Shown: positions 1 through 64,000, counted from the stretch's first letter. The stretch is 64,000 nucleotides of DNA from Syntrophales bacterium (GCA_963662405.2 CAXXKT010000002.1:6578-70577), one strand, 5' to 3'. Made by a program: numbers and translations. Notes: generated from the sequence alone by a model not told the origin.

Positions 1-355
1 CCAAGAGGTGGAGGACCCCATGGATCATCAGGTAATCGATCTCATCATGGAGGGATAGATCTCCGCCTTTCGCGTCGCGCAGGGCCGTTTCCGCCGATAT
101 GACGATATCTCCGAGCAGGGGGGCGTTAATATCGCCGAACTCCCCTTCGTTCATGGAGAAGGCGATAACATTTGTCGGGTAATCCCGCCCCAAATATTCC
201 CGGTTGATACCGGAAATTATTTCATCGTCGACAATGGTCAGGCTGACCTCCCGGTTTTCCTCCCCGAGGGCTTTGAGAATCAAGCCCAGTGAGCGTTTGA
301 TTTGCACCAGATCAATCTCGATCGTTTGTTGTCTGTTAGTTGCCAAGATATTCAT
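1..355 (-). CDS. ybeY: rRNA maturation endoribonuclease YbeY (C-terminus cut by window edge)
   Basis: Minus-strand ORF from ATG at 355. Translation MNILATNRQQTIEIDL...DYLMIHGVLHLLG ends in the YbeY HGxLHLxG metal-binding motif. It follows phoH and the HD membrane gene, as in the conserved cluster. Confidence 0.85.
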   Translation of the reverse strand, partial: MNILATNRQQTIEIDLVQIKRSLGLILKALGEENREVSLTIVDDEIISGINREYLGRDYPTNVIAFSMNEGEFGDINAPLLGDIVISAETALRDAKGGDLSLHDEIDYLMIHGVLHLL

Positions 356-371
356 ATATATACCCTATCTC

Positions 372-2642
372 TCATGTCGAAGACTGATGGTATTCTATCC
401 GACGGTGAAAAATGCCGGTCAGTATCCGTGTAAATGTTTCGGCAATCTTTCTGAGATCGCGAAACGTCAACTCTGAGTCGTCAAGCTGCCCTTCTTCCAC
501 GACCTGTTGGATTCGGGTATTGACCAGGTTTTTTATCCGAGCGGGAGTCGGATTGGTCAATGTTCGTGACGATGCTTCTATGATATCTCCCAGAAGGACG
601 AGACCGGCCTCTTTCTTCTGAGGTTTTGGCCCGGGATATCGAAAGTCATCCTCGAGGATTGGCTGCCCGGAGGTCGTCTTGGTTTGTTTTTTTGCTTTTT
701 CGTAAAAGTAGGTTACGAGGCCCGTGCCATGATGTTGCCGTATGATATCAGTTATTGCTTTCCCGAGATTATGCTCCTTGGCCAGTTCACACCCATCCTT
801 GACGTGAGAGATAATAACGAGACTGCTCATCTGAGGAGATAAATCATCATGGCGGTTTTTCCAGTTTGGTTGATTTTCTATGAAATAGAGAGGTTTTTTG
901 ATTTTACCGATATCATGGTAATAGGCACTAACCTTCGCCAGGAGTGAATTTGCCCCGATTTCCTCAGCCGCCGCTTCAACGAGAGAGGCAACGATAACGC
1001 TGTGATGATAAGTGCCCGGCGCCGTCATAAGGAGTTCCTGAAAGATCGGTTGGTTGAGGTTTGCGAGTTCCATGAGCTTGATATCGGTCATATAACCGAA
1101 GAGGAATTCAAAGAGAGGAACGAGACCGGATACAATAAATCCCGACAAAAGGCCACCAAGGATTCCCATGACCAGTTGTATCGGGGTCTCAATTGACAAG
1201 GGGCTTCCGGAAAGCAAAGAGAGACAGAGGATAGCCCCCATATTAACCATCCCCACGACCAGCCCTGTTTTTAAAAAGGCCGAGCGCCGTTCGCAGCGGA
1301 TGATGAAGTGTGCCGCGATTACGCTTCCCACGAGGGAAAACAGGAACATCGGTGTTTTCCCGTCAAAGATGAAAGTCGCCATAATTGAGGAAAAGACCGC
1401 GAATATCAAACCTTCATTTCTCCCGATAAGGATGGCGACGAGCATTGCCCCCATGGTGAAAGGTATGGCATATAAACAAGGAGATGCGGGAATAAGCTGA
1501 TAACTCCGATCTATTGAGTCGCAGATGAATATCCCCGCCTTGACCAGGATCACTTGAAGGATAATCACAATACCCATAAACAGGATGTCCGTCACCACCG
1601 TCTTCGTCGAGCGAAAGCGCACACTGGCCATTCGGTAAAAGATGACCGATAGGAGTACTATCGTCAGAAAAATTCCCGAGAAGACAGAGGCACTGATCAA
1701 ACGGCTCCCTTCTTTTCCTTGGTAAAACGCATCCAGTTTATCAAGCTCGACCGGGGTAATCTTTTCTCCTGCTCGAATGATCATCTCGTTCTTCTGAACT
1801 TCGTACAGGACCGGCTTAATCTGGTCGGAAACCGCTTGTTTCCTCTTTTCTGTAGCATTATTGGCGAAGGTGAGATTGGGGCGCATGGTCTTTTGTGCTA
1901 ATGAGAGAAGGAGCTTGTCCGGCTTATGGGTGTTGAACAAGGCCGCCGCGTTTTTTCGGAGACGATCACTGACCTGCTCTCGGTACAGGACGGATGTTAT
2001 GTCCTTCAGCTCTCGTTCCTCCTGATTTCGTATTTCCCGTATTGTTATGCCCCTTTCCCTGTGAAGATCCAAGGCATCCTTATCGCCGATCAAGACATCA
2101 CCGTATGTGCAATAGATAAGGCGCACTATATGGGTACATAGATCAATCGGGAAGCCTCGTCTGGAAAGCTCGACAAATTCGCTGTTGGTTAAAGATATGC
2201 CGGATGCATCTTCGAAGGTTTTCTTTGCCTTTTCGCCGGACTCTTTTCCCATGGCGATCGCGGGATTCTTTGGATGGTACCCATCCACGGCGAGAAATGC
2301 CTTCGAGAGGGCAATGCCGATCTTTGCGGGCATGTCACTGTCAAAGTCATAGATGGCCTGCGTTGCTTCTATGGCGGCATTTCTCTTCTGTTCCGTTGAT
2401 GCCCGGTCAATCACGAGGAAATTGCGATCCGCCTGGATGTCCTTTGTTATGATCATTCCCACCTCATATGCCGGCGGTGCGATATGGAGGATCTGGGGAT
2501 AGAGTATGAGGGTGAGAATAAGCCCGACACCGATCGCTATGCCGCTTTTCTCGGAAAAGAGATCGCTTAGGAAACGATCCATCCACTTGCGACGCGGATC
2601 TCCGTTGGTGGTTCCATTCTGAGGGGGTGTTTTGGTAGCCAT
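372..2642 (-). CDS. 7TM-HD membrane phosphohydrolase (PgpH/YqfF-like HDIG protein)
   Basis: 756-aa ORF with a large N-terminal extracytoplasmic part and a multi-pass membrane block. It then carries the HD/HDIG motif (HHSVIVASLVEAAAEEIG...YYHDIGK). It sits between phoH and ybeY. Confidence 0.85.
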   Translation of the reverse strand: MATKTPPQNGTTNGDPRRKWMDRFLSDLFSEKSGIAIGVGLILTLILYPQILHIAPPAYEVGMIITKDIQADRNFLVIDRASTEQKRNAAIEATQAIYDFDSDMPAKIGIALSKAFLAVDGYHPKNPAIAMGKESGEKAKKTFEDASGISLTNSEFVELSRRGFPIDLCTHIVRLIYCTYGDVLIGDKDALDLHRERGITIREIRNQEERELKDITSVLYREQVSDRLRKNAAALFNTHKPDKLLLSLAQKTMRPNLTFANNATEKRKQAVSDQIKPVLYEVQKNEMIIRAGEKITPVELDKLDAFYQGKEGSRLISASVFSGIFLTIVLLSVIFYRMASVRFRSTKTVVTDILFMGIVIILQVILVKAGIFICDSIDRSYQLIPASPCLYAIPFTMGAMLVAILIGRNEGLIFAVFSSIMATFIFDGKTPMFLFSLVGSVIAAHFIIRCERRSAFLKTGLVVGMVNMGAILCLSLLSGSPLSIETPIQLVMGILGGLLSGFIVSGLVPLFEFLFGYMTDIKLMELANLNQPIFQELLMTAPGTYHHSVIVASLVEAAAEEIGANSLLAKVSAYYHDIGKIKKPLYFIENQPNWKNRHDDLSPQMSSLVIISHVKDGCELAKEHNLGKAITDIIRQHHGTGLVTYFYEKAKKQTKTTSGQPILEDDFRYPGPKPQKKEAGLVLLGDIIEASSRTLTNPTPARIKNLVNTRIQQVVEEGQLDDSELTFRDLRKIAETFTRILTGIFHRRIEYHQSST

Positions 2643-2657
2643 GGGTTCGTGTAATGG

Positions 2658-3653
2658 TTACTTTGCGCCCATCGGTTCTCTGCCGCCGAGATGGTTGTAG
2701 GCACGTATAATCGCCTGGACGAGACGGTGTCTTACCACATCTATCTCTGAAAAGTAAACAAAACGAATATCCTCGATTCCCTGTAAGAGAGATTCCACCT
2801 CTACAAGCCCCGATATCCTGTCGGGGGGGAGGTCGGTCTGGGTCACATCCCCGGTTATAACGGCCTTTGAACCGAATCCGAGCCGTGTGAGAAACATCTT
2901 CATTTGTTCTGAAGAGGTGTTCTGCGCCTCATCCAGGATAACGAAGGCATCATTCAGGGTTCTCCCCCTCATAAAGGCGAGAGGGGCTACTTCAATGATA
3001 CCTTTCTCGATTAATGCAGAGGCCCTTCCAAAATCCATCATGTCGTACAGGGCATCGTACACCGGTCTCAGATAGGGATTAACTTTTTCAGAAAGGTCGC
3101 CCGGCAGGAACCCCAGCCGTTCTCCCGCTTCCACCGCGGGTCTTGTCAGGATAATCCGGCTCACGCTCTTTTCGAGGAGCGCTCCGACCGCCATGGCCAT
3201 GGCGAGATATGTCTTCCCGGTCCCTGCGGGTCCTATTCCGAATACAATATCATAATCTCGCATGGAATCGATATACTGCTTTTGAGCGATACTCTTTGGC
3301 GTGATGACCCTCTTTTTCGTGGAAATGAAGACGGTATCGAGAAATATCGCCTCCAAGTCGGCAGAATGGTTTCTCGATAAGATACGATGTGCGTAATCGA
3401 TGTCGTTTGAATAGACGGGATAGCCCTTTTCAATAAGACCATACAGCTGCGACAGGAGGTTCTTGATAAGGGTGCAGTCGTGCACACCTCCCGATATGGA
3501 TATCGTGGATCCTCTGGTATTGAGTTTCACCCGTCCCAGTTTCTCGACGACCTTGCGATTCTTGTCCTGCTCTCCAAGAAGAGTCTTCAGCTTATCATTG
3601 TCCGGGAAGTGTATCTTGGTGACGGAGAGATCTTGAGGGTTTCTTTTCTCCAA
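2658..3653 (-). CDS. phoH: PhoH-like ATPase
   Basis: 331 aa with Walker A GPAGTGKTYLAMAMAV, ILDEAQN, and VITGDVTQTDLP typical of the PhoH/YbeZ family. Confidence 0.9.
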   Translation of the reverse strand: MEKRNPQDLSVTKIHFPDNDKLKTLLGEQDKNRKVVEKLGRVKLNTRGSTISISGGVHDCTLIKNLLSQLYGLIEKGYPVYSNDIDYAHRILSRNHSADLEAIFLDTVFISTKKRVITPKSIAQKQYIDSMRDYDIVFGIGPAGTGKTYLAMAMAVGALLEKSVSRIILTRPAVEAGERLGFLPGDLSEKVNPYLRPVYDALYDMMDFGRASALIEKGIIEVAPLAFMRGRTLNDAFVILDEAQNTSSEQMKMFLTRLGFGSKAVITGDVTQTDLPPDRISGLVEVESLLQGIEDIRFVYFSEIDVVRHRLVQAIIRAYNHLGGREPMGAK

Positions 3654-3828
3654 ATAGCGTATAACCTACCCACGTAGTGACCTCCTTATACCATACCTTC
3701 ACACGATCGCCAACAGCTATTGTTTTTTTCAATCCCTCATATGGTTCGTTTAAACGGTTGACAGGGATACCCGATTTACACCACAATAACAGCTGGTGCT
3801 GAATTTCCAAGAAAGGGAGGCCCGTACA

Positions 3829-4974
3829 ATGAAAACAAAATCCTGGAAGATTTACAATCCCGGGGGAGACAAACGGGTGATTGTCACCAAGACACTACCG
3901 GGAGCGAAATGGATCGACCTCCTCACGCGGGCGGGTTGTCAGGTCGACGTCTGTACGTCTCCGAATGCCCTGAACGGAGATGAAATACTCTCTGCCATCG
4001 GGAACCGCTGTGATGGCGCAATCGGGCAGCTGACGGAGATGTGGGGGGAAGAATTATTTTCGGCCCTCCAGCGGGCCGGTGGAAAGGTGTACGGTAATTA
4101 TGCCGTGGGGTATAACAATGTGGACGTTGATGCCGCGACGCGCCATCACATCTGTGTCGGAAACACGCCCGGTGTCTTGACGGAGACAACCGCCGAGATG
4201 GCTGTTGCCCTTACCTTCGCAGCGGCCCGACGGGTTATCGAGGCCGATCGATTTATGCGCCAAGGACGATTTGAGGGATGGCTTCCAACCCTGTTTCTCG
4301 GACGGCTTCTCTATCGGGGAACCGTCGGTATCATCGGTGCGGGACGTATCGGTGTATCCTATGCACGCATGATGGTCGAGGGACACAAGATGGATCTCGT
4401 CTATTATGACCCGGTCAGAAATGAAAGACTCGAAGAATATGTAGCCGCCTATGCCGACCTTCTCGTTTCACATGGAAAAGGGCCGGTCACATGCACACGG
4501 GCCGAAACGCCGGAAGCACTGCTCCAGACCGCTGATGTCGTGAGCCTTCACCCGGTGCTGGATGCACATACTCACCATTTTATCGATGCCCGGCGCCTGA
4601 GGCTCATGAAAAAAAATGCCATTCTGATCAATGCGGGGAGGGGGGCGCTGATCGATGAGGAGGCCCTCGTCGCTCATTGTCGCAACAATCCGGACTTTCG
4701 TGTGGGGCTCGATGTCTTCGAAGACGAACCCGATTTGAAACCGGGCCTCCGTGAGCTTGATAATGTCGTCATGACCCCCCATCTCGGTTCGGCGACCAGT
4801 TGGACGAGAGAGGGAATGGGTGTCCTTGCGGCGAGAAATGTGACTGGGGTATTGAAGGGTTATCCGGGTTGGGAGAGGGAGGACATGATGCCTTTTCTGG
4901 ACAACGATCCACCGAAAGCTACGCCCAGCATCGTCAATCGGAAGGCTCTGGCAATGCCGACATATCTTCGGTGA
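3829..4974 (+). CDS. D-isomer-specific 2-hydroxyacid dehydrogenase, hydroxypyruvate/glycerate dehydrogenase-like
   Basis: Track ORF 3796..4974; the start was moved to ATG 3829, which lies behind AGGGAGG. It has NAD fold GIIGAGRIG and catalytic region NAGRGALIDE...TPHLGSAT. Confidence 0.8.
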   Translation: MKTKSWKIYNPGGDKRVIVTKTLPGAKWIDLLTRAGCQVDVCTSPNALNGDEILSAIGNRCDGAIGQLTEMWGEELFSALQRAGGKVYGNYAVGYNNVDVDAATRHHICVGNTPGVLTETTAEMAVALTFAAARRVIEADRFMRQGRFEGWLPTLFLGRLLYRGTVGIIGAGRIGVSYARMMVEGHKMDLVYYDPVRNERLEEYVAAYADLLVSHGKGPVTCTRAETPEALLQTADVVSLHPVLDAHTHHFIDARRLRLMKKNAILINAGRGALIDEEALVAHCRNNPDFRVGLDVFEDEPDLKPGLRELDNVVMTPHLGSATSWTREGMGVLAARNVTGVLKGYPGWEREDMMPFLDNDPPKATPSIVNRKALAMPTYLR

Positions 4975-5203
4975 GGCAATATGCCGGAAACCGGTGGAAA
5001 ACATTTCATTTCTTCCCGTGCTTTATCGCTCTTTTAAGGGGAGATCCGGAGAGATCCGGAGAGATCCCGTTTGTAGGGAGAGAAACCCTATCCCGGTCGC
5101 TTAAAAGGCGCGCCTTCCCGGTGTGAGCGGCATTCGCCGATTGCCCTTCGATGGTGATCATGTTATAAAAAATAGGGGTGAGATATATTGTCTTGAGGGT
5201 ACG

Positions 5204-6301
5204 ATGAACGAAACCATACAAAGAAAAAAGACGCGTCAGATCTCAGTCGGTTCGGTCCGGATCGGAGGGAATGCCCCCGTTGCCGTTCAATCAATGACCT
5301 GTACCGATACGAGAGATGTGACGGCGACAATCAATCAGATCGAGAGATTGATCGAAGCGGGATGTGAAATTGTCCGGGTGGCGATTCCCGATGAGCGGGC
5401 GGTTCAGGCCCTGCCTGATATCAAAAAGGCCATATCGATTCCAGTGGTTGCGGACATCCATTTCGACGATCGTCTTGCCATCGGTGCCATCAGGAACGGT
5501 GCCGATTGTATCCGCATCAACCCGGGAAATATAGGGCAACACAAGCTCGGGCCGATCATTCAGGAAGCAAAAGACAAAAACATATCGATTCGTATCGGGA
5601 TCAATTCGGGTTCGATCGAAAAGGATATTCTTTCACGGTATGGCGCCCCCACGACGAACGCCCTTGTTGAGAGCGCCCTGCGGAATATACGTTACTTCGA
5701 AGAGATGGGTTTTTACGAACTCAAACTCTCCGTGAAGGCCTCGGATGTTTCCACTATGATTGAAGCCAATCGTGCCCTGTCGAAGGCAACCGATTATCCA
5801 CTCCACCTCGGAGTGACCGAGGCCGGACGCCTCCTTCAATCGGCCATCAAGTCATCCATCGGTATCGGGGCCCTTCTTCAAGAGGGGATCGGCGATACTA
5901 TACGGGTCTCTATCTCGGGAGATCCCGTTGACGAGGTCGGCGTTGCATATGACATCTTGAGGGCTCTAGGTATCAGGAAAGTGGGACCTGATATCGTTTC
6001 CTGTCCTACCTGCGGACGGTGCGAGGTGGACCTCTTCCGGCTGGTCCAAGAGGTGGAAGCCAGACTTTCCGGGATGAAAGATTACCTCAAGATTGCACTG
6101 ATGGGGTGTGTCGTCAATGGGCCGGGGGAGGCCGCTGAGGCCGATATCGGCATCGCAGGGGGACGACACATGGGACTTCTTTTTAAAAAAGGAGTGGTGG
6201 TCCGTAAAGTACGGGAAGAGGAGTTCGTCGATACCTTGATGACTGAGATTGATTCCATGCTCGAAGACAGGCATAGGACGGAAAGTATAGCACCACGATA
6301 G
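5204..6301 (+). CDS. ispG: 4-hydroxy-3-methylbut-2-en-1-yl diphosphate synthase
   Basis: Start at ATG 5204 (MNETIQRKKTRQISVGSVRIGG). The GcpE-family sequence runs throughout (IVRVAIP, INPGNIG, C-terminal CPTCGRC cluster cysteines). Confidence 0.9.
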   Translation: MNETIQRKKTRQISVGSVRIGGNAPVAVQSMTCTDTRDVTATINQIERLIEAGCEIVRVAIPDERAVQALPDIKKAISIPVVADIHFDDRLAIGAIRNGADCIRINPGNIGQHKLGPIIQEAKDKNISIRIGINSGSIEKDILSRYGAPTTNALVESALRNIRYFEEMGFYELKLSVKASDVSTMIEANRALSKATDYPLHLGVTEAGRLLQSAIKSSIGIGALLQEGIGDTIRVSISGDPVDEVGVAYDILRALGIRKVGPDIVSCPTCGRCEVDLFRLVQEVEARLSGMKDYLKIALMGCVVNGPGEAAEADIGIAGGRHMGLLFKKGVVVRKVREEEFVDTLMTEIDSMLEDRHRTESIAPR

Positions 6302-6319
6302 ACACCACAAGGAGGAAAA

Positions 6320-8029
6320 ATGCGTTACTCAGAGATGTTGCTGCCGACCACCAAGGAAACTCCCTCGGATGCGGAAATTGCAAGCCACCAGCTTATGTTG
6401 CGAGCGGGGCTGATACGAAAACTGGCCGGTGGTATCTATTCTTATCTGCCCCTGGGGTATCGAGTGATTCGAAAGGTGGAGAACATTATCCGTGAAGAGA
6501 TGGACCGGGCGGGTGCCCAGGAGGTGTTTTTGCCGGCCGTTCAACCGGCCGAGCTTTGGATGGAATCGGGCCGGTGGAACATGTATGGAAAGGAATTGCT
6601 GCGGTTCAAAGACCGACACAATCGGAATTACTGCATCGGGCCGACACATGAAGAGGTCATTACGGCTCTGGTTCGCGATGAGATACAAACGTATCGCCAG
6701 CTTCCCCTGAATCTTTACCAAATTCAGACAAAATTTCGTGATGAGATACGACCGCGGTTCGGGACTATGCGATCCCGGGAATTCGGCATGAAGGATGCCT
6801 ATAGCTTTGACGCCACGGAAGAGGGGGCGGAGGACAGTTATCGTAAGATGTTCGATGCCTACAATCGTATATTCGAACGATGTGGTCTTCATTTTCGACC
6901 GGTAGAGGCGGACAGCGGCAATATCGGGGGAAGTTTCTCTCATGAATTTATGGTCACCGCCGATTCGGGAGAGGATGCAATGGTTCATTGCACCGCATGT
7001 CCCTATGCTGCAAACCTTGAAAAGGCCGAATGCTCCCGACCGGAGGGAGAAACGGTTACTGACGATGATTCTCTGCCGCTGGAGGAGGTTCACACACCTG
7101 ATGTGCGAACGATTGAAGAGGTCTGCGCATTTCTTGACGTGTCTCCGAGCGACGTGGTCAAGACGATGATATTCATGTCCGACGACACGCCCGTGGCCGC
7201 GCTGGTTCGGGGTGACGAAGAGATCAATGAAGTAAAGCTCAGAAATTACCTGAAAAGTGACCGTCTTGAACTCGCGATGGACGACACCATCCTGGAGGTG
7301 ACCGGTTCTCCCCGGGGATTCGCCGGACCTATCGGAATTAAGTGTCGTATTATCGCCGACTATTCTCTCCTCAATATCAAGAATTTCGTCGTGGGAGGAA
7401 ACCGGGAAAATTACCACATTCAAAACTGCAACACCCCCCGGGATTTCAAGATCAGTGAGTACGCGGATCTGAGGGTGATACGAGAAGGAGACGTATGCCC
7501 ACGCTGTGGCGAAACCATCCGGATTGTCAGAGGTATTGAAGTAGGACACGTTTTCAAACTGGGTCTTAAGTACAGTAAAGCGATGAAGGCAATGTTCCTT
7601 GATCGTGACGGCAAAGAGAAATACATGGTAATGGGGTGTTACGGCATAGGTGTCGGGAGAACGGTTGCCGCGTGTATCGAGCAGAGTCATGATGAAAACG
7701 GCATTATATGGCCAATGGCGATTGCGCCGTATCACGTCATTATCACGCCCGTCAACATGAACGATGAGGCGATTTCCCGGACTGCGGAAGAGCTGTATCG
7801 GGGGCTTGTCTCCGCCGGCATACAGGTTATTCTGGATGATCGGGATGAACGGGCGGGAGTCAAATTTAAAGACGCCGACCTGATAGGAATACCCCTCAGG
7901 ATCACGATCGGTTCCAAGGGGATCGCCGAAGGGGTGACGGAGGTCAAATTCAGAAAATCGGGGACGGTTGAAAAAGTCCCGATTACAGCGGTGGTCGACT
8001 ACATATCCGACATATTGGTTGACGCATGA
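6320..8029 (+). CDS. proS: prolyl-tRNA synthetase (bacterial type with insertion/editing domain)
   Basis: 569 aa. The N-terminus MRYSEMLLPTTKETPSDAEIASHQLMLRAGLIRK and class II motifs are typical of ProRS. Confidence 0.95.
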   Translation: MRYSEMLLPTTKETPSDAEIASHQLMLRAGLIRKLAGGIYSYLPLGYRVIRKVENIIREEMDRAGAQEVFLPAVQPAELWMESGRWNMYGKELLRFKDRHNRNYCIGPTHEEVITALVRDEIQTYRQLPLNLYQIQTKFRDEIRPRFGTMRSREFGMKDAYSFDATEEGAEDSYRKMFDAYNRIFERCGLHFRPVEADSGNIGGSFSHEFMVTADSGEDAMVHCTACPYAANLEKAECSRPEGETVTDDDSLPLEEVHTPDVRTIEEVCAFLDVSPSDVVKTMIFMSDDTPVAALVRGDEEINEVKLRNYLKSDRLELAMDDTILEVTGSPRGFAGPIGIKCRIIADYSLLNIKNFVVGGNRENYHIQNCNTPRDFKISEYADLRVIREGDVCPRCGETIRIVRGIEVGHVFKLGLKYSKAMKAMFLDRDGKEKYMVMGCYGIGVGRTVAACIEQSHDENGIIWPMAIAPYHVIITPVNMNDEAISRTAEELYRGLVSAGIQVILDDRDERAGVKFKDADLIGIPLRITIGSKGIAEGVTEVKFRKSGTVEKVPITAVVDYISDILVDA

Positions 8030-8116
8030 TACGGCTCACATAAGCCCGATTCGCATACGAGCACAGTCTGTACAGAATGGATCCCCACCGCTGGCGCGAT
8101 AATTGAGAAGTAACGT

Positions 8117-10324
8117 ATGATACGGATAACCGACATATTGGAGGAAGCCCAGCAGTATCTCTCACGAAAAGATCTTGAGATGTTGGAAAAGGCTTATATC
8201 TTTTCAGCGTCCGTCCACCATGGACAACTTCGGCTGTCGGGGGAACCGTATCTCATTCATCCCCTTGAGGTGACGGGTATGATGGTGGGGATGAGACTTG
8301 ACGCCGCCACCTTGATTACCTGTCTCCTTCATGACACAGTGGAAGACACACTAGCGACCATCGAGCAGATAGAAGAGGCCTTCGGCAATGATGTCGCCTT
8401 TCTCGTAAACGGCCTGACCAAGATCAGCAAGATAACCTTTGGTGATCAACTGGAACGTCAGGCGGAAAACTTCAGGAAGATGATCCTGGCGATGTCTTCC
8501 GATATCAGGATCCTTTTGGTGAAACTGGCCGATCGGCTTCACAACATGCGCACACTCGACTTTCAACCACCGGACAGGCAGGTATTTATTGCGCAAGAGA
8601 CCCTCGAGGTCTATGCCCCGCTGGCAGCCCGTCTGGGCATCAACTGGATAAAAGATGAACTGGAGGACCTGTCGCTGAAATATCTCCACCCGGAGGGATA
8701 CTCTGAACTGGCCGAACGGATCGACATGAAAAAAGGAGAGCGTGACCGCTACACGGAGGAGATAAAGAACATCATCTGGGAAAAGATAGAAAGCTTTGGC
8801 ATCAAGGGAGAAGTCAGGGGAAGATCAAAACATTTTTACAGCATCTTCAAAAAGATGCACGAGCAGCGCATCAATTTCGATGAGGTCTATGATCTGACGG
8901 CATTCCGAATCATTCTCGCTTCGGACGAAGAGAGGAAATGCTATGAGGTGCTCAGCGTGATTCACGCCCTCTGGAAACCCGTTCCCGGACGGTTCAAGGA
9001 CTTCATCGCCATGCCGAAGGCAAACAACTATCGTTCCCTGCATACAACGGTGATCGGCCCCTATGGCGAGCGGGTGGAGATACAGATACGTACAAAGGAG
9101 ATGGATGAATGGGCGGAGAAAGGGATAGCCGCTCACTGGAAGTACAAGGAAGGGAAAACCTTTTCCACCGGGGATGAAGACCAGATCAACCAACTCAGGG
9201 AACTTCTCGACATGCAGAAAGATCACAAGGATGCCAGGGAGTTTATGAAGAATTTGAAGCTGGCACTCTACCCCGATGAGGTCTATGTCTTTACCCCCCA
9301 TGGTGACGTCAAATCCTTTCCGAAAGGCGCTACCCCGATCGATTTTGCCTACAGCGTCCATACCGATGTAGGGAACCAATGTATCGGGGCGAAGGTGAAT
9401 CGTAGCATCGTACCCCTGAAATACAAGCTCCAGAACGGAGATACCGTGGAAGTCATGACACAAACCGGCCATTATCCGAGCAAGGATTGGCTCAAATATG
9501 CGGTGACTTCACGGGCCTTATCAAAAATTAAACAGTGGATCAAAACGGAAGAGCGTGACAAGAGCATCGCCCTCGGACGTGATATCCTCGAAAAGGAATT
9601 GAAACGGCATCACCTCAAATTCGGCCAGTTGGTTAAGGCCAATGAATTTAGTACCATATTGGAGGAGAATTCACTCCCTACCGTGAACGATATGCTAGCC
9701 CTCATCGGGTATGGAAAGCTTTCGGCCCGGTATGTAACCAACCAGTTGCTGCATGAAGAAGAGGAGCAGCACGAAGAAAAAAGGGGGATTCTGGATAGGG
9801 TCAGGGATAGATTCAAGAAGGCTCCCTCCGATGCCGGAATCTCCATTACCGGGATCGATAACGTCATGGTGCGGTATGCAAAGTGCTGTAGTCCTCTTCC
9901 CGGCGATGACATCGTCGGCTGTGTGACGAGAGGGAGGGGAATCACCGTTCACATGGCCAACTGTCCCCGTATACAGGACATGGATCCCGAGAGAATTATC
10001 GAGGCCCAGTGGAATGTGGATGAGAAACAGACTTTCTCGGTCGGTGTCAGGGCAACCTGCAGGGACAAGAAAGGGCTCCTGTCGGAGCTGAGCAATGTCA
10101 TATATTCTCTGGGCATCAACACGACATACGTCAATGTCGATGCAACCCCGGGTAATTATGCGATCTGCAATTTTCAATTGGACGTCAAAGACCTGAAACA
10201 ACTCAATCTGGTTATCTCAGAGCTTCACAAACTCAAGAGTGTTTCATCCGTTGAAAGGATGCACGAATCGTTTTCTCCGAAAGGAAGGGATAAAATACGC
10301 GAATCTATTGACACACGGCACTGA
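8117..10324 (+). CDS. spoT: bifunctional (p)ppGpp synthetase/hydrolase (RelA/SpoT homolog)
   Basis: 735 aa with HD hydrolase (HPLEV, LLHDTVEDT) and synthetase core (YRSLHTTV, EIQIRT). TGS and ACT-like C-terminal regions follow. Confidence 0.95.
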   Translation: MIRITDILEEAQQYLSRKDLEMLEKAYIFSASVHHGQLRLSGEPYLIHPLEVTGMMVGMRLDAATLITCLLHDTVEDTLATIEQIEEAFGNDVAFLVNGLTKISKITFGDQLERQAENFRKMILAMSSDIRILLVKLADRLHNMRTLDFQPPDRQVFIAQETLEVYAPLAARLGINWIKDELEDLSLKYLHPEGYSELAERIDMKKGERDRYTEEIKNIIWEKIESFGIKGEVRGRSKHFYSIFKKMHEQRINFDEVYDLTAFRIILASDEERKCYEVLSVIHALWKPVPGRFKDFIAMPKANNYRSLHTTVIGPYGERVEIQIRTKEMDEWAEKGIAAHWKYKEGKTFSTGDEDQINQLRELLDMQKDHKDAREFMKNLKLALYPDEVYVFTPHGDVKSFPKGATPIDFAYSVHTDVGNQCIGAKVNRSIVPLKYKLQNGDTVEVMTQTGHYPSKDWLKYAVTSRALSKIKQWIKTEERDKSIALGRDILEKELKRHHLKFGQLVKANEFSTILEENSLPTVNDMLALIGYGKLSARYVTNQLLHEEEEQHEEKRGILDRVRDRFKKAPSDAGISITGIDNVMVRYAKCCSPLPGDDIVGCVTRGRGITVHMANCPRIQDMDPERIIEAQWNVDEKQTFSVGVRATCRDKKGLLSELSNVIYSLGINTTYVNVDATPGNYAICNFQLDVKDLKQLNLVISELHKLKSVSSVERMHESFSPKGRDKIRESIDTRH

Positions 10325-10371
10325 ATTGCTGTAGTAGATCTGCGCAGTGAAGGGTGGGAGGGAGACGGTAG

Positions 10372-11070
10372 ATGAACACAGGATTACAAAACATCATACG
10401 GGGGTTATTGATAGTTCTCTGGTTTGTCTCTCCCCTGTCCGCCGGAGCGGCAGAGCATATGCTGATGATAGACCCTGCTCACGGGGGGGCCGATACCGGT
10501 GTTAAACTGTCCCGAACCGTGTATGAGAAAGATATAACTCTTGCTATCGCGTTGGATATGAAGGAGCGTCTTTCCAAGACGAGCGGTATAACGATCCGCC
10601 TCACGCGGTCCGGTGATACCGATCTTACATTGGCGGAGAGGAAGAATATCCTTCGACAATCAAATGCGGATCTCGGGATCAGTCTCCACGTCAATGCAGG
10701 GTTTGGGCTGAACGCTGAAGGGTACGAGGTCTACTACCTTGGGGTCACGGCACCGTCCGCTCCCGAGCATAATTCAGGAGAGATCGTCAACGATATGGCA
10801 CAGACACGATGTTTTAATAACAGTGTCCTTTTTGCCCAGATGGTACAAAAAAACATGGAACAGGTCTTCCCGCGGAAGGGGAGAGGTCTCCGGGAAGCAC
10901 CGGTACACCTCCTACAGGCGCTAGAAATGCCGGCCATTCTCTTGGAAATAGGCTTCTCGACGAAACTTGAAGAAAAGAAACAGCTACGGGAAGACGCCGT
11001 GCAGAAGGCCGTTGCAGATGCCCTGACGCACAGTGTGAAAGAATATTTTTCGATGGATGGGTCATCATGA
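10372..11070 (+). CDS. N-acetylmuramoyl-L-alanine amidase (Amidase_3)
   Basis: 232 aa with a signal peptide, [17 protein letters not shown] and LLEIGF motifs. Confidence 0.85.
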
Positions 11071-11789
11071 TACGGTTTAACGGCCGCGGATGGAATGAAA
11101 TGCGGCGGATAAAGATAACCAGAGACTTCGTCTCGAGTGCGAAGGGGTCGGTCCTCATAGAAATAGGGGATACACGCGTGATATGCGCTGCCTCATTGGA
11201 AGACCGTGTGCCCCCCTTTCTGAAGAATTCGGGAAGGGGATGGCTGACCGCTGAATACGCCATGCTCCCCGCGTCCACGCCGCAAAGGAATGCTCGGGAG
11301 TCAGCGAGTGGAAAGATCAAAGGGAGAACGCACGAGATCCAGCGTCTGATAGGACGGTCGCTGCGGGCCGTGACCGATATGGCCGCTTTCGGTGAACGGA
11401 CGATCTTTATCGACTGCGATGTGATTCAGGCCGATGGAGGCACACGAACCGCATCCATCACCGGGGGATTTATCGCGCTGGTGGATGCCGCACGCCGACT
11501 GAAAGAGGAGGGGCTGATAGAACGCTTTCCTGTAAACGACTTTATCTCGGCGATCAGCGTCGGGATTGTCGACGGCGAAGTTCTTCTTGATCTGGATTAT
11601 GCTGAAGATTCGCATGCCGATGTCGATATGAACGTAGTCATGACCGGCAGCAAAGGGATCGTCGAGATCCAGGGAACTGCCGAGGCGGAACCCTTTCAGA
11701 GAGAACTGCTGGGTCGGATGATCGACACGGCGGACGCAGGGATCTCTCAACTGACGGAAAAGCAGAAGGAACTTCTCGGATCGCTCTAA
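11067..11789 (+). CDS. rph: ribonuclease PH
   Basis: 240 aa with [29 protein letters not shown] and [22 protein letters not shown] overlap with the amidase stop. Confidence 0.95.
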
Positions 11790-12460
11790 TGCCTCATTAT
11801 CGCGCTCCCGGATCAGCGTATGCTATGAACGAAGATGAAAAGCAAACAATCATTATCGCCTCGGAAAACAAGGGAAAGGTACGAGAACTTAAAGCGCTGC
11901 TTGAGGGAATGGAAGTGGACCTCCGGTCGCTGAGCGACTATCCTGACGCTCCTCATGTCGAGGAGAATGGGCGCACATTTCTTGAGAATGCCTTCATAAA
12001 GGCACGCACGATATCTGACTTTACCGGCATGACGGTCATTGCGGACGATTCCGGGTTGGAGGTTGACGCGCTCGGGGGGAGGCCTGGTATATATTCGGCC
12101 CGATATGCGGGAGATACAGCGACAGACGAAGAAAATATTTGCAAACTCTTATACGAAATGGGATCTGTTCCGGAAGGCAAGAGAGGGGCAGCCTTCCGTT
12201 GTGTGCTGGTTTTGTACCGGACCAACGGGACCTCTGAAACCTTTGAGGGGACATTGAGAGGATCAATTACTCGGGAACCATCGGGTAAAGAAGGATTCGG
12301 TTATGACCCCGTCTTTTTTGTCCCGGAATATATGGTCACCGTTGCCGAACTCGATCCGGCTGTCAAGAACCGGATCAGTCACCGGGGAAAGGCATTTGCA
12401 CAGCTCAAAGACCGTTTGGCCAAGGACCAGGCGGTCGATAAAAACTCAATCGGGGCGTAG
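11789..12460 (+). CDS. rdgB: dITP/XTP pyrophosphatase (RdgB/Ham1)
   Basis: Motifs [55 protein letters not shown] overlap with the rph stop; an alternative ATG lies at 11825. The last 10 nt overlap the tRNA 5' end. Confidence 0.9.
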
Positions 12461-12527
12461 CGCAGCCTGGTAGCGCGCCTGCTTTGGGAGCAGGATGTCG
12501 CAGGTTCAAATCCTGCCGCCCCGACCA
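12451..12527 (+). tRNA. tRNA-Pro (anticodon UGG), CCA encoded
   Basis: Manual cloverleaf: acceptor CGGGGCG/CGCCCCG, D arm GCGC-AGCCTGGTA-GCGC, anticodon arm CCTGC-TTTGGGA-GCAGG (UGG), T arm GCAGG-TTCAAAT-CCTGC, discriminator A plus CCA. Confidence 0.95.
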
Positions 12528-12530
12528 TTT
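12483..12530. repeat. att repeat copy 1 (tRNA-Pro from the anticodon loop to 3 nt past CCA)
   Basis: The 48 bp TTTGGGAGCAGGATGTCGCAGGTTCAAATCCTGCCGCCCCGACCATTT are identical at 21977-22024. The last 30 bp are identical at 31815-31844. Confidence 0.9.
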
Positions 12531-12584
12531 AAATCAAGTACTTATGATATATTCAGGGGAGTCAAAAAGAGATACTTTTATTAC

Positions 12585-12607
12585 CGGACCGTTTCCGGTA
12601 CCATTTT
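12585..12607. repeat. 23-bp direct repeat CGGACCGTTTCCGGTACCATTTT (left copy)
   Basis: Exact copy at 21826-21848; the similarity extends about 7 bp further 5' (TTATTAC vs TTATTCT). It lies ~55 bp inside att copy 1. Confidence 0.85.
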
Positions 12608-12746
12608 AATGAGTGCTTGAAGCACAAAAAAGGCCCCCGATCTCTCAGGAGCTTCAAATCCTTGCAAAAAGATCAAGAATCCATTTCCTTACTAAGCAAC
12701 ATCAACATGCTATCCAAATACGATAAAAAGAAGGGGGCATAAAAAC

Positions 12747-13157
12747 ATGGGATTTTTATCGCGCTTGTTCGGATCAAAAAAGCAAGAACTTATTGTCAAT
12801 ATACCTGGTCCCGGCCTATTTAAGCATGATGTAGTCGGGGAATCAAAATATCAGAAGGAGCTATCCGCAATATGTGGTGGCAAAACAGAGGACGGCCACA
12901 AAAAGGTTGTAACTGCCCTGCTGATACATGAAGACACTAATAAATATGACAACAAAGCCATCCTTGTTGCTATTGATGGCAATCCGGTTGGTTATCTTGA
13001 TAGAGAAAATGCGAGACAATTCAGGAAACTTCTTGCCGATGAAGGCTATCCCGGAGCCGGGGCAACATGTGCCGCCAAAATAGTCGGTGGCTGGCAAAGG
13101 AAAGACGGAGACGAAGGTCATTTCGGTGTCAAGCTTGATCTACCAGTGGTGGAATGA
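12747..13157 (+). CDS. hypothetical protein, HIRAN-like domain (tentative)
   Basis: 136 aa with a good RBS (AAGGGGG). VVGESKYQKEL...ALLIHEDTNKYDNKAILVAIDGNPVGYLDRENA...GHFGVKLDL resembles bacterial HIRAN-domain proteins, judged from memory of the family only. Confidence 0.45.
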   Translation: MGFLSRLFGSKKQELIVNIPGPGLFKHDVVGESKYQKELSAICGGKTEDGHKKVVTALLIHEDTNKYDNKAILVAIDGNPVGYLDRENARQFRKLLADEGYPGAGATCAAKIVGGWQRKDGDEGHFGVKLDLPVVE

Positions 13158-13367
13158 GGGCCGGGTGGTCTGGGTTCTGTTTTGAAAAGGGGGAGCTATG
13201 AAAACAAGCAGACTGATTAAATGTAAAAAACGTGACGGCAGTTATTGTTATTGTTCTTCTGATACTATTTTTTCTAACAGGCGGCTTCGGTCTGATGTAT
13301 TAAGAATATGGGATGGAGCAATTAAAGAAAGGGTATAATTAACAGGCTTGAAAGGAGACCGTGGAAG

Positions 13368-13595
13368 ATGTCGCACACAATCAAAGAACTCCGAGAAACA
13401 AGTGATGAACAACTTATAATTGACCATGATAAAAAAGCAGACAGTACCGATCCGGGTGTGAATTATTACCTCGATGAATTGCAGCGCAGGCAACAAAACA
13501 GACAAACCAAAATCATGTTGTGGCTTACTGTTGTGATAACGATATTAACAGCCGCCAATGTCATTACGGTTTTTGCTTCTCTGGCGTGTCGATAA
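13368..13595 (+). CDS. hypothetical small protein with C-terminal transmembrane helix
   Basis: 75 aa, RBS AAAGGAGA 8 nt upstream. A polar N-terminus is followed by IMLWLTVVITILTAANVITVFASLA. Confidence 0.45.
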   Translation: MSHTIKELRETSDEQLIIDHDKKADSTDPGVNYYLDELQRRQQNRQTKIMLWLTVVITILTAANVITVFASLACR

Positions 13596-13752
13596 ATTCT
13601 CTGACTTCATATCGTCCTGGTTTCCGCTCAAAGCTATTCATTTCCGAGAGCTTTGCTTTCATAACCGCTCTGCCAGTTGACCACATAATCGCCCCGTCCC
13701 CGGTATTCATCCATCTTGAAATTTCGGTGTTCCATATTCCATAATGTTTCAT
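13564..13752 (-). CDS. hypothetical small protein
   Basis: Track ORF 13564..13767; ATG 13752 is preceded by GGAGGA at 7-nt spacing (MKHYGIWNTEISRWMNTGDG...). Confidence 0.35.
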   Translation of the reverse strand: MKHYGIWNTEISRWMNTGDGAIMWSTGRAVMKAKLSEMNSFERKPGRYEVREFIDTPEKQKP

Positions 13753-13786
13753 ATTGCTGTCCTCCATTTTAAGAAAGGATCAAATA

Positions 13787-13975
13787 ATGACCGCACGAAT
13801 AAAAAGTATTGACAACGATCTAATAACCCTTGATGACGGTCACGCATATCGCGCCGAAAGAATGGATATGAATCGCCTATCATCGTGGAACGTTAATGAC
13901 AAGGTTAGAATAGGATATGATTACCTATTCCACTTTAAGCGCGAAAAAAAGGTACACGTCAGGCGCGAACGATAG
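13787..13975 (+). CDS. hypothetical small protein
   Basis: Track ORF 13754..13975; ATG 13787 lies behind AAGAAAGGA (MTARIKSIDNDLITLDDGHAY...). Confidence 0.35.
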   Translation: MTARIKSIDNDLITLDDGHAYRAERMDMNRLSSWNVNDKVRIGYDYLFHFKREKKVHVRRER

Positions 13976-14141
13976 GAACCACGCACGCTACCTCTATAAG
14001 AAGTTTCCCCTCGCAGGCAATCTCTTGCCCCTGGAGATTTCTTTTTTTGAAATCGCGGTCAAGAGGATAAGCATCCTCTATTGATACGACTTCGATACCA
14101 GCCGCTTTAAGATCACTAATTACCTTCTCTATTGTTCCCAT
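13959..14141 (-). CDS. hypothetical small protein
   Basis: 60 aa with a strong RBS (AGGAGGTGAGGT before the ATG). It sits directly downstream of terL on the same strand. Confidence 0.4.
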   Translation of the reverse strand: MGTIEKVISDLKAAGIEVVSIEDAYPLDRDFKKRNLQGQEIACEGKLLIEVACVVPIVRA

Positions 14142-14212
14142 ACCTCACCTCCTGAATTTTTCTTAACTCTACCCCAGGCCGCCGTCTTCGGGAGAGGTCA
14201 ACAATCTTGCGA

Positions 14213-15853
14213 TTAAAAACACATCCCGGCGAGGATCTCCTCTTTCGTCATATTTTCGTATGCTGAAACGAACGCGTCTTCATGTAGCAACAGGCCACCG
14301 GCAAGGGCCATAATTGCCGCGACTGCTGCATCTATCTTCTCTACGGATCGCCGCTTGGAGGGTTTCAGGTTTCCTGCTGCATCCGCTTCCGTGGTCAGAT
14401 TCGATATACACCACCGTAGCACCGGGTCATCGTTGTGACGGAGTTTTCTGGAAAGTATCAGTTTCAAAAGTTCCTTCGTTGGTGCTGACTGATCTTTGTA
14501 GCCCTGCCCGTGTCCGACCATGACCACACTTTCAGATTCAAGTGCTTGTCTCACCGATTCAGAGCCCCATCGGTCAAAGTGAATGGACTGAAGGTCAAAT
14601 TGTGTTTTCAGTTGGAGAATCTTCTCTATGATGAAGTTGTATTCAATCACAGCACCGGGAATCGCTATCAAGTCACCACTGTTAATCCATTGCAGGTAAG
14701 GTTTTCTCCGGTGCTGTCTTGCGGTATCTTCGGGCAGCCAGGACCAGGACAGCAAGTAAAAAAGATCCTCTTCACCGTCAGGAGGGAAACACAAGGAAAA
14801 GGATGTCAAGTCCTGTGTGCTCGATAGGTCAAGGCCACCGTAGCATTTACGGCCCGAAAGGTCAGGGATATCGCCCTTGCAGGCATCCCAATCGGTCATA
14901 GATATGAAGGGTGTAGCCGCTTCTGTCCACTGATTCAAGTGCAGCCTCTTGAATACGGCTTCATATGCAGGGCTTTCCTTTGCCCGTTCACACTCCCGTG
15001 CCAAGTACTCTTTGGAAATCGAAACACCTAAACAGGGATTGACGGCCTCCCAGATTGCCGAATCTGTCCAAGCGGCCCCCGTGGGAGCCTCATAAATCAC
15101 AGGGAAGAAGGCCTTGTCATTAATAACGCCGTCCTGGACACCCTTGGCGTATTGATATTTTTCGTAACATATGCTTGTCTGATCATATCCCGCCGTAGTA
15201 ATGGAAAGCGTCAATGGTTCCCGCCTCGCTCCCGTACTGGTTTGTAAAACGTCGATCAATTCACGGTCGGCGATTGCGTGAAGTTCATCAAATATGACAA
15301 GGTTTGAATTGCTACCATGCTTTGTGTTTGCTTCTGACGATAGAACCCGAAACACGCTGTCACGGTCAGGATATCTGATTTCACTTCTTAAGACTTCGGC
15401 GCGCCTGTCCAAATCCTCATCTTTAAAAATCATCATTTTCGCTGTATCAAAGACTATCCGTGCTTGTTGTCGATCCGCTGCGCAAGCGTAGAGTTGCTGG
15501 CCACGCTCCTCTTGGCAAAACAGAAAAAAGAGCGCAATACCAGAGATTAAAAGGCTCTTTCCGTTCTTCCTCGGTATGAAGATAAAGGCCTCCCGGAATC
15601 GCCTGAGGTGTGTCTTCTCATGCTTCCAGCCGAAAAGGTGGCCGATAATAGCCTCCTGCCACAATTCAAGCACAAAGGGATATAGGGCCTTTTCTCCGTG
15701 GACATGGTGAAGACACTCATGGAAGAAATCAATAGCCTCTTGACCGGCCTCGGCGTCAAGGTAGTAGTCTCCGGCGCTCTGGTACGGGTCGAATCTGACC
15801 GGATACCCCGGATTGAATTTGATCCAATCATTTGAAGAATCTATTTTTTCCAT
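14213..15853 (-). CDS. terL: phage terminase large subunit
   Basis: 546 aa with Terminase_1-type N-terminal ATPase (FIFIPRKNGKSLLISGIALFF, VIFDELHA) and a C-terminal nuclease region. It overlaps the terS stop. Confidence 0.85.
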   Translation of the reverse strand: MEKIDSSNDWIKFNPGYPVRFDPYQSAGDYYLDAEAGQEAIDFFHECLHHVHGEKALYPFVLELWQEAIIGHLFGWKHEKTHLRRFREAFIFIPRKNGKSLLISGIALFFLFCQEERGQQLYACAADRQQARIVFDTAKMMIFKDEDLDRRAEVLRSEIRYPDRDSVFRVLSSEANTKHGSNSNLVIFDELHAIADRELIDVLQTSTGARREPLTLSITTAGYDQTSICYEKYQYAKGVQDGVINDKAFFPVIYEAPTGAAWTDSAIWEAVNPCLGVSISKEYLARECERAKESPAYEAVFKRLHLNQWTEAATPFISMTDWDACKGDIPDLSGRKCYGGLDLSSTQDLTSFSLCFPPDGEEDLFYLLSWSWLPEDTARQHRRKPYLQWINSGDLIAIPGAVIEYNFIIEKILQLKTQFDLQSIHFDRWGSESVRQALESESVVMVGHGQGYKDQSAPTKELLKLILSRKLRHNDDPVLRWCISNLTTEADAAGNLKPSKRRSVEKIDAAVAAIMALAGGLLLHEDAFVSAYENMTKEEILAGMCF

Positions 15854-16199
15854 TGCCGTTTTCCTCTTCTCTTGGTGTTATTTTTACACCTCGGCTGTAT
15901 GGTGACAGTCCAAAGTGAGACAAAAGTTTCAAATAAAGGTCGCTGTAAGCTTTCCACATGGTAAAGGCCGGATGTTTTTTAGTGGTATCATGGAGCCCGT
16001 CAACGGCCAGGCCTTCACGCTCTATCAGCCGGTCAGATACTGTCATCTTATGGTAAACGCGACACAGGGTTTCAAAGGTCTCACGGTCAAGATTGTCCAG
16101 TGAGCCCGACTCTACTAGGCGCGGGCCAACGCTTTTCCATAACCTTTTTCCGTGTTCTCCCAGGTCTGAAGGTGCTTTCCAGAGCTTTGTAATTTTCAT
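15828..16199 (-). CDS. terS: phage terminase small subunit, P27 family
   Basis: 123 aa. ...GKRLWKSVGPRLVESGSLDNLDRETFETLCRVYHKM...KLLSHFGLSPYSRGVKI is characteristic of P27-family small terminases. Confidence 0.75.
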   Translation of the reverse strand: MKITKLWKAPSDLGEHGKRLWKSVGPRLVESGSLDNLDRETFETLCRVYHKMTVSDRLIEREGLAVDGLHDTTKKHPAFTMWKAYSDLYLKLLSHFGLSPYSRGVKITPREEENGNGKNRFFK

Positions 16200-16250
16200 A
16201 ATTTCCTCATTTACCTAAAACCGATTGACCTTCAGCGGTGTGCTTCTGCC

Positions 16251-16634
16251 CTAGCGCCGGTATGACGATCTCGCGCTTTCTGAAGATTTTACCCCCCCCT
16301 TGGCCCCATGCTCAACGTTGTGACAGGCAAGACAAAGGCTTTCCAGGTTATCCATAGCGAAGGGATCGCCACCGGCTTTCACTTCTTGCTTGTGGTGAAC
16401 CATCGTGGCAGGTGTAACCCTTCCCTGATCCATGCACTTCTGACACAAGGGAAACTCTTCCAGGTGCAACCGTCTAACCTTGCGCCATTGCGATGATACA
16501 TAGAGCGGGTCAGGTGTTTTGTTACCTTTCTCTTTCGTGTATCCCTTCAAGTGCTCATCACAATAACCCGAAGCATTACGGGTCAGATTGTGACAACCCT
16601 TCATTTTACAGACTCTGAACGCTCTCTTTGCCAT
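16251..16634 (-). CDS. HNH endonuclease
   Basis: Start moved to MAKRAFRVCK. It has CQKC...VHHKQEVKAGGDPFAMDNLESLCLACHNVEH (HNH with zinc cysteines). The position upstream of terS/terL matches HK97-like cos packaging modules. Confidence 0.85.
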   Translation of the reverse strand: MAKRAFRVCKMKGCHNLTRNASGYCDEHLKGYTKEKGNKTPDPLYVSSQWRKVRRLHLEEFPLCQKCMDQGRVTPATMVHHKQEVKAGGDPFAMDNLESLCLACHNVEHGAKGGVKSSESARSSYRR

Positions 16635-16766
16635 CAATTTTTTCTCCGCTTTATCACAACACACAAACGAGCCAGCCCACAGCAAAACCCATTATGGCCA
16701 TACACATATGAAGAAATATCTCTATTACGTTCATCTCATTATCTCCTCGCATCCCTGTTATTTTGT

Positions 16767-18491
16767 TCACCGTGCCATTTCATCAAACCTTGAATATTCC
16801 CCGTGATAATAAAGCAGACATTCCCCGCCGCTGTTGTACCGGCTCGCCTCAATCCTGACCAAGGTTGCCGGATCATAACTTTCCGTTGCTAATTCCCCGC
16901 CGTTTCCCTTCTTCCTGGCCCGGTGTAAAATTATCAGGTGATCGCAATCCGAAAAGATTGAAGATGAATCTTTCAAATCCATTGCCGTCATGATTGAGTT
17001 GGCCTGAATCTTTCGCGGTTGTGCAATCAGGATGATAGGAATTTCAAGTTCTTCGGCAAGGAACTTGAAGGCTTGAACGGCAAGCCCGATTTCTTGAACC
17101 TGGTTATTGATTGACCGGCAAAGAAAATGAAGATGGTCAAAGCATATCAGCTTCAGACCATAGCGCCGAATTGCCGCTTTCAGTGTTTCCATGATCCCGT
17201 CAAGTGTCGGCTTCTGGTAGCAGTAACCCAGGTAAAAGGGCTTTCCCTTGAAGTCGATCCGCGCCCTTTCGATCTCTGCAAGACCGATCTCTTCTGATTT
17301 GTTATGGCATTGCATGGCCTTCTGAACGATCTTCATCGGTCGCATCTCAAGGCAAAAGAAGAGGGAAGGAATATCTTGAAGGGCGTTATGGGTGATGGTC
17401 TGTAAAGCAAGGGTTGACTTTCCTATCTTCGGGGGTGCGGATAGAACAATCAGTTCACCCGGCATAAAACCCGTTTTGATTATACGGTCAACAGCCCCCC
17501 AGCCGGTTCTAATCCCAGTCGCCTGGTCCGGTCGTTGCGCTTCCTCTCGATACTTTTTCACACCTTCGGCAAAGGTCATGATCCCGGCAACATCAAATTG
17601 ACGCGCTTCATTGACCATCTCGGAAAATTCATTATGACCGCCGCCGGCCCGGAATAGGTCGTTTACGTCCTGGCCATCAGGTAAGGCCACGTTTAAACAG
17701 CGCTCATATCCTAACCTCCGCGCCGCTTCACGGGCTCCCTTCTGTCCCGGTTCATCCTGGTCATAGCAAAGGTATATTTTCTTAACGGCTTGAAGCTGGT
17801 CAATCCATGACGGGTCAAATGATCCAGCCCCTGTGGTAACTCCAACAACGTTTTTTATTCCCTGGTCAATCAAGGTCAATGCGTCAAGTTCGCCCTCAGT
17901 GATATAGATCTCATCCGGGTGTTCCTCTACAACGTCACCGTTAAAAAGGATTGACCGGCAACCCTTAACGCGCCGGAAGGTCTTTTCTGTGGGGGGCAGT
18001 GACCGGCTCTTAATGTTTATCAGCTTGTCTTTTTCGTAGTGGGGTATGGTCAACCATCGGCCCCCGTCTCTGTCGATCTGTAATCCAAGCTTGAAAGCTT
18101 TGGCGGTCTCAATGCTGATCCCCCTGGCCTCTGTGATGTAACTTACGGCGTTCTGGTCGGTCAAAAGGCGCTCATAGGCTTCTGTGGCCTTCTTTTCATC
18201 CGGCTTGATTGAAGGGGCGTCTTTATCCTCGAAAGCCTGCCTGACGGCTCCCTGTGGCTTCTGGTTCATGCGTCTGGTCCCTCGCTGTGGTTGAAAGTCT
18301 CCATAATGTTTTTGCAGGGTGATAAGGTTTCCCCGTTCCTGGCACTTGTGGCAATAGAAAGCGCCTTCATCCGGATCCATGTAAAAATGACTTTTCGGAT
18401 CCCCGCAAAAGGGGCAGGTTTTCAAGACTGCCTGTCCTGATTGAATCCGGTATTCAAGCCCCTTGCTCTGAATATATTCAAGTGCCGTCAT
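16767..18491 (-). CDS. bifunctional DNA primase/helicase (T7 gp4-like)
   Basis: 574 aa: zinc finger CPFCGDPKSHFY...CHKCQERG, Toprim (ITEGELDALTL, CYDQDEPG), DnaB/RepA-like Walker A SAPPKIGKST and Walker B ICFDHLHFL. Confidence 0.85.
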   Translation of the reverse strand: MTALEYIQSKGLEYRIQSGQAVLKTCPFCGDPKSHFYMDPDEGAFYCHKCQERGNLITLQKHYGDFQPQRGTRRMNQKPQGAVRQAFEDKDAPSIKPDEKKATEAYERLLTDQNAVSYITEARGISIETAKAFKLGLQIDRDGGRWLTIPHYEKDKLINIKSRSLPPTEKTFRRVKGCRSILFNGDVVEEHPDEIYITEGELDALTLIDQGIKNVVGVTTGAGSFDPSWIDQLQAVKKIYLCYDQDEPGQKGAREAARRLGYERCLNVALPDGQDVNDLFRAGGGHNEFSEMVNEARQFDVAGIMTFAEGVKKYREEAQRPDQATGIRTGWGAVDRIIKTGFMPGELIVLSAPPKIGKSTLALQTITHNALQDIPSLFFCLEMRPMKIVQKAMQCHNKSEEIGLAEIERARIDFKGKPFYLGYCYQKPTLDGIMETLKAAIRRYGLKLICFDHLHFLCRSINNQVQEIGLAVQAFKFLAEELEIPIILIAQPRKIQANSIMTAMDLKDSSSIFSDCDHLIILHRARKKGNGGELATESYDPATLVRIEASRYNSGGECLLYYHGEYSRFDEMAR

Positions 18492-19255
18492 ATAATCCTC
18501 ATCCCCTGGCTTCTGTAATGTTCATCAAGGGCATGACTCCCTGTTGACTTCATAACTTCCACGCTTGTCATGCTGGTCTCTGGTTTCAGATTTCGGATGA
18601 TTCCCAAAAGGTACTTTTCGCCCTTCTTCTGTTCTGCATATCCCTTTTCAAGATAAGCCCTGGTCCCTGTCATAACCGACTCAACCGGGTATTTATTCCA
18701 TGACTGCAAAATGGACAGCTTCACACTGTCTGCAATTCGGTTTGATTTTCTGGTTGATGATATGGCTTGAAATGCCTGGTTGATGATTTCCTGGTTTGAA
18801 TATCTTTCTTCCAGGGCAGAGATTTCAGAAAGTATTTTTTCAGGGGTTCTTTTCTTCTTATGTTCTTTTGTTCTTGTATGTTGCCCTTTGTTTGCCACTT
18901 GTTTGTCGTTTTGCGTGTCGTTTTCGTTCTCACTGCTCTGGTAAACGCTCCAATTTACAATGGTAATTACCGAAAACTTGTTTGTCGTTTTGCGTGTCAA
19001 ATTTCCGGCCTTTTCCAGAAAATCAAGAATGGTGCGGATTTCCCGGACTGTAAGGCCCGTTTCCTTAGAAGCTACGCGTAATCCGAAGATGAATTGACCC
19101 GGCATAAGGTGGACAACCTGCAAGCCTACAATGGCATCAAATTCTTTATGGGTAGCCTTCATGAGGCAGTAGGTCCAGAAAGCCCAAAGCTTATGATTCT
19201 TGATCCATCCGGCATCAAGGGACTTGCGCCATAGTTTCACATAGCCTTGATTCAT
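18488..19255 (-). CDS. replication initiator-like protein (phage O / DnaD-like winged-helix N-terminus)
   Basis: 255 aa. MNQGYVKLWRKSLDAGWIKNHKLWAFWTYCLMKA... is typical of phage replication-protein N-termini. ATGA overlap with the primase gene. Confidence 0.5.
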   Translation of the reverse strand: MNQGYVKLWRKSLDAGWIKNHKLWAFWTYCLMKATHKEFDAIVGLQVVHLMPGQFIFGLRVASKETGLTVREIRTILDFLEKAGNLTRKTTNKFSVITIVNWSVYQSSENENDTQNDKQVANKGQHTRTKEHKKKRTPEKILSEISALEERYSNQEIINQAFQAISSTRKSNRIADSVKLSILQSWNKYPVESVMTGTRAYLEKGYAEQKKGEKYLLGIIRNLKPETSMTSVEVMKSTGSHALDEHYRSQGMRII

Positions 19256-19464
19256 TTATCCGCCCCCACTGGTAGCTGATACGCCTTCGGATCTTCAAAC
19301 CGGGCATTGAAGAGTGCTGCAATTTCTTCCTCAGTGATCTGGACACGGCCCCTCTTATCTGCCAGTTCAGCGATTAGAAGGAACATGTTCGCGCCCAGAG
19401 GATTCTTCTGGAAAAGACGGTTGTACCGCTTCTTGAATTTCCGGTTCGGCTTGACGTCGATCAT
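19252..19464 (-). CDS. hypothetical protein
   Basis: Start moved to MIDVKPNRKF. It overlaps the downstream gene by 4 nt and is co-oriented within the replication module. Confidence 0.4.
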   Translation of the reverse strand: MIDVKPNRKFKKRYNRLFQKNPLGANMFLLIAELADKRGRVQITEEEIAALFNARFEDPKAYQLPVGADK

Positions 19465-19466
19465 GA

Positions 19467-19673
19467 TTAGGCCTCGATAGAACCCCGCGAACCATCCCGC
19501 GCCGCTAATCGTTCCGCCAGCCATGCATCAATCTCTTCTTCAAGCCAGCCAACAGAGTTTCCCCCCAACTGTAGCCGCTTCGGGAATCGTCCCGCCTTTT
19601 CCATTCTCCAGATAGTGGGATCGCTGAGGGGAACCCGTGATAGAAGTTCCGGTTTTCTGATTACTCTGGTCAT
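19467..19673 (-). CDS. alpA: AlpA-family transcriptional regulator / excisionase-like HTH
   Basis: Start moved to MTRVIRKPELLSRVPLSDPTIWRMEKAGRFPKRLQLGGNSVGWLEEEIDAWL, the classic AlpA/HTH_17 pattern. Confidence 0.8.
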   Translation of the reverse strand: MTRVIRKPELLSRVPLSDPTIWRMEKAGRFPKRLQLGGNSVGWLEEEIDAWLAERLAARDGSRGSIEA

Positions 19674-19788
19674 TGTTGCTTTTCCTTTCCGGCAAAAAAA
19701 ATGCCCATCAAGTGTTCTTTTGATAGGCATTAAAGCACAGTACAAAACATTGCTCTATGTATGGGGGTACGGCAGTTACGTACAGTAT

Positions 19789-20571
19789 TTATGGTGTAAC
19801 AGTGATATTGTTTCCCATTGGTGCGGCGTTTGTTGTATCGATCTTGACTGCGAAAGTATTTTTTGTGGCATAAATGACTGGTGAATCTTTGCCGTTTAAC
19901 AAGGTTGCATCCTTACCCGTGGCACCAGATAGGGTAACAATGTCACCGTCTAAAAGACCGTGATTTTCTTTTTCTATGATTGTAGGATAGCCTATTCTGG
20001 CAGTACAGTCCCGTACAGGGTCTTTCTTCCATTTTTCAGCGTTCCGATAAAACCATTGCTTAACAGTTTCAAAATTTATGTCTGTTCCCCACTCTTCTTT
20101 GACACATTGCGCCGCACCACGGAAGATATCATCCATTGGTTTGCCATCATTCTTGTTGATTTGATCAATAACATATGAAATAGCAATGATTCTTTCGCGA
20201 TAGGATTTGTATTGTTTCCAAGGTCCAGAACCGCCAGAAGAATCAAAGCCGAAGCACCAATCGAGCTTATTTGCCTTATTGTCTGTACGCATAAGACGCT
20301 TTGCGGTCCCGTCAAGATATTTTAATATCCATTCAGGGAGCGGGAGGCTGTTCTCCCGTACAAATTGGTAGGCGTCCCATACAGCAAGAGGGTTTCCTGT
20401 TTCCTCATAATCAAGTTTAAATCCATCAAGTGATCTCTTCTTTTGCTGCTGGATTATATCCAGCCCTCTAAAATAGGCTTTTAAACGAACCTCCACGGGT
20501 CCGCTTTCAGGCACTTCGGGGGGCAGAAGATAGTAGTTTAGAGGTAGTGTTCTACGTCGTTTTTTAGCCAT
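19789..20571 (-). CDS. hypothetical protein (260 aa) between integrase and alpA
   Basis: Start at MAKKRRRTLPL, 4 nt after the integrase stop. No motif recognised. Confidence 0.5.
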   Translation of the reverse strand: MAKKRRRTLPLNYYLLPPEVPESGPVEVRLKAYFRGLDIIQQQKKRSLDGFKLDYEETGNPLAVWDAYQFVRENSLPLPEWILKYLDGTAKRLMRTDNKANKLDWCFGFDSSGGSGPWKQYKSYRERIIAISYVIDQINKNDGKPMDDIFRGAAQCVKEEWGTDINFETVKQWFYRNAEKWKKDPVRDCTARIGYPTIIEKENHGLLDGDIVTLSGATGKDATLLNGKDSPVIYATKNTFAVKIDTTNAAPMGNNITVTP

Positions 20572-21790
20572 GCTTGTAATCCCCCATTGAAATAACTTTG
20601 CCGCCTGTAGGTGCAAATCCAAGGATTGATTGTAAGCGCCGTTCCCAAGCCATCAGCGCTTGACGTTTTTCTTTGTCATAGGGATAGCGATTATAGACGG
20701 CCAAAAGCCCTTGAAGTTTATGCCCCAGTACCCGCTCCGCGATTACATCATCAATTCCGATTTCAGCAAGACGGGTCCGCAGGGTCCGACGGATATCATG
20801 AGAAGAAAATCCCTCTGTGATTCCCATTTCCGACCAATGTCTCCGGATCGCGTTTGTCATTGCCCCCACCGTGACAGGAGTTCCTTCGTTATGCGTCGAT
20901 CTGAAAACCCATAATGAATCACTTGAATAAATCTTTGCTTCGTCAAGTATATCCTGCATCATAGGAACAACCGGAACCCGGTTTTCTTCGTTGTTTTTTC
21001 GAGCGTCCGCCGGTATCACCCACCACGCATCGGAGAGGTTCTCCCACTTCATCCTTGCAACCTCTCCCGGCCTTTGCCCGGTCAACAGGATCATTTTCAA
21101 GGATAGTTTTGTCAATCGGTAAATGTCGATCTCCGTATTTTCAAGATCCATAGCAGACCAAAAAAGCTTAATCTCTTCATCAGAAAGTACACGTGAACGA
21201 GGAGTTTCCTTGGTCTTCCGCATGCCACCCAAGGGAGAAAATTCTATCATCCCCCGTTCGGCTGCGAAGTTGAACATTCTGACAAGCACCCCTTGCAAAC
21301 GATTTGCACCAATAGGAGCTCGTTCTCTCACCTTGTCCAGTAACAGGACAGCATCCCGCCTTGTGATCGTGTTCACCTTGCGCCGTTTCCAAGAGGGTAG
21401 GGCATCTTTTTTTACAAGCCTTCGCCGCTCTCCGCCTGTCTTGCTTTTTGATAATTCTCGTTCCCAAAATTCGTTGAGTAGATCCTCAAAAGTTGGGTCC
21501 AGCTTGGATTTGCTCTTTTTTTCCTTGGCCTTTGCTGCTGGGTCAATGCCGTTTTCAACGTCTCGTAAGGCAAGAGCAGTCCGTTCCCTGGCCATGGCAA
21601 GTGAGACAGCCGGATATAATCCAAGGGAAAGCCTCTTTCGCCCCGGATTTTTGCCAGTATAGGTATAACGCAAGGTCCAGGATTTCTTCCCTGACGGATA
21701 AACCCGAAGGAATAAACCATTCTCATCTGCGAGATAAAACTCTTGATCGCGTGGTTTAATCCGTCTGATTTGAAGGTCAGTCAATGGCAT
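20564..21790 (-). CDS. int: tyrosine integrase, P4-type (N-terminal arm-binding DUF4102-like domain)
   Basis: 408 aa. MPLTDLQIRRIKPRDQEFYLADENGLFLRVYPSGKKSWTLRY is the P4-integrase N-terminus. Catalytic residues: TGQRPGE (R), SHDIRRT (HxxR), LGHK...AVYNRY (H, Y). Confidence 0.9.
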   Translation of the reverse strand: MPLTDLQIRRIKPRDQEFYLADENGLFLRVYPSGKKSWTLRYTYTGKNPGRKRLSLGLYPAVSLAMARERTALALRDVENGIDPAAKAKEKKSKSKLDPTFEDLLNEFWERELSKSKTGGERRRLVKKDALPSWKRRKVNTITRRDAVLLLDKVRERAPIGANRLQGVLVRMFNFAAERGMIEFSPLGGMRKTKETPRSRVLSDEEIKLFWSAMDLENTEIDIYRLTKLSLKMILLTGQRPGEVARMKWENLSDAWWVIPADARKNNEENRVPVVPMMQDILDEAKIYSSDSLWVFRSTHNEGTPVTVGAMTNAIRRHWSEMGITEGFSSHDIRRTLRTRLAEIGIDDVIAERVLGHKLQGLLAVYNRYPYDKEKRQALMAWERRLQSILGFAPTGGKVISMGDYKHG

Positions 21791-21825
21791 AATATTTCCC
21801 TTTCGTGCGGTCCGGCAGTTATTCT

Positions 21826-21848
21826 CGGACCGTTTCCGGTACCATTTT
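21826..21848. repeat. 23-bp direct repeat CGGACCGTTTCCGGTACCATTTT (right copy)
   Basis: Exact copy of 12585-12607. It lies 36 bp upstream of the integrase start and ~130 bp inside att copy 2. Confidence 0.85.
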
Positions 21849-21976
21849 TTAGGGTATAACAGCGAAGAAACATGAAACGCTATGAAGAGAGAATATTGCT
21901 ATATCCTCTTAATGTCAATAGATTTTTGAATGCTCTTGAATGGTTTTGAAAAGGAGAGAAAGATGGAAAATTCTTT

Positions 21977-22024
21977 TTTGGGAGCAGGATGTCGCAGGTT
22001 CAAATCCTGCCGCCCCGACCATTT
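21977..22024. repeat. att repeat copy 2 (3' 48 bp of the tRNA-Pro locus)
   Basis: Identical to 12483-12530. It is not a complete tRNA because the 5' half is missing. Confidence 0.9.
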
Positions 22025-22070
22025 TTATATTATAATTACAATAACTTACAAAAGTTTTGTGCCTCAAAAT

Positions 22071-22080
22071 AGTGGTGCAA
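22071..22080 (+). repeat. AGTGGTGCAA motif (candidate integrase arm-type site, int-proximal)
   Basis: The same 10-mer occurs twice in tandem at 31749-31758 and 31760-31769, at the other end of element 2. All three are in the same orientation, 45-65 bp from the att cores. Confidence 0.5.
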
Positions 22081-23404
22081 AGCTCGTTCAGTTTTTGTTG
22101 ATTTTTCCCCTCTCCTGACGACTTCGCATAGATCATTCTGACGTCATCCGATTCAATCTGAAAATACCGTTCAAAAGCCTTGTTGGTGGAATGCATTGTT
22201 GCCCGTTTTATCTGTTCAGGGGAGAAATGCTTTCTCAGGGCTCGCGCGGAACTGTGACGTGTCCCTCCGTACAGATCAACGTCAGCAATTCCCAAATTTG
22301 AACAGGCTCTTTTCCAGTATCGGCGTAAAAGGTCATTGCCAAAAGGGGCACCTTCCTTGAAAACACGTTGACCCTTGGCCGCAGGTCTATGTCGAAAGAA
22401 ATGGAGGCGAGGAAGGGCAGGGGGGAACGTTTTAAGAATCTCGATATCCTCATCCAGTAAAGAACGGCCTTGTAACGCTTCTCTTTTGGGTGTGGGAAGA
22501 GAAAATAGCCATTACCCGTATCGATATGACCCTCTTGGAGAGAAAGAAGCTCCTTGGGCCGAATTGAAATATATGTGGCAAGCCAACGTATGGCAAGGTA
22601 GATTTTGGGATTCACATTATGCGATATATTCCAAACCTCGTTAAGAATAGCGTCTTGAGTTTCCTTGTCAATGACGTTCCTGAAACCGAGGGTAAATTTA
22701 CATTCAGGAAATTCGGGGAATTCATACTGCCTGAAAGATTTCTTTTCTCTTCTCCATACCCACGTAAAAAAGTCATGGAGACAAGACATATAATTTGAAG
22801 CAGTTTTAGCGCCAACATTCAAGGAAGACTTGAAGTCCTCAAGCTCTCCATATTGAATCTTTTTGATCGTTATATCATCAAAGAATTCTTGTGCAGTTTT
22901 TATATAATTTTGAAGATTTTGGAAGTGACGTTTTGTGATAACTCCTCTCTGAACTTCGTCTGATTTGAGCAATAACCATTTGTCAGACAGGGTTTTAAAT
23001 CCCAGTGGGTTCCCAGCTTGATAATCTCTCCGATCAAAAGTTCCTTCATCTTCCTTGTAACGGATACCTTCGAGAAATCGCCGTGCACTGTCATAATAGG
23101 TAAATGTCTTATATACCCCTTTGAACTTTATAAAAAATGAAGACGCTTTTTCATCCCTGTGTTTCGGGCAATAAAGGCCCGTTTTCCCGTCATCTTTAAA
23201 AGATCGATTACATTTAGGACACCGCTCACGAGAATAGATTCCGCCTATCATGCACAGTCCCCCTTTTTGATATAATGGGGGATAAGTATCACGAACGGGA
23301 GAATCTTTCAAATTAGGCCACCTCCACGCAGAACAAAGGGTATTCTTGTTCGGAGGTTTTCGGTTTATCAGTGTATGTTGTGATATCCATGGAATTCACC
23401 GTGC

Positions 23405-24595
23405 TTAATATTTCCTTTGGAATCGCCTAACCATTTTATGTACCCGTTCAGTTCTGGAATCCTTCTTCCGGTGGTACTTTGCTCTTTTTTCCTTGACCCG
23501 TGCTTGCACGTCGGGAAGATATTCAGGGTACATAGAAACTTGTTCGGCATAGGTAGCAACACAATCATGAATACTGTAAGTGGTTTCAGGACTTCTCCTT
23601 TTTTCTTGATCAAGAGCATGAAGTGAAATGGCTAATCCATTTAACTGTTGAATCAGTCGTATCTCATCATTACACACGGCCTTTTCCCTCACGAGAGGTT
23701 CGGCATCCTGTACATTGTTGAATCCATTTTGAATCACCTTCCACCACCCAAAGGTTGACCTCTGGGTGTGATGAAGACCCGGCCTGTCCTGAAACTTGAG
23801 CCAATTTCTTGTGCAATACGCCCAAAGATTAACCGCCTTTTTTAAAAGATCAGAAGGCGTGTCAATATGGACTTCATCAAGGACTTCCCGCCTCATCTGA
23901 AATTCAAACCGTATAATCTTGGAGCTTTCCGGAACTTCCGAAATACCCCATACATCAAACATCCATGTTTTTTTCGATTGCTGTTTGATCTCCAAAGGCT
24001 TGTCATACAGTCGGGCTGAAATATCACCTTTTCCGATCCGAATACCGGTCAGCTTTTTGTGCCGAAAATAGGGAGCATAATCGGTTGCACGACTGACAAC
24101 ATATTCCAAGAGCTTCGTATTCCACCATCCTTCGGGCATAAGAACATCAACGCATAAGTCAACACGGCTTACTCTTTTCTTTGTAATATATCCCCCATTT
24201 GCTTCAACAATTCCCACCACCGTTTTAATTGCTTTATGTACGCCCAAATGCCAGAGGGTTTCAGAACGAATTTCTACGATAACACTTGCTTGAGGCCCCG
24301 GTTCTTTCCAGTTGCCCACTTTGAAGGTAAAATCAGAGGCCAAGAGAATCCAAGCATATCCCTTAGCCCCATGCGGTTTGATCAAGAAAGGCCACTCTTC
24401 AGAAGGATCGGCATATTTCAGTTTTCCCGGATGATCTTTTTTGAGCTCTTGGGCTTTTTTTTTCAGTTCTTCGAGATATGGAAATAAACGAGGGCCGCGC
24501 CAGGCAACATCCATAGATAAAACAAGGGTATCCACACCAGAGGCAAGTATATTTTCCTGATTAATTTTCACCTTTGAGGGGTACCTGATAGTCAT
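23405..24595 (-). CDS. rolling-circle replication initiator (Rep_trans-like)
   Basis: 396 aa. VSRVDLCVDV, ARLYDKPLEI and IIRFEFQMRRE resemble the conserved blocks of Rep_trans (replication initiation factor) proteins. Confidence 0.65.
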   Translation of the reverse strand: MTIRYPSKVKINQENILASGVDTLVLSMDVAWRGPRLFPYLEELKKKAQELKKDHPGKLKYADPSEEWPFLIKPHGAKGYAWILLASDFTFKVGNWKEPGPQASVIVEIRSETLWHLGVHKAIKTVVGIVEANGGYITKKRVSRVDLCVDVLMPEGWWNTKLLEYVVSRATDYAPYFRHKKLTGIRIGKGDISARLYDKPLEIKQQSKKTWMFDVWGISEVPESSKIIRFEFQMRREVLDEVHIDTPSDLLKKAVNLWAYCTRNWLKFQDRPGLHHTQRSTFGWWKVIQNGFNNVQDAEPLVREKAVCNDEIRLIQQLNGLAISLHALDQEKRRSPETTYSIHDCVATYAEQVSMYPEYLPDVQARVKEKRAKYHRKKDSRTERVHKMVRRFQRKY

Positions 24596-25014
24596 ACGGT
24601 ACCCCCACTATCAGATGACAGATCAAGGGACATTTGCCCCTCAGATATCCACCGGTTTTTAGCAACACGTCTCTTTTTGTCTTTGCTTTTGATATTTCCC
24701 TGACTTCTGGATCTGATCGGATGATCTGAAGATTGCTCAGCATCAAAAAAGTTAGCCTTTGCGGTCTCTCTGCCGGACCGCTTTGGCTTTTCGCATCCAG
24801 AATGCTGGCGACGAAGGAGAGTAGTTTTTTCCTCTTCCGATAGTACACGTGAACCGGGAAAGGCTTGGAGTATTTTATTGATGAGCGGTTGATGTTTTTT
24901 CTTGATTATATCAGCGTAAGTTCTCAGGGGCTGTGCCGACAAATTATATATACGGCTCACCTCTTCACGAACGGGGATTTCATCATTTAACGAAAGATTA
25001 TGCTTTAAAAACAT
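24592..25014 (-). CDS. hypothetical protein (basic C-terminal half)
   Basis: 140 aa with ATGA-type overlap with the Rep gene start. No motif recognised. Confidence 0.45.
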   Translation of the reverse strand: MFLKHNLSLNDEIPVREEVSRIYNLSAQPLRTYADIIKKKHQPLINKILQAFPGSRVLSEEEKTTLLRRQHSGCEKPKRSGRETAKANFFDAEQSSDHPIRSRSQGNIKSKDKKRRVAKNRWISEGQMSLDLSSDSGGTV

Positions 25015-25117
25015 AAAACTCTCCCATGTGCAGTGGGAGAGCCTCTTGACACACCCGATCTAACGGAATATCATTACAAGTGATATTGGGCTGCCGAAAG
25101 GCTCTCATATCGTTACA

Positions 25118-25160
25118 GAGACCAAGCACCGGGACCGGCCAAAGTCAGGTGCTTGGTCTC
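25118..25160. other. perfect 13-bp inverted repeat GAGACCAAGCACC-N17-GGTGCTTGGTCTC
   Basis: Read directly from the sequence. It lies between the RHH gene and the Rep operon. No U-tract follows on either strand, so it is not a classical intrinsic terminator. It is a candidate Rep nick-site hairpin. Confidence 0.5.
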
Positions 25161-25168
25161 ACTCCTGA

Positions 25169-25438
25169 TTATTCTTTAATCTTCAATTCTCCTTCTTCGT
25201 TGAAGGTAATTTTCCCACTGGCAATGCCTGCCCGGATATTCTTTATGAGTTTCTGACCGAATTTAAAGGCAGCAAGCAAACCGATTTTCTCCAACATGAT
25301 TGCATCTTCATATGCTGACTCTAAGAGGTTCCTCATTAGCTGACTCCTGCTGACCCCGATCTTAGTCGCCATTTCATCGAGCTTTGCGACAAATTCAGGT
25401 TCAAGTTGAACGGTATATTGCTCTTTTGTCTTTTTCAT
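25169..25438 (-). CDS. ribbon-helix-helix (CopG/Arc-like) DNA-binding protein
   Basis: 89 aa. The N-terminal YTVQLEPEFVAKLDEMATKIGVSRSQLMRNLLESA fits a beta-strand plus two helices RHH pattern. Confidence 0.6.
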   Translation of the reverse strand: MKKTKEQYTVQLEPEFVAKLDEMATKIGVSRSQLMRNLLESAYEDAIMLEKIGLLAAFKFGQKLIKNIRAGIASGKITFNEEGELKIKE

Positions 25439-25559
25439 ATCTTGCCCCCATTATGATGTGACTTTACATCATAATCATCTCATATATCATTTCCATTGTC
25501 AAAGGTTTTTTTTCTAATGAAATTCAAAAAATGCGGGGAGAGAGCTAATCACACAAAGA

Positions 25560-25689
25560 CTCTCCCCTTACGCCTTGCCGTGATTAGCACGAGCGCCCGA
25601 ACTGTCAAGGGTTCCCTTCGGCTCACTTCGTTCGGCCTTGACAGTCCGGCCTTGGCTCGTGCTTAAAAATAATCAGGCGACGGGGAGAG
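25560..25689. other. ~130-nt imperfect palindrome
   Basis: The left arm CTCTCCCC..CGCC..TGATTAGCACGAGC..GAACTGTCAAGG pairs with CCTTGACAGTCC..GCTCGTGC..TAATCA..GGCG..GGGGAGAG. A third GGGGAGAG at 25535-25542 can alternatively pair with CTCTCCCC at 25560-25567. Confidence 0.6.
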
Positions 25690-25829
25690 GGTAGGGCGAC
25701 ATTCAGGCTCAAGGAAAAGGGTAGAAACTATGTAAATGTTCATTTTGATGGTTCATGTCCACTTATTTGTCGGAATAATTTGGTAGCATAAGTTGTAATC
25801 ACAATATGAAAGCAAAACATTAAATTATC

Positions 25830-25867
25830 TTGACAATACACTGCCATAGAGTTAACAACTAGTTGTT
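25830..25867 (+). promoter_or_regulatory. candidate sigma-70 promoter (TTGACA-17-TAACAA) overlapped by perfect 14-bp palindrome AACAACTAGTTGTT
   Basis: TTGACA at 25830-25835; palindrome at 25854-25867. It lies ~180 bp upstream of the DUF4062 gene start. The -10 element is weak. Confidence 0.3.
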
Positions 25868-26045
25868 TTAAATCTTGATGTAAATTTTCTTAAAGTACCC
25901 AGCTGTAACAATCAGTTGCCCTGAATCAGTACGCTATGCGCGCAGCATCTCATGAATCAGTGAATTGATTTGACCCATTCAGGATAAATCATCCGCAGAG
26001 TGTTATGTCTATTAACGAAAGATATATCTATAAGGTGTGAATTTT

Positions 26046-26390
26046 ATGAAAAGAACGATCTCAGTCTTTATCGCATCTCCAAGTGATCTCGCCAATGAGC
26101 GTCGTTATTTCAAGGAAGCAATTAAACAGTTAAACGTAGGCTTTGGCGATGGTGCAAATGTCGAATTTGTACCTTTGGGATGGGAGGATACCCTGGCATC
26201 AACAGGAAGACGGAACCAGGATGTGATCAATAAAGAAGTAGATGAGTGTGATGTGTTTATTTTGGTAATGTATAGACGGTGGGGCCAAAACGCGCTCGAT
26301 GCAGAACCATATACGTCATACACAGAAGAGGAATTTTACAGAGCCCTTGAACGGTGGAAAAAAGAAGAGTCTCCTGAGATATTTGTTTTT
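26046..26390 (+). pseudogene. 5' fragment of a DUF4062 (TIR-like) domain gene, truncated by IS insertion
   Basis: MKRTISVFIASPSDLANERRYFKEAIKQLN...DECDVFILVMYRRWG...SYTEEEFYRALE...PEIFVF follows the DUF4062 pattern (VFISS..DL..ER / DiFigi.g.RYG / T..E...A / lvF). The ORF then runs into IS sequence. Confidence 0.6.
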
Positions 26391-27442
26391 GGCGATTATA
26401 TACTTGACAAACCCATTTGGGGGTGCTATTCTACTTTCAAATGGAGGCAAACCATGAAAACTATAGGATTTGATGCCCCGTATTTCACGGACGATAAAAA
26501 GGCTAGGCTATATCTTGAAAAAGTAAGATGGCCTAATGGTCCAATTTGTCCCCACTGTGGGAGTAATGAAAAGCATTATTCTCTCAAGAGCAAAGAAGAT
26601 TCTAAGAAACCAGTCCGGGAAGGTGTATGGAAGTGCAAAAAATGTAGGAAGCAATTCAGTGTTACCGTGGGAACGGTCTTTGAGAAAAGCCACATACCAC
26701 TTAACAAATGGCTATTTGCAACGTTTCTTATTTGCTCTTCCAAGAAAGGTGCGAGCGCACATCAACTGCATCGTATGATAGGGGTTACCTATAAAACAGC
26801 GTGGTTTATGTTTCACCGTATTAGATACGCAATGGATCAAAAGCCAAAAGGGAAAATGACTGGTACGGTTGAAGCTGATGAGACCTATGTTGGCGGGAAG
26901 GGGCATGGCAAGCGTGGGCGTGGTGCCGAAAAAAAGACTCCGGTCTTTTCCTTGGTAGAACGTAATGGTTCCGTAAGGTCCATGCCAGTAGAGCGCGTTA
27001 CAAGTGTAAACCTAAAGGCCATTATTAGGGAACATGTTGAAAAAACTGCAACTATAATGACCGATGACTTTCTTTCCTATCGTGGCTTGGGACGTGAATT
27101 CTCGTTGCATCACGTCATTAACCATGGTAATAAAGAATACGTCCGTGGGAATGTACACACCAACACGATTGAGGGGTATTTTAGTATCCTTAAACGCGGG
27201 ATAGTTGGGGTTTATCAGCATGTTGGTAAACAGCATCTTCACAGATACCTTTCTGAATTTGATTTCCGGTACAACGAACGTAAAGTTGATGATGCACAAC
27301 GGAGTGTATTGGCTCTGTGTGGCATTGAAGGGAAAAGACTTATGTACAGGGACTCATCGGCAGAAAGAAGGATTGCAATGTGAGGTCTTTTGATATGACT
27401 GAAATAAAAATACGGGTTTTGTTAAACAAGGGGAAAATCGGT
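26391..27442 (+). mobile_element. IS1595-family insertion sequence (boundaries approximate)
   Basis: Gapped imperfect inverted repeats: GGCGATTATATACTTGACAAACCCATTTGG (from 26391) versus the reverse complement of 27407-27442 (ACCGATTTTCCCCTTGTTTAACAAAACCCGTATTTT). They enclose a single transposase gene. No clear target duplication was found. Confidence 0.5.
26454..27383 (+). CDS. IS1595-family transposase
   Basis: Own RBS GGAGG, then ATG 26454 (MKTIGFDAPYF). N-terminal zinc ribbon CPHCG...CKKCRKQFSVTVGT, then a DDE domain (VEADETYVGG, IMTDDFLSY, HTNTIEGYFSILKRG). Confidence 0.85.
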   Translation: MKTIGFDAPYFTDDKKARLYLEKVRWPNGPICPHCGSNEKHYSLKSKEDSKKPVREGVWKCKKCRKQFSVTVGTVFEKSHIPLNKWLFATFLICSSKKGASAHQLHRMIGVTYKTAWFMFHRIRYAMDQKPKGKMTGTVEADETYVGGKGHGKRGRGAEKKTPVFSLVERNGSVRSMPVERVTSVNLKAIIREHVEKTATIMTDDFLSYRGLGREFSLHHVINHGNKEYVRGNVHTNTIEGYFSILKRGIVGVYQHVGKQHLHRYLSEFDFRYNERKVDDAQRSVLALCGIEGKRLMYRDSSAERRIAM

Positions 27443-28192
27443 GTTCCCCTAGATAAACTTGGAAACATTTCTAGTGAAACGATGAAATTCTTGCGTTTAA
27501 TGACTCGTGATGTGGGAATTTCTTCCTTTGACAAAGGCAAATGGATAGCGAAAAATTTTGAAAATGGTTCTCTTGCTTATGATAGCGTTTATGAGGGTGT
27601 CTATGAGCAGGAACATGTAGAAAAGTTTAATGCTGGGATTGTATATACAACTTCTCGTTTGCAAGAGGATATACCACGCTGCGATTTTGTGAGTTCTGAA
27701 ACCATGTTGCAATATACAAAAATCGGGAATCATATTGATGCAGGAGAAGTAATTGAGTTTGGACTGTACAAAAACGGAACGAGAGTTCCCGGTGAATGGA
27801 AAGAGCTAACAAAAGAAAAGGCGGAACAAATATCCAAGGTTGTTAAAACTTATGTAGAATATATGGGCTCAATATATGGCTCCATTCACGCTTTTAACAA
27901 GGGTGCTAAACCACAATTTATAAGTGTAAGGGATGCCATAACCGGTGATTTGATTCATTGCGAATTTGGGTTAGAGCACTATCAAGATATAATACGAGCC
28001 CTTAAAGGACCAAATTCAACTGTATATATTTCTGGTCGGATTAAAGAAAACCTTGTCACCAAAAAGATTGACTCCATTTCTTTAACAAGAATTAAGGTTG
28101 CTCCTGTATTATCTGATGAAGAATATCACATGTTTTTTGGATGTGCTCCCGATATTGAATCAATAAAGGATGATGATATCTATGGAGACTGA
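27395..28192 (+). CDS. hypothetical 266-aa protein; possibly the displaced 3' part of the DUF4062 gene (from ~27443)
   Basis: Open frame from 27380; the first ATG is 27395, 12 nt after the transposase stop and inside the putative IS right end. No P-loop or other motif was recognised. Its stop overlaps the PIN gene start by 11 nt. Confidence 0.5.
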   Translation: MTEIKIRVLLNKGKIGVPLDKLGNISSETMKFLRLMTRDVGISSFDKGKWIAKNFENGSLAYDSVYEGVYEQEHVEKFNAGIVYTTSRLQEDIPRCDFVSSETMLQYTKIGNHIDAGEVIEFGLYKNGTRVPGEWKELTKEKAEQISKVVKTYVEYMGSIYGSIHAFNKGAKPQFISVRDAITGDLIHCEFGLEHYQDIIRALKGPNSTVYISGRIKENLVTKKIDSISLTRIKVAPVLSDEEYHMFFGCAPDIESIKDDDIYGD

Positions 28193-28739
28193 AAACCGGG
28201 TATACATGGATTCGTGTTGTTTTATTGATATGGCGAAGATGGCAAAAATTACTCATCTCAATAAAAACACACACGATCCAACCGGAAGAACTGAGGATGT
28301 ATGGTACTTGAGGCGTCTGTGTGATGCTGCTAGGGCTGGAGATATCGAGATTATAAGCTCAACGTTGGCAATAGCCGAATGTCTTCATGATGGCAATCGA
28401 GACAAAATAGATGATACAGCAAAGGATTTATTTGAAAAATACCTAACTTCAGGAAGTGTTGTTTTACCTATTGAAGCTGGGTATGATGTGTGTGTTCAAG
28501 CGAGAGATTTATTTTGGAGGCACGGGATTCTTTTGTCGGGTGCAGATCAGGTGCATCTCGCATCAGCAATTGAAACGAATTGCAGGGAGCTCATCACCAC
28601 TGACGAGAAAATACAGACTAGGCAGAAATTTCATGATGCTATTGCGCCAATAGAGAAAATACTTGGAATCACAGTTATTCGCGCTTCGGCTACCACGATA
28701 TTGCCGGGGAAATATAGACAAGTACAAGCAGGCATATGA
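28182..28739 (+). CDS. PIN-domain nuclease
   Basis: METENRVYMDSCCFID (first Asp), LAIAEC (Glu), GADQVHLASAIE (Asp) and LITTDEK (Asp) give the four conserved acidic positions of PIN domains. RBS AAGGA. Confidence 0.7.
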   Translation: METENRVYMDSCCFIDMAKMAKITHLNKNTHDPTGRTEDVWYLRRLCDAARAGDIEIISSTLAIAECLHDGNRDKIDDTAKDLFEKYLTSGSVVLPIEAGYDVCVQARDLFWRHGILLSGADQVHLASAIETNCRELITTDEKIQTRQKFHDAIAPIEKILGITVIRASATTILPGKYRQVQAGI

Positions 28740-28909
28740 ATAAAAGCAAAAAGAATAAAGAAAATAAACCGCTAGAAATTGGTTCGCCAGTAATTGAACG
28801 CGATGAATTTGATGCGTTAATCAAGAAGGTTCTTTCTGTTCCCCCACCCAAGAAATCAGAAAAGAAAAGTAAAAAACAACGTCAAAAGGAGAATAAACAT
28901 GAAGAATGA
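28736..28909 (+). CDS. hypothetical 57-aa lysine-rich protein (below the ORF-track size cut-off)
   Basis: The ATG overlaps the PIN stop (ATGA). Translation: MNKSKKNKENKPLEIGSPVIERDEFDALIKKVLSVPPPKKSEKKSKKQRQKENKHEE. Its stop overlaps the next gene's start. Confidence 0.4.
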   Translation: MNKSKKNKENKPLEIGSPVIERDEFDALIKKVLSVPPPKKSEKKSKKQRQKENKHEE

Positions 28910-29144
28910 AAAACAGACTTCAGAAGAAGTTGCAAAACTTGCAGCGCAAACACTCCAAGACGATAATTCTTCCGCTACCGCTAAAAAGTTAGCTGCTTCT
29001 GTACTGTCACAATCGGGTACTGGAAAACAAACAGGCGCAGAGATAGAAGACCTTGCATCAAAGGTATTACAGAGCGATAAATATAGTGACGACACAAAGT
29101 CACTTGCTGGATCAGCACTTTCACAATCCAACAAAGATAGGTAG
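28899..29144 (+). CDS. hypothetical 81-aa protein with four internal LA-x-x-x-LQ/LSQS repeats
   Basis: Repeats VAKLAAQTLQD / AKKLAASVLSQS / EDLASKVLQSD / KSLAGSALSQS. RBS AAGGAGAA; translationally coupled to the upstream ORF. Confidence 0.5.
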   Translation: MKNEKQTSEEVAKLAAQTLQDDNSSATAKKLAASVLSQSGTGKQTGAEIEDLASKVLQSDKYSDDTKSLAGSALSQSNKDR

Positions 29145-29147
29145 CGA

Positions 29148-29414
29148 CTATCCTTTCTCTATAAGATCTGTAATTTTCTTTACGCTACAAGTTGGTATAT
29201 GAATAATACCTGATGCTTGGATATTGGTTTCTGATGATATATCACCCATGTTCGGAGCAATGGCCTTTACATCTTTACCGTCATAAATCATGAATCCAAC
29301 AGAAACACACGATATTGGATCGCTCTTATGATAGTCACTGAGGTGTTGCCACTCTGGGTATGGCCTCACACTATCAAACCATTCAATCATTACCATTCTA
29401 ACTTTTTTCTTCAT
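29148..29414 (-). CDS. hypothetical protein
   Basis: 88 aa, convergent with the PIN operon (3-nt gap between stops). No motif recognised. Confidence 0.4.
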   Translation of the reverse strand: MKKKVRMVMIEWFDSVRPYPEWQHLSDYHKSDPISCVSVGFMIYDGKDVKAIAPNMGDISSETNIQASGIIHIPTCSVKKITDLIEKG

Positions 29415-29509
29415 ATTTATATTGGGTTTCTAAAGTATATAATCGCCTTGTTTTTTTCAAGCGAGTTGATTCGGCATCAGAAGCAGACCCCGGGCCTCAA
29501 CTAAAAAAA

Positions 29510-31678
29510 GTGATTGATTTTAAAAAACGATTAGAAGATACGAGGCAGATTATTTATCGCTATTTCGACGATAAATCTGGTTTTGTCAAAGAGGTGGATA
29601 GCCATCTTCGTGCTTACGTAAAAGGAGATTTACCTAAAACGCCGTCAAGCAAAGATATAATTGTATTACCCACGGCTGCGATTGAAGAGATTGAAAAAGC
29701 TAAAACCTATGCTGAACAGAAAGCTTTAGAGGCAGAACAAGCTCATGATAATGCAGAAAAAACGCGTATTAAATTAGAGAAAATGCAATTACAAACTGCA
29801 AAGGATGCGGCGGAATTATCAAAAGAGGGGAAAATAGAATATGCACGGGAGAAATTTTCAGAGCTTTTAATAGAGTCAGTTGATTTGAGGATTTTATCTC
29901 TTGCATATGAGTTCTTCAATTGTACAGGTGATTTGGATTCAGCATTTGAAGCTTCGAGAAAGTGGTTAAGCATAAGTGGTCCTGATCAGAAATCCGCTGC
30001 TACAGCAAGTGCCTATGGCAATCTCGGAGTTCTGTATAAGACGCGAGGCGATTTTGAGCGCGCAGAAGAAATGTACCAAAAGTCATTGGTTATCGATGAG
30101 GCACTTGATCGTAAAGAAGGCGTGGCAATCACCTATGGCAACCTCGGTGTCCTGTATCAGATACGAGGTGACCTTGAGCGCGCAGAAGAAATGTACCAAA
30201 AGTCATTGACTATCAATGAGGAGATTGGTCGTAAAGAGGGTATGGCAAATGCCTATGGGAACCTTGGAGTTCTGTATAAGATGCGAGGCGATATTCAGAA
30301 GTCCGAAGAAATGTATCATAAGTCATTGGCTATCGATGAGAAGATTGGTCGCAAAGAGGGTATGGCAAATGCCTATGGGAATCTCGGGATTTTGTATCAG
30401 ATACGAGGTGACCTAGAGCACGCCGAAGAAATGTTTCAAAAGGCATTGACCATCAATGAAACGCTTGGTCGCAAAGAGGGTATGGCAAATAACTATTCTA
30501 GCCTCGGAATCCTCTATATAACGCGAGGTGACATCGAGAGATCCGAAGAAATGCACCAAAAGGCATTGGCCATAGATGACGCGCTCGGTAGCAAAGCCGG
30601 TATGGCAAATGAATATGGCAACCTCGGAATCTTGTATATGAAACGAGGCGATCTTGCGCGAGCCGAAGAAATGCACCAAAGAGCATTGGCCATCAATGAG
30701 GCTCTTGGTCGCAAAGAAGGTATGGCAAATGCCTATGGCAACCTCGGAATCCTGTATAAGACGCGAGGCGACCTTGCGCGAGCCGAAGAAATGTTTCAAA
30801 AGGCATTGACCATCAATGAAACGCTTGGTCGCAAAGAAGGTATGGCAAATGACTATTCAAACCTCGGGATCCTGTATAAGACGCGAGGGAACCTAGAGCA
30901 CGCCGAAGAAATGTACCAAAAGGCATTGACCATATCTGAGGCACTTGGCAGCAAAGAGGGTATGGCAATTGACTATAGCAACCTCGGGATCCTGTATAAG
31001 ACGCGAGGCGACCTAGACCGCGCAGAAGAAATGTACCAAAAAGCATTGGCCATCGATGAAGCGCTTGGTCGTAAAGAGGGCATGGCAAATGAATATGGCA
31101 ATCTCGGGATACTGTATATGGATCGGGGCGACTTAGAACGCGCCGAAGAAATGTACCAAAAGTCATTGGCTATCAATGAGGAGATTGGTCGCAAGGAGGG
31201 TATAGCAAATGCCTATGGAAACCTCGGAATTCTGTATCAGAGGCGAGGTGATCTAGAGCACGCCGAAGAAGTGTTCCAAAAGTCATTGGCTATCAATGAG
31301 GAGATTGGTCGCAAGGAGGGTATAGCAAATGCCTATGGGAACCTCGGGATACTGTATCAGATGCGAGGGAACCTAGAGCACGCCGAAGAAATGCACCAAA
31401 AGTCATTGGCTATCAATGAGGAGATTGGTCGCAAAGAGGGTATGGCAATTGGCTATAGCAACCTCGGGATCCTGTATAAGATGCGAGGGAACCTAGAGCA
31501 CGCCGAAGAAATGTTCCAAAAGTCATTGACTATCAATGAGGAGATTGGTCACAAAGAGGGCATGGCAATTGGCTATAGTAACCTCGGGATCCTGTATAAG
31601 ACACTAGGCGATCTTGAGCGCGCTGAAGAAATGCACCAAAGGTCATCACATCTTTTTACTGAATTGAAAAAATCATAG
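29510..31678 (+). CDS. tetratricopeptide-repeat protein (14 tandem 40-aa TPR_10/12-like units) with unique ~165-aa N-terminal region
   Basis: 722 aa, with the unit xYGNLGILYxxRGDLExAEEMxQKxLAINEExGRKEGMAN repeated 14 times. GTG start as given by the track, and no strong RBS, so the start is uncertain. Confidence 0.8.
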   Translation: MIDFKKRLEDTRQIIYRYFDDKSGFVKEVDSHLRAYVKGDLPKTPSSKDIIVLPTAAIEEIEKAKTYAEQKALEAEQAHDNAEKTRIKLEKMQLQTAKDAAELSKEGKIEYAREKFSELLIESVDLRILSLAYEFFNCTGDLDSAFEASRKWLSISGPDQKSAATASAYGNLGVLYKTRGDFERAEEMYQKSLVIDEALDRKEGVAITYGNLGVLYQIRGDLERAEEMYQKSLTINEEIGRKEGMANAYGNLGVLYKMRGDIQKSEEMYHKSLAIDEKIGRKEGMANAYGNLGILYQIRGDLEHAEEMFQKALTINETLGRKEGMANNYSSLGILYITRGDIERSEEMHQKALAIDDALGSKAGMANEYGNLGILYMKRGDLARAEEMHQRALAINEALGRKEGMANAYGNLGILYKTRGDLARAEEMFQKALTINETLGRKEGMANDYSNLGILYKTRGNLEHAEEMYQKALTISEALGSKEGMAIDYSNLGILYKTRGDLDRAEEMYQKALAIDEALGRKEGMANEYGNLGILYMDRGDLERAEEMYQKSLAINEEIGRKEGIANAYGNLGILYQRRGDLEHAEEVFQKSLAINEEIGRKEGIANAYGNLGILYQMRGNLEHAEEMHQKSLAINEEIGRKEGMAIGYSNLGILYKMRGNLEHAEEMFQKSLTINEEIGHKEGMAIGYSNLGILYKTLGDLERAEEMHQRSSHLFTELKKS
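30011..31675 (+). repeat. tandem 120-bp coding repeat array (about 13.9 units)
   Basis: The period is exactly 120 bp (unit starts 30011, 30131 ... 31571). Several non-adjacent units are nearly identical at the DNA level, e.g. 30421-30490 vs 30781-30850 and 31141-31215 vs 31261-31335. Confidence 0.9.
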
Positions 31679-31748
31679 CACTAAAAGAACATACATTTAG
31701 ACATTGTTCTATTTCAGACAAAAGATGTCAGCACCCTGCCAAGTATAA

Positions 31749-31769
31749 AGTGGTGCAAAAGTGGTGCAA
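31749..31769 (+). repeat. two tandem AGTGGTGCAA motifs (candidate integrase arm-type sites)
   Basis: AGTGGTGCAA-A-AGTGGTGCAA, 45-65 bp left of att copy 3. The same 10-mer occurs at 22071-22080. Confidence 0.5.
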
Positions 31770-31814
31770 CCACCTTGTAAGTAGTTGATATTATTGGCTG
31801 TCGTCAGGTTCAAA

Positions 31815-31844
31815 TCCTGCCGCCCCGACCATTTTTATATTGTA
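31815..31844. repeat. att repeat copy 3 (last 30 bp of the tRNA-Pro locus; degenerate further 5')
   Basis: CAGGTTCAAATCCTGCCGCCCCGACCATTT is identical to the tRNA end. 31801-31814 (GGCTGTCGT) resembles GGATGTCG with one mismatch and one insertion. The 3' flank TTATATT is shared with copy 2. Confidence 0.85.
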
Positions 31845-31968
31845 CAATCTTTATTTGTCATTATCTTCTCCAATTTATCCCTTCCCTTTTTTTCAACAAT
31901 CCACGAAACAGTCTCTCTCTATTGGTCTGTCTCGATTGGTATGGCCATGCGATACTTACTTTGTTATA

Positions 31969-33672
31969 ATGTCAGGAAAACCCGGTACGGGAGCTTCCAT
32001 GACCAATTACTTCAAGCAGGCTGCAGAGAAGATCTATTGTGACGCGAAGAACTCCGGGCGGTTGATCGAAGGGCGATCGCTCGAACAGCTCAAGGAAATC
32101 GCCGTGCGGCAGGACGGCGTGATCCAGACGAATCTGGGTTCCGTCGCCGCGGATTCCGAGCCCATGTCCCGCTCGGCGCCTCATACGAAAAACAGTGTCG
32201 ATGAGCCCTTTGGTGACGAAGAGACGGCCCTCGCCGCGGAGGCTGTCGAGTATCTCGGGAGGGAAACGATCCTTTCTCTCGATACGATCGTCGGCGACGG
32301 GAAGGACGGTGTCACGGCGCGGTTCATCATGCCGGTTGAACACGCACAGATCGCCTACGGGGTGAAACTCCTCTTCGAAGACACACCGGCCTCCCGGGTG
32401 GTGGAAAAACCGACCTATACGATCATCTTCTTTACCGATGAGTTCTTCGAACCCAATAAATTCAAGAAACTGATCGACAAGAATGTCTCGGTTCGTCTCT
32501 GGATGGGGGACAGGCGCGGGGAGCAGGTCAAGATCTGCCGTAACAGCACCTACGTGGGTGAGGCGAAGAAAGGTGTCTTTCAATTCGAAGGCTGGCGTGT
32601 AAAGAAGATCGATCAGAAGGGGATATTTCTTCATTGCGGGGCACGGCGCGATTATCTCTGGGTGTACGATCTCGAGACGGAGCGGCCGGAGCTGCAGGAA
32701 CTCGTCACGGGCATCTCCGGTCTCACGGCGACGGGGAAGACAACGACCCTCTGCCGGAAACTGGCGAAGCTGCCCCGCGAGTCGTCCGAAATGATCGGTG
32801 ACGACGGGGGAATCATAGGGATGGATGGAAGTTACGCGGCATTCGAACAGGGCGGGATCTATATCAAAACGGAAGGCCTTGACGAGAGCCAGCCGGAGAT
32901 CCTCCGCGCCGTTCTCGGGGAAGATGTATTTCTCGAGAATGTGGCCATCTCCCGCTATCCCTATACCCCCGATTTCAAAGACACCGGCAAAACGGGGAAC
33001 GGCCGCGCCGTCGTCAGGCGGGACCGTCTGGGGATCGCCAGTCAAAGCCTCCGGGCCGACCGTCTCGATTATATCATCATGCTGACACGAAACCCCCTTG
33101 CCAATGTCATTTCGCGTCTGTCACCCGAACAGGCCACGATGCAGTTTATCTACGGAGAATCGATCGAGAGCTCGGGGGGAAATCCCGAAGAGGCCGGGAA
33201 ATTCAAGCGTGTCGTCTTCCTTGATCCCTTTCTGGTGGGCGATCGCCTGGAACACGCGTTGCTCTTTTATGAGATCATCAAGAAAAACCGCATCAAATGC
33301 TACCTGGCCAATACCGGAACCATCGGCGAGAACGATCTGAAGGTGTCACTGCGCCAGTCACTCGCCTCGTACAGCGACATACTGCGCGTTCAAATCCGGT
33401 TCGGGTCCGAGCCGGATCACCTGGGATACCACAATCCGATCAAGAGTGACCGGGCGAACATGGACCTGATGAACGCCTATCCCCGGTTTCAGGACAAGGG
33501 ACTCCTCAAGCAAAAAGTGGCGGATTTCTTCAGGGGACGCCGGGCCTTTCTGGAGGATTTCGAATCGAAATGGGGCCCGATCCCGGAGCCGATCCGGGAA
33601 TCACTCCCGTACCTTGACGATCATGTCGATTTTACTTACCTGGAAAAGGAATATCTCGGCTATATCGAGTGA
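31969..33672 (+). CDS. phosphoenolpyruvate carboxykinase (ATP)-like protein
   Basis: Start moved to ATG 31969 (MSGKPGTG...); the track ORF start at 31840 reads out of the att repeat. The kinase P-loop ISGLTATGKTTT and the overall length fit ATP-type PEPCK, although the sequence is divergent. Confidence 0.6.
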   Translation: MSGKPGTGASMTNYFKQAAEKIYCDAKNSGRLIEGRSLEQLKEIAVRQDGVIQTNLGSVAADSEPMSRSAPHTKNSVDEPFGDEETALAAEAVEYLGRETILSLDTIVGDGKDGVTARFIMPVEHAQIAYGVKLLFEDTPASRVVEKPTYTIIFFTDEFFEPNKFKKLIDKNVSVRLWMGDRRGEQVKICRNSTYVGEAKKGVFQFEGWRVKKIDQKGIFLHCGARRDYLWVYDLETERPELQELVTGISGLTATGKTTTLCRKLAKLPRESSEMIGDDGGIIGMDGSYAAFEQGGIYIKTEGLDESQPEILRAVLGEDVFLENVAISRYPYTPDFKDTGKTGNGRAVVRRDRLGIASQSLRADRLDYIIMLTRNPLANVISRLSPEQATMQFIYGESIESSGGNPEEAGKFKRVVFLDPFLVGDRLEHALLFYEIIKKNRIKCYLANTGTIGENDLKVSLRQSLASYSDILRVQIRFGSEPDHLGYHNPIKSDRANMDLMNAYPRFQDKGLLKQKVADFFRGRRAFLEDFESKWGPIPEPIRESLPYLDDHVDFTYLEKEYLGYIE

Positions 33673-33725
33673 TGCTCAAACGAAAGATGATCTCCTTCCA
33701 AACCGGATGACCGGCGCGGGAAGCC

Positions 33726-34796
33726 CTACAGCCATTTTTTCCTTTTAAAGAAGCCGAGCAAACCCACTGCAACGGCGATCATCGCGACCCAGAGCACCGG
33801 ATAGGCCCAACGTACCTTCAGTTCCGGCATAAACTCGAAGTTCATACCGTAGATCCCGGCCATGAATGTCAGGGGGATAAAGATGGACGCGAAGATGGTC
33901 AGCACCTTCATCACCTCGTTCATCTTGTTGCTCACGCTCGAGAGATAGAGATCGATCATCCCGGAAAGGATATCCTGGTAGGTCTCCACGGAATCGATTA
34001 CCTGGATTGTATGGTCGTAGAGATCGCGAAGATATGGGGAGATATCGGCGCTGATCAGTGCCGATTCGGCCCTCTCCAGACCGCTGATGACTTCCCTGAG
34101 CGGCCAGACAGATTTACGCAGAAAGATGATTTCCTGCTTGAGGTTATGGATATCCTGGAGGGTCTGAGGTTGTGGGTTTTGTGATAATTCCTCTTCCAGC
34201 GCTTCAATCCGTTCACCGCATTTCTCCAGGAGGATGAAATAGTGGTCGACGATGGAGTCGATGAGGGCATAGGCGAGGTAATCCGCCCCCATGCGTCTCA
34301 CTCTGCCCTTACCGTTCCGTATCCTTTCACGCAGGGGATTGAAGACGTCCCCGGGGGCCTCCTGGAAGGAGATAACGAAGTGTTGCCCCAGTATGATGCT
34401 GATCTGCTCGGTTCGGACCGTATCCGCATCATCATCGTAACGAAGCATCTTTAAGATAACGAGGACGTAAGAATCGGCATCTTCCATCTTCGGGCGCTGT
34501 CCCGTGTGGAGGATATCCTCCTGGATCAGGGGATGGACCCCGAACTGTTCCCCGATCTTTTCGATGATCGACACGTCGTGTAGACCGTTGACATTGATCC
34601 ATGTCACCCTAGAGGTCTCTTTAAAGGAAAAAGTCTGCTCGACCTCTGCAACCTGCTGTTCATGAAAGATGGTCTGATCATAGTCCATCACGGTGATGGT
34701 TACCGTCTCGGTCTTCCTTTCTCCGATGTGAACGAGAGAACCCGGAGAGAGCCCCACCTTGGAAGATGCTCGTTTGAATAATTTCGGCATGGTCAT
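33726..34796 (-). CDS. corA: magnesium/cobalt transporter CorA
   Basis: 356 aa with two C-terminal TM helices and the GMNFEFMPE signature. Confidence 0.9.
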   Translation of the reverse strand: MTMPKLFKRASSKVGLSPGSLVHIGERKTETVTITVMDYDQTIFHEQQVAEVEQTFSFKETSRVTWINVNGLHDVSIIEKIGEQFGVHPLIQEDILHTGQRPKMEDADSYVLVILKMLRYDDDADTVRTEQISIILGQHFVISFQEAPGDVFNPLRERIRNGKGRVRRMGADYLAYALIDSIVDHYFILLEKCGERIEALEEELSQNPQPQTLQDIHNLKQEIIFLRKSVWPLREVISGLERAESALISADISPYLRDLYDHTIQVIDSVETYQDILSGMIDLYLSSVSNKMNEVMKVLTIFASIFIPLTFMAGIYGMNFEFMPELKVRWAYPVLWVAMIAVAVGLLGFFKRKKWL

Positions 34797-34799
34797 CCG

Positions 34800-36428
34800 T
34801 TACCCTTTGTCCTCTTGCCCTGTCCGTTTCAGATCGTCGAGACCGGAAAGGGTTATGTTCAGTGGTCTCCGATCGTCCTGTGCCAGATAGGTAGTGGTGG
34901 TCGGGAAGGCGAACTCGATTCCTTCCGCTTCGAATGCGCGCATGATCCGAAAGTTGACCTTTTCGTTGAAACGTATGGCCTCCCAGAAATCAGGCGGATG
35001 GAACCAGTACCACACGGCTATATTCAAAGAGGCGTCATTGAATTCGTTAAAAAACACCTGTGGTGGATAATCAGGGTGCATCCCTTCATGATCTTTCAAG
35101 ATATCCTTGATGATAGAAACGGCACGTTCAACCTTTTCCACCGGTGTGTCGTAGGTAATGGTGATATTCGTCTGACGTCGGACACTGGGGCGCATGCCGA
35201 TATTTTCGATGTTGGAACTTGCCATCTTTTCGTTGGGTATGGAGACCACGTGACCGGGGAAGGTCCGCAGTCGGGTGCTTCGAAACCCGATTTCCTCGAC
35301 ATACCCATCGAAACTATCCACGACGACCCGGTCCCCGATCCTGAAGGGCTTGTCCACCATGATCATGAAGCTGCCAAAGAGATTCTTCAGGGTATCCTGG
35401 GCGGCCAGGGCAACTGCCAGACCGCCGATACCCAGACCGGCGAGGAGGGTCGTCATCGGTTTTCCCGTCGCAGCCTTGAGGAGGTAGATCGAGCCGAACA
35501 GAATAACCAGGACCTTCGCGACGATGCGGACCATCTGGACGAAGTTCATGTCGAACTCGTTGTCGTCTCTCTTGACGAACCGGGTCAGTTCGTATTCGAT
35601 CACCGCCAGGATTTGGTAGAAAAAGGTGACAACCACCAGGGTCCCGACGACGTTGGTCATTATCTCTATTACCCGGTCGGTCGAGGCAGGGAGCTTGAGG
35701 ATTTCCTGCGTTGCGTAAATGGCGATGGCGAGAAGGAGCAGGCGAATGGGCCAGAGGGCCGCCTTGAGGAGGAGATGCAGACGGATCTTCTCCTCATCGT
35801 CCCTCAGGGCAACGGTTAGGGTGCTCAGGAAGGTGGTCAGGAACCTTCCTCCCACATAAAGGATCGCATATACAAGAAAGAGCGTTACATACAGCCACCA
35901 GGAAGATCTCCAGAGCCACGGCGGAAAGAGATCCCGCTGGGTATACGAAAAAACGATGACTACGGAGACAATCGTAGCGATCCTCAGGACTCCCCTGAAG
36001 CGTGTGAGGAAAGGTTCCGCAGTCTCCCTTGCCTGAGTTTCCGTGGGGAGAAGGTCTAAAAATCGTACGAGTTGAAAGATGAAAAGGATGCAGGCAATAG
36101 CAAAGAGAAAGGCCTCAAGTCCGTGGAGGAGAATAAGCAATTTGGGGGGGATTACCAGGGGGATCTCGGTAGCTCTCAGGAGCAGAGCGGCGACGGCGAG
36201 ACGAAATGAGGGGACCAGGCCGGAAAGATAAGGGAGCCATGCCTTCACCCGTTTTACTTCCAGGATCACCTGAATCCGCCTGTTGAAATGGCGCCAGAGG
36301 AGCTCCAGCAAAAAAAATCCGAAGACCAGAATAGCGAGCGATATAAAGAACTGCCACGGAGCATTGCCGCTGCGTACCTTATCGAGAAGAGGAATAATCC
36401 CCTGAAAAAAATCGTTGAAACGGTCCAT
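34800..36428 (-). CDS. mechanosensitive ion channel (MscS family, multi-TM N-terminal extension)
   Basis: 542 aa. The MscS core is FMIMVDKPFRIGDRVVVDSFDGYVEEIGFRSTRLRTFPGHVVSIPNEKM. Confidence 0.85.
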   Translation of the reverse strand: MDRFNDFFQGIIPLLDKVRSGNAPWQFFISLAILVFGFFLLELLWRHFNRRIQVILEVKRVKAWLPYLSGLVPSFRLAVAALLLRATEIPLVIPPKLLILLHGLEAFLFAIACILFIFQLVRFLDLLPTETQARETAEPFLTRFRGVLRIATIVSVVIVFSYTQRDLFPPWLWRSSWWLYVTLFLVYAILYVGGRFLTTFLSTLTVALRDDEEKIRLHLLLKAALWPIRLLLLAIAIYATQEILKLPASTDRVIEIMTNVVGTLVVVTFFYQILAVIEYELTRFVKRDDNEFDMNFVQMVRIVAKVLVILFGSIYLLKAATGKPMTTLLAGLGIGGLAVALAAQDTLKNLFGSFMIMVDKPFRIGDRVVVDSFDGYVEEIGFRSTRLRTFPGHVVSIPNEKMASSNIENIGMRPSVRRQTNITITYDTPVEKVERAVSIIKDILKDHEGMHPDYPPQVFFNEFNDASLNIAVWYWFHPPDFWEAIRFNEKVNFRIMRAFEAEGIEFAFPTTTTYLAQDDRRPLNITLSGLDDLKRTGQEDKG

Positions 36429-36644
36429 AGTCTCCCTCCTCTAAGAAACCCCGTTACTATAGCAGATATTATGAGTTTGAAACACAAGGAAACTCTAAAA
36501 TTTTATCTGGTGGTGTGGTAATGAGAAAGGGAGGATACGAAGGATGAGGAGATGACGGTGCTTCAACAAAAGAGTGTCGCAAGACAGGGCTCGATAGGAC
36601 GGAATCCCGTAGCTGCCCACCTGTCGAATGATTCTCCGATATCA

Positions 36645-37541
36645 TTATGCCGAAGAGGACTTTGTCGATACTGCAGTTTTCTTTTTGAAAGAAACCCCTG
36701 AGATCTCATAGGAAATCGCACCAAATTTACACGATGACTGCATACATTTCAGACAGCGAATACAATCGTGTTGATTGGCGCCTTCGTAAAACCGCACCCC
36801 CATGGGGCAGTGATTGTAGCACTCTTTACACAGGACGCATTTGTCGGGATAATGCACCATCCTGAAGACGCTGACTTTGTTGAAGAGGGAGTAGATCGCC
36901 CCCAGGGGGCAAACGATTCGGCAGAAGGGTCGCTTGATGAACACCATTAGGGCCAGGGAAATGATCAGAATAACGATCTTGTTGAAATAGAGCCAACCGA
37001 AGAGTTCACGCAACTGGGGCTGGAGAAGGGTAAGGGGAATCCCCGCCTCAAGTGTTCCCGCCGGGCAGACATATTTACAGAACCACGTGACCCCGTAACC
37101 GAGCCCGTCAACAGCCAGAAGGGGGAGAAGGATTACAAAAAGGGCCAGAAAGCCGTATTTGAGATAGGTTAACCAGCGAGGGATCTCCATCTTACGCGAG
37201 GGAATCTTGTAAATCAGCTCCTGAAGAAAGCCGAAGGGGCAGACCCAGGCACAGGGCATGCGTCCGACCAGGCTCCCGGTCATCCCCAGTACCCCCAAGA
37301 CATACAGACCGATGTGCGTATTGCCCGCCTTGAGACTCGGCCTGACATTCGCGAAAAGCGTCTGGAGCGAACCGAGGGGGCAGGCCCCCGTCGCCGCCGG
37401 GCAGGAATAACAGTTGAGCCCGGGGACGCAGATTGATTTGAGCTTCCCCTGGTATATGTTCCGGGTAAAGGGGAAGAGGAGGTAGGCGTTGCTGATCAGT
37501 GTTGCCGCACCCTGTATCCATCGTCGCAGGCGCGCCATCAT
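36645..37541 (-). CDS. membrane polyferredoxin (NapH/MauN-like 4Fe-4S binding protein)
   Basis: Start moved to ATG 37541 (MMARLRRW), which overlaps the upstream miniprotein stop. It has repeated CxxCxxxCP motifs (CYSCPAATGACP, CKYVCPAG, CVLCKECYNHCP) within TM segments. Confidence 0.75.
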   Translation of the reverse strand: MMARLRRWIQGAATLISNAYLLFPFTRNIYQGKLKSICVPGLNCYSCPAATGACPLGSLQTLFANVRPSLKAGNTHIGLYVLGVLGMTGSLVGRMPCAWVCPFGFLQELIYKIPSRKMEIPRWLTYLKYGFLALFVILLPLLAVDGLGYGVTWFCKYVCPAGTLEAGIPLTLLQPQLRELFGWLYFNKIVILIISLALMVFIKRPFCRIVCPLGAIYSLFNKVSVFRMVHYPDKCVLCKECYNHCPMGVRFYEGANQHDCIRCLKCMQSSCKFGAISYEISGVSFKKKTAVSTKSSSA

Positions 37542-37684
37542 CCGATACCTATGCAACTCAGACAGATACGGACAGCTTTCTCCCAGACAGCCGCTGCTTC
37601 TCCATTGATAATACCGATAATGACACAAGCCAGGGAGAGAAAAAAGAGAATGAAGCCACCCTTGCTGACGTTTTTCCGTATCAT
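37538..37684 (-). CDS. 48-aa membrane miniprotein with C-terminal CxxC (CD1871A-like family, from memory)
   Basis: Not in the ORF track. Translation: MIRKNVSKGGFILFFLSLACVIIGIINGEAAAVWEKAVRICLSCIGIG. ATGA overlap with the polyferredoxin gene. Confidence 0.5.
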   Translation of the reverse strand: MIRKNVSKGGFILFFLSLACVIIGIINGEAAAVWEKAVRICLSCIGIG

Positions 37685-37717
37685 AGAATCCCTTTTCTAT
37701 CGGGTGATTAAACGATA

Positions 37718-38236
37718 TTAGTTGTTTGCACGCTCCTTCTCACACTCATCAAGAAGTGCGACTATCTTTCCTTCGATGAATGCCTTGTCTCGGCGGCCGA
37801 GGATTGATTCCACGACCGCTCCGTTTTTTATCAGATAGGAGAGAGGGATAGCAGAGATACGATAGTGTTTGGCGACCTTTTCGCCTCCCCAGTAAACGGG
37901 GAACTTGAGCCCCATCTGATCCACAAGCGGTTGCATTGCCGATGGTCCCCCCATATCAAGGCTGATCCCAATTATCTTAAGGCCTCTGTCTTTGTACTTC
38001 TCATACATCTCCTGGAGAACCGGTAGTTCTGCCCGGCACGGAGCGCACCACGCAGCCATGGCGACCAGCATAACAGGGCACCCCCGTTCCTGTATCAATG
38101 TTTCGATTCCGGCAACATCAATAGGAACGATGGTGTTTTTTGTGTCCTGCGGAGGGGATGGTTCATCCTGAGAACAGCTGGAGGATATGGCCACGCACAA
38201 TAGAATGACCAGAACAATCATCAATTTTTTTTTCAT
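37718..38236 (-). CDS. TlpA/ResA-like thiol:disulfide oxidoreductase lipoprotein
   Basis: Start moved to MKKKLMIVLVILLCVAISSSCS (lipobox). It has a thioredoxin-fold WCAPC active site. Confidence 0.8.
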   Translation of the reverse strand: MKKKLMIVLVILLCVAISSSCSQDEPSPPQDTKNTIVPIDVAGIETLIQERGCPVMLVAMAAWCAPCRAELPVLQEMYEKYKDRGLKIIGISLDMGGPSAMQPLVDQMGLKFPVYWGGEKVAKHYRISAIPLSYLIKNGAVVESILGRRDKAFIEGKIVALLDECEKERANN

Positions 38237-38360
38237 AGTTTCCCCTTGATCTTGCTTGGTATCCTTCGCTCGAAGTTGAAACACCGATGAACTTTATCAT
38301 AATGGGACTGCAAATCAAGGGTTTTCGGCTTTATGATAGGCAACAGCGAACGAGAATCGA

Positions 38361-38564
38361 TCAGAAGGAGAGCGCTTCGCCCTTTCTCCGGCGATTTTTT
38401 GAGGTATGATCGCCGTTGTCCCCCAACTTCGCTTTTTTCCTGCGGCATTCCATGCACCGTCTGGGGATGCTGAAATTACGGGTTCTGTACCTGCGCTGTT
38501 CGGAGGCGGTGAAGACAAATTCATCCCCGCACTGAATGCACCTGATTGTGATATCGTCCACCAT
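38361..38564 (-). CDS. zinc-ribbon protein
   Basis: Start moved to MVDDITIRCIQCGDEFVFTASEQRRY...PRRCMECRRKK (two CxxC pairs). It is the last gene of the kamA operon string. Confidence 0.55.
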   Translation of the reverse strand: MVDDITIRCIQCGDEFVFTASEQRRYRTRNFSIPRRCMECRRKKAKLGDNGDHTSKNRRRKGEALSF

Positions 38565-38580
38565 TCGGTTCCTATCGGTA

Positions 38581-39063
38581 TTATTGCGATTTATCAATGT
38601 TCTTCATGAAGATGACCTTGGTGTCTCCCTGCCGGTAGAAATCCTCCAGGATACAGACACTGCCATACCCCTGCTTTTTATAGAACCGTCGGGCAGGGGC
38701 ATATGGAGGGGAGCTTGAGGTATCGACATACACCTTTCCGCCTCCTTGCATGGCAATAATCTTCTCCATGAACTCGACAAGTTCGGACGCAACACCCCTC
38801 CCTCGAACCGGTGGATCTATCGCGATCCAATAAAGGTCATAGCGACGATCAGTCATCGGTATCGGGCCGAAGCAGATATACCCTCGGAATTGCCCCGCTT
38901 CGTCATAGGAGGAAAAGGCCTGATAGTCGCCACCATCCTTTCGCGCCAGTACCTGATCGACAATCTCCATCGCGACGGCGATCTCTGCTTCGTTAAAAAC
39001 GCCCGTCTGTTTCAGAATACGGAGGATCTCTTTTCTATCCTGATGTGTTATCGGTTTGATCAT
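38581..39063 (-). CDS. GNAT-family N-acetyltransferase
   Basis: Start moved to ATG 39063 (MIKPITHQDR). It has the acetyl-CoA motif VRGRGVASELVEFMEKI...ARRFYKKQGY. One nt separates it from the upstream stop. Confidence 0.8.
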   Translation of the reverse strand: MIKPITHQDRKEILRILKQTGVFNEAEIAVAMEIVDQVLARKDGGDYQAFSSYDEAGQFRGYICFGPIPMTDRRYDLYWIAIDPPVRGRGVASELVEFMEKIIAMQGGGKVYVDTSSSPPYAPARRFYKKQGYGSVCILEDFYRQGDTKVIFMKNIDKSQ

Positions 39064-39064
39064 A

Positions 39065-40063
39065 TCAGCACAACCGGAGTGACATAAATTGCAAGAAATA
39101 ACGCACCATCTCAGCATACGGAATCCCCGCATGTGAGAGAGAAGCGACAAATCCCGCATCCGGGCTGATGCACGGATTCGCATTAATCTCAAGGACAAAG
39201 GGGGTGTTCCGGGAGTCCGTCCTGATGTCGACCCGTGCATAGTCCCTGAGCATGAAGATACGAAAGCATTCACGGGCGATCTCCTCGAGTGATCCCTTGA
39301 GCGGAGAGGGGAGGTTATGAGGGAATTTTCTGACGGCGTTGTGATATTCCGGTGCCGATGCATCCCATTTTGCCCGATATCCAACGATACGATGGGTATC
39401 GGCCGGAAATGCCGAAAAATCTATCTCTGCTATCGACATCACATCGGCCGTGGGATAACCGAAAAGGGAGACGTTGAATTCCCTTCCGTCGATGTATTCC
39501 TCGACGAGCAGGGACCCGAACCGTTTGTGAAGAGAGGGAAGTGCCTCCCGCAGGACATTTTCATCAAGAAAGACCGATTCCTGATCGATCCCGATACTGG
39601 CGTCCTCGAATCTCGGTTTTACGATGATCGGGAAAGCGAGACAGGCGGCATTAAAATGGGGAGTACCTTCATATATGAGATATCCCGGTGTCCGTATTCC
39701 ACACGCCTTCAATATCCGTTTTGTCGTGACCTTATCCGTCGTATAGGTGATGGCCCACGAGGGTGATCCGGTAAAGGGGATTCCCAGGAGCTCGAGGAGA
39801 GCGGCGGCGTGACCGGAAAAGAGAGGATTCTCATCGACGGTCTCACAGAGGTTGAAGACCTGATCGACGGGCTTGTCCCGAATCGTTGCAAGAAACGCAT
39901 CTACATTCCGGGAAAAAGGAATTCGTATGGAGGGGTAACCCAGATCGCAGAAGACTTTCTCGATCGCGGCCACCTGTCTCATGACATCAGAAGAGGACTC
40001 GGAAAAAGAGTAGGGACCTGATGGTGGGACATTGTGCACCAATCCTATCAATGAGTTCTTCAT
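39065..40063 (-). CDS. ATP-grasp ligase, D-alanine--D-alanine ligase family (paralog 2)
   Basis: 332 aa with ATP-grasp blocks (FPIIVKPRFEDASIGI, LVEEYIDGREFNVSL, ARVDIR...FVLEINANPCISP). Confidence 0.75.
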   Translation of the reverse strand: MKNSLIGLVHNVPPSGPYSFSESSSDVMRQVAAIEKVFCDLGYPSIRIPFSRNVDAFLATIRDKPVDQVFNLCETVDENPLFSGHAAALLELLGIPFTGSPSWAITYTTDKVTTKRILKACGIRTPGYLIYEGTPHFNAACLAFPIIVKPRFEDASIGIDQESVFLDENVLREALPSLHKRFGSLLVEEYIDGREFNVSLFGYPTADVMSIAEIDFSAFPADTHRIVGYRAKWDASAPEYHNAVRKFPHNLPSPLKGSLEEIARECFRIFMLRDYARVDIRTDSRNTPFVLEINANPCISPDAGFVASLSHAGIPYAEMVRYFLQFMSLRLC

Positions 40064-40066
40064 GGC

Positions 40067-41062
40067 CTACATACATACCTTACCCGCGCCGTTCAAGCGG
40101 CCCAGGGCAGAGCGCATAATCGCATCAATCAGCGCGGTGTAGGTCATCCCCCTCCGTGCGGCGATGATACAGAGGTCCGAATTTTCCGGATGAAGTCCGG
40201 CAATGGGATTCACCTCCATGAAGTTCGGCACCCCCGCGGTATCCACGCGCAGGTCCACACGCCCCGAATCTCTTCCCCCGAGGCCGTGCCATGCCCTGAG
40301 TGCCGTCTCTTCCGCCTGCCGTGCTATTCCATCGTCCACCAGGCGGTATTCGACCCGTTCCTTGAAACGCTCTTTATTCTCGTAGGAATAGACTTCCGGG
40401 TCGGCGTTGTCCTTGAGCAGGACCTCAATGGTGCCCATTGATACGGCATTCTTCCCCGTGCCGAGGATCCCCACGGTGAATTCGCGGCCGGGGAGAAAGG
40501 TTTCCACTAATGCGGCCTGTCGGTGTTCTCGGATAATCTTTTTGCATACCTGTTCAAGTGCATGCCGATCGGTAATCTTTGATGCGGCGTCAATCCCTTT
40601 TCCGGTCCCCTCTGCGACGGGTTTCGCAAAGAGAGGGTAGGGGAGATCAACGGTGGCAATCTCCGCCTCCGATTCCACGATACAGAACGAGGGGGTAGGG
40701 ATTCCCAGATCCCGGAGTACCCGCTTCACCATCCCCTTGTGCAGGGTCAGGGAGAGGATCAGGGGATCGGAGAATGTATAGGGAATTCCGTACGCATCGA
40801 GAAGCGCGGGGACTTGTGCCTCACGCCCGTATCCCCGGAGACCCTCGGCGATGTTGAAGACGATATCCCAGCGATCTCCCGAGCTGAGCCGCTGCACCAG
40901 GGCCTTGACGTTGCCGATCCTTACGGGTTCATGTCCGAGATCCCTCAGACTTGTTTCTATCGCGAGGATCGTCTCCTCACGGTCGAACTCCGCCGTCGCC
41001 TCGGCGCCGTATCCGGCACGGAGATACTCATCGCGGAGATCGTAGGTCATACCAACTTTCAT
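40067..41062 (-). CDS. ATP-grasp ligase, D-alanine--D-alanine ligase family (paralog 1)
   Basis: Start moved to ATG 41062 (MKVGMTYDL). ATP-grasp blocks: YPLFAKPVAEGTGKGI, LVETFLPGREFTVGI, GRVDLRVD...NFMEVNPIAGLHP. Confidence 0.75.
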   Translation of the reverse strand: MKVGMTYDLRDEYLRAGYGAEATAEFDREETILAIETSLRDLGHEPVRIGNVKALVQRLSSGDRWDIVFNIAEGLRGYGREAQVPALLDAYGIPYTFSDPLILSLTLHKGMVKRVLRDLGIPTPSFCIVESEAEIATVDLPYPLFAKPVAEGTGKGIDAASKITDRHALEQVCKKIIREHRQAALVETFLPGREFTVGILGTGKNAVSMGTIEVLLKDNADPEVYSYENKERFKERVEYRLVDDGIARQAEETALRAWHGLGGRDSGRVDLRVDTAGVPNFMEVNPIAGLHPENSDLCIIAARRGMTYTALIDAIMRSALGRLNGAGKVCM

Positions 41063-41086
41063 CGCTTGCAAAATTCTCCTCAACGC

Positions 41087-42385
41087 CTAATGAATCTGAG
41101 CCGCATCCCCGTCGAAATACCGATAGAGATCGCCGGCATAGTTCTTCAGAACGACGTCGTCGCCCTCCCGCCCCATCACGTAATCGGGCATCAGGGGGAC
41201 TTTTCCCCCTCCGCCGGGACAGTCGATGACGTACGTCGGAACGGCGAAGCCGCTCGTGTAGCCACGCAGTCCCCTGATAATCTCCAGCCCTTTCTCGACC
41301 GGTGTCCTGAAATGTCCCGATCCGATAATCGGGTCACACTGGTAGAGATAGTAGGGCCTGACACGCATCATGACCAAGCCGTGAAAGAGCCGGCGCATAG
41401 TTTCAACGTCGTCGTTGATCCCAGAGAGCAGAACCGTCTGGCTCTGCAGGGGGATCCCGGCGTTCGCGAGATTGCTGCAGGCCTTTCTCACGTCCTCCGT
41501 CAGCTCCGCGGGATGGGTAAAGTGGATACTCATCCAGAGGGGATGGAACCGCCCCAGCATCCGGCAGAGGGCGGGGGTAATACGCTGAGGCATGACCACC
41601 GGCGCCTTGGTGCCGATTCGCAATATCTCGACGTGGGGGATCCGGCGCAATCGGGACAGGAGCCATTCCAGAGTGTCGTCCGGAAGGGTCAGAGGATCTC
41701 CCCCCGAAAGCAGGACGTCACGTATCGCACTGTTCGATTCGATATATTCTATTACCTTGTTCCACCTGTCTATCGAAAGACTGTGGTCCTTGGGACCTCC
41801 CACAATCCGTGACCGGGTACAATAGCGGCAGTAGGTCGAGCAGGTATCGGTTATAAGGAAGAGCACCCTGTCGGGATAACGATGAACCAGGCCAGGCATG
41901 GGGGCATCCTTCTCCTCTCCCAGGGGGTCCTCACTCTCTCCCCGGGTCCTGACCCTTTCCGCCGCGGTCGGAATAACCGTTCGTCGCAGTGGTTGGGAGG
42001 GATCGCATGGATCGAGAAGGCTTGCGTAATATGGTGTGATCGCAACGGGTAATGCGGTACCATACGCGCTGAGAGCGCTGCGCTCTTCCGCGCTGAGTCG
42101 GAACATCCCTTCGAGTTCGTCCAATGTAGTGATTCGATGGCGGAGCTGCCAGCGCCAGTCATTCCACTCGAGCGCACTCGCCCCCTTAAAAAATTTCCTT
42201 CGGAACTGGAGGGCCCCGCATTTCGCAGAAAATCCCGAAACAGCTTCCAATCTCGAGACTTTTTCCAGACCTGCACCGTCCGTTTTGATTCTATGAGCGT
42301 CTGTGTTTACCGTTCCAAGGGTCACAGACGCGGTACTACCGTCGGGAGGCTCGCCATCCTCAAGGCTGATTTCCTGTTTCTCCAT
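41087..42385 (-). CDS. kamA: lysine 2,3-aminomutase (radical SAM, KamA/AblA family) with ~80-aa N-terminal extension
   Basis: 432 aa. The CSTYCRYCTRS cluster motif, LSGGDPL, and WNDWRWQLRHRITTLDEL are characteristic of KamA-family enzymes. Confidence 0.85.
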   Translation of the reverse strand: MEKQEISLEDGEPPDGSTASVTLGTVNTDAHRIKTDGAGLEKVSRLEAVSGFSAKCGALQFRRKFFKGASALEWNDWRWQLRHRITTLDELEGMFRLSAEERSALSAYGTALPVAITPYYASLLDPCDPSQPLRRTVIPTAAERVRTRGESEDPLGEEKDAPMPGLVHRYPDRVLFLITDTCSTYCRYCTRSRIVGGPKDHSLSIDRWNKVIEYIESNSAIRDVLLSGGDPLTLPDDTLEWLLSRLRRIPHVEILRIGTKAPVVMPQRITPALCRMLGRFHPLWMSIHFTHPAELTEDVRKACSNLANAGIPLQSQTVLLSGINDDVETMRRLFHGLVMMRVRPYYLYQCDPIIGSGHFRTPVEKGLEIIRGLRGYTSGFAVPTYVIDCPGGGGKVPLMPDYVMGREGDDVVLKNYAGDLYRYFDGDAAQIH

Positions 42386-42424
42386 CGTTATTTTCCCCCT
42401 CGTTTGGGAATGCGAATCGAATCG

Positions 42425-42712
42425 TTATTCCAATACTTCATAAGACAATACCTTGATCACTCGATCTCCCTCATCTTCAACGATCTCTCCGGCGACCTTC
42501 ACCTTCTCTCCGGCGTGACCAGCCAGTTCCTCCCCGTTATCATCCGTCATTATTTCGTAAACCTGATCGCCGTCTGCGATAATCTGAAAGTCATCGTTGA
42601 CCTCACCCACGATCGTCACCGTACTCGCCCCCCATGCAACACCCGAGATCAACACGGTAGTCATTATCAACACAAACCCCAGACATACAAAACACCGTAC
42701 CTTCTGAAACAT
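42425..42712 (-). CDS. small exported protein (95 aa), first gene behind the sigma-54 promoter
   Basis: ATG 42712 lies 10 nt after AAGGAGG. The signal-like MFQKVRCFVCLGFVLIMTTVLISGVAWG is followed by an acidic beta-rich domain. Confidence 0.6.
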   Translation of the reverse strand: MFQKVRCFVCLGFVLIMTTVLISGVAWGASTVTIVGEVNDDFQIIADGDQVYEIMTDDNGEELAGHAGEKVKVAGEIVEDEGDRVIKVLSYEVLE

Positions 42713-42754
42713 ACTAATCAAGCCTCCTTGTTGAGAATACTTTTCAACCGCTGA

Positions 42755-42770
42755 GCAAACAATGTGCCCA
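42755..42770 (-). promoter_or_regulatory. sigma-54 promoter (GG-N10-GC): TGGGCACATTGTTTGC on the minus strand
   Basis: The reverse complement of 42755-42770 gives GGCAC-N5-TTGC with exact -24/-12 spacing. It lies ~30 nt upstream of the RBS/ATG at 42712 and next to the gene for a sigma-54 activator. Confidence 0.7.
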
Positions 42771-42823
42771 GCACATAACTATGCGATATCATGCATTGAA
42801 GAGATTATTGGGACCGCAGGGAT

Positions 42824-42840
42824 CGGAACCCTGAGTTCCG
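42824..42840. promoter_or_regulatory. palindrome CGGAA-N7-TTCCG (candidate enhancer/UAS 1)
   Basis: ATCGGAACCCTGAGTTCCGAT has 8-bp perfect arms, about 90 bp upstream of the predicted sigma-54 start. Confidence 0.45.
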
Positions 42841-42946
42841 ATTAAAGAAAACGGTGAAACGAAAAGACTTCAGATATAAAGTAATACCCTTTGTTATTAT
42901 AGGCTAATACGACGAGAGGAACTAATTGTTCCCATTACAGGTATAC

Positions 42947-42963
42947 CGGAATTGAGAATTCCG
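42947..42963. promoter_or_regulatory. palindrome CGGAA-N7-TTCCG (candidate enhancer/UAS 2)
   Basis: CGGAATTGAGAATTCCG has the same half-sites and spacing as 42824-42840, about 210 bp upstream of the predicted start. Confidence 0.45.
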
Positions 42964-43019
42964 ATTCTGTATCACAGGGGGGGGCAAAGAGGGCGTCGGG
43001 AAGATAGCAAATCGGCAGA

Positions 43020-44471
43020 TTACCTGGGCGAATTCATTCTCGGCACCTTAAAATCGTTCTTGTTGAGGTCGTAGCGGTTCAACAGCTTGGAGAGCTGGCG
43101 GGTGGTAATCCCTGCCCTCCGCGCGGTGGCACTGATGCTTCCGCGTTCCTCAGCAAGGATCTCCTTCAGGTAGAGACGTTCCACCTGTTCGACCCCCGCC
43201 TGTCTGAGCTCCTTGAGGGTCAGCGAGGAGTCGATCCGGATCCCCCCCGCACCGGCCTCGTTTTCAAAGAGTTCACCCGGGAAACTCTCGGGGTTCAGGA
43301 CCGATGATTGCTCGATAATATGAGCCCGTTCGATTAGGTTCTGAAGCTCACGTATATTCCCCGGCCATGAGTAGCGCATGAACGCCTGCAGTACATCGGG
43401 ATGGATGTCACGGATTTCCTTCTTTGAAAACTGATTCAGTTTTTTCAGGAATATCTCGACGAAGAGGCGTATATCCTCCCTGCGCTCCCGTAAGGAAGGG
43501 ATCTCAATGGGAAAGACGTTCAGGCGATAGAAGAGATCTCTCCTGAATGTGCCGGCATCGGTCATCCTTTTCAGGTCCGTGTTTGTTGCGGCGATCGTCC
43601 GGACATCGGCATTGATTATCTCCTCACCACCTACCCGCTGAAAGAGCCCCTCCTGAAGGATCTGGAGGAGTTTGATCTGCGCGGCGGGGGTGATCGTTCC
43701 GATCTCGTCGAGGAAGATGGTCCCCCCCTTTGCGATTTCAAATTTTCCCAGTTGTCTCCTCACGGCGCCCGTAAATGAACCCTTTTCGTGCCCGAAGAGT
43801 TCACTCTCCAGGAGCGTTTCGGGAATTGCACCGCAGTGGAGACTGATGAAGGGACCGTCCTTTCGATTACTGTGCCGGTGGATCAGTTTTGCGAGAACGC
43901 TCTTGCCGGTCCCCGTGTCGCCGCTGATCAGAACGGTGCTGTTGGTGGACGCGACCAGCCGGGCCTTCTCGAAAACCTGTTTCATCGCCGGGCTTCTCGT
44001 CTGGACCAGTTCGAGCGAGTCCCCTTCCCAGAACTTGTCCCGAAGATATTCAAACTCAGACTGCATGACAATCGACTCATAGATGCTGTCCGCGACGTAT
44101 TTCACTTCATCGGGATCGAGTGGGTAGGTCAGATAGTTGCTTGCCCCGGCCTTGACCGCCATGACGGCTTCCCTGATCGTCTCCGGGGGCGACATGACGA
44201 TTATCTCCACATCGGGGGCGGCGAGCCAGAAGGGTTGGAGCGCTGTTTTGTATCCGTTTCCTCCTGTTCGGCTTCGGAGAATAGCGAGATCGATAAAGAG
44301 AAAATCGTAATGCCGATCGCGGAGCAGTTCTATGGCTATATCGAGATTGGCAGCCTCGTCAATCACCTTTCTCTCGCGAAAACCGGTACACACTGTCTGA
44401 AAAGCAGATCGATCCGGCGCGATTACAAGGGCAGTACGCGATGTTTTAGGTCGATTTCGGAATGATCCCAC
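43020..44471 (-). CDS. sigma-54-dependent response regulator (NtrC family)
   Basis: 483 aa: a receiver-like N-terminus, an AAA+ core (GDTGTGKSVLAKLIH, ESELFGHEKGSFTGA GAFTGA-type loop) and a C-terminal Fis-type HTH. GTG start as in the track. Confidence 0.9.
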   Translation of the reverse strand: MGSFRNRPKTSRTALVIAPDRSAFQTVCTGFRERKVIDEAANLDIAIELLRDRHYDFLFIDLAILRSRTGGNGYKTALQPFWLAAPDVEIIVMSPPETIREAVMAVKAGASNYLTYPLDPDEVKYVADSIYESIVMQSEFEYLRDKFWEGDSLELVQTRSPAMKQVFEKARLVASTNSTVLISGDTGTGKSVLAKLIHRHSNRKDGPFISLHCGAIPETLLESELFGHEKGSFTGAVRRQLGKFEIAKGGTIFLDEIGTITPAAQIKLLQILQEGLFQRVGGEEIINADVRTIAATNTDLKRMTDAGTFRRDLFYRLNVFPIEIPSLRERREDIRLFVEIFLKKLNQFSKKEIRDIHPDVLQAFMRYSWPGNIRELQNLIERAHIIEQSSVLNPESFPGELFENEAGAGGIRIDSSLTLKELRQAGVEQVERLYLKEILAEERGSISATARRAGITTRQLSKLLNRYDLNKNDFKVPRMNSPR

Positions 44472-44695
44472 CCCTCAGAGTATCCTCCCTTCGATTAAGC
44501 AATTTCCGCATATGTATCATGACTCCCAATCCGGAAACCGTATTTTTTCTCTTTATTCCTGTTTTCATAATGATTCAAGTCTTTTCACACCCCCTTCAAG
44601 AAGAACAGGAAACGTACTTCTTGACATATAACCTCAATGGAGTTAATCCCTTTGGCAAGCTAAACAATTAATTCTTCTGAAAAGGAGCTTGAATC

Positions 44696-45007
44696 ATGTC
44701 AAAATCACGTATCGTAATGTACATTCTTACAGGTCTGTTGGTGGCCTTTTTCCTCGGCTGTGCCTCAACACCCCAAACGGAAAGCACCGGAGAGTACATC
44801 GATGATACGGTAATCACCACCAAGGTTAAAGCCCTGCTTGCCAAGGATGACGTGTTGAAATCATTTCAGATCGGTGTCGAAACCTTCAAAGGAGTTGTCC
44901 AACTGAGCGGTTTTGTCAACGCTGAAAAGACCCGTGAAAAGGCGAGGGCCATTGCCGGGACCGTCAAAGGAGTCAAATCCGTCAAAAACGACCTGATCAT
45001 AAAATAG
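44696..45007 (+). CDS. BON-domain lipoprotein (OsmY-like)
   Basis: 103 aa with lipobox FFLGCAS and BON pattern DDTVITTKVKALLAKD...VETFKGVVQLSGFV...VKGVKSVKNDL. Confidence 0.85.
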   Translation: MSKSRIVMYILTGLLVAFFLGCASTPQTESTGEYIDDTVITTKVKALLAKDDVLKSFQIGVETFKGVVQLSGFVNAEKTREKARAIAGTVKGVKSVKNDLIIK

Positions 45008-45178
45008 GATTTCCCCTTTTGCAGACAGGGGACAAGGCATTTAAAATGCGAGACGGTAGCAGTCCCTTTGCTCCTATTACATGAGGGAGGTGACGACCCT
45101 TTGTTCAGGCGGTATGTCGTTGCGTTGGTACTTTCATAGCCAGATTCCATGTTCGAATTCAGACCATACGGGGGCACA

Positions 45179-46198
45179 ATGGAGAGCCAATACGAGAGAA
45201 TAAATAACGCCTGTCTCCTCATCTTGGCGGCGACGGCCGTCACAGTGGCATTGATCTATACGAAATCAATACTGATTCCCTTCGTTATTGCCTTCTTCAT
45301 CTACGCGATCCTCTCCCCCATCATAGAAGGATTGAACACAAAACTGAAATGGCCGCGTGCCCTGGTCATTATATTCGTCACCACGATATTCCTTATCTTC
45401 ACCGCCCTGATCGGGATATTTATCGTCAATTCCCTGAACGATTTTTTCAAGGACGCGGCGCAGTATAAAGAACGGATTGTTGAATCCGTGGCATGGGTTC
45501 GGGCCACCGCGGAGGGATTCGGCTATCGAATACAGGATATCTCGATTGAGAATGCCGTCAAAAAACTCCCTTTCTTTTCTGTGGCGGGAAACATCACTCT
45601 GGCAGCCGGTTCCTTCCTCGGGAACCTATTCCTGGTCATCGTCTTTGTCTTTTTCTTTCTCCTCGGAGAAACAGTCTCGATGACGGATGACAACCAATTG
45701 ATCTCTCAGATGAAACACAACATATCACGGTACGTCGCCACCAAGTTTCTGACCTCTCTCGTCACCGGTATATTTGTCTTTATCCTTCTCGTCTCATTCC
45801 GTGTCGAGATGGCTTTTCTTTTCGGTGTGCTGACCGTCCTCTTCAATTTCATTCCCACGATCGGCTCCATTATCGCCACGGGACTCCCCGTCCCGGTCAT
45901 TCTTCTCCAGTTCGGCTTCGGCTGGCAGTTGTGGGCCGTCCTGGCCGTCTCGATGGTGATCCAGATCGCGATCGGAAACGTGATCGAGCCCAAACTGATG
46001 GGGGAACGCATGGACCTGCACCCCATCACCGTCCTCCTCTTTCTGATGTTCTGGGGTCTCGTCTGGGGTCTGCCGGGAATGTTCCTGGCCGTTCCCATCA
46101 CCGCCGTCCTCAAGATCGTCCTGAGCCGGATAGAGACGACACAGACCCTTGCGGAACTGATGGCGGGTAGGATTGGGGAGAATAAAGCGGCGCAGTGA
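45179..46198 (+). CDS. AI-2E family transporter (PerM/UPF0118)
   Basis: Start moved to ATG 45179. Multi-TM protein with the conserved C-terminal block NFIPTIGSIIA...GLVWGLPGMFLAVPITA. Confidence 0.8.
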   Translation: MESQYERINNACLLILAATAVTVALIYTKSILIPFVIAFFIYAILSPIIEGLNTKLKWPRALVIIFVTTIFLIFTALIGIFIVNSLNDFFKDAAQYKERIVESVAWVRATAEGFGYRIQDISIENAVKKLPFFSVAGNITLAAGSFLGNLFLVIVFVFFFLLGETVSMTDDNQLISQMKHNISRYVATKFLTSLVTGIFVFILLVSFRVEMAFLFGVLTVLFNFIPTIGSIIATGLPVPVILLQFGFGWQLWAVLAVSMVIQIAIGNVIEPKLMGERMDLHPITVLLFLMFWGLVWGLPGMFLAVPITAVLKIVLSRIETTQTLAELMAGRIGENKAAQ

Positions 46199-46404
46199 AG
46201 GGAACAGGGGTCACGGATATAGGCTAAAACCGGTTAATTATCGGATATTATACGGATCATCATAAAATTCTGCAGATAGACTGTTGTATTTCTAATATTC
46301 GATTTAATACCAAAATCTTATGTCATATTGACCTTTCCCCCATAAACTATGCCATGTTCAAATTGAGTCTATCCTGATAAAAGGCATAATAGGAGGACTC
46401 AGGA

Positions 46405-46671
46405 GTGAAGCGCAAACGATTTGCAACGGAACAGATTATCAAAATTCTCAAAGAGGCTGAGCTGGGTATCAAGATTACGGAACTGTGTAGAAAGCATGGC
46501 ATATCCGAACAAACCTTTTACAACTGGCGGAACAAGTACGGCAGCATGGATATAAGCGAGGCAAAACGCCTGAAGCTCATCGAAGTTGAGAATCGCCGCC
46601 TCAAACGCCTGGTAGCCGATCTGCGCCTCGACAAGCAGGTATTAAAGGACCTCCTTGAAAAAAACTTCTAA
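46405..46671 (+). CDS. IS3-family transposase OrfA (HTH)
   Basis: 88 aa (GTG start). MKRKRFATEQIIKILKEAELGIKITELCRKHGISEQTFYNWRNKYG plus a leucine zipper. GAAAAAAAC slippery site at 46657-46665. Confidence 0.85.
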   Translation: MKRKRFATEQIIKILKEAELGIKITELCRKHGISEQTFYNWRNKYGSMDISEAKRLKLIEVENRRLKRLVADLRLDKQVLKDLLEKNF

Positions 46672-47536
46672 CGCCCACGGCGAAGAGAGGAGCGAGAGAT
46701 TATATTATCTCCCACTTTGGGTTGAGCATGAGGAAGGCCTGTAGACTGATAGGGCTCAATCGATCCACGAGCCAGTACCAACCGGTAGCGAGCAAAGAGG
46801 AGAAACTCACGACGCGAATGAAAACTCTGGCATATAAACATAAACGCTACGGAAGCCCCCGGCTGCATGTATTGTTGAAGAAAGAAGGACTCGTTGTCAA
46901 CCACAAGAGGACCGAACGAATCTACCGGCAAGAAGGATTATCACTACGGGTGCGCACAAAGAAGAAACGGGTGATGCCTGTGCGCGGTACCATGCACTGG
47001 GCATCGGGGCCACAGGATGTATGGTCCGTAGACTTCGTGTCTGATTCTCTTTCGGATGGAAGGAGATTTCGGATATTGACAATCATCGATGATTTTACCC
47101 GAGAGTCTCCCGGAATCCTGGTTGCACGATCCATCTCTTCGAGAAGAGTCACTAGCTTCATTGATCAGATTGCTTTATATCGTGGCTATCCCAACCGCAT
47201 CAGGGTGGACAACGGTCCCAGTTCGCCAGCGCCTGGTTTCATGCTTGGTCGGAGAAACAAAACATCACCGTTGAGCATACCCGTCCTGGGAAACCCTCTG
47301 ACAAGGCCTTCATTGAGAGTTTTAACGGGAAGATCAGAGATGAAAGCCTTAACGAACATTGGTTTCTTTCTATCCCTGATGCTCAGTCCAGGATTGAACA
47401 GTGGAGGAATGAGTACAACAAAGAACGACCCCATAGCTCATTGAATAACCTGACTCCCTATGAGTTTATAAAAGAACATGATATGAAAACCATTAGCAAG
47501 AAACTCAATTTACCCTTGGCCTATATAATGGGGTAA
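46659..47536 (+). pseudogene. IS3-family transposase OrfB (DDE integrase core) with an inactivating 1-nt deletion near 47217-47221
   Basis: The -1 frame relative to orfA gives ...RKACRLIGLNRSTSQY...WSVDFVSD...IRVDNGP. The expected continuation (E)FASAWFHAWSEKQNITVEHTRPGKPSDKAFIESFNGKIRDE...RPHSSLNNLTPYEF lies in the +1 frame, ending at 47536. Confidence 0.8.
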
Positions 47537-47689
47537 GGTCAATATCTATGAAGTCTTATCGAGGTGTTTTATACGGCAAATCCGCCGGGTTAAGGTTTTT
47601 ATCAGGATCCAGATAAACATTGTTATGTGCTTTTGATATCGGTTGATGGTTTAAAAAATTTGTAACTTATTGTTGCCAAGGATTCTATT

Positions 47690-48418
47690 GTGAACAGGTC
47701 TGATCTAAAAGTAGTTAATATTCCAACCATTTTATGGGGAGATAAATCAGAAAAGATATTTGTTGCCATACACGGGAATATGTCCAATAAGGCTGATGAC
47801 GTAATAATTGTCTTTGCAGAAGAAGCGGTTAAAGCAGGATATCAAGTTTTGAGCTTTGATTTACCGAAACATGGAGATCGTAAAAGTGAAACGACACTCT
47901 GCAAGGTTCAAAATTGCGTGGAAGATCTTAATACAATAATGAAATACTCAAAATCTCTATCAAATAATGTGAGTGTATTTGGATGCAGCATAGGAGCATA
48001 CTTCAGCCTTTTGGCATATATGCATGAGAAATTGCGGCAAGCAATGTTCCTGTCTCCAGTGGTTAATATGGAGTCTGTTATAATCAACATGATGAAATGG
48101 TTTGATATTACAGAAGAAAAACTTATGAAAGAAAAAGAGATAGTAACACCCATAGGTGAAGTACTTTATTGGGATTATTATTCATATGTGAAAAAACATC
48201 CCATTGCTGAATGGAAAATTCCTACATCGATCTTGTATGGTTCTGAAGATAATTTGACAGATTTTATTACTATTTCTTCATTTTCAAATCAGTTTAAATC
48301 CGATCTGGAAGTTTTAGAAAATGGAGAACATTACTTTCACACAGAGGAACAGTTATCGTCTTTTAGGCGATGGGTAAATGATAAATTAATGGTTAGAGAA
48401 TCTACATATCACACATAA
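47690..48418 (+). CDS. alpha/beta-fold hydrolase
   Basis: 242 aa (GTG start). Nucleophile elbow GCSIGAY, IFVAIHGN, and late D/H positions (GSEDN, GEHYFH). It sits in a markedly AT-rich segment just right of the IS3 copy. Confidence 0.7.
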   Translation: MNRSDLKVVNIPTILWGDKSEKIFVAIHGNMSNKADDVIIVFAEEAVKAGYQVLSFDLPKHGDRKSETTLCKVQNCVEDLNTIMKYSKSLSNNVSVFGCSIGAYFSLLAYMHEKLRQAMFLSPVVNMESVIINMMKWFDITEEKLMKEKEIVTPIGEVLYWDYYSYVKKHPIAEWKIPTSILYGSEDNLTDFITISSFSNQFKSDLEVLENGEHYFHTEEQLSSFRRWVNDKLMVRESTYHT

Positions 48419-48423
48419 CAAAT

Positions 48424-48497
48424 GCATAAACTCGGACCTTTCTCGCGCCGTTTCGTTCGCTTCGCTCTCTACTCTCTGCGAAAAAGGCCGGTTATGC
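48424..48497. other. 74-nt imperfect hairpin with bulged bases immediately 3' of the hydrolase gene
   Basis: GCATAAACTCGGACCTTTCTCGCG ... CTGCGAAAAAGGCCGGTTATGC. The arms pair with single-base bulges on the 5' arm, the loop is ~28 nt, and there is no U-tract. Confidence 0.5.
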
Positions 48498-48747
48498 TGG
48501 TGTTCAGCGGACGCTGCCCTAAGCTGCTTCGGTCGGCGCGTAGCGCCTCCCGAACCAGCGGATGGACTTGTCCCCCTTGAGGCAGGTCATCCGACGCATG
48601 TTCTTCTCTAAAACAGACAGATCGCATAAACACGCAATTGATTTTTCTCTAATCAATCAAATCTTTGCCCCGAATATCATTGACAAATTAAGCCGGAAGT
48701 GGTTTTAATCCCTGAGATAAATCTTTTCCTGTCTCCATAAAGCAAAG

Positions 48748-51198
48748 GTGCGCGTGATGGAAGCTGTCCTGAAGGTCCTGAACAAGATTGAAAACCCGCT
48801 GATCTTTCTGTCGAGGGATTCGTACAAGAACCTCCCGATCGTCAGGGATCTTGAACGGACGATGTCGGGTTTCATCAGCGAGTTGATGATGGCTTTTTCG
48901 GAGAACGCGATTTCGAATTCTGAAAAAACGATTATCGAACTCCAAAAGGTCTTCAAGGGCTTCGATGTGCTTCCTGTGCCGGACCGCAAGCGGCGGATCG
49001 ACGCGGCCCTCGTCTATATACGGGAGCTGAAAAACCTCTGCGCCGAACCGGCCCAGCCATCTCCCTCCGTAATGGCTCTTCACGACCCGGAGGACCGGGC
49101 CGCCTGTTTTAAGAAGCTGGCGCTCGATGTCCAGTACCTCAAGGGGGTCGGCCCGAAGGTCTCTGCGCTCCTCGGCCGTAAGGGGCTGAAGAACGTTGAA
49201 GATATGCTTTACTTTCTCCCCAGAAGATATGAAGATAGAAGGCATATTCAGACGATATCAGCCGTCGCCGTCGGCGTGCGCGAGACGGTGGTGGGGAGGG
49301 TAACGGATGTGGGCGTCAAACGTTACCGAACCCGGCGCGTTCTCGAGGTGACGATGGGAGACACAACCGGTCTCCTCACCGCAAAGTGGTTCCAGGGGAA
49401 CTTTTCCTACCTCGCCAAACGGTTCAAGGCGGGGCAACAGGTCATCCTGACGGGGGAGGTGAAGGTCTTTCTCCACGGAAAGGAGATGCTCCACCCCGAC
49501 TACGAGATACTGGACGATACCGATGACGAGATGATCCACTTCAAACGGATTGTCCCCGTCTACTCCGAGACGGAAGGACTGCACCAGAAATCTATCAGGC
49601 GGATCATGATGCGGGTCGTCCAGGACTATGCGCTCTGTATTTCCAGCCCGATCCCGGAAGAGATCTGCCGAAGGAATCGCCTCGTCGACATCGGGCACGC
49701 GATCCGGAATGTCCATTTCCCCGACCACGATCAGGATATTGATGCCCTCAATGATCTTTCTTCGCCGGCCCGTCGTCGTCTTGTCTTCGACGAGTTCTTC
49801 TTCTTTGAGTTGGGAATGGCCCTCAAACGGACGGGGCAGGTCTTCGAACAGGGGATCTCCTTTCCAACGGGGGGATCGCTGGTACAGAAATTTCACGATA
49901 TCCTTTCCTTCGAGATGACCGGGGCGCAAAAGCGGGTTGTCGGGGAGATCGAGGCGGATATGGCACGCCCGCACCCGATGCACCGGCTCCTTCAGGGAGA
50001 TGTGGGAAGCGGGAAGACGGTTGTTTCCATGGCCGCGATGGTGACCGCCTGCGAGGCGGGGTATCAGACGGCCATCATGGCCCCGACGGAAATCCTGACT
50101 GCCCAGCATTTCAAGAATATCAGCCGGTGGTCACAGGAACTGGGTATTGGAGTGGTCCTTCTCACCGGTAATATGAAAGCGGCCGAACGCAAGGAAGCCC
50201 TGACGAGGATCGAATCGGGAGAGATCAGCATTGTCGTGGGGACCCATGCGATAATCCAAGAAGGGGTTGCCTTTAATCGGCTTGGCCTCGTCGTAATCGA
50301 CGAACAGCACCGTTTCGGTGTTATCCAGCGGGCCGCCCTCCGGGGGAAGGGAATCAATCCCGACGTGCTCGTCATGACGGCAACACCGATACCGCGGACC
50401 CTCGCCATGACGGTGTACGGTGATCTCGATCTTTCCGTAATCGACGAGATGCCCCCCGGCAAGAAGCCCATCAAGACAAAAGTCTTTTATGAAAAGAGCC
50501 GAGAACAAGTCTACGAGATCATCCGTAAGGAGGTGAAGAAGGGGAATCAGGCCTTCATCGTCTACCCCCTCGTGGAGGAATCGGAGGCCCTTGACCTGAA
50601 GGACGCGACGAGCATGGCCGCACATCTTCAGAAGGATATCTTCCCCGAACTGCGCGTGGGACTGGTACACGGGAGGATGAAAGGAACAGAGAAAGACGCG
50701 ATCATGGCCGATTTCAAGGAACGCGCCCTGGATATCCTGGTCTCCACGACCGTGATCGAGGTGGGGATCGATATCCCGACGGCTTCGCTGATGGTCGTAG
50801 AGCACGCGGAACGGTTCGGCCTATCGCAGCTGCACCAGCTCAGGGGAAGGGTGGGGCGGAGTGATCTGCGTTCCTATTGCATCCTGGTCGCCCAGCACCG
50901 CGGAAGCGCGGACGCACGAAAACGGCTCCGCGTGATGGAAGAGACGAACGACGGCTTTCGAATCGCGGAGGAGGATCTCCTGATCCGCGGCCCCGGCGAA
51001 TTCATGGGGACCAGGCAGTCCGGGCTCCCGGATTTCAGGGTCGCGAGCATCTTGAGGGATGCCACAACGCTCAACGAGGCGCGCCAGGAGGCCTTTCTTC
51101 TGGTGGAGAGGGATCGGGGCCTCGAAAGGCATCAAGACCTCAAAGAGACGCTTCTGAGGCGCTGGGAGCACCGTCTCGAAATCGCCAAGACGGGATAA
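48748..51198 (+). CDS. recG: ATP-dependent DNA helicase RecG
   Basis: 816 aa: wedge domain plus SF2 helicase motifs (GDVGSGKTVV, DEQHRFGV, MTATPIPRT, QLHQLRGRVGR). GTG 48748 or ATG 48757 may be the start. Confidence 0.95.
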   Translation: MRVMEAVLKVLNKIENPLIFLSRDSYKNLPIVRDLERTMSGFISELMMAFSENAISNSEKTIIELQKVFKGFDVLPVPDRKRRIDAALVYIRELKNLCAEPAQPSPSVMALHDPEDRAACFKKLALDVQYLKGVGPKVSALLGRKGLKNVEDMLYFLPRRYEDRRHIQTISAVAVGVRETVVGRVTDVGVKRYRTRRVLEVTMGDTTGLLTAKWFQGNFSYLAKRFKAGQQVILTGEVKVFLHGKEMLHPDYEILDDTDDEMIHFKRIVPVYSETEGLHQKSIRRIMMRVVQDYALCISSPIPEEICRRNRLVDIGHAIRNVHFPDHDQDIDALNDLSSPARRRLVFDEFFFFELGMALKRTGQVFEQGISFPTGGSLVQKFHDILSFEMTGAQKRVVGEIEADMARPHPMHRLLQGDVGSGKTVVSMAAMVTACEAGYQTAIMAPTEILTAQHFKNISRWSQELGIGVVLLTGNMKAAERKEALTRIESGEISIVVGTHAIIQEGVAFNRLGLVVIDEQHRFGVIQRAALRGKGINPDVLVMTATPIPRTLAMTVYGDLDLSVIDEMPPGKKPIKTKVFYEKSREQVYEIIRKEVKKGNQAFIVYPLVEESEALDLKDATSMAAHLQKDIFPELRVGLVHGRMKGTEKDAIMADFKERALDILVSTTVIEVGIDIPTASLMVVEHAERFGLSQLHQLRGRVGRSDLRSYCILVAQHRGSADARKRLRVMEETNDGFRIAEEDLLIRGPGEFMGTRQSGLPDFRVASILRDATTLNEARQEAFLLVERDRGLERHQDLKETLLRRWEHRLEIAKTG

Positions 51199-51288
51199 AT
51201 CCTGAACTTTAACCTTGAAACTTTTCCCCAACTGTTATAGCAGTCTGCTATCAGAAGCTAATGTCAGCAGACGGAAGGGATTATCGGC

Positions 51289-52620
51289 GTGGGCAAGGAT
51301 ATATCGATTGGTTTGATCGGGTTCGGTACCATCGGTACCGGCGTTGTGAAGTTACTGCAGGAAAACAGCGAACTCATACGAAAACGTCTGGGTGCTCGGC
51401 TGGTTATCAAGAAGATTGCCGATATCGATATCACAACGCCGCGGCCGGTCACGGTTGATCGTAAGATTCTCACGACGGACGTGCGTGAGGTCTTGGAAGA
51501 TCCGGAGATTTCCATTGTCGTCGAGTTGGTGGGAGGTTACACCTATGCAAAGAAAATTGTCCTGGATGCGATTCGGGGGGGGAAACACCTCGTTACCGCC
51601 AACAAGGCGCTCATTGCCACCTTTGGGAATGAGGTGTTCGAGGCGGCCGACAGCGAAAAGGTAAATATCGGGTTCGAGGCGAGCGTCGGGGGGACGATTC
51701 CGATCATCAAGACACTGAAGGAGAGCTTGGCGGGAAACAACGTTGATTCTATCTTCGGGATTATGAACGGGACCTGCAACTATATCCTGACGAGGATGAC
51801 CCGTGAGGGAGGAGATTTCGCTTCGGTTCTCAAAGAGGCGCAGGCCCTCGGATTTGCCGAGGCCGACCCGACCTACGATATCGAAGGTATCGACACCGCT
51901 CACAAGCTCGCGATCTGTTTGTCTCTCTCCTATGGCAAGCGCGTGGTGCTGGATGATATCTACCGTGAGGGGATCGCGCAGACAAGTCCCCTGGACATCG
52001 AATTTGCCGGTGATCTGGGGTATACCATTAAACTGCTCGCCATCGCGATTCGACGCGGGGAGGTCATAGAGGCACGGATACACCCGACTATGATCCCCTT
52101 CGACCACATCCTGGCCAGTGTGAATGGAAACTTCAACGCCTTCCATTTGATGGGAGATGCCTCCGATTCGGTTTTCCTGTATGGCCAGGGGGCGGGGATG
52201 ATGCCGACGGCGAGTGCCGTGGTGGGTGATCTGATCGATATAGCGCGGGACATCACGGCCGGGATCTGGAGGAGGGTCCCCCTGCGTTCCTACAAAAAAG
52301 AGCAGATCAATGATATCCAGCTTCTTCCGATGGATGATGTTCTTACGAACTACTACTTCAGATTCTCGGCGGTTGACCGTCCCGGCGTTCTCTCCAAGAT
52401 AGCCGGTATCCTGGGAAAACACGATATCAGTTTATCCTCGGTGATTCAGAAGGAAAACAAGCTCGAGGCGGAGGATAGAGGAGTACCCATTGTCGTCACG
52501 ACCTATAAGGCACGGGAGAGAAACGTCCGTACGGCGTTGGAAGAAATCGACAACACGCTTGAGGATGTCGTCTTCGGTAAGACGACGTGGATCAGGATAG
52601 AGGACCAAGCGCTGAGATGA
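51289..52620 (+). CDS. hom: homoserine dehydrogenase
   Basis: 443 aa (GTG start) with NAD fold IGLIGFGTIGTGV, catalytic domain and a C-terminal ACT domain. Confidence 0.9.
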   Translation: MGKDISIGLIGFGTIGTGVVKLLQENSELIRKRLGARLVIKKIADIDITTPRPVTVDRKILTTDVREVLEDPEISIVVELVGGYTYAKKIVLDAIRGGKHLVTANKALIATFGNEVFEAADSEKVNIGFEASVGGTIPIIKTLKESLAGNNVDSIFGIMNGTCNYILTRMTREGGDFASVLKEAQALGFAEADPTYDIEGIDTAHKLAICLSLSYGKRVVLDDIYREGIAQTSPLDIEFAGDLGYTIKLLAIAIRRGEVIEARIHPTMIPFDHILASVNGNFNAFHLMGDASDSVFLYGQGAGMMPTASAVVGDLIDIARDITAGIWRRVPLRSYKKEQINDIQLLPMDDVLTNYYFRFSAVDRPGVLSKIAGILGKHDISLSSVIQKENKLEAEDRGVPIVVTTYKARERNVRTALEEIDNTLEDVVFGKTTWIRIEDQALR

Positions 52621-53843
52621 AATATTTGATTCTACTGGGCGATGGGATGGCTGACTGGCCGCTTCCCGAATTGCAGGGGAAAACTCCCCTGCAGGCGGCC
52701 CACACTCCCAATATGGACCGGATAGCAGCCGAAGGGACGCTGGGGCTGATCGACACGATTCCCCCCGGATTCACCCCCGGGAGTGACGTGGCGAATCTTT
52801 CCGTTTTGGGATACGATCCGAAAGTATATCATACCGGGCGCGGCCCCCTCGAGGCGGTGAGCACGGGGATTACCTTGGCCTCTGACGATGTCGCATTCCG
52901 CTGCAATCTTGTAACATTCGGCACTAAAGAGGAACTCGTCATGGAGGACTTTACTGCCGGCCATATATCGTCCGAGGAGGCCGGGTGGATCGTAGAGAAT
53001 CTCGATGCCGAACTTAGGTCTCATGATATCCGGTTTTATCCCGGTGTCGGGTATCGTCACCTGATGATATACCGAGGCGGTCCCACGACACTGGAGACGA
53101 CCCCCCCTCATGACATCACCGACCAACCGATCGCCGGCCACCTGCCGAAGGGAGAGGGTTCTTATGAGATCAGGCGGCTCATGGAACGCTCGCGCACTAT
53201 ATTGCAGGATCATCCCGTGAACCTTCAGCGCGCAGCGCAAGGCAAAAGAACAGCCGATTCCATTTGGTTATGGGGTGAGGGGAGGGCGCCCGCAATGAAC
53301 CCCCTCACCACCCGCTACGGGATTAAAGGGGGGATCATTTCGGCCGTCGATCTTCTGAGGGGGATCGGGATCTGCGCCGGGCTTGAGGTTCTCCATGTCG
53401 AGGGCGCGACCGGCTACATCGACACTAATTATCGGGGAAAAGCGGAGAAAGCGCTTGAATTCCTGAGGGGTGCTGATTTCGTTTTTCTCCATGTCGAGGC
53501 CCCCGACGAGATGGGGCATGAGGGGAACATAGAGGGGAAAATCAAGGCCATCGAGGATTTTGACCGTGAGGTTGTCGGAAGGATTTTGACCGGGCTCCCC
53601 TCGCTCGGGGATTTCAGGGTGCTTGTCCTGAGTGACCACCCCACCCCGATAGAGCTGAAAACCCATTCGTCGGACCCCAGCCCTTTCGCTGTTCTCTCCT
53701 CCGTCGATGAGGAAAATATCGGGGAGGGAAAAGCGTACGGCGAGATATCCGCCGATGATGCCGGGATATTCATTTCTCCCGGCTATTTGCTGATGGATCG
53801 CTTTATGAAGGATTGGAGAGGATTCATTGGAAAAAAAGGGTGA
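52617..53843 (+). CDS. cofactor-independent phosphoglycerate mutase-like protein (ApgM family; possible alternative homoserine kinase)
   Basis: Start at ATG 52617, an ATGA overlap with the hom stop. MKYLILLGDGMADWPL...TPNMD...HVEAPDEMGHEG...LSDHPTP are metalloenzyme-superfamily ApgM motifs. Confidence 0.8.
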   Translation: MKYLILLGDGMADWPLPELQGKTPLQAAHTPNMDRIAAEGTLGLIDTIPPGFTPGSDVANLSVLGYDPKVYHTGRGPLEAVSTGITLASDDVAFRCNLVTFGTKEELVMEDFTAGHISSEEAGWIVENLDAELRSHDIRFYPGVGYRHLMIYRGGPTTLETTPPHDITDQPIAGHLPKGEGSYEIRRLMERSRTILQDHPVNLQRAAQGKRTADSIWLWGEGRAPAMNPLTTRYGIKGGIISAVDLLRGIGICAGLEVLHVEGATGYIDTNYRGKAEKALEFLRGADFVFLHVEAPDEMGHEGNIEGKIKAIEDFDREVVGRILTGLPSLGDFRVLVLSDHPTPIELKTHSSDPSPFAVLSSVDEENIGEGKAYGEISADDAGIFISPGYLLMDRFMKDWRGFIGKKG

Positions 53844-54234
53844 GTGCCGGATCAGGGTCATTTACGGCGACACGGATGCGATGGGTATTGTTTACTATGC
53901 AAATTATCTGAAATGGTTTGAGATAGGCCGCAATGAGTTGATGCGTGACATGGGCATTGCCTACGCCGATCTTGAGCAATCCGGTTATAGCATGCCGGTA
54001 ATCGAGCTGGGGTGCGAGTATCTTTCCCCCGCGCGGTATGATGATGTCTTGATGATTGAAACGATGATGACCAATCTCAGACGGGCAAGCGTTCGATTCG
54101 ATTATGTGATATATAGTGAAGGGAAAGAGCGAATCCTTGCCGAGGGTTTTACCCGCCATCCCTTTATAAACAGTAAGGGAAAGATCGTGAGGGTCCCGAA
54201 GCATATAGCGGACATAATAAACGGAGAAGAATAG
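53827..54234 (+). CDS. ybgC: acyl-CoA thioesterase (YbgC/4HBT family)
   Basis: 135 aa (TTG start per the track). RVIYGDTDAMGIVYYANYLKWFEIGRNELMRDMG is the hotdog-fold YbgC signature. Confidence 0.8.
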   Translation: MEKKGECRIRVIYGDTDAMGIVYYANYLKWFEIGRNELMRDMGIAYADLEQSGYSMPVIELGCEYLSPARYDDVLMIETMMTNLRRASVRFDYVIYSEGKERILAEGFTRHPFINSKGKIVRVPKHIADIINGEE

Positions 54235-54246
54235 AGGAGGCCTTGA

Positions 54247-54951
54247 ATGGCGGATAAGCTGACGAAAAAGGAACTAGAACAACCGGATGAGTTTCACACC
54301 ATGGGGTGGCGTGCCCTCCAGTATCTATCCGAACACCGGGATAGGTTTTACCTGGGTGGGGCGATTATTCTGTTACTCATCATTGCCGTTGGGGGATGGT
54401 ACTTTTACCGTGTGAATTATGAGGAGAAGGCACAGAACCTGTATTCGGCTGCGTACGCAACCTACGCGGTGAGCGATCAGTCCCCGGAGACAATGAGGGG
54501 TCTCTACCTCAAGGCCATCGGGATGTACAACAAACTTCTGGAAACGCATCCGAGCAGCCATGCAGCGAAATTGTGTTACTATACTCTGGGCAATCTTTAT
54601 TTTAAGGTCGACAACATAGAAAAATCCATTGAATCCTACGACATCTTTCTCAAACGGTTCAAAAACGATGATATGCTGATTGCCCTGACCTATCAGGGAT
54701 TGGGGTACTGCTATGAAGACGAGAAAGACTACGACAATGCGTTGCGAAACTTTCAAGCGTCAACTGACCGACTCAAGGGAACCCAAATCGAGTATATGAA
54801 TTATGTCAGTATCGCGCGAGTATACGAGAAGATGGGGAATAATGGGAAATCACTTGAATACTACCGGAGCGCCGCAGGTAAAACGAACAATCCGGTCATG
54901 GAGATGCTGATCACAAATAGGATCGCATCATTAACTTCTAAAAGCAGTTAA
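54247..54951 (+). CDS. membrane-anchored TPR protein (YfgM/YbgF-like)
   Basis: 234 aa with an N-terminal TM helix followed by TPR-like repeats. Confidence 0.6.
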   Translation: MADKLTKKELEQPDEFHTMGWRALQYLSEHRDRFYLGGAIILLLIIAVGGWYFYRVNYEEKAQNLYSAAYATYAVSDQSPETMRGLYLKAIGMYNKLLETHPSSHAAKLCYYTLGNLYFKVDNIEKSIESYDIFLKRFKNDDMLIALTYQGLGYCYEDEKDYDNALRNFQASTDRLKGTQIEYMNYVSIARVYEKMGNNGKSLEYYRSAAGKTNNPVMEMLITNRIASLTSKSS

Positions 54952-54975
54952 ATAACATAATGTTAGAAGGGTTAC

Positions 54976-56781
54976 ATGCAACAAATGAAAGCATTAATGT
55001 CAGGAAATGAGGCAATAGCACGGGGGGCGTGCGAGGATGGTGTTACGTTTGCTTCCGCTTACCCCGGAACACCGAGTACCGAGATCATGGAAGCCTTTGC
55101 AAAATATGACGGTGTCTATGCGGAATGGTCGCCCAACGAAAAGGTGGCCCTCGAGGTGGGGATCGGGGCTGCCCTGGGCGGTGCACGCGCCATGGTGGTG
55201 ATGAAACATGTTGGAGTCAATGTCGCCGCCGACCCTCTGTTCACAGTGAGCTACACCGGTACGGAGGGCGGGCTTGTTATCATCAGCGCGGATGATCCCT
55301 CGATGCACAGCTCACAGAACGAACAGGACAACCGAAATTATGCCCGGGCCGCCAAGATTCCGATGCTCGAACCCGCAGACAGCGCCGAGGCAAAGGAGTT
55401 CATCAAGATCGCCTTCAAGATAAGCGGGGAATTTGATACCCCGGTCTTTCTCAGGACGACTACACGGGTCTCCCATTCTAAATCCATCGTAAACCTGGAA
55501 GACTCCATCCCTGCAGAAGAGACGAGGGGGATACGGCCGAACCCGTCAAAGTATGTGATGGTCCCCGCCAAGGCGCGGGAGCGAAGGGTCGAAGTGGAAA
55601 AAAAGATGGAGCGACTCCGGGCATTTGCCGAGACCTTCCCTGAAAACCGGATGGAGATCAATGATACGAGCGTGGGTGTCATCACTGCCGGGATGCCGTA
55701 CAACTATACAAAAGATGTCTTCCCCGGCTATTCATACCTCAAGTTGGGAATGGTATACCCTCTTCCTGAGGATCTGATACGGGAATTCGCCTCGAAGGTG
55801 GAAAAGATTTACGTCGTCGAGGAACTTGATCCCTTCATCGAGGAGCAGGTGCGGGCGATGGGAATCGAGGTGACCGGGAAAGAAGCCTTTCCCTATACGG
55901 GCGAGTTTGACCCCGGTGTTGTGGAGGCGGGGATTACCGGAAAAGAGGCAGTGACGGTAAATCTTCCCGACCGTTTTCTCCCGCAGCGGCCGCCCAATCT
56001 GTGCCCAGGTTGCCCCCATCGCGGACTGTTCTATGTTCTTGGAAAAATGAAGGTGTTCGTTACCGGCGACATCGGCTGTTATACCCTCTCGTTCATGAAG
56101 CCCCTTGAGGGGCTTGACTCCTGTATCTGTATGGGTGCCAGCGTGGGGATGGCCCACGGGATGGACAAGGCCCTGCCCGAGCCGGGGAAGGTCGTCGGAG
56201 TGATCGGTGATTCCACCTTCATCCATTCGGGGATTACGCCGCTCCTCAACATGGCGTACAATAAAAGTAATGCCGTCATTGTGATATGCGACAACCGAAC
56301 GACCGCCATGACCGGGATGCAGGAACACCCCGGGACCGGCATCACTCTTCAGAGAGAAGCGACGAAGACGCTTGATTTGTTTGAGCTCGGGAAGGTACTT
56401 GGAATCGACAATGTGCGGATACTCAATCCTTTTGATATGAAAGAAACAAGACAAGCGATTAAAGAAGAACTTTCCACAAACGGTCCCTCGCTGGTGATAG
56501 CGCGGGCGCCCTGCGCCCTTCTCGCCATTAAGCAGAAGGTGATGAGGAAGCCATCCCTGCGGGTAGATCCGGACAAGTGTACCGGCTGTAAGGCCTGTCT
56601 CGGTCTGGGTTGTCCACCGATTTCATGGCGTAATTTCGAGGATTTGGAAATGAAGATAGAAAAGAAGACAAAGAAACAGGAAGGAATCGCCCTGATCGAT
56701 TCGGCCACCTGCGACGGATGTACCCTGTGCATGCAACTGTGCAGCGCGGGAGCTATCGAGGAGGTTGCGAACAATGAGTAA
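54976..56781 (+). CDS. iorA: indolepyruvate:ferredoxin oxidoreductase subunit alpha
   Basis: 601 aa. N-terminus MSGNEAIARGACEDGV...AYPGTPSTEI, a TPP-binding region GDIGCYT and a C-terminal 2x[4Fe-4S] region (CTGCKAC...CDGCTLC). Confidence 0.9.
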   Translation: MQQMKALMSGNEAIARGACEDGVTFASAYPGTPSTEIMEAFAKYDGVYAEWSPNEKVALEVGIGAALGGARAMVVMKHVGVNVAADPLFTVSYTGTEGGLVIISADDPSMHSSQNEQDNRNYARAAKIPMLEPADSAEAKEFIKIAFKISGEFDTPVFLRTTTRVSHSKSIVNLEDSIPAEETRGIRPNPSKYVMVPAKARERRVEVEKKMERLRAFAETFPENRMEINDTSVGVITAGMPYNYTKDVFPGYSYLKLGMVYPLPEDLIREFASKVEKIYVVEELDPFIEEQVRAMGIEVTGKEAFPYTGEFDPGVVEAGITGKEAVTVNLPDRFLPQRPPNLCPGCPHRGLFYVLGKMKVFVTGDIGCYTLSFMKPLEGLDSCICMGASVGMAHGMDKALPEPGKVVGVIGDSTFIHSGITPLLNMAYNKSNAVIVICDNRTTAMTGMQEHPGTGITLQREATKTLDLFELGKVLGIDNVRILNPFDMKETRQAIKEELSTNGPSLVIARAPCALLAIKQKVMRKPSLRVDPDKCTGCKACLGLGCPPISWRNFEDLEMKIEKKTKKQEGIALIDSATCDGCTLCMQLCSAGAIEEVANNE

Positions 56782-57355
56782 TACCTCTGTGCAAAGTGTC
56801 TTGATGGTGGGCGTGGGTGGTCAAGGAATCATACGAGCCAGTGATATCCTTTCAGCGGTCCTGATGAAAGCGGGGTTTGACGTCAAAAAGAGCGAAGTCC
56901 ACGGGATGGCCCAGAGGGGAGGGTGTGTGAGCAGCCATATTCGGTTCGGATCGAAGGTATATTCCCCTCTCGCTAAAAAAGGAGACGCCGATCTCCTGGT
57001 TTCTTTTGAAAAACTGGAGACCCTCCGGTATCTCGACTATTTGAAGGCCGACGGGAAGGTCGTCATCAACGACGAAGAAATCTACCCCCCGTCCGTCAAT
57101 CTCGGGGAAGAGCCATATCCCGATGATGTCATCACCTTCATAAAACAGTATTTTAGTGACGTTAAGGTGGTTGATGCCACCGATATGGCGTTTCGTTCAG
57201 GTGATCGCCGGATGGCAAACACGGTTATCCTGGGCGTCCTCTCCTCGCACCTGGATGTAAACGATGGTGTGTGGGAAGGTGTGTTGGAAGAGAGCTTCCC
57301 CGCAAAGATCCTTGAGGGGAACAAGGCAGCCTTCACATTGGGGAGAGGTGTATAA
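56774..57355 (+). CDS. iorB: indolepyruvate:ferredoxin oxidoreductase subunit beta
   Basis: Start at ATG 56774, overlapping the iorA stop. LMVGVGGQGIIRASDIL...SEVHGMAQRGG is a gamma-type 2-oxoacid oxidoreductase domain. Confidence 0.85.
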   Translation: MSNTSVQSVLMVGVGGQGIIRASDILSAVLMKAGFDVKKSEVHGMAQRGGCVSSHIRFGSKVYSPLAKKGDADLLVSFEKLETLRYLDYLKADGKVVINDEEIYPPSVNLGEEPYPDDVITFIKQYFSDVKVVDATDMAFRSGDRRMANTVILGVLSSHLDVNDGVWEGVLEESFPAKILEGNKAAFTLGRGV

Positions 57356-57361
57356 GAAAAG

Positions 57362-58297
57362 ATGCGATTGACCGTTGTCAGGCTTGCAGTTCTCCTTCTG
57401 GTGATTTTTGTAATATATCCCGGCGAGGTGCGAGGAGGAGGAGGAGAAGACCAGGGTGACTGCGAACGGCAGTTTACCTTCGCGGAGAGCCTCTTCAACG
57501 AAGCCGATTATTTTCGGGCGATTGGAGAATACAAGCGATTCATATTTCTCTGCCCAGGCTCAACGCAGCTCTGTGAAAAGGCATATTTCAAGATTGGTCT
57601 GAGTTATTTCAGGGCAAATCAATGGCAGGGGGCACGGGAGGCGTTCGGTACCTTTCTGATCACGTTCCCTGACAGCATACAGAAGCCGGATGCACTCTAT
57701 TTGAAAGGAATGAGCGAGAAGCATCTTTCGCTCCATCACGAGGCCATTGCCACCTTTGCTCGGCTCATAGAGACAGACAGGAACGAATATCAAGCGAAAG
57801 CGATATATCAAAGTGCGCTGATCTTCGTCGATCGTGAAGAATGGAAAAGGGCAGGGGAGATGTTTGCCCGTATCCCCGAGGGGAACAGCCTGTACGATTC
57901 CGCCCGGGTCTTTTCAGCAGGCATTGACCGAATTGACAATCTCCCCTCCAAATCACTCCCTCTCGCCGGAACGCTTGCCGCCGTCCTTCCCGGTGCCGGG
58001 CACCTGTATACAGAGAGACCGAAAGATGCCCTTGTTGCCTTTCTCCTGAACGGTTTTTTCATATGGAGCGCCATCGAGCTATTCAAAGATGACAAATATG
58101 TCACCGGCGGGATCGTGTCGTTCTTCGAATTCGGGTGGTATACCGGCAACATTTACAGTGCCATCGGCAGCGCACACAAATTCAACAAAAGGACAAGAGA
58201 GGATTTTATCAACGGACTGAAAACCCGGGTCACCGTCTCGTATCTCCATGGTTCAGACCGTGCGTATAACGGTCTTATGTTGAGCATGAGTTTTTAA
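57362..58297 (+). CDS. TPR-repeat protein with C-terminal membrane segments
   Basis: 311 aa with a signal/anchor, TPR-like repeats, and hydrophobic segments LAGTLAAVLPGAGHLY... and VAFLLNGFFIWSAIELF. Confidence 0.55.
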   Translation: MRLTVVRLAVLLLVIFVIYPGEVRGGGGEDQGDCERQFTFAESLFNEADYFRAIGEYKRFIFLCPGSTQLCEKAYFKIGLSYFRANQWQGAREAFGTFLITFPDSIQKPDALYLKGMSEKHLSLHHEAIATFARLIETDRNEYQAKAIYQSALIFVDREEWKRAGEMFARIPEGNSLYDSARVFSAGIDRIDNLPSKSLPLAGTLAAVLPGAGHLYTERPKDALVAFLLNGFFIWSAIELFKDDKYVTGGIVSFFEFGWYTGNIYSAIGSAHKFNKRTREDFINGLKTRVTVSYLHGSDRAYNGLMLSMSF

Positions 58298-58304
58298 CCT
58301 TAAA

Positions 58305-58754
58305 ATGTCGAACCATAAAATTTATATTTTACTTGTTCTGGTGTGGATCATCCTACCGGCCACCGCCGGATGGTCGCGTTCAAGTGCTTTTACCCCCTGG
58401 AGATTCAGTGATCGGGCTGCCGATCAGGTCCATGCATCATCCCCGGGAGACAAGAGAGCCCCTTCTTTACCTGCGCGATTGGCACTCTCAGGACTGCGAG
58501 TCTTCTCCGAATGCATATCCAGGGTGGATGGGGATCGCTGTCCCATGTATCCGACCTGTGCCTCCTATAGCCGCCAGGCTTTTAAGAAGCACGGTTTTTT
58601 TATTGGGTTTGCGATGACCGCCGATAGGTTGATACATGAATCAAGCGAGGTAGACTATGCCCCCCGCGTACGAGTGTATGGGCGAATGCGATACTACGAT
58701 CCGGTCAGTTGGAATGATTCTTGGTGGTATCATCCCGAGGGTCTTGACAAATAG
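58305..58754 (+). CDS. YidD-like membrane protein insertion efficiency factor with N-terminal extension
   Basis: 149 aa with RCPMYPTCASYSRQAFKKHG (YidD motif CxxxPxCSxY). Confidence 0.65.
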   Translation: MSNHKIYILLVLVWIILPATAGWSRSSAFTPWRFSDRAADQVHASSPGDKRAPSLPARLALSGLRVFSECISRVDGDRCPMYPTCASYSRQAFKKHGFFIGFAMTADRLIHESSEVDYAPRVRVYGRMRYYDPVSWNDSWWYHPEGLDK

Positions 58755-58780
58755 CAGGGAAGTAATAGATTAGAGGCATT

Positions 58781-59713
58781 ATGGCGGAAGACTATTATCA
58801 GATACTCGGTATCGACAAGAAGGCATCGCAAGACGATATAAAGAAGGCATACCGTAAACTTGCGCTCGAATACCACCCCGATAGAAATCAGGGGAATGCA
58901 TCAGCCGAAGAGCGATTCAAAAAGATCAGCGAGGCATACGCCGTCCTGGGTGATGTGGAGAAACGGAAACAGTACGACAGCTTCGGGTCCCAGGAGGCAT
59001 TCAATCGAAGTTTTTCCCAGGAGGATATATTCAGAGGGTTCGATCTCAACGACATACTGAGAGACCTCGGTGGGTTTGGTAGTGCGGGCAGGATGCGGGG
59101 ACAAAACCGTGGCTATGGAACGGACGATCTTTTTTCACAACTTTTCCGGGGACAACAACAGCAGTATCGACAGCAACCGGTCCCCCGAAAGGGCCAGGAC
59201 CTTGAGTACAACCTCTCCATCAGTATCGAAGATGCCTATTCCGGATCGGAGAAACGAATCACATTCAAGAAGGATGATGGCGGCTTGACCGAAATGACCG
59301 TGAAGGTTCCGAAGGGTATCGATACCGGTAAAAAAATGAGACTTGCCGGAAAAGGACTTCCCGGCTCAGGCGGTGGTCCTCCCGGCGATATGTTCATTAA
59401 CGTCAAGATCGCCCCTCATCAGTTCTTCACACGGGAGGGGGATGACATTTTTATCCACAAGTCTATCACCTTTCCTCAGGCCGCCCTGGGTACCTCCGTC
59501 GACATCCGGATGCCGGATGGTGAAACAAAGCGGATCAAGGTGCCGCCGGGGACGCAGGCAAACACCAAGATCAGAATGAAGGGCTTCGGCTTTCCCAAGT
59601 TCAGGGGGACCGGCAGAGGAGACGGTTATGTGCGTTTTTCTATCGAGGTGCCCAAAAAACTAACCAAAAAGCAATCTCAATTGATTAAAGCCCTTGTTGA
59701 AGAAGGACTCTAA
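58781..59713 (+). CDS. cbpA: J-domain co-chaperone, CbpA-like (no zinc-finger domain)
   Basis: 310 aa. J domain DYYQILGIDKKASQDDIKKAYRKLALEYHPDRN, a G/F-like linker, then DnaJ C-terminal beta domains. Confidence 0.85.
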   Translation: MAEDYYQILGIDKKASQDDIKKAYRKLALEYHPDRNQGNASAEERFKKISEAYAVLGDVEKRKQYDSFGSQEAFNRSFSQEDIFRGFDLNDILRDLGGFGSAGRMRGQNRGYGTDDLFSQLFRGQQQQYRQQPVPRKGQDLEYNLSISIEDAYSGSEKRITFKKDDGGLTEMTVKVPKGIDTGKKMRLAGKGLPGSGGGPPGDMFINVKIAPHQFFTREGDDIFIHKSITFPQAALGTSVDIRMPDGETKRIKVPPGTQANTKIRMKGFGFPKFRGTGRGDGYVRFSIEVPKKLTKKQSQLIKALVEEGL

Positions 59714-59812
59714 TCACTTTTACGTTCCGTATTAACACGACCTCGATGCGGATACAGTATCCCTCCGGGTCTTCTGTTAAGATCGATTATTTTGCAAGGA
59801 AAGAGGACGTGC

Positions 59813-61264
59813 GTGAAAAAGGATGGGATAAACGAACTCGATTGCATATTCAAACCACGCTCCATCGCCGTTATCGGGGCATCCGACACCTTTCGGAAGT
59901 GGGGAACCCTTATGGTGGAGCGACCACTCACAACCGGTTATCACGGTGCTATATATCCCATTAATCCCCACAAGAAACGAATACTGGGGCTTCCCGCCTA
60001 TCCCCGGGTGGGCGATGTTCCCGGTAATATCGATCTCGCCGTTATCACCACACCTTCAGCTACTATTCCGAATATCCTGCGCGAGTGCGCTGAGAAGGGT
60101 ATCAGGGGAGCAGTCATCATTACGGCCGGTTTCGCCGAAGTAGGGGAAGAGGGGAGACACCTCGAAGAGGAGATGGTCGCCGCTGCCCGTGAGGGTGGAA
60201 TCAGGTTTGTGGGTCCGAACGGGATGGGGATATGGAGCGCCGCGGCCCACCTCAGCCTGTGCTTTCACCAGGCTCCCAAATCGGGACCCATGGCGTTCGT
60301 TTCCCAGAGCGGGACCTTCGGTGTCGCCATGGCCCGGGTAGCGAATCAGAAAGGACACGGTCTCAGCAAATTCATCAGTATCGGTAACCAGGCGGACCTC
60401 GAAGCCGCCGATTACCTCGAATATCTGGCCGGTGACGAAGAAACGAAGGTCATCCTACTCTACCTCGAGGGCCTGAAGGATGGGAGGCGTTTCTTTGAGG
60501 TCGCAAAGAGGGTGATACGCGAAAAACCGCTGGTCGTCTATAAGGCAGGACGCTCAAAGGCGGGTGCTCGGGCGACCATGTCACATACCGCGTCGATCGC
60601 CGGATCGGAAAAGGTCTTTGACGGGATGTGCCGACAGGTCGGAATCATCCAGGTTCGGGAGGCCTTTCACCTCTTCGAGGTGGCCGAAGCCCTGGCGCAG
60701 CTTCCCCTGCCTTCGGGAAACCGGGTTGCCATCCTGGGGAGCGGCGGACAGGGGGTCGTGGGGAGCGATGCCTGCTCGGCCTTCGGACTCGAACTCCCCG
60801 AACTGGACCCCGATATGGCCCGAACGATCACGGCACTTCTCCCCGCCCACGCGCCGCCGGCGACAAACCCCATCGATTTCGCCGGAAGCAGACGGACCGC
60901 CATTCAGGAGGCGGAAATTATCGAAAAACTCCTCAAACTGCATTATATCGACGGCGTTATCAGCAACGTACCCGTCAGCCCGCAGATATGGGATCCTTCA
61001 CTGGAGATCATTGATATCAAGGGCGATTCCCTTTCAGAACCCGTCAAGACCGCCGTCGACGGCGCCAGATTGTATGCCTCGCTACCCGAAAAATACGGCA
61101 AACCGATCATCTGTCTCCGGTTCGGCCGCATCGAGAAGGATATCATGGAGGGCATCCTAGGGGAGGGGGGAATACCGGTATACGATACCCCGGAACAGTG
61201 CGCCCGCGCGATGTCGGCCCTCTTTCGATACGGCTCCACCCGTAGAAGAATAAACGGCAGCTAA
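59813..61264 (+). CDS. ADP-forming acyl/acetyl-CoA synthetase alpha-type subunit (CoA-binding + succinyl-CoA-synthetase-like domains)
   Basis: The start is probably GTG 59813, behind AAGGAAAGAGGA. Motifs: SIAVIGASD...KWG, ITAGFAE, and the phosphohistidine loop MSHTASIAG. Confidence 0.75.
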   Translation: MKKDGINELDCIFKPRSIAVIGASDTFRKWGTLMVERPLTTGYHGAIYPINPHKKRILGLPAYPRVGDVPGNIDLAVITTPSATIPNILRECAEKGIRGAVIITAGFAEVGEEGRHLEEEMVAAAREGGIRFVGPNGMGIWSAAAHLSLCFHQAPKSGPMAFVSQSGTFGVAMARVANQKGHGLSKFISIGNQADLEAADYLEYLAGDEETKVILLYLEGLKDGRRFFEVAKRVIREKPLVVYKAGRSKAGARATMSHTASIAGSEKVFDGMCRQVGIIQVREAFHLFEVAEALAQLPLPSGNRVAILGSGGQGVVGSDACSAFGLELPELDPDMARTITALLPAHAPPATNPIDFAGSRRTAIQEAEIIEKLLKLHYIDGVISNVPVSPQIWDPSLEIIDIKGDSLSEPVKTAVDGARLYASLPEKYGKPIICLRFGRIEKDIMEGILGEGGIPVYDTPEQCARAMSALFRYGSTRRRINGS

Positions 61265-61472
61265 TCGTACCGATAGAATCTCTTCGATTTCGAAGACGAA
61301 TTATCATAGCTACCCGTTGAAAGGTCAAATCAGTTTGACCCGATTGCACCTGGAAGATAAAAATGATATTGGGCAACCCTTTCGGAAGCAATGTCAATTT
61401 CTCCGAGTTCAAGTTTTCACGTTCGCGAGGACGTGGCGTTTATACAAACATACAGAGAGGAGTCGTCAAGGT

Positions 61473-62330
61473 ATGTCATTGAAAAAAGTAGGGGTTATTG
61501 GTGCGGGGATGATGGGTGCAGAGATCTCTCTTTGCTTTGCCAATGGGGGATACGATGTGGTGATGAGTGATGCTACCAGGGATTTGGCATTGAATGGTAA
61601 AACCCGGCAAGAAACGATTCTTGATAAGAGCATTAAAAAGGGAAAGATAGATGCTTCTGACAAGGAAGCGATCCTAAGTCGTATTGTTGCAACGGATCAG
61701 ATTGAAGCGATGGATGATGCCGATCTCGTTATCGAGGCGGTGGTAGAGAATTTCGAACTCAAAAAGGGAATTTTTGAAAGGCTTGACGCCGTATGCAAAA
61801 AAGAGTGTGTGATAGCGAGTAACACATCGAGTATTCCCATCACTAAACTGGCGACGACTGTAACAAGAGAAAGGGCCGAAAGGTTTCTCGGCATCCACTT
61901 TTTTTCTCCGGCCTTTATCATGAAGCTGGTCGAGATTATCCCCGGCTATCTCTGTCAGAGAGAGGCGGTCGAATGTGCCAAAGCGGCTGCCCAGTCGATC
62001 GGCAAAACCCCGGTCGAGGTCAAGGATGTCGCCGGGTTTGCCGTTAACAGGTTGCTGAATATCTTCTTCATCGAGGCGATAAAGCTTCTGGAGGAAGGGG
62101 TGGCAACGGTGGAGGATATTGACACGGCATGCAAGCTGGGTCTGGGTCACCCGGTGGGCCCGTTTGAACTGTTGGATCTGACGGGACTTGATCTGAACTT
62201 GAGTGTCCATGAGGTGCTTTTTAACGAGTACGGCGAAAGGTTTCGGCCGCGCCCGCTGCTCAGAAAAATGGTTACCTCTGGCTTGTACGGAAGGAAGTCG
62301 GGAGAGGGCTTCCACAACTATAACAAGTAG
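61473..62330 (+). CDS. hbd: 3-hydroxyacyl-CoA (3-hydroxybutyryl-CoA) dehydrogenase
   Basis: Start moved to ATG 61473 (MSLKKVGVIGAGMMGAEI). Motifs: SNTSS, HFFSPA, GFAVNRL. Confidence 0.9.
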   Translation: MSLKKVGVIGAGMMGAEISLCFANGGYDVVMSDATRDLALNGKTRQETILDKSIKKGKIDASDKEAILSRIVATDQIEAMDDADLVIEAVVENFELKKGIFERLDAVCKKECVIASNTSSIPITKLATTVTRERAERFLGIHFFSPAFIMKLVEIIPGYLCQREAVECAKAAAQSIGKTPVEVKDVAGFAVNRLLNIFFIEAIKLLEEGVATVEDIDTACKLGLGHPVGPFELLDLTGLDLNLSVHEVLFNEYGERFRPRPLLRKMVTSGLYGRKSGEGFHNYNK

Positions 62331-62648
62331 GAAAAACGCTTTCGATCGTGCTTGGTCTTCTGGAATATAACCGGATGAAATTAATCAGATTTACCTGCAG
62401 GGGAGGGCACCACTCTCTCCTGCAGGGGGTAACCCTTTGAAAAGGCGAGCGTACCACCCCCTCATTCTCTGCAAGTTTTGTTTTCCCACGGAAAGACTCG
62501 ATTCATTATACAAATTCAATCGAAATATCGGGGAACTCTTTTCAAATTCACGCTTCAGATCTCTCATGAGTGATGACGTGAGAGGTGGTCCGGTTTCTTT
62601 GGACAGGTAACAGGGATTTATAAGTGGGAAGTTGCCCTGGGTTTGTGT

Positions 62649-63479
62649 TCATGCCGCAGCCTGTCCCTGTGGTAGTGATTCAAAATAAACCATAGCCGGT
62701 GTCTTTCTGTCAAAAGTATTGTGCCACCGTTTCTCGTTGTAGAACTGAAAATAGTCGGTAAGCCCCTTCTTCAACTCTTTCATTGAACCGTATGCCTTCA
62801 GATAGATATCTTCGTACTTGACGCTCTTCCAGAGCCGTTCGATGAAGACATTGTCCATCCATCGCCCCTGACCGTCCATGCTGATAGAGATATCATGAGA
62901 GCGAAGGACATCGATGAATGCCTGTGAGGTAAACTGACTGCCCTGATCGGTATTGAAGATAGCCGGGCGCCCATACGTGGTGAGTGCTTCTTCAAGCGCA
63001 TCCACACAAAACGCACTGTCCAACGTATTCGACAACCGCCAGGAGAGGACCATCCGACTCGCCCAGTCCATAACGGCTACCAGATAACAGAACCCTCGTT
63101 CCATGGGAATATACGTGATATCGGCAGACCATACGTGGTTGGGACGGATGATATCAAGTCCCCGTAACAGATACGGATATATCGGGTGCTGGGGATGCTT
63201 TATCGATAATCTCGGCTTGATGTACAACGCCTCGATCCCCATGCGACGCATCAACCGACGTACCTTATCACGTCCGATATCATACCCTCTCTGCCACAGC
63301 TCATTGCGAATCTTCCGACTCCCATAGAAGGGATACTGAAGATGAATCTCATCAATCTGACGCATCAGCTCCAGATCCTTCGCGCTGACCGGAACCGGAG
63401 AGTAATAAACACTCGATCGGGACAGCTCCAAGAGTTCGCATTGACGGGTTATGGGCACACTCTTTTCTCTCTTGATCAT
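62649..63479 (-). CDS. IS3-family transposase OrfB (DDE integrase core)
   Basis: 276 aa: HVWSADITYIPM (D), AIFNTDQGSQFTS (D), NVFIERLWKSVKYE (E). Confidence 0.9.
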   Translation of the reverse strand: MIKREKSVPITRQCELLELSRSSVYYSPVPVSAKDLELMRQIDEIHLQYPFYGSRKIRNELWQRGYDIGRDKVRRLMRRMGIEALYIKPRLSIKHPQHPIYPYLLRGLDIIRPNHVWSADITYIPMERGFCYLVAVMDWASRMVLSWRLSNTLDSAFCVDALEEALTTYGRPAIFNTDQGSQFTSQAFIDVLRSHDISISMDGQGRWMDNVFIERLWKSVKYEDIYLKAYGSMKELKKGLTDYFQFYNEKRWHNTFDRKTPAMVYFESLPQGQAAA

Positions 63480-63778
63480 CGCTTTGCGCTCGTTCCGTTG
63501 ATGCGACCGAGCGCATGTGATAAAAAATCATTCTCCATCGATAACTGTCCGATCTTGGCGTGAAGTTCTTTTACATCCGGACCCTGGTTGTCCTTATGAC
63601 CCTTGCCAAATACGTCCGATGCGTGATCCATCAACTGCTTCTTCCATGTGGTGATCTGGTTCGGGTGTACCTGATACCGCTCGGCAAGCTCAACGATCGT
63701 CTGGTCCCCTTTCAGTGCCTCCAATGCCACCTTCGCCTTGAAGGACGGTGCATGGTTCCTCCGCGGTCTCTTGCTCAT
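63476..63778 (-). CDS. IS3-family transposase OrfA (HTH)
   Basis: Start moved to MSKRPRRNHAPSFKAKVALEALKGDQTIVELAERYQVHPNQITTWKKQL. A TTTTTTA run (63521-63527, minus strand) upstream of the ATGA overlap could serve as a -1 slippery site. Confidence 0.85.
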   Translation of the reverse strand: MSKRPRRNHAPSFKAKVALEALKGDQTIVELAERYQVHPNQITTWKKQLMDHASDVFGKGHKDNQGPDVKELHAKIGQLSMENDFLSHALGRINGTSAKR

Positions 63779-64000
63779 ATCTCTTTCCTCCTTACGTCCA
63801 CTATAGAGCAACTTTCCCACTTATGCACCTGTCCAAATTTGCCCGACCAGCTCTGTGATCGCCAGGGCGATCGCACGGCAGGTGAAGCAACCCGGGAAGT
63901 GATCCGTAAAATCGGTAAAAAGATACATTTCCCGTTCCATCTCATTGTACCGGACCCGGGTTATGACTCCCAACCTGTCCAGTGAAAGCCCGCGTTCCGG

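Follow-up and report, generated by a model that had tools for sequence, protein, structure and literature searches.

AblA and AblB, found in methanogens, some Chlorobi, and Bacillus, make the solute N-ε-acetyl-β-lysine. N-acetylglutaminylglutamine amide (NAGGN) is made by Ngg, which has a GNAT and an ATP-grasp part; to our knowledge, the latter is RimK-like, not Ddl-like, and the characterized members of the Ddl clade ligate small molecules. In Bacillus thuringiensis, kamA has a −24/−12 promoter and is controlled by sigma-54 and KamR (PMC4428206).

In the locus analyzed here, two ATP-grasp ligases, named AG1 and AG2, stand between a KamA-type aminomutase and a GNAT. Six co-directional minus-strand ORFs fill bp 38361–42712 of the window, i.e., the whole 64-kb stretch of DNA that was analyzed. 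The order, 5′ to 3′, is as follows: a small exported OB-fold protein (42425–42712; 95 aa from an ATG, with the ribosome binding site AAGGAGG), KamA (41087–42385; 432 aa), AG1 (40067–41062; 331 aa from an ATG), AG2 (39065–40063; 332 aa), the GNAT (38581–39063; 160 aa), and a Zn-ribbon protein (38361–38564/38597). The successive intergenic gaps are 39, 24, 3, 1, and 16 nt, and no terminator-like or sigma-70-like site was found on the minus strand within the gene string. On identical metagenome contigs, gene calls made independently reproduced the 95, 432, and 331 aa products. Thus, the string of closely spaced genes is as originally predicted, and profile searches bear out the domain calls for KamA, the two ATP-grasps, the GNAT, and the Zn-ribbon. 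The cassette genes are tightly co-conserved (see below) and, because the gaps are 1–39 nt and no internal terminator is found, they look co-transcribed.

We propose, with a probability of roughly 0.55, that the cassette is an operon, dependent on sigma-54, for the biosynthesis of a small N-acetylated amide that contains β-lysine and stays in the cytoplasm.

The cassette is real, and it is common to several hundred anaerobic bacterial species. The order KamA-AG1-AG2-GNAT is identical in 80 loci, which were taken as the best AG1 matches and are a sample biased by that selection. These loci come from at least five phyla: Thermodesulfobacteriota, Planctomycetota, Ignavibacteriales, Bacillota, and Neomarinimicrobiota. 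A sixth group is represented by a Bacteroidetes locus that has AG1-AG2 without KamA. So wide a recurrence of one gene order goes far beyond what chance would give; the co-conservation check proposed with the original prediction thus came out positive. Among evaluable loci, KamA is present in 74/75, AG2 in 67/70, and the GNAT in 57/66. That is, the GNAT is absent from about 14% of them, and AG2 from a few. KamA and AG1 occur without the other cassette genes in three loci and are the minimal unit of the cassette. The neighbor clusters of the 80 loci contain no recurring transporter, protease, or carrier gene. Neither the curated families (NCBIfam, PADLOC) nor the literature searched describes this gene composition; the original prediction, which knew of no such pathway, stands in that no characterized equivalent was found among them.

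KamA is very probably an L-lysine 2,3-aminomutase making β-lysine, as the conservation of its residues indicates and as had been predicted. It matches Radical_SAM, LAM_C, and the KamA subfamily model TIGR00238 (344 bits; cut-off 199), and it aligns with the solved lysine 2,3-aminomutase 2A5H at an E-value of 1e-140. Within its CSTYCRYCTRS motif, CSTYCRYC aligns with C125, C129, and C132 of 2A5H and is kept in 71/71 orthologues. K395 and R191 align with the PLP-binding K337 and the carboxylate-binding R134. The lysine ε-ammonium is held by D293 and D330, for which glutamate 2,3-aminomutase has Lys and Asn; the corresponding KamA residues, D351 and D388, are kept in 71/71 and 70/71 orthologues. 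In all, every catalytic and lysine-binding residue of 2A5H is kept in KamA and likewise in 70–71 of the 71 orthologues. The score of KamA against the AblA equivalog model TIGR03820 is 478.4 bits, below the cut-off of 525.4; the match spans profile positions 4–362 of 417, with the C-terminal part missing, and KamA is about 40 C-terminal residues shorter than the clostridial enzyme. Other NCBIfam scores are 423 bits for glutamate aminomutase, 404 bits for arginine aminomutase, and 250 bits for EpmB (cut-off 369). The predicted N-terminal extension is present, at about 57 aa relative to the solved enzyme rather than about 80 aa, and is poorly conserved (median identity 17%).

AG1 and AG2, with Dala_Dala_lig_C scores of 88 and 74 bits, are distant paralogues (27% identity). 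The original call of two Ddl-type ligases holds: by their sequences, both are intact members of the Ddl clade and not of the RimK clade. The Ddl set K97, K144, E180, E187, K215, R255, D257, E270, and N272 is kept in AG1, in AG2, and in their families. The D-Ala pocket is different. At the positions of S150, Y216, S281, and L282, AG1 has T, E, S, and D, and AG2 has A, W, A, and G, with an additional G276C change in AG2. The column of E15, from the Ddl triad, lies in an N-terminal region where the alignment of both proteins is uncertain. The best NCBIfam Ddl scores are 134 bits for AG1 and 111.5 bits for AG2, against a cut-off of 243; with the pocket replaced and the scores this low, the two are ruled out as true D-Ala-D-Ala ligases. 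The acidic gains in AG1, Y216E and L282D, fit a cationic substrate, so far as pocket residues can suggest one. The AF2 model of AG1 (pLDDT 86) superposes on DdlB with a TM-score of 0.77–0.83. AG1 is the most conserved cassette gene (cross-phylum median identity 62%, above KamA) and the invariant partner of KamA in the 80 loci, which were chosen by AG1.

The GNAT matches Acetyltransf_1 (1.2e-10) and has the acetyl-CoA motif RGRGVA; its homologues are 157–162 aa long. The AblB model TIGR03827 gives no match to it at E ≤ 0.01, and its identification as AblB is rejected on that ground. The best NCBIfam match is RimI, at 33.6 bits and under the cut-off. An orthologous structure, 2R7H (E 5e-28), is titled “putative D-alanine N-acetyltransferase”, a name that is a structural-genomics guess. 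In 15 loci, a GNAT–HDAC fusion lies within or beside the cassette. The HDAC domain matches 6PHR, 9GKZ, and 3Q9B at E-values of 1e-66 to 1e-73, and HDAH at 1e-35, which suggests an acetylpolyamine amidohydrolase (APAH) type of enzyme rather than a protein deacetylase. No homologue of the fusion’s deacetylase was found within the window.

The first and last genes of the string stand apart from this core. The Zn-ribbon protein, a treble-clef with a basic C-terminus (zf_Tbcl, 4e-12), is near the cassette in only two loci, and tblastn places it 2 kb off in two more. It is a lineage-specific passenger, and its inclusion in the cassette is abandoned. The 95 aa exported protein is indeed part of the operon, as its first gene, but it goes with one regulatory version of the module and lies outside the enzymatic core. 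It has no Pfam or NCBIfam match. A signal peptide precedes a mature domain of about 65 aa with a net charge of −14, an acidity that is not conserved across the family. The AF2 model (pLDDT 82–87 for the mature part) has the topology β1-β2-β3-helix-β4-β5, and Foldseek returns only OB-folds (RPA, SSB, SilF, and YgiW), all weakly (E ≥ 6e-3). The family includes exported and cytosolic forms, and only G39 and Y55 are invariant.

It is conceivable, though unlikely, that this protein is the target or the adaptor of a macromolecular modification. AG1 and AG2 would then attach β-lysine or a short β-lysyl peptide to a protein, by EpmA-independent β-lysylation or by RimK/LysX-like tagging, and the tag could in turn be acetylated by the GNAT and deacetylated by the APAH-like enzyme. 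In 27/80 loci the operon opens with a gene for a small conserved protein, the high conservation of AG1 relative to KamA could reflect a macromolecular partner, the weak best match of the GNAT is RimI, and the gene content is, from general knowledge, superficially like that of microviridin/graspetide clusters. Against this, the ligases are of the Ddl clade and fall outside the RimK, LysX, and graspetide clades, and the deacetylase that goes with the cassette is APAH-like, a small-molecule type of enzyme. The OB-fold protein is missing from two thirds of the loci; in this genome it is exported, away from the cytoplasmic enzymes, and across its family no Lys, Glu, or C-terminus is conserved. The recurrent neighbors include no protease or transporter, and the cluster survey of the 80 loci showed neither an EF-P-sized (~185 aa) family nor a further ligase family among them. 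A graspetide cluster as such, which would have a short leader-core precursor peptide and RimK/MdnC-type ATP-grasp macrocyclases, was considered separately and rejected, given the folded OB-fold domain with its two invariant residues and the Ddl-clade ligases.

Upstream of the operon is a gene for an NtrC-type sigma-54 enhancer-binding protein (43020–44471, minus strand). Its Pfam domains are Sigma54_activat (2e-67), AAA_lid_14, Response_reg, and HTH_8, making up a receiver domain, an AAA+ domain with a GSFTGA loop, and a Fis-type HTH. An orthologue with at least 55% identity adjoins the cassette in 18/80 loci. The candidate promoter, GGGCACattgtTTGC (42755–42769, minus strand), has its −24 GG and −12 GC elements properly spaced, has one mismatch to TGGCAC-N5-TTGC, and ends 42 nt before the operon’s first ATG. 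A forward-oriented sigma-54 site precedes the cassette in 26/73 loci, versus 4/73 in the reverse control, and in 16 of the 18 loci with an adjacent regulator. Three of the four GGAA-N7-TTCC palindromes in the window (42825–42839, 42918–42932, and 42948–42962) fall in the 250-bp intergenic region. In 17/18 regulator-adjacent loci, one to three such sites lie next to the regulator gene and ahead of the OB-fold gene or operon, over a background of 0.096 per kb. They are probably upstream activator sites for the enhancer-binding protein, which is likely the dedicated activator of the operon. All 18 regulator-adjacent loci have the OB-fold protein, as do 8/50 others; regulator, palindromes, and OB-fold protein thus co-occur in 17–18 of these 18 loci, and it is to this version of the module that the protein is tied. 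As judged from these elements, the operon is under sigma-54/NtrC-type control. Control of this kind points to a regulated response to stress or nitrogen, not to osmoadaptation in particular. Neither the sigma-54 regulator nor the promoter appeared in the original prediction.

Such control, being typical of nitrogen metabolism, also bears on an improbable alternative, that one or both ATP-grasps work in repeated cycles and build an oligo- or poly-(β-lysine), or a cyanophycin-like nitrogen-rich polymer, whose charge is tuned by acetylation. With two paralogous ligases, a chain could be extended and also branched, and the acidic mature OB-fold protein could bind a polycation; that acidity, as noted, is not family-wide. 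AG1 does resemble the ATP-grasp domain of cyanophycin synthetase, but the similarity is local and marginal (E 1e-3 to 1e-8) compared with that to Ddl, and AG1 and AG2 lack the oligomerization and primer-binding domains of known polymer synthetases. A role in the cell envelope, with the pair making a D-Ala-D-X-type or β-lysine dipeptide for peptidoglycan precursors or an envelope polymer, is highly improbable. In its favor, D-Ala-D-Ala, D-Lac, and D-Ser ligases make up all the closest solved relatives of both ligases, the protein encoded first is exported, the 2R7H title mentions D-alanine, and Smithella and Syntrophaceae loci have MurI a few kb further downstream. Yet the D-Ala-binding residues are replaced in both ligases, their scores are far under the Ddl cut-off, the 2R7H name is only a guess, no mur, flippase, or transferase gene recurs, and the MurI linkage is confined to one lineage, with unrelated phosphate-transport genes in between.

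Synthesis of a ligated and acetylated β-lysine small molecule, the core of the original prediction, thus stays the best reading. The recurrence of an APAH-type deacetylase adds strength to it, but it has lost its osmotic setting. CorA, MscS, and BON genes, which had been taken as an osmotic and ion-homeostasis neighborhood, are truly present near the cassette but are genome-specific; they are conserved next to it in no related locus among the 80, and the osmolyte argument loses that support. Nor is an osmolyte role indicated by the source habitats (freshwater, groundwater, peat, and marine), which show no halophile bias.

The pathway for the β-lysine amide may run as follows. The NtrC-type response regulator would bind the three GGAA-N7-TTCC sites and switch on the −24/−12 promoter upstream of the OB-fold gene. 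KamA would convert L-lysine to β-lysine; AG1, with ATP, would form one amide bond involving β-lysine, and AG2 a second one. The GNAT would then acetylate a leftover free amine, most simply the aminoalkyl (ε) amine, as in N-ε-acetyl-β-lysine, and in some genomes the acetyl group may be taken off again by the APAH-type deacetylase fused to a GNAT. The predicted product is an N-acetylated di- or tripeptide-like β-lysine conjugate that is kept in the cell, perhaps as a regulated stress or nitrogen-linked metabolite, with a compatible solute as one possibility. It counts against this scheme that KamA falls below the AblA cut-off and is short at its C-terminus, that the GNAT or AG2 is missing from some loci, and that a pathway confined to the cytoplasm offers no role for the OB-fold protein, which is exported in this genome.

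Each of the known systems matches the cassette in part. Ddl, VanA, VanC, and VanG share with AG1 and AG2 the three-domain fold (TM ~0.8) and the fully kept ATP/Mg/acyl-phosphate machinery; AG1 and AG2 differ at S150, Y216, S281-L282, and possibly E15, and their genes accompany kamA and a GNAT gene, not mur/dcw or van genes. In the PylB-PylC-PylD pathway, a radical-SAM lysine mutase is likewise followed by an ATP-grasp that couples the rearranged amino acid with a further amine, but PylB belongs neither to the KamA family nor to the PLP enzymes, PylC was not found among the PDB sequence matches of AG1 and AG2, and the cassette lacks PylD and has a second ligase and a GNAT. In EpmA/EpmB, a KamA-family aminomutase feeds β-lysine to a dedicated ligase; that ligase, EpmA, is a LysRS paralogue and not an ATP-grasp, and KamA scores well under the EpmB cut-off. 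The B. thuringiensis kam locus also has kamA under sigma-54 with a dedicated enhancer-binding protein, but with other accompanying genes, no ATP-grasp pair described, and a different regulator type and binding motif. For NAGGN (Ngg plus AsnO), a GNAT and an ATP-grasp build an N-acetylated, peptide-like cytoplasmic solute with neither an aminomutase nor a β-amino acid, whereas here the enzymes are separate and the ligases are two. AblA/AblB resembles the cassette in having a KamA-type aminomutase followed by a GNAT in one operon, with acetylated β-lysine expected in both cases; the cassette differs in its KamA, under the AblA equivalog cut-off, in its GNAT, outside TIGR03827, in its sigma-54 control, and in the two ATP-grasps set between aminomutase and acetyltransferase.

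The operon comprises six co-directional genes on the minus strand, as the original prediction had proposed and the ORF list bears out. The first encodes an exported small protein (42425-42712, 95 aa). It is followed by genes for KamA, of the lysine 2,3-aminomutase family (41087-42385, 432 aa), the Ddl-type ATP-grasp ligases AG1 (40067-41062, 331 aa from its ATG) and AG2 (39065-40063, 332 aa), a GNAT (38581-39063, 160 aa) and a Zn-ribbon protein (38361 to 38564 or 38597, 67 or 78 aa). All of the proposed domain assignments are upheld by Pfam and NCBIfam. The intergenic gaps are 39, 24, 3, 1 and 16 nt, and no terminator-like or sigma-70-like site was found inside the operon on the same strand. 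The ATG assigned to AG1 is the one used by its homologues and by independent gene calls. An ORF-finder version of the GNAT with 267 aa was rejected because it overlaps AG2; GNAT homologues are 157-162 aa long, and therefore the 160-aa reading is correct. In a metagenome contig, protein P0068 (510 aa) joins the C-terminal part of KamA to a complete AG1, apparently by read-through. As a single case, for which a sequencing or assembly artefact is possible, it gives only a hint of a KamA-AG1 fusion.

Upstream of the operon, the domain search identifies a sigma-54 enhancer-binding protein of NtrC type with a receiver domain (43020-44471, minus strand). A -24/-12 promoter, GGGCACattgtTTGC, is found at 42755-42769 on the minus strand, 42 nt before the first ATG of the operon. 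Similar sites lie upstream of the cassette, i.e., KamA-AG1-AG2-GNAT, on the coding strand of 26 of 73 loci, versus 4 of 73 on the opposite strand, and they occur in 16 of the 18 loci in which the regulator is adjacent. Three GGAA-N7-TTCC palindromes occupy the regulator-operon intergenic region and make up three of the four copies in the 64 kb. Of the 18 regulator-adjacent loci, 17 carry the palindrome in the corresponding region; in locus L012, where the regulator lies downstream of the cassette, a copy is also found upstream of KamA. There is precedent for such control, as kamA of Bacillus thuringiensis is under sigma-54 control (PMC4428206). Riboswitch control was rejected: a search of the window with Rfam finds no lysine riboswitch and yields just one tRNA, tRNA-Pro (anticodon tgg, 12451-12527), which is the sole RNA gene in the window by Rfam and ARAGORN.

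The first gene travels with the regulator. Its product has an AlphaFold model of classical OB-fold topology (pLDDT 82-87 over the mature part), and its structural matches, all weak, are exclusively OB-folds, including the periplasmic proteins SilF and YgiW. A role as RiPP precursor was rejected because of this folded OB-fold domain. A family HMM finds the gene in 18/18 regulator-adjacent loci versus 8/50 others, always immediately before KamA or behind the regulator. The family consists of small proteins, both exported and cytosolic, with only two invariant residues; the strongly acidic character of the window protein is not shared across it. In six loci (L012, L026, L051, L053, L054 and L080) the gene is a tandem pair, upstream of KamA or downstream of the regulator. 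Both sequences of the pair were read in L012 and L054, and in each one copy carries a signal peptide and the other does not, which suggests that the pairs may represent cytoplasmic and periplasmic forms.

How widely is the cassette conserved? A profile scan with AG1, covering one genome per GTDB species, matched at least 599 stretches, at least 560 of them encoding a relative; in a protein search, the best 120 among the matches listed are all at least 62% identical to AG1. Co-conservation was assessed by tblastn with the window proteins in the 80 best AG1 loci of the at least 560, a set that is not unbiased. In these loci the gene order KamA-AG1-AG2-GNAT is near-universal. Among loci with enough flank, the predicted co-conservation of kamA, two ATP-grasp genes and GNAT is evident: 74/75 carry KamA, 67/70 AG2 and 57/66 GNAT. 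The median identity is 62% for AG1, 60% for KamA, 41% for GNAT and 40% for AG2. The loci are found in Syntrophales, Smithella, Desulfobulbales, Desulfobacterales and Desulfatiglandales on the Thermodesulfobacteriota side, and elsewhere in Planctomycetota, Ignavibacteriales, Bacillota, Neomarinimicrobiota and one Bacteroidetes genome. KamA and AG1 stand alone in three loci, two of Bacillota and one of Thermoguttaceae, and therefore form the minimal unit; the annotated flanks of both Bacillota pairs contain unrelated genes. The only locus lacking an aminomutase among the 75 evaluable is L070, on the Bacteroidetes MAG chromosome OY969556.1, where AG1-AG2 has no KamA upstream and, in its place, genes for an NAD-dependent epimerase and for a protein without Pfam match.

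The surrounding genes are a different matter. CorA, MscS and BON genes are present in the window, as had been noted, but the argument built on them, that of an osmotic neighbourhood, fails: they adjoin the cassette in no related locus, that of the closest genome, L001, included. Together with the TlpA-like thioredoxin and the AI-2E transporter they were rejected as cassette parts, being unlinked in all related loci. The Zn-ribbon gene, by tblastn of the 80 best loci, is near the cassette in the nearest relatives only and is not counted as part of the system; this confinement and the basic C-terminus of its product led us to reject a LysW-like carrier role. Phosphate-transport genes, a LysA-like decarboxylase and MurI, which follow the cassette in Smithella and Syntrophaceae only, are treated as inherited lineage synteny rather than as parts of the system. 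A defence-system reading was rejected, as PADLOC matches are absent.

Several features of the wider window may be recorded here. Directly downstream of the Zn-ribbon gene is that of the TlpA-like thioredoxin lipoprotein (37718-38284), and past it lies that of a membrane polyferredoxin-like 4Fe-4S protein (36645-37628); the two are co-directional with the operon, 124 nt apart from it and not co-conserved. An IS3-family insertion sequence (46405-47444), with orfA (HTH_Tnp_1) and orfB (rve integrase), lies just beyond the BON and AI-2E transporter genes, at a distance of about 2 kb from the operon on its regulator side. The stretch 22000-31700, with a GC content of 0.385-0.43 versus about 0.5 elsewhere in the window, is likely to be an island of mobile or foreign DNA. 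It contains an IS1595-type transposase fused to DUF4062 (26037-27383), a PIN-domain ORF (28170-28739) and the gene for a 722-aa TPR protein (29510-31678).

Alignment of KamA with the solved lysine 2,3-aminomutase of Clostridium (PDB 2A5H) gives E 1e-140. KamA keeps the cluster cysteines C125, C129 and C132, R134, the PLP lysine K337, and D293 and D330, the aspartates that bind the lysine epsilon-ammonium (2A5H numbering); these residues are kept in 70-71 of 71 cassette orthologues. It is about 40 residues shorter than the clostridial enzyme at the C-terminus, and its N-terminal extension of about 57 aa shows little conservation (median identity 17%). Of three NCBIfam aminomutase models, that for lysine scores highest (478 bits, versus 423 for glutamate and 404 for arginine), and KamA is under the equivalog cut-off for all three; the only aminomutase model whose cut-off it passes is the KamA subfamily model. 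Because the residues are kept but the equivalog cut-offs are missed, KamA is called a probable lysine 2,3-aminomutase and not an AblA equivalog.

The distant paralogues AG1 and AG2 share 27% identity. Among solved structures, they match D-Ala-D-Ala, D-Lac or D-Ser ligases throughout (E 1e-17 to 1e-25), with RimK, cyanophycin synthetase and glutathione synthetase as marginal matches only. The AlphaFold model of AG1 (pLDDT 86) superposes on DdlB with a TM of 0.77-0.83. Residues were compared by alignment with what we take to be the E. coli DdlB reference sequence (306 aa, as expected). Both families retain K97, K144, E180, E187, K215, R255, D257, E270 and N272, and therefore AG1 and AG2 are both predicted to have ligase activity. 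Residues of the D-alanine pocket have been replaced, with S150T, Y216E and L282D in AG1 and S150A, Y216W, G276C and S281A-L282G in AG2. We infer that the two acidic replacements in AG1 would fit a cationic substrate. The equivalent of E15 in AG1 may lie in an invariant TAEFD motif, where the alignment column is uncertain. Both ligases miss the NCBIfam Ddl family cut-offs, and a large gene set annotated 'D-alanine--D-alanine ligase' is probably mis-annotated. A lead to a cultured carrier on rhizobial plasmids was dropped, as it offers just distant AG1 homologues (~28-31% identity). These occur on symbiosis plasmids (pNGR234a and 13 others), with no annotation beyond 'ATP-grasp domain-containing protein'. 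In the single region inspected (Sinorhizobium fredii NGR234 pNGR234a 200291-215181, L084), the homologue adjoins a CapA-family gene and sigma-54 regulator fragments, with no KamA nearby; the locus looks like a different, likewise uncharacterised system.

Fifteen loci of several lineages, L023, L055 and L074 among them, encode a further protein of about 580 aa, either after GNAT or between AG2 and GNAT. It is a GNAT-like domain fused to an HDAC domain, and the latter matches acetylpolyamine amidohydrolases (APAH) at E 1e-66 to 1e-73 versus about 1e-35 for bacterial protein deacetylases. Its GNAT domain was rejected as a paralogue of the cassette GNAT, and no homologue of the fusion is present in the 64 kb window. 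The sole solved member of the cassette families is 2R7H, a structural-genomics GNAT with a guessed name. Candidate cultivable carriers of the cassette are Desulfopila sp. IMCC35006 (L074) and the source organism of 2R7H, probably Desulfovibrio alaskensis G20, for which there are fitness libraries.

On the most economical reading, the cassette encodes a regulated pathway whose product is a small beta-lysine conjugate of the cytoplasm. KamA would produce beta-lysine, AG1 and then AG2 would form one amide bond apiece, and the GNAT would acetylate an amine still free, a step that the APAH-type enzyme would be able to undo. A small-molecule product is favoured because both ligases are of the Ddl clade, because the linked deacetylase is of a small-molecule type, because no transporter, protease or carrier gene recurs alongside the cassette in the 80 best loci, and because the system grows modularly, from KamA and AG1 to AG2, then GNAT, then the deacetylase. 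The habitats of the loci are without salinity bias, and an osmolyte is therefore merely one option.

An alternative is EpmA-free conjugation. That is, AG1 and AG2 would load beta-lysine or a short beta-lysyl chain onto a macromolecule, or extend a polycationic oligomer, with the GNAT as charge writer, the APAH-type deacetylase as eraser, a dedicated sigma-54 two-component switch and the OB-fold protein as binder or adaptor. We consider this unlikely; if true, it would constitute a new reversible type of post-synthetic modification, common among anaerobes. Protein tagging as the cassette function is equally unlikely and polymer synthesis rather improbable, each being at odds with at least one tested feature. 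An envelope dipeptide, likewise at odds with at least one tested feature, is very improbable.

To our knowledge, beta-lysine occurs in four settings: the AblAB osmolyte, EF-P modification, lysine fermentation and a few antibiotics. A pathway to a small beta-lysine conjugate would add a fifth, ATP-grasp-based use. Anaerobic bacteria carry the cassette in several hundred species representatives; among these are syntrophs and sulfur cyclers (Syntrophales, Smithella, Desulfobulbales, Desulfatiglandales), along with Planctomycetota, Ignavibacteriales and Bacillota. The identity of the product would assign a function to the genes annotated 'D-alanine--D-alanine ligase', define a new metabolite class and account for the signal sensed by the dedicated sigma-54 regulator. 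With the minimal KamA-AG1 pair, the question is amenable to a direct in vitro test.

The curated models of NCBIfam and PADLOC include none that names these ligases or the cassette GNAT, and a full-text literature search returned no description of the cassette, with a prior in-silico mention possible in the ATP-grasp survey of Iyer et al. 2009. The earlier remark that no characterised pathway of this composition is known agrees with the literature searched and with NCBIfam and PADLOC. The enzyme families are familiar; their combination is unrecognised yet widespread. The two closest analogies to the cassette are AblAB, the product of which is N-epsilon-acetyl-beta-lysine, and the Ngg pathway, the product of which is N-acetylglutaminylglutamine amide.
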